A program made the translations under genes and the position numbers. Source: Algihabitans albus (GTDB lineage Bacteria > Pseudomonadota > Alphaproteobacteria > Kiloniellales > DSM-21159). From it: a stretch of 24,000 nt of DNA. Of the stretch, positions 1 through 24,000 are shown piece after piece (the stretch's first letter is position 1; every line of letters starts with the position of its first letter). The notes under the pieces were generated by a model. That model had not been told where the DNA came from, did no database searches, and saw only the letters and a program-made list of their open reading frames with translations. The stretch lies in NCBI RefSeq assembly GCF_042140275.1, contig NZ_CP159482.1; one strand, written 5' to 3'.

Positions 1-264
1 GATAAGAACCACTGCCGGGAAAACCGCGCCATAGACGATATCGGCAAAGCCGTCCAAGCTCTTGCCCATTCTCGCGACGTCCGGCGGCCGGTTGCTGGTC
101 CTGGCCGCAACGATGCCGTCCAAGTCGTCCGCCAAGGCGGCCCACAGCACGGCCGCCACACCCAGTTCAACGCTCCCGGCGAGAACGAGATGGAAGCCCA
201 AGGCGGAGAAGAGCAGACCCGCTATGGTGATTGCATTAGCCGGGTCGATGAGAAAGCGTAGCAT
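1..264 (-). CDS. CDP-alcohol phosphatidyltransferase family protein, PssA-like (copy 1). Only the N-terminal 88 codons are in the window; the gene continues past the left edge.
   Basis: Absent from the ORF track because it runs off the window. Manual minus-strand translation from ATG 264..262 gives MLRFLIDPANAITIAGLLFSALGFHLVLAGSVELGVAAVLWAALADDLDGIVAARTSNRPPDVARMGKSLDGFADIVYGAVFPAVVLI. It has hydrophobic TM segments and the family motif DxxDG..AR..GxxxDxxxD (DDLDG, AAR, GKSLDGFAD). It starts 36 nt after the stop of the upstream nucleotidyltransferase. Confidence 0.75.
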   Translation of the reverse strand, partial: MLRFLIDPANAITIAGLLFSALGFHLVLAGSVELGVAAVLWAALADDLDGIVAARTSNRPPDVARMGKSLDGFADIVYGAVFPAVVLI

Positions 265-300
265 TGTGCTGCTCCGGAAGCGCTGCTGCTTGGTCGCCCC

Positions 301-1092
301 TTACTCGGCGGCTCGGATGTCGTCACCTTTGCGGCCGGGCCCAAAGATCGCTTCGGCGGTGCCGAGATCAGCCAGGCTGTCGATTTCGAACCACTTCAAG
401 TCTCCGCAGTGCACGGCATCGAGAGAGACGTTCCGCTGTTCCACGAGCTGCTTGAGCAACTGCTCGACATATGCGGTCACGGCGCCCGATTGGATCAGGC
501 GGTCAAGCGCCGGGCGTAGCTGACCTGCAAGCGTTTCGGCGCTGAACTTGAAGAGATTGAGCGTCTTGAACAGGTCCTGACCTGCGGTCGTGTCGCCTGT
601 CTGGTTCATATGGATGGATTGAACATGGTTCGACGCAGAGAGCGTGACTGCCGATCCACCCATCGTCGCGTCGAAGGGCGCTATGGCGGCGCTATCGCGG
701 GAGTCGCCTGTCAAAAGCCGTGACAGAACTTCGGGTTCGAAGAAGACATCTCCTTCGAGAAGAAGCGTATCCTCGCTCAGCGCGTCTCTTGCCAGCCACA
801 GAGAGTAGGCGCTGCCGGTACGGTCGAATAGCGGCGATTCGCAATAGGTGATCTCCACACCGGCGAAGTGGTGTCCGCAGGAGCGGATGATGGCTTCCTT
901 CCTGTAACCCACCACGATTGTCACTTCTTCGATGCCGGAGTGTGCCAGACAAAGAAGTGCATTGTGCAAGATGGGAACGCCGTGGACTTGGACCAGCGGC
1001 TTCGGGCGCCTCGCGGTTATCGGCTGGAGGCGGGATCCGAGGCCTGCCGCGAGGATGATGGCGCGCCGAACGACGTGCGTGGATTGAGTCAT
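301..1092 (-). CDS. LicC/PntC-like nucleotidyltransferase (copy 1); candidate phosphonate cytidylyltransferase
   Basis: 263-aa ORF with ATG at 1092 and a GGAGA SD 6 nt upstream. N-terminal NTP-transferase signature AIILAAGLGSRL..RPKPL. C-terminal WFEIDSLADL, typical of LicC-type cytidylyltransferases. Clear paralog of ORF 4286..5098. Confidence 0.85.
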   Translation of the reverse strand: MTQSTHVVRRAIILAAGLGSRLQPITARRPKPLVQVHGVPILHNALLCLAHSGIEEVTIVVGYRKEAIIRSCGHHFAGVEITYCESPLFDRTGSAYSLWLARDALSEDTLLLEGDVFFEPEVLSRLLTGDSRDSAAIAPFDATMGGSAVTLSASNHVQSIHMNQTGDTTAGQDLFKTLNLFKFSAETLAGQLRPALDRLIQSGAVTAYVEQLLKQLVEQRNVSLDAVHCGDLKWFEIDSLADLGTAEAIFGPGRKGDDIRAAE

Positions 1093-1147
1093 AGGTCGTC
1101 TCCACTGTGGTGACTTCTGGCGGTGTGCCGTCTGCCGGCGGACCTTC

Positions 1148-2338
1148 TCAGGCGAGTTCGCGCAAGGTTTCAGCTATTCGGGTTAGTCCCTGCTCGAGCT
1201 GCGCCAGCGGCAAGCCGTAGGAGAGGCGCAAGCCCCGGAGGTCTCCGAAGGCGTTGCCTGGCACCGTCGCGACACCGGCGTCGTCCAAGAGCAGTCGGGC
1301 GACATCGTCGGCCGACCCGAGCTCCCGTCCGCCGGCGCTGCGGCCGCAGAGATCGCCGACGTCGAGATAGAGGTAGAAGCCACCCTCGGCAGTGGGCAGA
1401 GGAACCCCGTCGAGCTGCGAGATCATCTGCAGGCTTCGCGCCCGCTTGAGGGCGAGCTCAGCCCGAGCCTCTCGAACGAAGCTGTCGTCGTTTTGCTCCA
1501 GGTAGGCCAGGATGGCGTATTGGGCGATGACGTTCGGGTTTGAGGTGGTGTGGCTTTGCAGGGCCTTGACCGCCGAGACGACCTCGCGCGGACCGGCCAA
1601 GTAGCCGATCCGCCAACCGGTCAGGGCCAGAGCCTTGGAGAAGGAATTCACCACCAGCGTCCGCGGGCGGGCGTCTGGCGCCACTGTCAGGATATTGGCG
1701 TGCGTCGCTGGTGCATAAACGAACTCGTGATAGCACTCGTCAAAGATGATCCAGATATCGCGCTCCAGAGCGAAGGCTGCGACCTGAGCCAAGAACGCCT
1801 CGTCGTACACGCGGCCTGTAGGATTGTTTGGTGAGTTGAGTATTATGGCCCGCGTCTTCCCACTTGTCGCGGCCGTGAGCTTCTCGAGGGAGGGGAGGTA
1901 GCCGTCGTCGGCGGTATCCAAATAGACCGGCGTTGCTCCGGCGATCGCCACCTGCGCCGGGAAGGTGCTCCAGTAGGGTCGAGGTACGATAACTTCGTCG
2001 CCTGGGTCCAGGATGGTCATGGTGGCGTTGAAGAGTGCCTGTTTCGCACCAGCGGTCACGGCGATCTCGCCGGCTTCCCAGAACAGTCCGGTCTGTCGGG
2101 CGACCCTCTTGGCGACCGCCTGGCGTAGCGTCTCCAAGCCAAGGGTGTCGGTGTAGCGGCTGACGCCTCCCTCGATCGCGGCGATCGCGGCCGAACGGAT
2201 GATCTGCGGCGGTTTCGACCAGAGTTCGCCAGCGGAGAAATCGATGATCTCGCGCCCTTCCGCCGCCGCCCTTTTGGCGGCAAGGCGGGCGTTGGACGTT
2301 CCGGAGCTGGCGAATAGCGTTGTTCGCTGCGCGAGCAT
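1148..2338 (-). CDS. Class I PLP-dependent aminotransferase (aspartate aminotransferase family); candidate phosphonopyruvate transaminase
   Basis: 396-aa ORF. Motifs NSPNNPTG and SFSKALALTGWRIGY (PLP lysine in SFSK). AGGAGA SD before ATG 2338. Starts 13 nt after the PEP mutase stop. Confidence 0.9.
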   Translation of the reverse strand: MLAQRTTLFASSGTSNARLAAKRAAAEGREIIDFSAGELWSKPPQIIRSAAIAAIEGGVSRYTDTLGLETLRQAVAKRVARQTGLFWEAGEIAVTAGAKQALFNATMTILDPGDEVIVPRPYWSTFPAQVAIAGATPVYLDTADDGYLPSLEKLTAATSGKTRAIILNSPNNPTGRVYDEAFLAQVAAFALERDIWIIFDECYHEFVYAPATHANILTVAPDARPRTLVVNSFSKALALTGWRIGYLAGPREVVSAVKALQSHTTSNPNVIAQYAILAYLEQNDDSFVREARAELALKRARSLQMISQLDGVPLPTAEGGFYLYLDVGDLCGRSAGGRELGSADDVARLLLDDAGVATVPGNAFGDLRGLRLSYGLPLAQLEQGLTRIAETLRELA

Positions 2339-2351
2339 GACGCTTCTCTCC

Positions 2352-3320
2352 TTAGTCGGCTGCTCCGGCGCGCAGAGGCAAGGCTTCGGTCACGTCCTGC
2401 TCAGGGTGAATTGGCAGGTAGGTCCGCTCGGCGCTGGAGAGCTCGGCGTAGTCGAGCAACTCGAAGATCTCCTTCAAGGTCGCGATCTCGCCTTCGACGT
2501 CTGCGACGCTCTCGTCGCGCCGAACCCGTTCGCAGAGCAGCTGCATGGCAGCTGCGGCGGCTCGCATGTTATGATTGCCCCAGATCACCGCCGAGACGCC
2601 GGCGCTGCGGAAGCGCTGCATCGGCGTTCGGTAGTAGGTCGTCGGGACGATGACGACCGGACGTTTATTGTCCCACGCCTCGACGAAGCCGAGTATCTCG
2701 CTTGCGTCGGAGAGGCGCGAGTGGATCAGGATTGCATCGGCGCCTGCATCTCCGTAGCGATGCGCGCGGTCGAGCGCCTCCTGCAATCCGTGCCCGGCAA
2801 TCAGGGCTTCGATACGGGCCACCACCACGAAATCGTCGTCTCCAGCCGAGTCGCGGGCGGCCCTCAGGCGGCCGCAGAACTCCTCCACGCCGGCGAGAGG
2901 ATGCCGGTCTCCAACGAAGGAGTTCATCTTCGGGAACTGCTTGTCCTCCAGGCAGATCCCGGCGGCGCCGCGATGACTCAGCTTGCGAACGAGGAGGCGA
3001 ACGTTATTGAAGTTTCCGAACCCGCTGTCGCCATCGACCAGGATGGGGATCGACGTAGAGTCCGCCATACGCTCGACCACGTCGACGACTTGGCTCCAAG
3101 ACGCTTCGTTGGCATCTCGCAATCCCAGCGCTGTCGAGATCGAGAGGCCCGATGCCCAAATCCCGGAGAATCCGTTGCGCTCTACGATAAGTGCCGAGAG
3201 GGCATCGTGCGCCTCCATGAGAAACGCTAGCTCTTCGGACTGGATTGCACTGCGTAGAGTCTGGGATTTCGTTCTGAGAGGCAGGGATGCCGTCGTAGGG
3301 CCATAGGGGTCAGTTTTCAT
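2352..3320 (-). CDS. ppm: Phosphoenolpyruvate phosphomutase (PEP mutase)
   Basis: Carries the Ppm-diagnostic motif EDKX5NS (EDKQFPKMNS). Also GIWASGLS, DGDSGFG, ARIEA and ILIHS, which match mutase active-site positions. The track start at 3350 is TTG. ATG at 3320 is preceded by GAGGTGG, so I use 3320. Confidence 0.9.
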   Translation of the reverse strand: MKTDPYGPTTASLPLRTKSQTLRSAIQSEELAFLMEAHDALSALIVERNGFSGIWASGLSISTALGLRDANEASWSQVVDVVERMADSTSIPILVDGDSGFGNFNNVRLLVRKLSHRGAAGICLEDKQFPKMNSFVGDRHPLAGVEEFCGRLRAARDSAGDDDFVVVARIEALIAGHGLQEALDRAHRYGDAGADAILIHSRLSDASEILGFVEAWDNKRPVVIVPTTYYRTPMQRFRSAGVSAVIWGNHNMRAAAAAMQLLCERVRRDESVADVEGEIATLKEIFELLDYAELSSAERTYLPIHPEQDVTEALPLRAGAAD

Positions 3321-3450
3321 TTTCCACCTCGGGTTTCTTGGAGAACTCAATAAATATGAGAATTTATATTGATATACTCAACATAATCATTTAAAATATA
3401 TTAGGTCATACGAGTTAATTCCGGCTTTTACTTTAACTCCAAGAGTTGTA
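3321..3450 (-). promoter_or_regulatory. AT-rich island A; candidate promoter/operator region for ppm-aminotransferase-NTase1-PT1
   Basis: 26% G+C by hand count over 3341..3440, in otherwise GC-rich DNA. It lies directly upstream of the ppm ATG. It shares collinear motifs with island B. Confidence 0.45.
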
Positions 3451-4166
3451 GGGCTTATAAGCAGATTCCCGACCCAGTTTGCGTCGTGAGCATGAGGTCG
3501 GTGTCTATACGCAGTTCCAGCGTCCGACAGGCACAGGGCCTGTGCGCTGCGAACGCCGGCGCGGGCTCTAGCCAGAGTCCGAAACGTCAGCGCGGCTGAC
3601 GCTGAGACACTGAAGAGCGTGATGATGGCCCTGCCGGCAGCGGGGATCCTGGTTGAGGCGACGTGGAGTGCGGCGAAGCCCAGGAAGAGGCAGCACAGCA
3701 GAGTCGGAAAGCTCTCGTCCGGGAGCCATGGGCGCGCCAGAAAGGCGATTGCCAGGAGCGGTACGTCGTAGGACAGAGGCCCTCCGAGAAAGTGCTCGTC
3801 GTCGAAGAGACCGAAGTTGCTGCAGTGGCTGAGGCGGACCGCGCCGCTCACCAGCAGCGCCAGAGCTGCAAAGAGCGAGAGCAGCGACCCTTCGCCGATC
3901 TGAAGCAGCACGGCTGCCGGAAAAGCGGCGCCGTAGATGAAGTTGGCAAAGCCGGTGAGGCTCTTGCCGATCATCGCTGCTTCCGACGAGCGGTTGCGCG
4001 AGCGGCAGGCAACAACGCCGTCGAGATGGTGTGCCAGCATGGCCCAGAGCGCAATGGCGACAGCCAGCTCCAGTTCGCCTGCAAGCGCGACGTACAGACC
4101 CAGCGTCGAGCACCCCAGACCGGCGATCGTGATCACATTAATGGAATCGGCAAGGTGGCGGGGCAT
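3387..4166 (-). CDS. CDP-alcohol phosphatidyltransferase-like membrane protein (copy 2) with a degenerate catalytic motif
   Basis: The track ORF 3387..4394 overlaps the upstream gene. Alignment to copy 1 (MPRHLADSINVITIAGL vs MLRFLIDPANAITIAGL) puts the start at ATG 4166. Multiple hydrophobic helices. The motif region reads AHHLDGVVACR...GKSLTGFANFIYG, so three of four conserved Asp are replaced. The last ~25 codons run into AT-rich DNA. Confidence 0.65.
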   Translation of the reverse strand: MPRHLADSINVITIAGLGCSTLGLYVALAGELELAVAIALWAMLAHHLDGVVACRSRNRSSEAAMIGKSLTGFANFIYGAAFPAAVLLQIGEGSLLSLFAALALLVSGAVRLSHCSNFGLFDDEHFLGGPLSYDVPLLAIAFLARPWLPDESFPTLLCCLFLGFAALHVASTRIPAAGRAIITLFSVSASAALTFRTLARARAGVRSAQALCLSDAGTAYRHRPHAHDANWVGNLLISPTTLGVKVKAGINSYDLIYFK

Positions 4167-4285
4167 TGTCTCACTTCCGTGCCAGCGATCGACAGCTGTG
4201 GGAGCAGCTGCAGCGGACGTCTCTCGTTTCCGATCGCCCGACGCGAGGGCGAAGCTGAAGCGGCTGCCCTGATTGCGATCGTTTG

Positions 4286-5098
4286 TCAGATTGCCAAGGC
4301 AGGGCGGAGAGAGAAGGCGGCGTCGCCAAGGTCGTTCGGTGTCAACTGCCTTTCCGCCATCTGGAGATCGCTTTCCTTGTCGATCTCGAACCACTTGAGG
4401 CGGTCGCAGCGGACGGCCGCAAGTTTCAAGCGCTCCTGCGCAGCCAGCATGCTTAGCAGTTGTTCCGTATAGGCCGTGACGGCGCCGGAGCGGATGAGGC
4501 CGTCCAGGGCCGGCAGCACCGCCTGTCGCAGGCTGTCGGCGGAGAAACGGAAGAGGTTGATGGTTTTATAGAGCGCTGTCGCACCGGTCTGTCGGTCGGC
4601 GGGCGTCTGCTTTAGCCGGACGTCCTGCACGTAGTTCTTCGCGCAGAGCGTCACTGCCGATCCTTCCATCGTCTCGTCAAAAGGCGCGACTGCGGCCACG
4701 TCCGACTCTCGGGACGAGAGGACGCGATCCAGCACGGCGCGCTCGAAGAAGACGTCGCCCTCCAGCAAAAGGCAATCGCCTGCCATCAGCGCATCGCGCG
4801 CCAGCCATAACGAATAGGCGCTTCCAGTCCGGTCGAAGACTCCGGATTCACAATAGGTGATCTCCAGATCACCGAAGTACTGGCCGAAGAACTTCTGAAT
4901 TCTCTCTTTCCGGTAGCCCACGACGATGGTGGCCCTTTTGACGCCGGCAGCTTCGAGCTGATGCAATGCATGGTGCAGCAGCGGAACGCCGAAAATCGGG
5001 ACCAGCGGCTTTGGGCGGTCGTCGGTCAGGGGGCGCAGGCGGGAGCCGAGACCGGCGGCAAGAATCACGGCACGCTCTGGTACGGCTCGATCCGTCAT
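4286..5098 (-). CDS. LicC/PntC-like nucleotidyltransferase (copy 2)
   Basis: 270-aa ORF with ATG 5098 and a GAAGGA upstream. Motifs AVILAAGLGSRL..RPKPL, ITYCES..FDRTGSAYSLWLARDAL..LLLEGDVFFE and WFEIDKESDL. Roughly 55-60% identical by eye to ORF 301..1092. Confidence 0.85.
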   Translation of the reverse strand: MTDRAVPERAVILAAGLGSRLRPLTDDRPKPLVPIFGVPLLHHALHQLEAAGVKRATIVVGYRKERIQKFFGQYFGDLEITYCESGVFDRTGSAYSLWLARDALMAGDCLLLEGDVFFERAVLDRVLSSRESDVAAVAPFDETMEGSAVTLCAKNYVQDVRLKQTPADRQTGATALYKTINLFRFSADSLRQAVLPALDGLIRSGAVTAYTEQLLSMLAAQERLKLAAVRCDRLKWFEIDKESDLQMAERQLTPNDLGDAAFSLRPALAI

Positions 5099-5269
5099 GA
5101 GCTGCTATTCCTTCTGTCCTGAAAGGTGCCGCGCGATGCTGCAGCAAGCAAAGCGCAGGCGTGCCCGAGTTCGTCGAGAGAGCATCGGGACGTCCGACTT
5201 TGCGGCGCCGCTGCGGGGAATGCCTGTTGAAGCTGGTGCATCTCCCCAGAAAGCGACGGGGCGCCAGTG

Positions 5270-5375
5270 TATTCAAATAAATAAGACTAAATATATTCAG
5301 AATTGTATTATGCAGTTATTTAAATATATGAAAAATTTTATTTTTGTTTGATTCTAAGCAGCACGTTTTTTTGCA
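5270..5375 (-). promoter_or_regulatory. AT-rich island B; candidate promoter/operator region for NTase2-PT2
   Basis: 19% G+C by hand count over 5271..5370. It lies inside a 450-nt non-coding gap between the gntR-like stop and the NTase2 start. Confidence 0.45.
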
Positions 5376-5547
5376 TTCAGGGTAAATCTGTCTGGCACGA
5401 TTACCCCGACGAAGCGCTGCCGACAGGCGTTCGAAAGCTCGGCTTTGACGCGATAAGGCGCTGTATCTGCCGGGGTCGCTCGGCTGTATCCCCGGATCGG
5501 CTCTATCTGCCGTACCGACCCGCAGGACGGAGCCGGAAAACACTGGG

Positions 5548-6273
5548 TTATAAGCGCGCCTCGCCGTTCGCAATCCCGTGGTACTCCGCGCCGTTCGAGA
5601 GAAAGGCCCGGGCAAGTCCCTCTCTGGCGAGCAGGGGCAGGTTTTCGTGCTTCCGCTGATGCAGGCGATCGAGCTGCTTGACGGCGTCCGCTGTCTTCCC
5701 GGCTCGGAGGTTCGACACAAGCCGTGTCAGTTCTGGGCGGATCTGACCGAGGTGTCCTTCGCTGGAGAGATCCATAACCCGCATGTAATGGCTCTTGTCG
5801 TTGAAGCCGCGAATGCAGGAGACCATCAGAGGGTTTCTCGACAGAGCCGCGATAGTGACATAGAGACGCTCGATGCGCCGAGCCAGGAGGTCGTGGCTGT
5901 CCTTTTGGTTGGGTGTGCCGGTCGTGATCTCGTCGTCGTCAAAGCGAAACTCTTCGAAGCGCCGCTCTTCTTTGGCTGCTTCCAACCCGAACCGCAGGCT
6001 GTGCTTCAGCACGACGAAGGCGAACTCGTAAAGCGCGCGCAGCTCCTCGACGTCCAACTGTTTGCAGAAGAAGCCGCGGTTGGGCACACCGACGATCAGG
6101 TCCTCGGCGAGCAGGCGGCTCAGGGCTTCGCGAACCGGCGTCGGACTGAGGTCGAGCTCTTCGGAGAGCTCGTTGATCTGCAACTGCTCGCCGGGTCTGA
6201 AACGTGCGTTAACCACCAGCTCTTTGATCCGCCCGTAGGCCAGTTCGACCTTCTTCGCCTCGATCCTAGCCAT
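5548..6273 (-). CDS. GntR-family transcriptional regulator, FadR-like (N-terminal wHTH plus helical FCD-type C-domain)
   Basis: 241-aa ORF. The N-terminus YGRIKELVVNARFRPGEQLQINELSEELDLSPTPVREALSRLLAEDLI is a typical GntR wHTH. ATG 6273 with a GGGAGG upstream. Confidence 0.85.
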   Translation of the reverse strand: MARIEAKKVELAYGRIKELVVNARFRPGEQLQINELSEELDLSPTPVREALSRLLAEDLIVGVPNRGFFCKQLDVEELRALYEFAFVVLKHSLRFGLEAAKEERRFEEFRFDDDEITTGTPNQKDSHDLLARRIERLYVTIAALSRNPLMVSCIRGFNDKSHYMRVMDLSSEGHLGQIRPELTRLVSNLRAGKTADAVKQLDRLHQRKHENLPLLAREGLARAFLSNGAEYHGIANGEARL

Positions 6274-6637
6274 AGGTCCCTGCCTCCCGCTTGCGGCCGG
6301 ATAAGCTTGAGAGGTCTGTGAGATAGGACAGCAAATCGTTTGGAGCGCGCGAACCCACTTCTCCTTGTTTCGCAGTTGTCCGCCCGGGACAAACCGATCG
6401 TACGCCAGATGATTCCTTGCGCCCTATCGCGCCACACACCGCCAACTCCGCGGCCTATTCCGGCAATCGAAACTTTTCCGATACAAAAGTGTCATCTTTT
6501 GCATTGGAATCCACCTACCAAGGTTGGTGACTCGACAATATAGGCGAGAATACGTCGTCGGCTAATATCGCCAACGGAGAGGTCTTTCAGTTTTTGCTAT
6601 GGTATTGTTCTTACTCGAAAGACAGCTGCGAAGTCTC

Positions 6638-7297
6638 TCAACCGACCCTTCGTTGAGTACGGTCTCCAGCCTCGAGCGCTTCTGACGCCAAGCCGACCTC
6701 AACGAGGGGCGAACCGCTCAAACTTCCGGACTGCTGCACGGCCTGCAGCACCTGAGCTGAGACTTCCAGGCGTGCCGCAGCGATCCGATGGCGTCCCCAC
6801 TGAACCGGCGGACCGACGAACTCCACGGGGCAGCCCGCCTTCTCGATTACGTGACTGTAGATCTTCAGCGGCATAACGCAGAGATAGCGCGTGATGCCAT
6901 GGCGTAGGCCGTAGGCTTGGCAGGCGGCGATCAGTTCGTGCACCACCCTGCGGCGGAGGTTGGGCGGGATCGCTCGGGTGACACCGAAGCGCGTCGCCTC
7001 CCAGATACTCTCTCCTTCCTCGAAGCGATGGTCGACCAGCCGTGGCCAGATCGTTCGGATCATGTAGGGCCGGGTGGTGGGCAAGAGCCGCGTTATGCCG
7101 CAGGCTTGGCCGTTGGTGTCCAGACGGACGATGTACTTGGCAGCCGGCGTGTCGAACTGATCGTATTCCAGTCCGTTGTAATGCGGGACATCCCAACCCT
7201 GACGCCGCACGAAGAGTTCGTAGCGCAGCCGGTGCTGGGAGACCCAGGCCTCCCCGCAGCGGTGTGCGCTTTCCCAGTCGAAGCACAGAGCGGTCAT
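6638..7297 (-). CDS. LuxI-family acyl-homoserine-lactone synthase
   Basis: Conserved LuxI residues are present in HRLRYELFVRRQGWDVPHYNGLEYDQFDT (R, F, W, E, D, D) and in WEATRF. The track start 7324 is TTG. ATG 7297 has a strong AGGAGAG SD 5-6 nt upstream. Confidence 0.9.
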   Translation of the reverse strand: MTALCFDWESAHRCGEAWVSQHRLRYELFVRRQGWDVPHYNGLEYDQFDTPAAKYIVRLDTNGQACGITRLLPTTRPYMIRTIWPRLVDHRFEEGESIWEATRFGVTRAIPPNLRRRVVHELIAACQAYGLRHGITRYLCVMPLKIYSHVIEKAGCPVEFVGPPVQWGRHRIAAARLEVSAQVLQAVQQSGSLSGSPLVEVGLASEALEAGDRTQRRVG

Positions 7298-7390
7298 GGA
7301 TCTCTCCTGCCTTTTCACAGGCAAGGAGAGCAGAGTGAAGAGGGCGCGACAGCTACTTGGGCTGGCAATAGATGAGATGTCGAGAAACCG

Positions 7391-8119
7391 CTAAACTAAC
7401 AGAAGCCCCTTTTGTATCGCTCGAACGATCGCAGCGATACGGCTTCCGGTTTCAAGTTTTCGCATTGCATTCTTTATATGATGATTGACCGTATTTGGGC
7501 TAATTCCCAGAATGGTGCCTGTGTCCCAGGACGACTTGCCCATCGCGCTCCAATAGAGGCACTCCCGCTCGCGGCGGGAGAGAATGGGCGAATCAGGGTC
7601 TTCATCACAGCGCACCAGCAGGCGCGTAGAGACGGATCGAAAGTGCTGGGCGGCCGCCTGCAGTTGAACCACGCGGTTCTCGGCAATGGCCTGTCCGCTT
7701 TCTTCCGCAAAACTGACCACGGCGAGACTGCAATTAGGGCCGTGCAGCGGCACGGTTATGCCGCCTTTCAAGCCGAAGTCGGCCGCCTCGTCGAGAACGC
7801 GTCGCTCTTCACCGTCGGTCGTGGTGCTGCGTCGGATGTCGCTCCACTGGAAGGCCGCCGCCTGACGGAGACTCTGTGACAGAACCGGATCGATCTTCTC
7901 GTAGCCGCGCTCGAAGTAGCGAGCTTGCCACTCGACGGGATAGTTGAGGAAAACCGCCGGATAAGACGGGGTCGGGATGGCAAGGTCTTTGTGATCCGTA
8001 AGAGAACCGTAAGCGGTCCAAGGAAACCCCAGGCCTTGGGCGAAACAGGCTAGCCGGTCGAAGGCGTCTCTGGCGTCGGTGGCATCGCTTGCCTCTTCCA
8101 GGAACCGGGGAAGGTCCAT
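7391..8119 (-). CDS. LuxR-family AHL-responsive transcriptional regulator
   Basis: The track ORF extends to 8251 with a basic, low-complexity N-extension. ATG 8119 (MDLPRFLEE..) has a GGAGA SD and gives a typical 242 aa. Autoinducer-domain residues present: W..Y, YEKIDP, FQW, GGITVP. C-terminal HTH: LSRRERECLYWSAMGKSSWDTGTILGISPNTVNHHIKNAMRKL. Confidence 0.9.
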   Translation of the reverse strand: MDLPRFLEEASDATDARDAFDRLACFAQGLGFPWTAYGSLTDHKDLAIPTPSYPAVFLNYPVEWQARYFERGYEKIDPVLSQSLRQAAAFQWSDIRRSTTTDGEERRVLDEAADFGLKGGITVPLHGPNCSLAVVSFAEESGQAIAENRVVQLQAAAQHFRSVSTRLLVRCDEDPDSPILSRRERECLYWSAMGKSSWDTGTILGISPNTVNHHIKNAMRKLETGSRIAAIVRAIQKGLLLV

Positions 8120-8279
8120 GTGCGCTATCTCCAAAACTATGGAACTTGACCGCCCCTCTTGCTTTGACCTTCCGGACCCTTCCTCTCTTGCTCCGGGCCG
8201 CCATGACGGCGCTGGTCGAGCTTTTCCCCTTTTGGTTGCCAACACCGCCACGCCGACGGTCCCGCCGCTTGGCTGAGAT

Positions 8280-8450
8280 ACGTCAAGAACAGTTCACTTC
8301 AACTATATAGGTTGACCTATCAAACAGACTATTTCAACCATCTGGAAAATAACATTATTGTAGCATATTGATCTATATTATACGGTAAACGATTACAATT
8401 CTGTATAACTCTGATTTCCTGAGAGATTTTGTAGAGGTTTTGAAGATATC
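8280..8450. promoter_or_regulatory. AT-rich island C, upstream of the luxR-type gene
   Basis: 28% G+C by hand count over 8331..8430. Contains the palindrome ATAGGTtgACCTAT at 8307..8320. Confidence 0.35.
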
Positions 8451-8850
8451 GAACATGCGTTCTCCGCTGCTTGGACAACGACTGCGCCGCCAGCAGAAAC
8501 TGGAGGGTAGGGGGATCACAGGCCTCCGTTCCTTCCGGGCCGGCGTCATTCGGCCCGTCGACGACCGTGAGGGCCGGCGGTCCCTGGTCAGCCGTTCGCA
8601 CTGCCGCGGCGACGTGATGGGAACACGCTTCCATCCGTTCGATGCGGCCATACGGCCAAATCCGGATCACCCACCCGTCATACGCGCGCCCTGCTCTAGT
8701 TGTTCTTAAGTATCTGCATCTTATGATTGATGAGGCGCCTGACTGCAGTGACGCGTATACCCCCTAACGCCCGTTCCAATATGTTCCCTTTGACGATACT
8801 CATCGCGGCGCTTTCCAAGTGCCTCAGATTGTGCCTAGGGAAGCGGTCGA

Positions 8851-9081
8851 GTGTCGGAGCATAATCACGTCATGAACATGTCCATACCCGGTGACGCACG
8901 TCAGAAGCCCGCCAAGCACGGCCGCAAACGTATCCGTATTCTGGAAAGCGCATTGCAGTTGATATCGCAACAGGGACTGGAGAACATCGGGCTGAGAGAG
9001 ATCGCCGCGCATCTCGATATGACGCACCCGGCGCTCTACTACTATTTCAAGTCTAAGGCCGCGCTACTGGACCTTCGCTGA
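8851..9081 (+). pseudogene. Truncated TetR-family regulator (HTH domain only)
   Basis: RILESALQLISQQGLENIGLREIAAHLDMTHPALYYYFKSKAALL is a canonical TetR N-terminal HTH. The ORF stops after 76 codons, and no frame downstream resembles a TetR ligand domain. In-frame ATGs at 8872 and 8878. Confidence 0.6.
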
Positions 9082-9378
9082 AGGCTATCCGCGCACCCCA
9101 TCCAACAAGGTGCGCAAGCAGCAACTGCGCGATCAGATCAGGGGGCAGCAGGCCTACGACCTGGCCGCAAAACAGCTGGTCACACTATAAGCGGGCGACC
9201 CAATAGCCCACGGCAAAGCCGTTCTGACGAGACGATGATCTGCTCGACCGCTGCCCGGATGTCGTCGCCGGTCGGCGCTCAAGCTCTTGGGGTCAAGTCA
9301 TGCCATAGCCGACCAGTGAAAGAGATTGCGGTCGCGTCAATCTGTGTCGACTCAATAGCGCGCACCCGAAGTCGTTGC

Positions 9379-10161
9379 TCAGACCTTGGCGCGTTCTTCC
9401 ACGAGGCCTCCGGGCGGGGTTCGGCGCAGCAGGTAGATATCCATGATCCAGCCGTGCCGGTCGCGGGCGGCGGCGCGGGCCGCGACGATCTTCGGCCCGA
9501 TCTCGGCAAGCGGGCCGCTGAACAGGCGTTCCTCGGGCATGCCCAGGTAGGCGCCCCACCAGATCGTCACATTCTCTTCGCGCAGAACCTGGAAAGCGCA
9601 GTCGCCGTCGAGCATGACGACCAGCGTGTCGACCTCCCCGGGCCAGCCGGACTCGCGCAACCGCCGCCCCGTGGTCACGAGAAACGGCGCCCCGATCTCG
9701 TTGAGTGGAATCCTATGAGCCGCGGTCAAGGCCTGAATAGCCGTGATCCCGGGGATCATCCGAAGACGCGGTGGCGGCTCCAGCCGCGCCGCGATGCGAA
9801 GCGCGCTGTCGTAGAGCGAGGGATCGCCCCAGATCAGCAGAACGACATGGTCGGGCGTCGGAGTCCGGGTGGAGACGGCCTCGGTCCAGGCTGCCGCGAT
9901 CGCCTCGTGCCAAGCCTCTACGCCGGCGCGGTAGTTCGGGTCCGTCGCATCGCGTCGCGGCAGGTCGAACTCGGCGATCTCTGTGGAGCGGTTGGTCAGC
10001 ACGCGGTCGCAGATCTGCCGACGCAGATCGGCCAGGTCCGCCTTGTCGCTGCCCTTGCGCGGGATGAGAATCAGGTCGGCCACATTGATGGCGGCCGCTC
10101 CCTGATAGGTCAGGTGATCGGGATTGCCGGTTCCGATGCCGATCAGGGTCAGCTCACGCAT
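9379..10161 (-). CDS. cobF: Precorrin-6A synthase (deacetylating)
   Basis: 260 aa. Tetrapyrrole-methylase N-terminus MRELTLIGIGTGNPDHLT. WGDPSLYDS and IPGITA motifs. Length and domain layout match CobF. ATG 10161 overlaps the cobA stop by 8 nt. Confidence 0.88.
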   Translation of the reverse strand: MRELTLIGIGTGNPDHLTYQGAAAINVADLILIPRKGSDKADLADLRRQICDRVLTNRSTEIAEFDLPRRDATDPNYRAGVEAWHEAIAAAWTEAVSTRTPTPDHVVLLIWGDPSLYDSALRIAARLEPPPRLRMIPGITAIQALTAAHRIPLNEIGAPFLVTTGRRLRESGWPGEVDTLVVMLDGDCAFQVLREENVTIWWGAYLGMPEERLFSGPLAEIGPKIVAARAAARDRHGWIMDIYLLRRTPPGGLVEERAKV

Positions 10162-10894
10162 CGTGGTCGTCCGGCCCGGTCTCGGCCAGCGGTCCGTACA
10201 GGATGAGAGCCGGCTGGCTGCCGGGATCGGCCGCCAGCCGTTCGGCCAGCGCCGCCACCGTGGTGCGGTGCAGCCGCTGCTCGGGTCTGCTCACCAACTC
10301 GGCCAGCAGCGCAGGGGTCGACGGCGGAAGGTCCAGCGCGATCAGCGCCTCGGCCAGCTTGGGAAAGGTCCTGCGGCCCATGAAGACCACGGTGGTCGCC
10401 GCGGGATCGGCCAGGGGCGCCAGGTCGAGATCGCCGGGCAGGGTGCCGTTGCTGTCGTGCCCGGTCACGAACTGGACTCGCCGCGCGGTCAGCCGCCGCG
10501 AGAGAGGGATGCCGGCGGCAGCGGCGGCGGCGCAGGCCGAGGGGACGCCGGGAATGATTTCATGCGCGATCCCCGCCGTTCGCAGGGCGGTCAGTTCCTC
10601 CTCCAGGCGCCCGAAGATACCGGCATCGCCCGACTTGAGGCGCACGACCCGGGCGCCCCCGATGGCATAGTCGACGAGAAGGCGGCTGACGTGACTCTGT
10701 TTCGGAGAGGGCCGCCCGGCGCGCTTGCCGACCCCGACGAGATCGGCGCCGCCGCGGGCATGGGACAGGATCGGCCCCGCCGAAAGGTCGTCGAACAAAA
10801 CCGCGTCCGCCGCCTGCAAGCGTTTGACCGCCTTGAGTGTCAGAAGCTCCGGGTCTCCGGGGCCGGAACCGATGAAGCTGACGAACCCTGTCAT
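10154..10894 (-). CDS. cobA: Uroporphyrinogen-III C-methyltransferase (SUMT)
   Basis: 246 aa. Motifs FIGSGPGDPELLTLKAV, RLKSGDAGIFGR and IPGVPSA. ATGA overlap with the cobB stop. Confidence 0.88.
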   Translation of the reverse strand: MTGFVSFIGSGPGDPELLTLKAVKRLQAADAVLFDDLSAGPILSHARGGADLVGVGKRAGRPSPKQSHVSRLLVDYAIGGARVVRLKSGDAGIFGRLEEELTALRTAGIAHEIIPGVPSACAAAAAAGIPLSRRLTARRVQFVTGHDSNGTLPGDLDLAPLADPAATTVVFMGRRTFPKLAEALIALDLPPSTPALLAELVSRPEQRLHRTTVAALAERLAADPGSQPALILYGPLAETGPDDHDA

Positions 10895-12213
10895 CCGCCG
10901 GCCTCGGCGATCAGGTGAAAGAAGCTTCCGGTGACTCTGCCGCGGTGCGATCCGGTCTCGGCCACCGCAGCGCCGTCGGCATCGGCCACCTTGGCCAAGG
11001 GAGCGTCGGGTTGTTCGAGGATTGTCGAGTAGTGAAACTCGTGCCCTCGCAGACGCGCCCCGACCCCGAAGCCGGGAATGGGTGCGGTCAGGCGCGCCTG
11101 GCGGTACCCCAGGTGGAGTTTGCGCTTCTCATAGCTCGTCACAAGACCGAGCAGGCCGGCCATGGGATGGGACTGTCCATGCTTGTCCACCAGGGCCTGA
11201 CCGAGGGCCATGTAACCGCCGCACTCTCCATGTACAGGGCGGGTCTCGGCATGGGCGCGCAAGCCCTCGTGAAAGCGGCCCGCCGCCGCCAGCCGGCCCG
11301 CATGCAGCTCGGGATAGCCGCCCGGCAGCCAGACGATGTCCGCGGTCGGGTCCGGGGCTTCGTCGGTCAGGGGAGAGAAGGGCAGGATCTCCGCGCCGGC
11401 GACGCGCCAGCTTTCCAGAAGGTGGGGATAGACGAAGGAGAAGGCTTCGTCCTGTGCCAGCGCTATGCGTTGCGCAGGCGGCGGCGGTAAGGCGCTGGGG
11501 CTCCGGGAGACGTCGGCTTTTGCGGCAGCGGTGCGGATTGCGGCCAGGTCACTGTGGGCGCGCAGGAAGGCCGCGTAGGCGGCGATGGCTTCGTCCAGGT
11601 CGGGATGCTCCACTGCCTGGATCAGTCCGAGATGGCGCTCCGGCAAGGTCAGGTCGCCTTGCCGCGGCAGGGCGCCCAGCACCGGCAGGCCCACCCGTTC
11701 CATGCCCAGCCGGGCCAGGCGCTCGTGGCGGGGACTCGCGACTCGATTGAGGATAACGCCGGCGAAGGGCAGATCGTCACGGTAGCGGGCGAAACCCAGG
11801 GCGGTGGCTGCGGCGGACTGGGCCTGCCCGCCCACATCCAGAACCAGCAGGACCGGCCAACCCAGGAGTGCGGCGGTCTCGGCGCTCGAGCCCCAGCCGC
11901 TCTCGCCCTGGGTGGCGACCCCGTCGTAGAGCCCCATCGAGCCCTCGGCGACGATCAGATCGGCGCCTTCGGCGCGCGCCGCTATGGTCGCCAGCAGGCC
12001 GCGGTGCATCGCCCAGGTGTCCAGATTGAAGGAGCCGCGGCCGGCAGCGGCGCGGTGAAAGGCCGGGTCGATGTAGTCGGGACCGCTCTTGAAGGGTTGG
12101 ACGGTCAATCCGTCCTCGGCGAAGGCGCGCAGCAGGCCGAGCATCACGGTGGTCTTGCCGCTGCCCGAGCTGGGGGCCGACACCAGCAGGCCTGGAGGAC
12201 TAGTCATCGCCAT
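10891..12213 (-). CDS. cobB: Hydrogenobyrinate/cobyrinate a,c-diamide synthase
   Basis: [12 protein letters not shown] nucleotide-binding N-terminus and a C-terminal glutamine amidotransferase with ECGGYM. The track start 12306 lies inside cobM. ATGs at 12213 and 12207 ([11 protein letters not shown]) overlap the cobM stop by 14 or 8 nt. Confidence 0.88.
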
Positions 12214-12985
12214 CGCCCTCCACCGACTTGGGCCGAAAGCGGCGATCGTAGTCGGCGGCGTAAAGGCGGCTCTCCTGAAAAGCTTCGGCGGCCAGCGCCG
12301 GGCCAACGAGGATCAGCGCGGTGCGCTCGATCGCGTGCTTCTCCCGCTGCAAGGTGACTTCGAGGTTTGCCAGCGTGGCGCGGAGGATTCGCTCGTCCGG
12401 CCAGCTCGCACGATAGACGATGGCTGCCGGGCAGTCGGGTCCGTAGGCGGGCGTCAGGGTCTGCACGACCTCCGCAAGCTTGTGAATCGACAGGTGAATG
12501 GCCAGGGTGGTGCCGGTCTTCGCGAAGTTCGCCAGGCTTTCGCCGGGCGGCATGGCAGAGGCACGGCCGGGCGTGCGGGTCAGCACGAGAGACTGGGCAA
12601 GGCCGGGCAGCGTCAACTCCGCCTGCAGCGCCGCCGCCGCAGCCGCGAAGGCAGGCACCCCAGGCGTGACGCTGACCGGGATGCCTTCCGCGCGCAGACG
12701 GCGCAGCTGTTCACCCATGGCCGACCAGATCGAGAGATCGCCGGAGTGCAGCCGTGCCACGTCCAGCCCCTCGGCGTGGGCGCGCCGGCATTCGGCCAGG
12801 ATTGCCTCCAGGTCCAGCGGGGCGGTGTTGATCACCCTTGCATCCGGCGGGCAGTGCGTCAGCACCGCCTCCGGGATCAGCGATCCGGCATAGAGGCAGA
12901 TAGGGGATGCCGCAATCAGGTCCCGGCCGCGCAAGGTCAGAAGGTCCGGGGCGCCGGGACCGGCCCCGATGAAGTGCACGGTCAC
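12200..12985 (-). CDS. cobM: Precorrin-4 C11-methyltransferase
   Basis: 261 aa. Motifs [27 protein letters not shown] and TPGVPAF. GTG start in a GTGA overlap with the cobE stop. Confidence 0.9.
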
Positions 12986-13350
12986 CGCAATCCTCCCAGG
13001 GCGAGGGCGCAGGTGGCGCGACCGTCGGCTGAAATGCAGCGCGTCGACAGCAGCTTGGCGCCGGCCCCCGCACCGACGAGAGCGCTGGCTTCCGCCACGC
13101 TGCCGGTGCCGTAACGCTGCAGCGCCGGGGGGCTTCGGGTCGGCGTTTCGCAGCGGGCCAGAGCCTGGGCGGAGATCGCCCGCACCGGCAGCCCAAGCAG
13201 GCCGGCGAGGCCATGAAGGCAGGCGGCCTGCGCCTTGTCCTCGGGTGCGCAGAGCGCCGCGACCTCATGGCTGCCGGCCGCGCGGGCGAGCGCGTCGCGC
13301 AGGCTCTCCGTCGTCGCGATGCTGCGAAAGCCGAAGCCGGCAACGATCAT
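12982..13350 (-). CDS. cobE: CobE / CbiG C-terminal-domain protein
   Basis: The track ORF is over-extended to 13542. ATG 13350 forms an ATGA overlap with the cobL stop. [10 protein letters not shown]...LGLPVRAIS...[14 protein letters not shown] resembles the CbiG_C/CobE family. Confidence 0.75.
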
Positions 13351-14546
13351 AGCGTTACGCTCCACTGCACCAGCGGATAGGCAGCATGCCAGCTGCGCTT
13401 GCTGCCCAGCGGCCCGGCTTCCGACAGGTCGATGCGCAGGAGGCTGCCGCCCTTGCGCGCCTGCCAGGCGGTCAGGAGCGATTCGGATTCCAGGGTGACC
13501 GCGTTCGAAACCAGGCGCGTGCCCGCCGGCAAACGTGACCAAAGGTCGGTCAACAGGGCGTCCGAGAGGCCGCCGCCGATGAAGACCGCATCCGGGACCG
13601 GGAGGGTTTCCAGAGCCTCCGGTGCCTGTCCCTCAATCACCTCCAGCCGGTCGACCCCAAGCGTCTCCGCGTTGCTGCGGATGCGCGCGGCTCTGTCGGG
13701 TCGGGTCTCGATCGCCGTCGCCCTGTTGGCCGGGTGGCACAGCAGCCACTCGATCCCGACCGAGCCAGCGCCGGCGCCGATGTCCCAAAGATGAGCGCCC
13801 GCGACCGGCGCCAAGGCCGAGAGGGTCAGCGCACGGAGGGGGCGCTTGGTGATCTGCCCGTCGTGATCGAAGAAATCGTCGGGCCGCCCGGAAGCCGTTG
13901 GGATCGCTCGGCCGTCGCCCGCGATCTGCAGCCCGACGCAGACCGGGTGGTGGATATCGGCGAGAGTCATCGTTTCGGCCGTCGCCCGGCGTAGCCGTTC
14001 GCGCGGACCGCCCAGAGCCTCCATGACCCAGAGTTCGGTCGGCCCGAATCCCCGCTCCGCGAGCCAGGCGGCCAGCTGCCCCACCGCGGTGCCGTCGCGC
14101 AGCAGCACCAGAAGCTTTGCCCCGGACGCCAGGTGCGGGCGCAAGCGTGCGAAGGGGGCCGCATGCAGGGCGAGACAGGGCGTCCGCTCCAGCGGCCAGC
14201 CGAGCCGCGCGGCCGCCAGCGAAAGGCTGGAGGGGGCCGGCAGGGCGCGCCACTCGCCGGCCTCCAGCTGTTCGGCCAATATGGTGCCGGCACCGAACCA
14301 GAAGGGATCGCCTGAGGCCAGCATGACGACCCGCCGGCCGCGCAGGTTCAGCAGCTTGGGAATCCCCTCTGCGAAGGGGACCGGCCATGCCTGCGTCTCG
14401 GCGGTCAATGCCGGCAGAAGTGCGAGAAGCCGGCTCGCGCCCATGACCACCTCGGCCTCGTCCAAGGCTTGCCGGCTTGCCGGCGACAGGCCCTCGGGTC
14501 CATCCTCCCCGAGTCCGATGATGGTCAGCCAGGGAACCTCAGCCAT
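13347..14546 (-). CDS. cobL: Precorrin-6Y C5,15-methyltransferase (decarboxylating)
   Basis: CbiE-like N-domain (LTIIGLGEDGPEGLS, ASGDPFWFG) fused to a CbiT-like SAM methyltransferase (LWDIGAGAGSVGIEW). The track start 14555 is TTG. ATG at 14546 gives MAEVPWLTIIG. Confidence 0.9.
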   Translation of the reverse strand: MAEVPWLTIIGLGEDGPEGLSPASRQALDEAEVVMGASRLLALLPALTAETQAWPVPFAEGIPKLLNLRGRRVVMLASGDPFWFGAGTILAEQLEAGEWRALPAPSSLSLAAARLGWPLERTPCLALHAAPFARLRPHLASGAKLLVLLRDGTAVGQLAAWLAERGFGPTELWVMEALGGPRERLRRATAETMTLADIHHPVCVGLQIAGDGRAIPTASGRPDDFFDHDGQITKRPLRALTLSALAPVAGAHLWDIGAGAGSVGIEWLLCHPANRATAIETRPDRAARIRSNAETLGVDRLEVIEGQAPEALETLPVPDAVFIGGGLSDALLTDLWSRLPAGTRLVSNAVTLESESLLTAWQARKGGSLLRIDLSEAGPLGSKRSWHAAYPLVQWSVTL

Positions 14547-15300
14547 AGCTTGCAACCTGCTTATTCTCGGCGGGACCTCCGAAGCCAGTGCTCTGGCCCA
14601 AGCGGTGGCGGCGCACGGGCTGCCTGCGACCCTGTCCTACGCGGGCCGTGTCGCGCGGCCAAAAGCGCAACCGATACCCCAGCGCGTCGGCGGTTTCGGT
14701 GGCGTCGCGGGCCTGGCGGGGTATCTGCGCGACGAGCGCGTAACGCATCTGATCGACGCAACCCACCCCTTCGCGGCGCAGATCAGTCGCAACGCCGTCG
14801 AGGCTTGCAGGCAGGCCGAGGTGCCGCTGGTTGCCTTGACGCGCCCGCCTTGGCGCCCGCAGGAGGGAGATCGTTGGCTGGAGGTGCCGGATATCCCGGC
14901 TGCGGTGGCGTCGCTGGCGGGACCGCCGCGGCGTGTCATGCTGGCGCTGGGGCGTTTGCAGCTTGCTGCCTTCGCGGGGCAGCCTCAACACCGCTACCTG
15001 CTTCGGGTCGTGGACATACCGGAGACGCCGCCACCGCTGCCGGACCACAGCCTGGTGGTTTCGCGCGGCCCCTTCACCCCGGCAGAGGACGAGGCGCTGA
15101 TGCGGCAGCATCGAATTGAGACTCTGGTTTGCAAAAACGCCGGAGGCAGCGGCGCCCACGCCAAGCTCGAGGCTGCCCGTGTGCTCGGCTTGCCCGTGGT
15201 GATGATTGCCCGCCCCACCATGCCTGCGCGCCGGGAGGTCACATCGCTGGAGGCTCTGTTCGACTGGCTGTCTCATTCGGATGCCGACCTCGGCGTATAG
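14521..15300 (+). CDS. cobK: Precorrin-6A reductase
   Basis: Motifs LLILGGTSEA, HLIDATHPFA and VCKNAGG. The track ORF from 14023 is antisense cobL for most of its 5' part. The nearest in-frame ATGs before LLILGG are 14518 and 14521, so the start is uncertain. Confidence 0.82.
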   Translation: MVSQGTSAIACNLLILGGTSEASALAQAVAAHGLPATLSYAGRVARPKAQPIPQRVGGFGGVAGLAGYLRDERVTHLIDATHPFAAQISRNAVEACRQAEVPLVALTRPPWRPQEGDRWLEVPDIPAAVASLAGPPRRVMLALGRLQLAAFAGQPQHRYLLRVVDIPETPPPLPDHSLVVSRGPFTPAEDEALMRQHRIETLVCKNAGGSGAHAKLEAARVLGLPVVMIARPTMPARREVTSLEALFDWLSHSDADLGV

Positions 15301-16025
15301 ACCAAAGGACGGCCGTCGCGCTCTATCAGGCGCGTTAGGCTGGAGCCAACGATCACAAGAGTACGCATGTCGGCCATTTCCGGCTTTGCCTCGCCCAGCG
15401 ACACGATGAGCAGCGCCTCGTCTTCCGTCGAGACGGCGCGGGCGAAGATCACCGGGCGGCTTTCGGTACAGAGGTCTTTCAGCAAGGTCAGAACGCGGGT
15501 GAAACCGTCCGGCCGGGCCTGTGAGCGCGGGTTGTAGAAGGCCATGGCGAAGTCTGCCTCGACGGCGAGGCGCAACCGCCGTTCGATCAGCGACCAAGGC
15601 TTGAGGTTGTCCGAGAGATTGAGGACACAGAAGTCGTGACCCAAGGGCGCGCCGGTGCGCGCCGCCGCGGCCAGCATCGCGGTGACACCCGGCAAGACCC
15701 GGATATCCAGCGACCGCCAATCCGGCGGACCTGCTTCCAGTGCCTCGAAGACCGCGGAGGCCATCGCGAAGACGCCCGGGTCGCCCGAGGAGACGATCAC
15801 CACCCGCTGCCCGGCCGCAGCCAGGGTCAAGGCGTGGCGGGCCCGCTCCATCTCGACCCGATTGTCCGAGGCATGCAGGGTCAGGCCGTCGCGGGGTGAG
15901 ATGCGCGCAACGTAGGAGGCGTAGCCCACCACATCGGTGGCCTCGGACAGCGCCCGCTGCACCTCCGGCGTGATCAAGTCGTCGGCGCCGGGACCGAGCC
16001 CGGCGATGCAGAGCCGGCCGCTCAT
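15273..16025 (-). CDS. cobJ: Precorrin-3B C17-methyltransferase
   Basis: The track ORF is fused and extended to 16766. ATG 16025 (MSGRLCIAGLGPGADDLITPE) forms an ATGA overlap with the cobI stop. Motifs SSGDPGVFAMAS and LPGVTAM. Confidence 0.9.
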   Translation of the reverse strand: MSGRLCIAGLGPGADDLITPEVQRALSEATDVVGYASYVARISPRDGLTLHASDNRVEMERARHALTLAAAGQRVVIVSSGDPGVFAMASAVFEALEAGPPDWRSLDIRVLPGVTAMLAAAARTGAPLGHDFCVLNLSDNLKPWSLIERRLRLAVEADFAMAFYNPRSQARPDGFTRVLTLLKDLCTESRPVIFARAVSTEDEALLIVSLGEAKPEMADMRTLVIVGSSLTRLIERDGRPLVYTPRSASE

Positions 16026-16750
16026 GGCCGCCGTCCTTGCCCGTGAACGAGGACAATCGAGAAGTAGGAGGGAACGTAGCCTTCGACGTCGGTCAGCTTG
16101 ACCGCCTTCTCGTCCGCCATGGTGGCGTACTCGACCAGCCAGGCGGTCTCCAAACGGCCGGTCGCGTGGAGGGCACGCCGCACCCGCTCTATGTTGCGGC
16201 CGACCTTCATGACGACCAGCGCATCGCTCTCGGCCATGTGGCGGGTCAAGTCCGCCTCGGGCAGCGTCCCCATCAGGACGGTGAGCACGTCGTCTCCCCA
16301 GGTCATCGGCTGTCCGGTGGCCGTCCAAGCTCCGGACATGCCGGTGATCGCGGGAACGACCTGCAGAGGCACCAGACCCTCGAGACGGGTGTAGAGGTGC
16401 ATGAAGGAGCCGTAGAAGAAGGGATCGCCTTCGCAGAGCACGACGACGTCCTCTCCCGCCTCCGCCACCTGTCGCAGCCTTGCGGTCCAGTCGGCGTAGA
16501 AACCCGAGAGGATCTGGTTGTAGCGCGGATCCGTGACGGGGATCTCCGTCGTCACCGGATACTCCATCGGCAGTTCCACGACACCCTGCGGCAGCAGGCC
16601 TTCGACGATGCCGCGAGCCTGACCCGGACGCCCCGCCTTGCGAAAGAAGGCCACGTTGCGGGCCTGGCGCAGCAGACGGTCGGCCCTGACGCTCATGAGT
16701 TCGGGGTCGCCGGGTCCAAGCCCAACGCCATAGATTGTCCCCGGAGTCAT
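16022..16750 (-). CDS. cobI: Precorrin-2 C20-methyltransferase
   Basis: 242 aa. Motifs IYGVGLGPGDPELMS, CEGDPFFYGSF and VPAITG. ATGA overlap with the cobH stop. Confidence 0.9.
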   Translation of the reverse strand: MTPGTIYGVGLGPGDPELMSVRADRLLRQARNVAFFRKAGRPGQARGIVEGLLPQGVVELPMEYPVTTEIPVTDPRYNQILSGFYADWTARLRQVAEAGEDVVVLCEGDPFFYGSFMHLYTRLEGLVPLQVVPAITGMSGAWTATGQPMTWGDDVLTVLMGTLPEADLTRHMAESDALVVMKVGRNIERVRRALHATGRLETAWLVEYATMADEKAVKLTDVEGYVPSYFSIVLVHGQGRRP

Positions 16751-17376
16751 TCGGCGCGACTCGCAACGGCGTTGATCGCGGCCACCGTCACGGCGCTGCC
16801 GCCCAGGCGTCCCTCAACGATGCAGCAGGGCGTGGGCCGATCAGCCCAGAGCGCCGCCTTGGACTCCGCCGCGCCGACGAAGCCCACCGGGCAGCCGATG
16901 ATGGCTGCGGGTCGGGGACAAGCGGGATCTTCCAACAGGTTGAGCAGATGAAACAACGCCGTCGGCGCGTTCCCGATGGCGACCAGGGCGCCCTGCAAAG
17001 AGGATTTCCAGAGCTCCAACGCCGCCGCCGAGCGCGTGGTGCCGAGAGTCGCGGCGATGCCCGGGACACGCTCATCCTGCAGCGTGCAGATGACCGGATT
17101 GGCCGCCGGCAGGCGGGCGCGGGTGACACCTTCGCTGACCATGCGCGTATCGCAAAGGATCGCCGCGCCTTGTTCGAGAGCCGTGCGCGCGGCTGACACG
17201 AAGCCTGGCGACAGACGGATCGATGCTGCCAGCTCGACGAGGCCAAGCGCGTGGATCATCCGGACGGCAATCTGCTCCTCCTCGGCAGTGAAGCGCGAGA
17301 GATCCGCTTCCGCCCGGATCGTTGCGAAGGACTGGGCGTAGATCGCCGCGCCGTCGGTTTCGTATTGGTGCGGCAT
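16747..17376 (-). CDS. cobH: Precorrin-8X methylmutase
   Basis: The track ORF is over-extended to 17532. ATG 17376 (MPHQYETDGAAIYAQSF) overlaps the cobG TAA by 1 nt. VAIGNAPTALFHLL motif. 210 aa. Confidence 0.9.
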   Translation of the reverse strand: MPHQYETDGAAIYAQSFATIRAEADLSRFTAEEEQIAVRMIHALGLVELAASIRLSPGFVSAARTALEQGAAILCDTRMVSEGVTRARLPAANPVICTLQDERVPGIAATLGTTRSAAALELWKSSLQGALVAIGNAPTALFHLLNLLEDPACPRPAAIIGCPVGFVGAAESKAALWADRPTPCCIVEGRLGGSAVTVAAINAVASRAE

Positions 17377-18524
17377 TACAGGCACTCGGTTCCGCCCACC
17401 AGCGCTGCCGGCAGCAGACCGCTTCGCTCCGGCGCATCCCAAGCGCAGCCCTCGCGGACCAGGTCGAAGCATCCCTCGCTTCCAACGAGCGTGGTCTCCG
17501 CGGAATGGGGGCGGGCGCAGCCCTTGGCGCATCCGGAGACGTGCAGCCTGCCCTTGACGCGGCCGGCCAGCGCGCGCGCCACCGCCCGGGTGTCGACGGT
17601 GGCGCTGGCGCAGGCAGGCGCACCGGGACAGGCGTCGACCGCCAAGAGCGGATCATCGGGTGCGGTGACGAAGGGCGCGACGTCGACGGCCCGCGCTCCC
17701 TCAAGCAGGAAGAGGCGCCAGGGCGTGACGCGCAGGGCGTGGGCGCCGCTGCGGTCCATCAATGCCATCAAGCGCGCTGCGGGAATTCGTCCGAACTGCA
17801 CGCCGTAGACGGCAGCGGCGTCAAAGGCATCGCAGACAAGCGGGCCGGGGATCAGCGCGTCGGCACTCTGCGCCGGGTGTTCCTGCTGCATCTCCAGCGG
17901 CAAACGCCTGTGGTGGAGGTGGCGGGCCATGCGAACCTTCACCAAGCCGCCTGTCCGGACAAACCACTCGGCCAGCGCGATCGCGGCAGAGATTGCGCTC
18001 TCAGCCGTGACCGCTTGACCACGCTCGGCGCCCTCGGCGCGCAGAATCAGGCCGCCGTTCGTTCCGCGCTCGATCCGAATGTCTGCGGAGGCATTCACGA
18101 GGCTGCGCTGCCGGCCGGCGTCGACCGCGAAGCCGAACTTGGCGGGCAACTCCGGCAGCTCGCTCAGCCGCTGTGTCAGCTCCTCGGCCAGGCAAGCCGT
18201 CTCGTCGCCGTCACGCCACAAGGGTGCGCACAGGACATTGCGGCGCACCTCGACGGCGGGGTCGGCATCCAGCAGCCCAAGCTGATGCAAATCCTGCAAG
18301 AGCGGTTCATGCCTGGCAGGGGTGATGCCGCGAAGCTGCAGGTTGGAGCGGCTGGTCAGATCGATCAGCCCGCTGCCATGGCGCAAGGCAGCCTCGCAGA
18401 GTCTCAGCACCTGCTCTTCAGTCAGACGGCCGAGATGCGGTCGTACCCGCACCAGCAGGCCGTCGCCCGACGGCATCGGGCGATGGGCGCCGGGGCACCA
18501 GCCTTTTGCGGTCGGCCGCGTCAC
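17376..18524 (-). CDS. cobG: Precorrin-3B synthase (O2-dependent; marker of the aerobic route)
   Basis: N-terminus KGWCPGAHRPMPSGDGLLVRVR. Sulfite/nitrite-reductase-like Cys cluster CPGAPAC...SGCAKGC. GTG start in a GTGA overlap with the cobN stop. Confidence 0.87.
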   Translation of the reverse strand: MTRPTAKGWCPGAHRPMPSGDGLLVRVRPHLGRLTEEQVLRLCEAALRHGSGLIDLTSRSNLQLRGITPARHEPLLQDLHQLGLLDADPAVEVRRNVLCAPLWRDGDETACLAEELTQRLSELPELPAKFGFAVDAGRQRSLVNASADIRIERGTNGGLILRAEGAERGQAVTAESAISAAIALAEWFVRTGGLVKVRMARHLHHRRLPLEMQQEHPAQSADALIPGPLVCDAFDAAAVYGVQFGRIPAARLMALMDRSGAHALRVTPWRLFLLEGARAVDVAPFVTAPDDPLLAVDACPGAPACASATVDTRAVARALAGRVKGRLHVSGCAKGCARPHSAETTLVGSEGCFDLVREGCAWDAPERSGLLPAALVGGTECL

Positions 18525-21500
18525 GGCCCTGCCTCGAGGGCGGCCAGGATCGAATTGCGTCGGGTCTGCCAGAGACCCGCCGCGCGCAGGGTGGCGAACC
18601 TTTCCTGCATGGCCGCCAGCGCTCCCGGATTCTCTCGCGCCATGAAGGCGCGCAGGGAGTCATCGCCGAGCGTGGCCTCGTAGTAGAGATCGAAGAGGTG
18701 CGGATCGACGGCTCGCGCAAGGTGGGCGAAGGCCGCCAGGTGATCCAGCGTCGCAGCGATCTCGGCCGCACCGCGAAATCCGTGTCTGCGCATCCCCGCA
18801 ATCCAGCCAGGATTGGCGGCGCGCGCCCGAACCACCCGGCCGATCTCCTCGCGCAGGCTGCGGGCGCGCGGCGCCGCCGGGTCTCTGTTGTCCAGATGAT
18901 ACAGCGCGGCTTGCCCGCCGGCGACCGCCTGTGCGGCCGCGAAACCCGCCTGATGACCGGCATAGTCCGCCGCGAGCAAGAGATCGGTTTCCGGCAGATC
19001 CTGGAGGTGAACGAAGCCGTCGGCCTGGGACACGCGGGCCGCGATCCCTTCCGGATCGCGCGTGGCGCGCTCGCCGTCCAACGCCCAGGCGCTGGCGGCC
19101 AGCCAGGCCGCGCCCGCCGCCCGCCGCCCGGCCTGCGAGTAGTCCTCCACGGCATCGCCAAGGCCGAGGCCGTAGCTCCCCGGGGCCGGGCCATAGACGC
19201 GCGCGCCCGGCTCTCGACCGGCATAGGGGTTCCAGTCCGGTGCCTCGTCTCGTGCAGCCAGCGTTCTCACCGCCTGGGCGAAGAGCGTGGAGAGTGTGGG
19301 AAAGACGTCGCGGAACAGGCCGGAGACCCGCAGGGTGACATCGATGCGGGGGCGATCGAGCAGCGCCAGCGGCAGAATCTCGCTGCCCGAGACCCGTTCC
19401 GAACCCTCGTCCCAAACGGGCTTCACCCCCAGAAGGTGCAGCGCCATGGCGAACTCCTCGCCCGCGGTGCGCATTGTGGCCGAACCCCAGAGGTCGACGA
19501 TCACATCGCGCGGCCAGTCGCCTTCGTCTTGAAGATGCCGCCGCACCAGTTCCTCGGCCAGCTTGACTCCCTGGGCGTAGGCGGCGCGTGTCGGCACCGA
19601 CCGCGGGTCGGTGGTGAAGAGATTTCGCCCCGTCGGCAGCACGTCCCCGCGGCCGCGATAGGGTGAGCCGGATGGACCGGCGGCAATGCGCCGTCCGTCC
19701 AGCGCTTGCGCCAATGCGTCTTTCTCCGCTCGAACGGACGCGGAGGCATCGAAGGGGCTGCCTTCCACAGTTGGCGCGCGGCCGTAAACGTGCAGGCCGT
19801 CGCCGAACTGGCTTTCCTTGATGTCGCAGACGAAGCGGTCGATCCGGGTGATTGCCTCCGCCGGGCAGGCGGCCGCATCGAGCCCGAGGTCGGCCTCGAC
19901 ACCCTGGGCCTGCGCCTCGGCGCGAATATCGTCTTGCAGACGGTCGCGGCGCTTGGGGTCCAGCCCGTCCGCATTGGAGAACTCGTCCAGCAGGGCTTCC
20001 AGGCGTGCCAGACGGTCCGGCGTCCCGCCGCGGCGCAGGGGTGGAGGCACGTGCCCCAGCGTGACGGCGGCGACGCGGCGCTTTGCCTGAGCCGCTTCTC
20101 CGGGGTCGTTGACGATGAAAGGATAGATCACCGGAAGGTCGCCGATCAGCGCCTCGGGCCAGCAGCCGTCCGACAGAGCCACCGCCTTGCCCGGCAGCCA
20201 CTCCAGGGTGCCGTGGGCGCCGATATGCACCAGCGCGTCGCAGCCGAGCGCGTGACGCAGCATCAAATAGAAGGCGACGTAGGCATGCCGTGGCACGCGG
20301 CTGAGATCGTGATAGTCGTCAACGCGTCGCGCCGCGGTGCCGCGTTCCGGCTGCAGCGCCACCAGTGCCCGACCGCGCCGTACGGCCGTAAAGCAGAAGG
20401 CGCCGTCTGCGAAGTCCGGATCCGATTCCGGAGCGCCCCAAACCGCCTGGAGATCCCGGCGCAGGGCCACCGGAAGGGTGGCCAGGGCCCGACGGTAGTC
20501 TTCCAGTGGCCAGCTCACGGTTGCCTGCGCCAGATCGCTTGCCAGCCCGCTGTCTGGCTGCACGGCGAACCCTCGGGCGGCCAGATCGTGCAGCATGGCC
20601 TCGGCCGATGCCAGCGCATCCAGGCCGACGGCATGGGCGGCCTGCCAGGTCTTGCCGGGATAGGTCGACAGGACAAAGGCCACGTGCTTTTCCGCCGCCG
20701 CTTTTTGCTGCAGGCGCACCCAGGCGGCAACCCTGTCGGCAATGGCGGCGATGCGCCCTGTCTGCGCCTGGTGTGCAAGACGCGAGAACTCCAGGGCGGC
20801 GTCGCGCGTGCCGGGCTCCTTGAAGGAGGCGACGCCGGCGAAGAGCCGCCCGTCGACCTCCGGCAGGACGACGTGCATCGCCAGATCGGCCGGCGAGAGG
20901 CCGCGCTCGGCCTCGGCCCAGGCCTTCTCTGTCGAGGTGGCGAGCGCCACTTGAAACACCGGTACGTCTGCCGCATCCAGCGGCGATCCGCCGTCATCGC
21001 CCCTGCCGGAGAAGGAGGTCGCGTTGACGATGGCGGCCGGCTGGGCCTGGACGATCTGGCGGGCGAGCCAAGATGCCGCCTCTGGGGACTTCAACGAGGG
21101 CACGAAAAGGCCCATCACCTCGAAACCGCGGTCGCGCAGGGCCGCGAAGAGCGCCTCGACCGGGTTCAGGTCGGCGGCCGTCAGGTAGGCGCGATAGAAG
21201 GTGACCAGCACCCGGGGTCTGGCGCTGCCCGGTGTAAAGACCGCGAGCGGGCAGCAGGCGCCCTGCTCGGGCGTCCAGGCTCCGACCTGCGGCAGTGCCT
21301 TGCTCCCCGTCACCGGTCCGGCGTAGAGGCCCGCGGCGAGAGCCAGCTGCGCCAGGGCCGCCTGTGCGGCGACCGCGCCGCCGGTCTGACAGAGATGGGC
21401 GAGCCGCTGCAGGGTCGAGGCGGGTAGGGTGGAGGCTGACTCCAACTGCGAGTCGGGACGCCCGTCGGCAGGCAGCACCGCCAAGGCGATGTTCCTCGCG

Positions 21501-21826
21501 CGCGCCAGCTGCGACACCTGCTGCAGTCCGTAGGGCCAATAGGAGGCGCCTCCGATGAGGCGAATCAGGATACCCTGTGCGGTGGTCAGCGTTCGCTCGA
21601 TGTAGGTGTCGACCGAGAGCGGATGCTTCAAAGCCGCCAGGTTGGCGAGTTTGAGCGAGGGCAGGCCGTCTCCTGTCCCGTCTTTCGCACGATGCCACCC
21701 CGCTGCGAAGGCGCCCAGGTCGCTGTCGGAAAAGGAGAGCACGACGAGATCGGCCGGGCTCTGGCCCAGGTCGACGGGCGTCTCGGTTTCGTCCAGACCG
21801 TGGCTTTCGCGAAAGATGACGTGCAT
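18521..21826 (-). CDS. cobN: Cobaltochelatase large subunit
   Basis: About 1100-aa CobN/Mg-chelatase-H family ORF. The track start 21835 is TTG. ATG 21826 gives MHVIFRESHGLDETETPVDLGQSPADLVVLSF, a typical CobN N-terminus. Confidence 0.92.
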   Translation of the reverse strand: MHVIFRESHGLDETETPVDLGQSPADLVVLSFSDSDLGAFAAGWHRAKDGTGDGLPSLKLANLAALKHPLSVDTYIERTLTTAQGILIRLIGGASYWPYGLQQVSQLARARNIALAVLPADGRPDSQLESASTLPASTLQRLAHLCQTGGAVAAQAALAQLALAAGLYAGPVTGSKALPQVGAWTPEQGACCPLAVFTPGSARPRVLVTFYRAYLTAADLNPVEALFAALRDRGFEVMGLFVPSLKSPEAASWLARQIVQAQPAAIVNATSFSGRGDDGGSPLDAADVPVFQVALATSTEKAWAEAERGLSPADLAMHVVLPEVDGRLFAGVASFKEPGTRDAALEFSRLAHQAQTGRIAAIADRVAAWVRLQQKAAAEKHVAFVLSTYPGKTWQAAHAVGLDALASAEAMLHDLAARGFAVQPDSGLASDLAQATVSWPLEDYRRALATLPVALRRDLQAVWGAPESDPDFADGAFCFTAVRRGRALVALQPERGTAARRVDDYHDLSRVPRHAYVAFYLMLRHALGCDALVHIGAHGTLEWLPGKAVALSDGCWPEALIGDLPVIYPFIVNDPGEAAQAKRRVAAVTLGHVPPPLRRGGTPDRLARLEALLDEFSNADGLDPKRRDRLQDDIRAEAQAQGVEADLGLDAAACPAEAITRIDRFVCDIKESQFGDGLHVYGRAPTVEGSPFDASASVRAEKDALAQALDGRRIAAGPSGSPYRGRGDVLPTGRNLFTTDPRSVPTRAAYAQGVKLAEELVRRHLQDEGDWPRDVIVDLWGSATMRTAGEEFAMALHLLGVKPVWDEGSERVSGSEILPLALLDRPRIDVTLRVSGLFRDVFPTLSTLFAQAVRTLAARDEAPDWNPYAGREPGARVYGPAPGSYGLGLGDAVEDYSQAGRRAAGAAWLAASAWALDGERATRDPEGIAARVSQADGFVHLQDLPETDLLLAADYAGHQAGFAAAQAVAGGQAALYHLDNRDPAAPRARSLREEIGRVVRARAANPGWIAGMRRHGFRGAAEIAATLDHLAAFAHLARAVDPHLFDLYYEATLGDDSLRAFMARENPGALAAMQERFATLRAAGLWQTRRNSILAALEAGP

Positions 21827-21849
21827 CGGCCGCAATCACATCGTGAGGG

Positions 21850-22893
21850 CTAGGCCATCAGGGCTTGTCGAATGGCGCCTGCGTCGAGATCGTCGTGCTC
21901 GGCGATGACGACCAGGCGGCCCTGGCGCGGCTCTTCGGCCGTCCAGGGCCGGTCGTACTGCGCGCGCACCCGCGCGCCGACCGCCTGCACCAGCAGACGC
22001 ATGGGCTTGCCGGTCACGGCGGCATAGCCCTTCACGCGCAGGACTTTGCGCTCGATCGCCAAGGCCTCGATCCTGGCCGCGAGCGTCTGCGGGTCGGCCT
22101 GCTCGGGCAGCTCGACGACCAGGCTGTCGAAGTCTTCGTGATCGTGATCGTCGTCGTGAGGCCCGTCGTGATGGGACGGACGGGCGGCGAGATCGCTTTC
22201 TGCCGCCGCGCCAAGCCCGAGAATGACCCGGGGATCGACCTTGCCCTCGGCAACCTCGATCACTGGAAGCGGGCGCGGCGCTTCGGCGGCAATGACGTCG
22301 CGCGCCTGCGCAAGCCCTTCGCTTCCGGCGAGATCGGGCTTGGTCAGAAGGACGATGTCGGCGCAGGCGATCTGATCTTCGAAGACCTCGGACAGAGGCG
22401 TTTCGTGATCCAGGTTGTCGTCGGCGGCGCGCTGCGCGTCCACCGCTGCCACGTCCGGCGCAAAACGGCCTGCGGCCACCGCCTCGGCGTCGGCCAGCGC
22501 GATCACGCCGTCGACGGTGATGCGCGAGCGGATGTCGGGCCAGTCGAAGGCCTTCAGCAGCGGTTTGGGCAGGGCCAGACCGGAGGTTTCGATCAGGATG
22601 TGGTCGGGTTGCGGATCCAAGGCCATCAAGGCCTCGATGGTCGGGATGAAGTCGTCGGCCACGGTGCAGCAGATACAGCCGTTGGTCAGTTCGACGACGT
22701 TTTCCGCCGGGCACTCCGGGATGGCACAGGACTTCAGGATCTCGCCGTCGACGCCGACGTCGCCGAACTCGTTGACCACGACCGCCAGTCGCTTGCCGCC
22801 GGGATTCTGCAGCAGGTTTCGGATCAAGGTCGTCTTGCCGGCGCCCAGGAAGCCGGTGACGACCGTCACGGGAAGCTTTGCGAGATCAGTCAT
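21850..22893 (-). CDS. cobW: CobW (COG0523 G3E-family metallochaperone GTPase)
   Basis: The track ORF is over-extended to 23169. ATG 22893 has a GGAGG SD 7 nt upstream. P-loop GFLGAGKTTL, GCICC metal motif, and the His/Asp-rich stretch HHDGPHDDDHDHED. Confidence 0.9.
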   Translation of the reverse strand: MTDLAKLPVTVVTGFLGAGKTTLIRNLLQNPGGKRLAVVVNEFGDVGVDGEILKSCAIPECPAENVVELTNGCICCTVADDFIPTIEALMALDPQPDHILIETSGLALPKPLLKAFDWPDIRSRITVDGVIALADAEAVAAGRFAPDVAAVDAQRAADDNLDHETPLSEVFEDQIACADIVLLTKPDLAGSEGLAQARDVIAAEAPRPLPVIEVAEGKVDPRVILGLGAAAESDLAARPSHHDGPHDDDHDHEDFDSLVVELPEQADPQTLAARIEALAIERKVLRVKGYAAVTGKPMRLLVQAVGARVRAQYDRPWTAEEPRQGRLVVIAEHDDLDAGAIRQALMA

Positions 22894-23260
22894 CTGAAAC
22901 CTCCAGTGGCGGGATTCGGGCGATGCAGTTCTTGCGGAAGTGCAGAGGGCGTTCGCGCCAGGGCACGATGCCGTCCGGGGCATCGCGGTAGCGCAGGGTG
23001 CCATCGACGATGATGTCGATGTCGGCGGCTTCGTGGAAGTTTCCGTAGACGTAGGTCCAGCGCCCACTGCCGCGCAGTGCGATGGAGCAGCCAGCCGAGC
23101 AGTTCGACAGGCATTCGACCGCACGCACCGCGACCTCAGGCGGCAAGGAGCGCTCCGACAGGGCGGCATGCAGAAGAGCGCCGGCGACCGGCGTTGTACC
23201 GTCAGGCGTTTGACCGCGCCGACAGGTGCTGCAGACGAGAAGCTCGACCTCTGCAGTCAT
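22886..23260 (-). CDS. Small Cys-rich protein, DUF1636-like (predicted metal-binding); first gene after the B12 riboswitch
   Basis: Sequence MTAEVELLVCSTCR...VECLSNCSAGCSIALRG...WTYVYG. Start is either ATG 23260 or the upstream GTG 23287. Its stop overlaps the cobW start by 8 nt. The family assignment is from memory of cob-locus neighbours, not from a search. Confidence 0.65.
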   Translation of the reverse strand: MTAEVELLVCSTCRRGQTPDGTTPVAGALLHAALSERSLPPEVAVRAVECLSNCSAGCSIALRGSGRWTYVYGNFHEAADIDIIVDGTLRYRDAPDGIVPWRERPLHFRKNCIARIPPLEVSDD

Positions 23261-23414
23261 CGGTGCCCCGGACTGCAGAGGCTGCACGCCGAACGTTCGT
23301 CGACGGCCGATTGTCTCTCGATCAACATGCGCCCCTTCCGAAAAGGGGACAAGGGCGGATGGCGGGCGTAGCAGGCGCCGGACCCGTCACCGGAGCACCC
23401 CGTCCGGTTCACGT

Positions 23415-23620
23415 CGTTTCGCGCTGGCAGGTCTCCCGGCTTGCGGATCTCGGGGCGGTCTGCCCCGGCGGTCACCCGGCCTTCCCAGCCTTCTGCGGCC
23501 AGTGGCAAAGGGTGACCTCTCCGGTCACGGTCGCGGGGGCGGCTGCGCTTCAGGGCCCCCCGGAGGTCGCCCCTGTCGCATTCCCTTTTCACCTGTCGTT
23601 GACAGGCACCAACGCCACCT
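23415..23620 (-). promoter_or_regulatory. Cobalamin (B12) riboswitch aptamer
   Basis: The minus-strand RNA contains GGTGCC (23610..23605) and GAAAAGGGAA (23590..23581). It also has GCCACTG (23506..23500) and the B12 box AGCCGGGAGACCTGCC (23441..23426). A P1-like pairing of GCGTTGG with CCAGCGC is possible. It lies upstream of the DUF1636-cobW-cobN... unit. Confidence 0.88.
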
Positions 23621-23667
23621 GCAATGCGTGATCGGACACCCAGTTGTCAAGCTCGCGGGAGGTTGCC

Positions 23668-24000
23668 ATGGACGAGGTAAACGCGCGTCATCGCGAAAAG
23701 ATGAAGAAAATCAAAGCAGCGCGTGACCGGATGATGGAGGACAGGACCAAGGAAAAGGGCTTGATCATCGTCCTCACCGGTCCCGGCAAGGGCAAATCCT
23801 CCTCCGCCTTCGGCATGATCGTGCGCTGCATCGCACACGGCCTGCCCTGTGCCGTCGTCCAGTTCATCAAGGGGACCTGGGCGACCGGCGAGCGCGATTT
23901 CCTGCGCCAGAACTATGCGGAACAGTGCCGTTTCATCGTTGCCGGCGAGGGCTTTACCTGGGAAACGCAGGATCGCGAGCGCGACATGGCTGCCGCTCGG
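23668..24000 (+). CDS. cobO: Cob(I)yrinic acid a,c-diamide adenosyltransferase (partial; continues past the right edge)
   Basis: Absent from the track because there is no stop in the window. Manual translation from ATG 23668 (GGGAGG SD) gives MDEVNARHREKMKKIKAARDRMMEDRTKEKGLIIVLTGPGKGKSSSAFGMIVRCIAHGLPCAVVQFIKGTWATGERDFL. P-loop GPGKGKSS and the QFIKG motif are typical of CobO/BtuR. Confidence 0.88.
   Translation, partial: MDEVNARHREKMKKIKAARDRMMEDRTKEKGLIIVLTGPGKGKSSSAFGMIVRCIAHGLPCAVVQFIKGTWATGERDFLRQNYAEQCRFIVAGEGFTWETQDRERDMAAAR

Follow-up and report, generated by a model that had tools for sequence, protein, structure and literature searches.

A PEP mutase-aminotransferase operon with nucleotidyltransferase and CDP-alcohol transferase genes: a candidate Ppd-independent route to phosphonoalanine-derived esters

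Gene content of the locus

The window, i.e. the whole stretch of DNA analysed (24,000 nucleotides), contains an operon on the minus strand which, read from position 5098 to position 1, consists of a nucleotidyltransferase (NTase) gene, a CDP-alcohol-transferase-like gene, a PEP mutase gene (ppm), a class-I aminotransferase gene, a second NTase gene and a CDP-alcohol transferase gene, the last of which is cut by the window edge. All the genes described in the original prediction were found on this strand and the gene set is real. The first gene of the operon is NT1. The features are as follows:

1-264, minus strand: CDP2, 5' part (88 of 202 codons) of a CDP-alcohol phosphotransferase (PF01066, 28.4 bits, cut-off 22)
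301-1092, minus strand: NT2, second LicC/PntC-like nucleotidyltransferase, 263 aa (PF00483, PF12804)
1148-2338, minus strand: AT, class-I aspartate-type aminotransferase, 396 aa (PF00155, 1e-62)
2352-3320, minus strand: Ppm, PEP mutase, 322 aa (PF13714, 2.4e-61; TIGR02320, 357.1)
3387-4166, minus strand: CDP1, degenerate CDP-alcohol phosphotransferase paralogue, 259 aa (no Pfam match; degenerate motif)
4286-5098, minus strand: NT1, LicC/PntC-like nucleotidyltransferase, 270 aa (PF00483, 7.6e-15; PF12804)
5548-6273, minus strand: GntR/FCD-family regulator, directly upstream of the operon (PF00392, 1.7e-14)
6638-7297, minus strand: LuxI-type autoinducer synthase, 219 aa, as called in contig L051 (PF00765, 3.3e-21)
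7391-8119, minus strand: LuxR-type autoinducer-binding regulator, 242 aa, as called in L051 (PF03472, 1.1e-30; PF00196)

The GntR gene adjoins ppm in eight related loci, in one of which (L052) the LuxR gene is also kept beside it. Past the window, the near-identical contigs L051 and L055 carry genes for a DgaE-like (DgaE/SelA-like) PLP enzyme, an MFS transporter and an AsnB-like protein, and beyond the latter lie convergent genes for a PF01663 phosphodiesterase and an Opp-type ABC importer, which in L055 is a five-gene SBP_bac_5 system convergent with and beside the operon. In other genomes the cassette is joined by methyltransferase, GNAT, SDR and P450 genes. L018 and L049 also have Opp-type ABC genes beside the cassette, while in L046 its neighbour is a gene for a substrate-binding protein (family unstated). 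Of the genes seen in and around the locus, the sole lipid-related one is that of the CDP-alcohol transferase.

PEP mutase and aminotransferase

The open reading frame of Ppm reaches a TTG at 3350, while the 322 residues are counted from the ATG at 3320, which is preceded by a GAGGTGG Shine-Dalgarno sequence and gives the same 322 aa as the gene call in L051. The motifs EDKQFPKMNS (2919-2948, of the EDK-x5-NS type), DGDSGFG (3015-3035), ARIEA (2805-2819) and ILIHS (2718-2732) were all located, and the protein scores 357.1 against the NCBI equivalog model for PEP mutases (TIGR02320, cut-off 319.55), which bears out its earlier description as a bona fide-looking PEP mutase. A PalA-type phosphonopyruvate hydrolase had been named as a possible objection, and here the protein fails the corresponding model (TIGR02321, 242.3 for a cut-off of 374.4), which supports a PEP mutase and not a PalA hydrolase. 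The nearest relatives, L052 and L053, have a further gene of the PEP-mutase family, located on the other strand, and the one from L052 shows the reverse pattern (364.7 with the PalA model against 277.8 with the PEP-mutase model), which indicates that the two models discriminate within this lineage. These second genes, together with the adjoining GntR regulator and the reversibility of transamination, would suit a catabolic PalA/PalB-like pair, in which the aminotransferase makes phosphonopyruvate (PnPy) from imported phosphonoalanine (PnAla) and the mutase homologue hydrolyses it. Considering the opposed scores of the window and L052 proteins, and that the NTase and CDP-alcohol transferase genes tightly linked to Ppm-AT are anabolic, we regard this explanation as barely credible.

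The aminotransferase follows the mutase after a spacer of 13 nt which includes GGAGAG, so that both the spacing and the separate Shine-Dalgarno sequence noted previously are correct. It carries the motifs NSPNNPTG (1814-1837) and SFSK (1634-1645), and is 42% identical over 395 residues (305 bits) to the product of the pnaA gene of Streptomyces sp. NRRL B-2790 (L040). It is, however, only slightly nearer to PnaA (305 BLAST bits) than to housekeeping aspartate aminotransferases of known structure (261 HMMER bits). PnaA is a proven phosphonopyruvate:aspartate transaminase which in vitro couples with PepM and yields PnAla from aspartate (PMC11867202). As judged from its sequence, AT is predicted to be a PnaA-like phosphonopyruvate:aspartate transaminase.

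In agreement with the original prediction, tblastn with two Pfam-verified Ppd queries detected no ThDP-dependent decarboxylase across the 24 kb of the window. A ppd gene beyond the left edge had been considered as well, and neither Ppd nor the AEP transaminase (AEPT) was found in the 13.8 kb following that edge (contig L055, 97.8% identical; L051 is also near-identical), nor within 8-10 kb of ppm in the related loci, twelve of them annotated or mapped by tblastn and more than 15 cassette loci in all. As a control, the same search readily picked up Ppd beside ppm in 20 loci which have it. These results bear on the possibility of an ordinary 2-aminoethylphosphonate (AEP) route, in which a distant ppd and an AEP transaminase would supply AEP, the NTase would be a PntC leading through CMP-AEP to a phosphonolipid, and the adjacent aminotransferase would be incidental or would salvage PnAla. 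Ppd is used in about 83% of ppm neighbourhoods (PMC8942020), AEP is the preferred substrate of PntC enzymes (PMC6697681), and a ppd gene could lie elsewhere in the genome, the search having covered the window and 13.8 kb beyond it. The AEP route is nevertheless very unlikely in light of the absence of Ppd and AEPT over these distances, the performance of the control, and the position of AT, which is the gene immediately after ppm in all cassette loci.

Nucleotidyltransferases and CDP-alcohol transferases

NT1 and NT2 are 59% identical, and NT2 is 66% identical to the NTase of L018. The motif GXG(T/S)RX4-8PK is kept in both; in NT1 it reads GLGSRLRPLTDDRPK (5009-5053, GXG(S)RX8PK type), and in NT2 it lies at 1000-1044. 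NT1 is under purifying selection (dN/dS 0.17 against L054). The nearest solved structures are LicC (1jyk, 3.3e-13) and PntC (6pd1, 3.2e-10), to which the NTases are about equally near, and the substrate can therefore not be read from similarity. The label 'LicC/PntC-like' used previously is thus fair as a description of family, while it says nothing on the substrate. FrbH, a member of PF12804, cytidylylates 2-amino-4-phosphonobutyrate, the homologous amino acid (PMC6697681). The substrate of the NTases may also be a modified phosphonate instead of PnAla itself.

The NTase/CDP pairs described on both sides of Ppm-AT are present, although they are not equivalent, given that CDP1 matched no Pfam model and has a degenerate motif. 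This motif reads HHLDG...GKSLTGFAN for the canonical D-x2-DG...G-x3-D-x3-D, so that three of the four catalytic aspartates are lost (D1 to H, D3 to T and D4 to N, at 4002-4031 and 3942-3968). Loss of the stop codon adds about 57 further codons, which run into the AT-rich spacer, while the proteins P0003 and P0004 (83-86% identical to CDP1) are intact at 202 aa. With a dN/dS of 0.71, compared to 0-0.19 in the neighbouring genes, CDP1 evolves almost neutrally, and from its sequence it is probably a catalytically inactive, decaying duplicate.

Of the two copies, only the downstream CDP2 looks active. It contains DDLDGIVAAR (100-129) and GKSLDGFAD (40-66), shows zero amino-acid changes relative to L054, and belongs to a family in which all four catalytic aspartates are kept; the full-length 202-aa gene is present in L051, L054 and L055. 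The AlphaFold model of a family member (pLDDT 94.3) best matches the phosphatidylserine synthase (PSS) of M. jannaschii (TM 0.71, E 1e-6), the next matches being at E >0.03. M. jannaschii PSS binds both a lipid of the diacylglycerol type and an amino acid of the serine type.

The NT/CDP pairs could also make an ordinary CDP-choline or CDP-ethanolamine lipid, with Ppm-AT separately releasing free phosphonoalanine. This would be in line with the RefSeq name of the cassette NTase ('phosphocholine cytidylyltransferase family protein') and with LicC being its best solved match. It is, however, highly improbable, since in Rhizobiales plasmids, MAGs and marine contigs alike NT/CDP is strictly linked to ppm-AT, the genes lying on one strand and only short distances apart. 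In addition, one CDP copy has decayed only in the two-pair lineage, which argues that both pairs served the same pathway.

Distribution of the cassette

The Ppm-AT-NTase(-CDP transferase) arrangement recurs across Rhizobiales genomes and is common on rhizobial plasmids. Homologues of the cassette NTase occur on 55 plasmids; the five inspected were each part of the cassette and carried ordinary RefSeq names. The cassette-bearing plasmids are conjugative and come from plant-associated bacteria. The order Ppm-AT-NT-CDP was seen in eight loci, including L018 and L055, while two others have a dehydrogenase inserted and in L050 the CDP gene is placed divergently.

The original prediction had put forward a bacterial Kennedy-type phosphonolipid pathway as one not known to have been characterised, but the idea is not new. 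Clusters with PntC and CDP-OH genes are already catalogued as the largest ppm family, 'Burkholderiales_CDP-OH', which has been equated with the Group 1 phosphonolipids of Yu et al. (Li & Horsman 2022, PMC8942020), and 9.2% of ppm loci have neighbourhoods of the PalB/PnaA type (PMC8942020).

Proposed pathway

In the proposed pathway, Ppm would convert PEP to PnPy, and the PnaA-like AT would convert PnPy to L-phosphonoalanine, likely with aspartate as donor, pulling the unfavourable Ppm equilibrium. NT2, and probably NT1 too, would then form a CMP-phosphonate from CTP and phosphonoalanine or a close derivative. The phosphatidylserine-synthase-like integral membrane protein CDP2 would finally pass the phosphonyl group on to an acceptor hydroxyl, releasing CMP. 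The acceptor would most likely be diacylglycerol, giving a phosphatidylserine-like phosphonolipid which the nearby PLP enzyme and AsnB-like amidotransferase might tailor. As for its history, the ancestral order in the lineage may have been NT-CDP-Ppm-AT, with a second NT-CDP pair gained downstream before constraint on CDP1 was lost.

The logic of activation followed by transfer, as originally proposed, is the most economical reading of the conserved Ppm-AT-NT-CDP block, and we consider it likely that PnAla is activated with a nucleotide and passed to an alcohol. We are more reserved about a lipid as that alcohol, which we would place somewhat below an even chance, and the reading as a whole, a Ppd-independent operon for a phosphonoalanine-derived phosphonate monoester with a lipid acceptor, is likewise proposed tentatively. 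The lipid acceptor of the original prediction does not stand out from the accessory genes, which suit a secreted soluble conjugate about equally well; what counts against it is that the genes beside the core point to a soluble metabolite which is exported and re-imported.

The first three steps could indeed be the same with a small soluble alcohol (polyol, sugar or hydroxy-amino acid) as acceptor. The product would then be a secreted phosphonate ester, acting as an antimetabolite or as a 'private' compound in the manner of opines, exported by the MFS transporter, re-imported by the Opp-type ABC system and cleaved by the PF01663 phosphodiesterase. The pairing of an NTase with a CDP-alcohol transferase mirrors IPCT/DIPPS, which makes a soluble diester, and NF041135 and 4mnd are among the NTase and structure matches, respectively. 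The MFS, AsnB-like and PLP-enzyme genes lie within the operon, with the phosphodiesterase and importer adjoining it in L055; the importer or binding-protein genes beside other cassettes, the tailoring genes differing between genomes, the conjugative plasmids of plant-associated hosts and the LuxI/LuxR genes found here are also consistent with such a product. Opp-type importers are abundant in Rhizobiales, however, so their adjacency to the cassette may be due to chance. As far as we know, a lipid is a substrate of nearly every PF01066 enzyme characterised so far; moreover, the best fold match of the CDP2 family is a lipid synthase, and no candidate enzyme for making the acceptor was identified. 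A soluble acceptor is a close but somewhat less likely alternative, and we retain diacylglycerol as the favoured acceptor.

Comparison with known systems

The early steps of phosphonoalamide synthesis (PnaD PepM and PnaA, Streptomyces sp. NRRL B-2790) resemble the operon in that a mutase and a class-I aminotransferase take the place of Ppd. The operon differs by its nucleotidyltransferases, its CDP-alcohol phosphotransferase and its alphaproteobacterial host, and the Ppm proteins are only about 40% identical. No ATP-grasp ligase family was among the Pfam/NCBIfam matches to the window or extension genes.

Ppm, two cytidylyltransferase genes and phospholipid genes of the CDP-alcohol-transferase type are shared with 'Burkholderiales_CDP-OH', whose predicted phosphonolipid was never isolated (PMC8942020). 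Members of that family also encode Ppd, AEPT and an oxygenase, and their PntC is fused to Ppm, from which 1-hydroxy-AEP is predicted, while the operon is without Ppd, AEPT and oxygenase and has free-standing NTases and a PnaA-like AT. The window NTase and CDP proteins had no tblastn match at 1e-5 in Burkholderia lata L045, a locus which may or may not belong to this family.

LicC (S. pneumoniae) and PntC (T. denticola) share the fold family and the GXG(T/S)RX4-8PK motif of the NTases, and likewise have a neighbouring transferase for which the CMP-activated head group would serve as substrate. The similarity covers only the N-terminal 120-150 residues (E 1e-13 to 1e-10), and the predicted substrate here carries an extra carboxylate. 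In the Lic and Pnt glycan systems the downstream transferase is, as far as is known, of the LicD type and not PF01066. IPCT/DIPPS (4mnd/2xme) also combines an NTase with a six-helix CDP-alcohol phosphotransferase that takes the NTase product as donor, although the matches are weak (NF041135 52-53 bits for a cut-off of 580, fold E 0.18), and there the two enzymes are fused, use soluble inositol phosphates and involve no C-P chemistry. DIPPS is an example of an enzyme of this membrane family whose substrates are all soluble.

PSS (M. jannaschii, 7b1k/7pow; bacterial PssA type II) remains the best fold match to CDP2, with the same length and topology and with all four catalytic aspartates and the equivalent of Arg101 kept. 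Identity to the CDP2 family is only 20-22%. Compared with PSS, the family carries four extra residues after the AR motif, and it has an invariant Lys at PSS Ala59 and a Gly at PSS Ser63, in the serine site. The genetic coupling of CDP2 to the NTase and ppm implies a CMP-phosphonate donor instead of CDP-diacylglycerol. In the Kennedy-type route of eukaryotes, choline/ethanolamine phosphotransferases join CMP-AEP to diacylglycerol, with an AEP head group made via Ppd and with general CPT/EPT enzymes. The operon would follow the same course of cytidylylating a phosphonate and transferring it to diacylglycerol with a PF01066 enzyme, while its enzymes are dedicated and clustered and its proposed head group would derive from PnAla.

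Organization of the operon and its genomic context

Six co-oriented genes fill the first 5.1 kb of the window, on the minus strand and transcribed from 5098 to 1, and every motif quoted in the original prediction is present at its expected place. They code for a PEP mutase (Ppm), a class-I aminotransferase (AT), two LicC/PntC-like nucleotidyltransferases (NT1 and NT2) and two CDP-alcohol phosphotransferases (CDP1 for the upstream copy, CDP2 for the downstream one, which is cut by the left edge). The spacer between the Ppm and AT genes is 13 nt long and has GGAGAG inside it.

Features of the window
23409-23628, minus strand: cobalamin riboswitch (RF00174, 86 bits)
9379-23169: aerobic cobalamin operon, in which family models identify cobF, A, B, M, L, K, I, H and G
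7391-8119, minus strand: LuxR regulator, upstream of the operon
6638-7297, minus strand: LuxI synthase, upstream of the operon
5548-6273, minus strand: GntR/FCD regulator, upstream of the operon
4286-5098, minus strand: NT1, 270 aa (PF00483, PF12804)
3387-4166, minus strand: CDP1, 259 aa (without Pfam match; weak PssA-type matches in NCBIfam)
2352-3320, minus strand: Ppm, 322 aa (PF13714, 2.4e-61)
1148-2338, minus strand: AT, 396 aa (PF00155, 1e-62)
301-1092, minus strand: NT2, 263 aa (PF00483, PF12804)
1-264, minus strand: CDP2, first 88 codons (PF01066, 28.4 bits, cut-off 22)

The G+C content lies at 0.55-0.65 in the first 9 kb of the window, as opposed to approximately 0.70 in the cob genes (cobN and cobW were assigned via similarity to annotated plasmid genes), which suggests that the phosphonate/quorum-sensing block (1-9000) is an acquired island. 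A megablast search of this block against plasmids returned zero matches, which means that the island does not correspond to a known plasmid sequence; in the remaining window, the cob genes were the only ones to match plasmids (71-76% identity). Upstream of the operon, the search for a lux-box or an operator gave weak AT-rich palindromes and nothing convincing, and the promoter-like sites there are not in excess (4, versus 2.0 ± 1.3 in shuffled sequence). The related locus L052 retains both LuxR and GntR. GntR is divergent from ppm in most Rhizobiales loci, unlike in the window, where both are on the same strand.

PEP mutase and aminotransferase

The Ppm sequence scores 357.1 bits on the PEP mutase equivalog model TIGR02320 (cut-off 319.55), and only 242.3 bits on the phosphonopyruvate hydrolase (PalA) model TIGR02321 (cut-off 374.4). 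True PepM enzymes are told apart by the motif EDK-x5-NS in the active site, which is fitted by EDKQFPKMNS at residues 135-144 (window 2919-2948). The initial assignment as a PEP mutase is thus borne out, while the reading of the gene pair as a catabolic PalA/PalB one is largely removed by the model scores, with the PalA alternative failing its cut-off. L052 and L053, which are the closest relatives having one nucleotidyltransferase-transferase pair, each carry a further PEP-mutase-family gene on the opposite strand (within 7146-12074 in L052; 3954-4940 in L053). The L052 copy is PalA-like, with the reverse pattern (364.7 bits for PalA, cut-off 374.4, and 277.8 for PepM), and the models therefore discriminate within this lineage.

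The aminotransferase carries the class-I/II fold (PF00155, 1e-62) and the PLP-lysine motif (SFSK, residues 232-235). Its identity to PnaA, as encoded in the locus of Streptomyces sp. NRRL B-2790, is 42% (305 bits). PnaA is a phosphonopyruvate:aspartate transaminase whose coupling to PepM has been shown in vitro (PMC11867202). Solved housekeeping aspartate aminotransferases are almost as close (261 HMMER bits for the best one), so that the predicted role of AT as a phosphonopyruvate aminotransferase leans mainly on its adjacency to ppm, which is kept in all loci sharing the Ppm-AT-NT(-CDP) block (hereafter the cassette).

Absence of phosphonopyruvate decarboxylase and sequence beyond the left edge

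The decarboxylase (Ppd) was searched for by tblastn with two proteins from related loci, both Pfam-verified (TPP_enzyme_N/C), together with one AEP transaminase (AEPT). The Ppd queries were positive in 20 loci, either adjoining ppm or within approximately 6 kb of it (Paenibacillus, two Bradyrhizobium, a Mesorhizobium, Amycolatopsis, Streptomyces and Kitasatospora). Neither Ppd nor AEPT queries had a match in the 24-kb window or within 10 kb on either side of ppm in seven cassette-sharing loci, and both genes are absent from five annotated plasmid loci. A ppd gene may lie elsewhere in the genome, outside these regions.

Exact-sequence look-ups with AT and NT2 gave no match, and metagenomic contigs of the same lineage were found by the CDP1 homology search alone. 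L051 is 99.4% identical to window positions 1-8359 and L055 is 97.8% identical; together they add 13.8 kb beyond the left edge and give a full-length CDP2 of 202 aa. A ppd gene just past this edge, which the original prediction had named as evidence against itself, was looked for in the extension and not found; both contigs are negative for Ppd and AEPT alike. The genes found there instead are as follows.

Features downstream of CDP2 (L055 6754-19803, L051 8790-14972)
Downstream of CDP2: DgaE/SelA-like PLP enzyme, 523 aa (frameshifted in L051)
After the PLP enzyme: MFS transporter
After the MFS gene: AsnB-like amidotransferase (TIGR01536, 392 bits, over the cut-off)
Opposite strand, convergent to the AsnB-side genes: PF01663 phosphodiesterase-family gene
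Opposite strand, convergent: five-gene Opp-type ABC importer (SBP_bac_5)
Opposite strand, convergent: GntR/UTRA regulator

The MFS transporter, the Opp-type importer and the phosphodiesterase look like a possible module for export, re-import and hydrolysis.

Nucleotidyltransferases

Both nucleotidyltransferases match PF00483 and PF12804 and carry the signature GXG(T/S)RX4-8PK (NT1 GLGSRLRPLTDDRPK; NT2 GLGSRLQPITARRPK), which has been described for PntC (PMC6697681). The closest solved structures are LicC (1jyk, 3.3e-13), MurU and PntC-AEPT (6pd1, 3.2e-10), IPCT (2xme) being more distant. Known cytidylylation substrates of PF12804 enzymes include AEP for PntC and L-2-amino-4-phosphonobutyrate for FrbH (PMC6697681), the latter being the one-carbon homologue of phosphonoalanine. 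NT2 is nearest to the L018 type of nucleotidyltransferase (66% identity). Since NT1 is still under purifying selection (dN/dS of 0.17 between the window and L054), both enzymes are probably in use.

Two unequal transferase copies

CDP2 fits the motif D1-x2-D2-G-x2-A-R ... G-x3-D3-x3-D4 (DDLDGIVAAR ... GKSLDGFAD), in which D46, D49, G50, D71 and D75 are invariant in all 24 intact family members (24/24). The four aspartates of the motif (D46, D49, D71 and D75 for D1-D4) correspond to Asp41, 44, 62 and 66 of the phosphatidylserine synthase (PSS) from M. jannaschii, which are its metal-binding and catalytic aspartates (PMC8633023), and all four are retained in CDP2 and in all of its orthologues. 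In its full-length form (L051), CDP2 contains about six hydrophobic segments. CDP1 fails the motif (HHLDGVVACR ... GKSLTGFAN), with D1, D3 and D4 replaced by H46, T71 and N75. It also carries a 3-residue deletion and has lost its stop codon, so that about 57 extra codons enter the AT-rich spacer before ppm. These defects are common to L051, L054 and L055, while the next relatives, P0003 and P0004 (83-86% identity; loci L052 and L053), are intact 202-aa proteins. The original prediction had the mutase-aminotransferase pair flanked by two nucleotidyltransferase/CDP-transferase pairs: the genes are indeed present on both sides, but with CDP1 degenerate the two pairs are not equivalent.

Nei-Gojobori estimates of dN/dS between the window and L054 are 0.71 for CDP1, as opposed to 0 for Ppm and CDP2 and 0.19 for both AT and NT2; between the window and L052, they are 0.45 for CDP1 and 0.06-0.16 for the other genes. 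The comparison supports relaxed constraint on CDP1, which is predicted to be a decaying, dead transferase. By rough arithmetic, the chance of three of four specified residues changing by chance at approximately 14% divergence from the intact relatives is near 0.01, and CDP1 may have been actively selected for inactivation. As for relaxed constraint, L052 and L053 have one NT-CDP pair only, upstream of Ppm-AT, and the ancestral layout would have been GntR-NT-CDP-Ppm-AT, with a second pair (with the L018-type nucleotidyltransferase) gained downstream of AT. We infer that CDP1 lost constraint once it had become redundant, after the arrival of the second pair. The decayed gene would then represent a natural experiment, according to which the two transferases were redundant and the two nucleotidyltransferases were not.

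A PDB search with a single transferase sequence gave nothing meaningful, so that the comparison relied on a family profile and a modelled structure. The family profile matches AF2299, M. jannaschii PSS, PIP synthases and DIPPS. P0003, an intact CDP1 orthologue and thus a CDP2 homologue, was modelled with AlphaFold (pLDDT 94.3, pTM 0.90). The model has a predicted multi-helix membrane fold, for which the best match is PSS (7b1k, TM 0.71, E about 1e-6), while PIPS, PgsA and DIPPS match with E values of 0.03 or worse. The equivalent of PSS Arg101 is retained in the family. Unlike PSS, however, it has an invariant Lys68 where PSS has Ala59, Gly72 in place of Ser63 (part of the catalytic serine site) and a four-residue insertion after the AR motif. 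The family thus forms a distinct PSS-like subfamily, and the three differences may underlie the use of another donor or acceptor.

Distribution and accessory genes

A scan for Ppm with one genome per species gave 45 loci. GntR with Ppm-AT-NT-CDP recurs in Xaviernesmea, Sinorhizobium, Chelatococcus and one alphaproteobacterial MAG, and Ppm-AT-NT-CDP is also found in a Neorhizobium locus whose contig ends 400 nt upstream of ppm. By tblastn with NT2 against PLSDB, 55 plasmids were found, 42 of them (42/55) conjugative: 16 from Sinorhizobium, 12 from Agrobacterium, 10 from Rhizobium, 8 from Mesorhizobium and 4 from Bradyrhizobium. They are mostly from nodule- and tumour-forming Rhizobiales and include an A. 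vitis record labelled pTi; annotated examples with the same core are the model replicon pMLa of M. japonicum MAFF303099 as well as plasmids of S. meliloti, S. fredii, R. gallicum and A. tumefaciens (pAt2). The cassette genes bear routine RefSeq names on the annotated plasmids. Several of those on pAt2 are annotated as fragments, with the window AT matching several pieces by tblastn, and may be pseudogenes.

In Rhizobium puerariae and in this Agrobacterium vitis record, a 2-hydroxyacid dehydrogenase is inserted and the transferase is a longer, AF2299-like one. The Agrobacterium/R. puerariae versions of the cassette (L019 12990-19093, L007 13992-18127 and L046 12530-15698) have this dehydrogenase and a long AF2299-like transferase with an N-terminal soluble domain, and also add SbnB-like ornithine-cyclodeaminase, Y4yA-family decarboxylase-like and SbnA-like PALP genes. 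On three short contigs (L001 2959-4655, L005 10001-11844 and L013 1778-2886) the nucleotidyltransferase gene directly follows ppm, without an aminotransferase gene between them; this arrangement, found in Rhizobium mayense and in a Hyphomicrobiales MAG whose Ppm is the closest one (72%), represents another architecture within the same family.

The second PLP enzyme varies by locus: it is MocR-effector-like, DgaE/SelA-like, Y4yA/DAP-decarboxylase-like or, in L052 only, CobD-like. Following the logic of FrbH, a CobD-like decarboxylase would turn CMP-phosphonoalanine into CMP-AEP, but its restriction to L052 led us to reject it as a universal second PLP enzyme. In that locus, Ppm-AT is adjoined by the CobD-like (threonine-phosphate-decarboxylase-like) gene, a PF01663 phosphodiesterase gene and a citrate-synthase-like gene; one could speculate that the citrate synthase uses up the oxaloacetate derived from transamination, or acts on phosphonopyruvate. 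SDR, GNAT, methyltransferase, P450, Ldh_2 and AsnB-like genes are also variable. The AsnB-like protein has its nearest relatives in the same genera, two of them being on cassette plasmids (R. gallicum pRgalIE4872c and a 629-kb S. numidicum plasmid), which makes it a recurrent accessory member.

Proposed pathway and nature of the product

Gene content, motifs and synteny are observed here, as are the lack of ppd and the decayed state of one transferase. The operon is likely to lead from PEP to phosphonopyruvate, phosphonoalanine and CMP-phosphonoalanine, with final transfer to an alcohol. Ppm would convert PEP to phosphonopyruvate, and AT would convert the latter to L-phosphonoalanine. NT2, and probably NT1 too, would then form CMP-phosphonoalanine or a close derivative, from which CDP2 would move the phosphonyl group onto the alcohol, releasing CMP.

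It is quite possible, at somewhat less than an even chance, that the acceptor is diacylglycerol. PSS, the best fold match of the transferase model, binds both a lipid of the diacylglycerol type and an amino acid of the serine type, and these are exactly the two pockets that a diacylglyceryl-phosphonoalanine synthase would need. That the PF01066 enzymes characterised so far are, to our knowledge, nearly all lipid synthases also counts for diacylglycerol, as does the fact that published predictions file clusters with ppm and CDP-OH genes as phosphonolipid clusters (PMC8942020). A soluble, secreted ester is a close rival, only a little less probable, and several observations point to it: the MFS, AsnB-like and PLP-enzyme genes within the operon, the convergent Opp-type importer and the phosphodiesterase beside it, the variable tailoring genes, the adjoining LuxI/LuxR and the plant-associated conjugative plasmids. 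By analogy, IPCT/DIPPS, which has the same enzyme pairing, uses soluble substrates. Opp-type importers are however very common in Rhizobiales, and their linkage may be due to chance. Such an ester would belong to a new class of phosphonate esters with its own exporter, importer and esterase.

With diacylglycerol as the acceptor, we tentatively propose, with some doubt, the first bacterial Kennedy-type CMP-phosphonoalanine pathway, in which the PSS-like enzyme couples to diacylglycerol. Its product would be a non-hydrolysable analogue of phosphatidylserine, from which decarboxylation of the head group could yield an AEP lipid. This would constitute a Ppd-independent phosphonolipid route on conjugative plasmids of rhizobia and agrobacteria and in marine alphaproteobacteria, and would place a phospholipase-resistant mimic of phosphatidylserine at the plant-microbe interface. 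As for the lipid or conjugate pathway originally predicted, its logic is plausible and ppd is absent from the regions searched, but one transferase is probably dead and a lipid is one candidate product. The cassette is small enough for heterologous expression, which would allow a direct test of the use of CMP-phosphonates by PF01066 enzymes.

Comparison with known systems

Nucleotidyl activation predominates in phosphonate clusters according to the literature, and large families with two PntC and CDP-OH-type lipid genes have been predicted to make phosphonolipids, none of which had been isolated at the time of the survey (PMC8942020). PalB-type genes occur in 9.2% of ppm neighbourhoods (PMC8942020), and the Ppd-independent phosphonoalanine branch via PnaA has already been described (PMC11867202). 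The sole known products of PalB-like activity are the phosphonoalamides according to Li & Horsman (2022) (PMC8942020), and in this survey and the literature searched the Streptomyces phosphonoalamide peptides are the only ones known for the phosphonoalanine branch. The search of that literature gave no paper on the rhizobial or agrobacterial cassette, nor on CMP-phosphonoalanine or lipids with phosphonoalanine; the combination of a PnaA-type aminotransferase, a free LicC/PntC-like nucleotidyltransferase and a PSS-like transferase, without Ppd or AEPT, is absent from it, with no product reported. The novelty first claimed was nevertheless overstated, most elements being already in the literature (PMC8942020, PMC11867202).

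The seven-gene core of the Burkholderiales_CDP-OH (Group 1 phosphonolipid) cluster consists of a Ppm-PntC fusion, Ppd, AEPT, an oxygenase, a second PntC and two phospholipid genes (PMC8942020), whereas the window operon is without Ppd, AEPT and oxygenase, and its Ppm is not fused to a nucleotidyltransferase. The phosphonoalamide (pna) cluster combines PnaD and PnaA with the ATP-grasp ligases PnaB and PnaC, a family with no match among the genes of the window or its L051/L055 extension. The likeness to IPCT/DIPPS is in logic only (52-53 bits on the equivalog NF041135, cut-off 580). The cassette is thus a compact and widely distributed target for genome mining rather than a categorically new system, its four-gene core joining the phosphonoalanine branch and the idea of a lipid made via PntC and CDP-OH enzymes.

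Follow-up and report, generated by a model that had tools for sequence, protein, structure and literature searches.

The gene PT2, which belongs to a six-gene operon in the 24,000-nucleotide stretch of DNA analysed here (the window), is best explained as an early-stage pseudogene made redundant by its intact paralogue PT1, a reading to which we give a probability of roughly 0.7. Three of the four aspartates of its catalytic motif have been replaced, its original stop codon has been lost, and the gene now gathers changes at close to the neutral rate; from this state of the sequence we infer loss of function. PT2 may be regarded as the relic of a PssA-like CDP-alcohol phosphatidyltransferase. 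It appears to be dispensable because the same operon carries PT1, which is conserved and therefore presumably carries the function. Purifying selection has been lost in PT2 relative to its orthologues and neighbouring genes, and disabling lesions are present in the window's allele as well as in sister alleles. An early-stage pseudogene was one option of the first-pass annotation, whose headline was a candidate pseudoenzyme; the collapse of constraint, the lesions and the redundancy with PT1 favour the former.

The operon consists of six genes arranged head to tail on the minus strand, in the order NTP2-PT2-ppm-aminotransferase-NTP1-PT1 (Table 1). PT1 is cut by the window edge (264..<1), and its full length was seen in L004, a related contig 99% identical to the window. 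According to family knowledge, the operon product is most likely a phosphonate, probably phosphonoalanine. The tailoring logic of nucleotidyl-activated phosphonates has been described (PMC6697681), as have a PalB-type phosphonoalanine branch and "CDP-OH" phosphonolipid clusters (PMC8942020). The nucleotidyltransferase would activate the phosphonate as a CMP conjugate, and the CDP-alcohol-type transferase would move the CMP-activated phosphonate onto a lipid alcohol, with a predicted lipid head group of the phosphonoalanine type. GntR, LuxI and LuxR genes are found upstream of the operon, and a cobalamin cluster lies farther on.

Table 1. Positions of PT2, of its altered sites and of the neighbouring genes in the window.
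Feature	Position	Strand	Remarks
NTP2	4286..5098	-	LicC/PntC-type nucleotidyltransferase upstream of PT2; purifying selection persists (omega 0.13-0.17 pairwise, 0.27 within clade)
PT2 ORF	4166..3387	-	259 codons plus TGA
PT2 core	3570..4166	-	homologous over 199 codons to PssA-like CDP-alcohol phosphatidyltransferases (family length 202 aa); catalytically degenerate (H46, C54, T71, N75; D49 kept)
H46 codon	4029..4031	-	CAC (His) where D1 is GAC
D49 codon	4020..4022	-	D2 kept
T71 codon	3954..3956	-	D3 column
N75 codon	3942..3944	-	D4 column
Codons 71-75	3942..3956	-	ACC GGC TTT GCC AAC (T-G-F-A-N) replacing D3-G-F-A-D4
9-nt in-frame deletion junction	3624..3632	-	GGAMYAVI to GRAII; invariant Tyr182 removed; common to the window and L004 only
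Former stop	3567..3569	-	AGA; ancestral TGA, still TGA in L002 and L003
Read-through tail	3387..3566	-	with the AGA codon, 60 sense codons (3390..3569), then TGA 3387..3389; translates the old PT-ppm spacer; 3' half AT-rich
AT-rich spacer upstream of ppm	3321..3480	-	also in loci with an intact transferase; AT-rich boxes in common with the island 5276-5342
PEP mutase (ppm)	2352..3320	-	TIGR02320, 357 bits, above cut-off; omega 0.05
Aminotransferase	1148..2338	-	PalB/AspAT-like class I/II (PF00155); predicted phosphonopyruvate to phosphonoalanine (PMC8942020)
NTP1	301..1092	-	second nucleotidyltransferase; 59% aa identity to NTP2
PT1 (copy 1)	1..264	-	codons 1-88; D1 to D4 all present; complete gene (202 aa) in L004 and other loci; omega 0.08

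By family, PT2 is a PssA-like CDP-alcohol phosphatidyltransferase. A longer ORF of 335 aa starting at GTG 4394 was rejected, since it overlaps NTP2 and the family alignment begins at ATG 4166. A search of the protein collection gave 27 relatives, and 21 sequences, of which 17 are intact members, were used for the family alignment; members are about 202 aa long and end in ...RTLA followed directly by the stop. The motif D1xxD2G...GxxxD3xxxD4 of PT2 (...MLAHHLDGVVACRSRNRSSEAAMIGKSLTGFANFIYG) reads H46, D49, T71 and N75, with D49, G50 and G67 kept, while PT1 has the corresponding stretch ...ALADDLDGIVAARTSNRPPDVARMGKSLDGFADIVYG; both stretches had been quoted exactly in the first-pass annotation. 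Its statement that only D2 survives in copy 2 (D1 to H, D3 to T and D4 to N) was confirmed in register by this alignment of 21 sequences and the profile built from it, as the columns of H46, T71 and N75 hold Asp in 17/17 intact members. This profile matches the phosphatidylserine synthase PssA of M. jannaschii (MjPSS; 7POW, 7B1K) with E = 5e-9 and puts the PT2 motif columns onto its DxxDGxxAR...GxxxDxxxD. PT2 thus fails the active-enzyme signature D1xxD2GxxAR...GxxxD3xxxD4 with all four Asp. R54C alters the canonical-motif position after DGxxA as well, in a column that is variable in the family of PT2. No match of PT2 to PF01066 was obtained even at E<=1 (gathering threshold 22 bits), and a search of NCBIfam gave just weak pssA-type matches below threshold. 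Scores above the 22-bit cut-off were obtained for the copy 1 fragment (28.9 bits), for full-length PT1 (25.2 bits) and for the intact L002 orthologue (34.4 bits).

In MjPSS, Ca2+ is bound by D1, D2 and D3, and Mg2+ by D1, D3 and D4 (PMC8633023). As D1, D3 and D4 are gone, PT2 retains, according to this pattern, a single Ca2+ ligand (D2) and no Mg2+ ligand. Because ligands of both catalytic metals are lost, PT2 is probably unable to bind the nucleotide-activated donor or to catalyze the transfer. His and Asn are each one mutational step from GAC, and the change of D3 to T took two base changes. The alteration of 3/4 motif Asp when about 24/202 columns have changed has P = 0.0055, a post hoc value because the finding was picked for this very feature. 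This preference may be due to chance, to selected inactivation, or to selection that, once the first Asp had been hit, removed unpaired buried charges or substrate binding.

The 3' end of PT2 has lost its stop codon and has not been replaced. Nine loci were aligned between the stop of NTP2 and the start of ppm. Intact genes end in CTG GCT TGA, and PT2 has CTG GCT AGA, a single T to A change found in every allele still having that position (13/14; the position is deleted in L038). In this alignment the tail of PT2 matches the spacer of the intact loci L002 and L003 base for base. This spacer between the transferase gene and ppm is 250 nt long, is untranslated in intact loci and has an AT-rich 3' half there too. 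The idea that foreign DNA had replaced the 3' end of PT2 was therefore rejected, since the tail aligns with the L002/L003 intergenic spacer; of the two earlier suggestions, a replaced end or a lost stop, only the second held. The tail had been described as the last ~25 codons lying in an AT-rich island. AT-rich sequence does cover the last ~28 codons, but the non-homologous tail comprises 60 codons counted from the former stop. If the stop were read through, the spacer frame of L002 would be open for 53 codons; because the frame was already open, stop-loss took only one neutral mutation. Ribosomes, if they translate PT2 at all, would run 60 codons into the old spacer because the stop TGA became AGA, and 66 nt now separate the end of the ORF from the ppm ATG. 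The tail is no functional extension: its GC3 is 0.43 vs 0.77 in the core and neighbours, its omega is 1.04, its nucleotide diversity is the highest of the region, and residues 222-259 are predicted by AlphaFold to be disordered (pLDDT <50). A promoter and terminator scan of positions 3200-5500 found no convincing minus-strand promoter in the 3321-3480 spacer; its matches, one on the plus strand and one on the minus strand (5334-5307), were uninformative.

The loci L002 and L003 possess a transferase that is 85% and 82% identical in amino acids to PT2, respectively, with 202 aa, all four Asp and a normal stop. Their layout is NTP-PT-ppm-aminotransferase, with only the upstream NTP-PT pair and without the second pair. 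PT2, which had been called the second copy, is second by position in the window only; it is the first of the two transferase genes in the operon and the orthologue of the sole intact transferase of the related loci. The six-gene layout of the window, with a degenerate PT2 and an intact 202-aa PT1, is also present in L001, L004, L037, L038, L040, L041 and seven further contigs, which were fetched via an identical PEP mutase protein, so that the sample is unbiased as to the state of PT2. The form with His, Thr and Asn in place of D1, D3 and D4 (H/T/N) was found only in loci with both pairs, i.e., the window, L001, L004 and 11 further contigs, and every degenerate PT2 is accompanied by PT1. The H/T/N clade has a dS of ~0.05 or less, while sister loci at dS 0.17 have D-D-D-D. 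Among the 32 loci of a scan of GTDB species representatives, which evidently do not include the species of the window, none carries the H/T/N form, the closest locus has <=55% identity, and D-D-D-D was seen in 31/31 loci with a readable motif. Genomes of Bradyrhizobium, Mesorhizobium, Phyllobacterium and Kiloniellales usually have just one pair, in the order ppm-aminotransferase-NTP-PT. The identity of PT1 to intact PT2-type proteins is 62-64% and that of NTP1 to NTP2 is 59%, which indicates that the two NTP-PT pairs are old paralogues. Between the window and L002, dS of the aminotransferase is 0.69 vs 0.17-0.31 for NTP2, PT2 and ppm, and this excess suggests a recombination breakpoint near the ppm/aminotransferase junction.

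Selection within the clade was estimated from 14 alleles, most of them from metagenome assemblies, with an empirical mutation spectrum taken from the fourfold sites of the neighbours and with gaps corrected. The PT2 core carries 21 synonymous (19.5 expected under neutrality) and 32 nonsynonymous changes (40.0 expected), giving an omega of 0.74 (95% CI 0.43-1.30; p = 0.31 vs neutral), in a comparison where recombination among alleles makes mutation counts minimal and polymorphism-level omega is inflated in all genes. Synonymous and nonsynonymous changes numbered 24 and 4 in PT1 (omega 0.08), 35 and 4 in ppm (0.05), 29 and 17 in NTP2 (0.27), 34 and 22 in the aminotransferase (0.30), and 19 and 19 in NTP1 (0.45). 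The pooled neighbours, with 141 and 66 (0.21), differ from PT2 at p = 2e-4 in the Fisher test, a contrast which is less sharp for NTP1 because of its raised omega. Changes per codon position are flat in PT2 (19/13/21), and are 4/1/23 in PT1 and 2/3/34 in ppm. On the clade stem, PT2 has 15 N : 9 S vs 10 N : 33 S for ppm and NTP2 (p = 0.003). By the pairwise Nei-Gojobori method, the PT2 core of the window vs L001 has an omega of 0.53, intact L002 vs L003 has 0.07 and neighbouring genes have 0.00-0.19; the PT2 values of this method (0.53-0.65) miscount codons around the 9-nt and 58-nt deletions, and 0.74 is the gap-corrected estimate. As well, the degenerate clade has changes in 8/43 family-invariant columns (D7, A9, D46, D71, D75, F115, G119 and Y182), as defined from 15 distant family members, and intact sisters differ at 1/43.

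The clade alleles of PT2 showed no deficit of stops or indels that would imply maintenance of the ORF. Over the clade tree 0.92 stop-gains were expected under neutrality and one was observed, and indels occur at 1 per 39 substitutions in the PT2 core vs 1 per 46 in flanking non-coding DNA. At this shallow depth the open frame of PT2 therefore needs no selective explanation.

Several alleles carry further lesions. L037 has TAA at codon 29 of PT2 and its other five operon genes are intact; this nonsense codon is argued to be real, since P0039, an independent allele, has TCA at codon 29 (A29S), a one-step intermediate. L038 and L039 carry a 58-nt frame-changing deletion across the old stop and a different tail. 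Codon 46 is still GAC (D1) in L038/L039 and P0029, and the retention of D1 in L038/L039 places the changes D3 to T and D4 to N before D1 to H. Besides this lineage with D at 46, others have L70F/I or G72D beside T71, so the variant site is not fixed. Non-catalytic invariant residues have been lost too, i.e., F115C and the deleted Y182, with W41S, G72D and G119C in some alleles. A frame of 259-262 codons is open in 12/14 alleles, and the window's allele has neither a frameshift nor an internal stop; its lesions are the loss of three metal ligands, the lost stop and the 9-nt deletion. It had been proposed earlier that orthologous loci be compared for conservation of H/T/N or for decay: conservation does not extend beyond the clade, and decay is visible as the nonsense codon and deletions of sister alleles.

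The AlphaFold model of PT2 has a mean pLDDT of 81 and a pTM of 0.76, with the core mostly >85 and the multi-helix membrane fold present; its best PDB matches are PssA 7B1K/7POW, with a TM of 0.65-0.71 normalised to the target. Because intact homologues in the alignment drive the model, it shows ancestry and not a stable mutant fold. The structure prediction proposed in the first-pass annotation has accordingly confirmed the ancestral fold and the disordered tail, while folding of the mutant is beyond what the model can show.

The main alternative, which we consider unlikely, is that PT2 is a true pseudoenzyme, i.e., a catalytically dead but folded membrane subunit that is kept by selection. 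It might pair with PT1 in a heterodimer, regulate PT1, or anchor NTP2 at the membrane. Dimerisation is obligate in MjPSS and its relatives (PMC8633023), and the helices of PT2 are predicted with high confidence, although this confidence comes from the intact-homologue alignment. The open frame in 12/14 alleles, the window's included, speaks for such a subunit and against a pseudogene, but with ~0.9 stop-gains expected neutrally and one observed it needs no selection, and the indel rate equals that of flanking non-coding DNA. The continued constraint on the adjacent partner gene NTP2 and the lower confidence bound of 0.43, which allows some residual constraint on PT2, point the same way; the omega of PT2 is nevertheless indistinguishable from 1 (p = 0.31), and its codon-position changes are flat. 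The preferential alteration of Asp residues exceeds uniform drift (P ~0.006, post hoc) and could mean selection on the active site, but non-catalytic invariant residues have been lost too, and nonsense and deletion alleles occur in otherwise intact operons. Moreover, the H/T/N form is absent outside one shallow clade, so that conservation across diverged lineages, which a maintained pseudoenzyme would lead one to expect, is not seen. Together with an omega of 0.74 vs 0.07 for the orthologues and 0.08 for PT1, this is why the earlier headline of a candidate pseudoenzyme is not retained. A narrower version, slightly less probable again, holds that PT2 is kept as a dead subunit in a heterodimer with PT1 or for docking of NTP2, and that the loss of 3/4 Asp was the selected silencing of one active site and not drift. 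If true, it would be the first described CDP-alcohol phosphotransferase pseudoenzyme, caught at its origin; our literature search for such a pseudoenzyme found no papers linking the two.

It is also improbable that the protein is useless and its translation selected, with the PT2 ORF shielding the transcript from Rho-dependent polarity or coupling translation to ppm. Such selection would account for the fixed stop-loss (AGA in 13/14 alleles, L038 lacking the position) and an ORF end just 66 nt before the ppm ATG. However, the stop-loss took one neutral mutation in a frame already open, the tail has an omega of 1.04 and is hit by the 58-nt frame-changing deletion in L038/L039, the downstream genes of L037 are all intact in spite of the stop at codon 29, and intact loci work with a 250-nt untranslated AT-rich spacer. 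The AT-richness of this spacer and its boxes in common with the island upstream of the operon suggest that ppm has its own promoter or operator. An active PT2 with altered chemistry, such as a His/Thr/Asn metal site or a different donor, was another option raised earlier; it is very improbable and has no support. In its favour, each of the replacement residues is polar and could serve as a ligand, and D2 and the two motif glycines are retained. Against it, the variant site is not fixed among lineages, both metals are ligated by D1, D3 and D4 in solved structures (PMC8633023), His and Asn are single-step products of GAC, evolution is near neutral, and a nonsense allele exists. As for a sequencing or assembly artefact, for which nothing specific speaks except that the related contig L004 is labelled 2x coverage, the chance is negligible; the same H/T/N and stop-loss recur in 13 further contigs that were assembled independently, with different pipelines and from different samples, and this agreement excludes it.

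Redundant paralogues are well known to decay; PT2 adds a new case, which matters mainly for annotation. Automatic annotation will describe PT2 as an ordinary 259-aa "CDP-alcohol phosphatidyltransferase family protein" or as hypothetical; its probable lack of function should be flagged, and pathway reconstructions should use PT1. The case is a clean and dated one of reciprocal fates after paralogue redundancy: sister loci keep the upstream transferase without the downstream pair, and the lineage of the window keeps the downstream transferase while the upstream one decays. The population alleles show successive steps of this decay, namely active-site loss, stop-loss, in-frame deletion and a nonsense codon. 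The operon may merit more attention than the pseudogene, as it is a Ppd-less cassette that combines ppm with genes for a nucleotidyltransferase, a PssA-like transferase and a PalB-like aminotransferase; this cassette is also present in Bradyrhizobium and Mesorhizobium and predicts an uncharacterised phosphonolipid.

Compared with known systems, PT2 is homologous by descent to the PssA type (PF01066; MjPSS 7B1K/7POW), having 85% aa identity to a member that passes PF01066 and retaining D2, both glycines and the helices. Unlike this type, it has H/T/N for D1/D3/D4, no detectable PF01066 signature, a 60-residue non-homologous tail, a 3-residue deletion and almost neutral evolution. The operon resembles nucleotidyl-activated phosphonate tailoring clusters (PntC/LicC-type cytidylyltransferase and transferase) in its PEP mutase, PF00155 aminotransferase, NTP_transferase genes and CDP-OH transferases (PMC6697681, PMC8942020). 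It differs from them in that no Ppd or AEP transaminase was seen in this operon and in that ppm and the aminotransferase lie between two NTP/PT pairs, whereas Rhizobiales usually have one pair in the arrangement ppm-AT-NTP-PT. Finally, set beside bacterial pseudogenes that arise from redundant paralogues, PT2 stands at a very early stage, as the window's allele is without a frameshift or internal stop; it shares with them an intact paralogue in the same operon, relaxed constraint, the loss of catalytic residues and of the stop, and disabling alleles that are still segregating.

The two nucleotidyltransferases of the operon, NTP2 (4286-5098) and NTP1 (301-1092), are 59% identical, and purifying selection persists on both of them, though just one of their transferase partners is intact. 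At the polymorphism level, the nonsynonymous/synonymous ratio (omega) is higher for NTP1 (0.45) than for NTP2 (0.27). As a separate observation, in allele L045 (6729-7526) 6 nt are inserted in frame close to the 3' end of NTP1, giving GRKGKGDD as against GRKGDD.

Compared with its counterpart in L002, the orthologous locus carrying a single nucleotidyltransferase-transferase pair, the aminotransferase (window 1148-2338; L002:5944-7146) has a dS of 0.69, far above the values of 0.17-0.31 obtained for the three genes upstream of it. This difference in dS suggests a recombination breakpoint near the junction of the aminotransferase and the PEP mutase gene ppm.

The features surrounding these genes are listed in the table. 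The two AT-rich islands have in common AT-rich boxes of ~22 nt with TAAATATAT-like cores, which may represent a common operator or promoter element. The AT-richness of both islands makes the chance control for the shared boxes a weak one. The cobalamin cluster includes several precorrin methylases, CbiC, a CobB/CobQ-type amidotransferase, CobN, and CobW. In the 99%-identical contig L004, a frameshift near L004:9772 breaks up the PLP-fold gene, which is unbroken in the other loci; as L004 is labelled with 2x coverage, this frameshift may be an assembly error.

Features in and around the operon
Feature	Coordinates	Remarks
PLP-fold gene, 523 aa	L004:8790-10359	Downstream of PT1, the intact transferase; beyond the window's left edge, on the 99%-identical contig
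AT-rich island	window 3349-3397	Upstream of ppm
AT-rich island	window 5276-5342	Upstream of NTP2
GntR, LuxI, LuxR genes	window 5548-8251	Directly upstream of the operon
Cobalamin biosynthesis cluster	window 9235-23200	Minus strand

The PEP mutase cassette of the operon is decaying in further genomes. B. uaiense (L035) has a split transferase and a split ppm, B. sacchari (L033) a transferase truncated at the N-terminus, and M. waimense (L023) a split ppm; L010 and L019 contain nucleotidyltransferase fragments.

No Ppd was in view at the cassette, either in the window (1-5098) or in loci L005-L036. Across these regions the cassette joins PEP mutase and a PalB-like aminotransferase to a nucleotidyltransferase and a PssA-like transferase, and it is conserved among genomes of Bradyrhizobium, Mesorhizobium, Phyllobacterium, and Kiloniellales (L005-L036). 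This gene set predicts an uncharacterised phosphonate lipid, whose head group is possibly phosphonoalanine.
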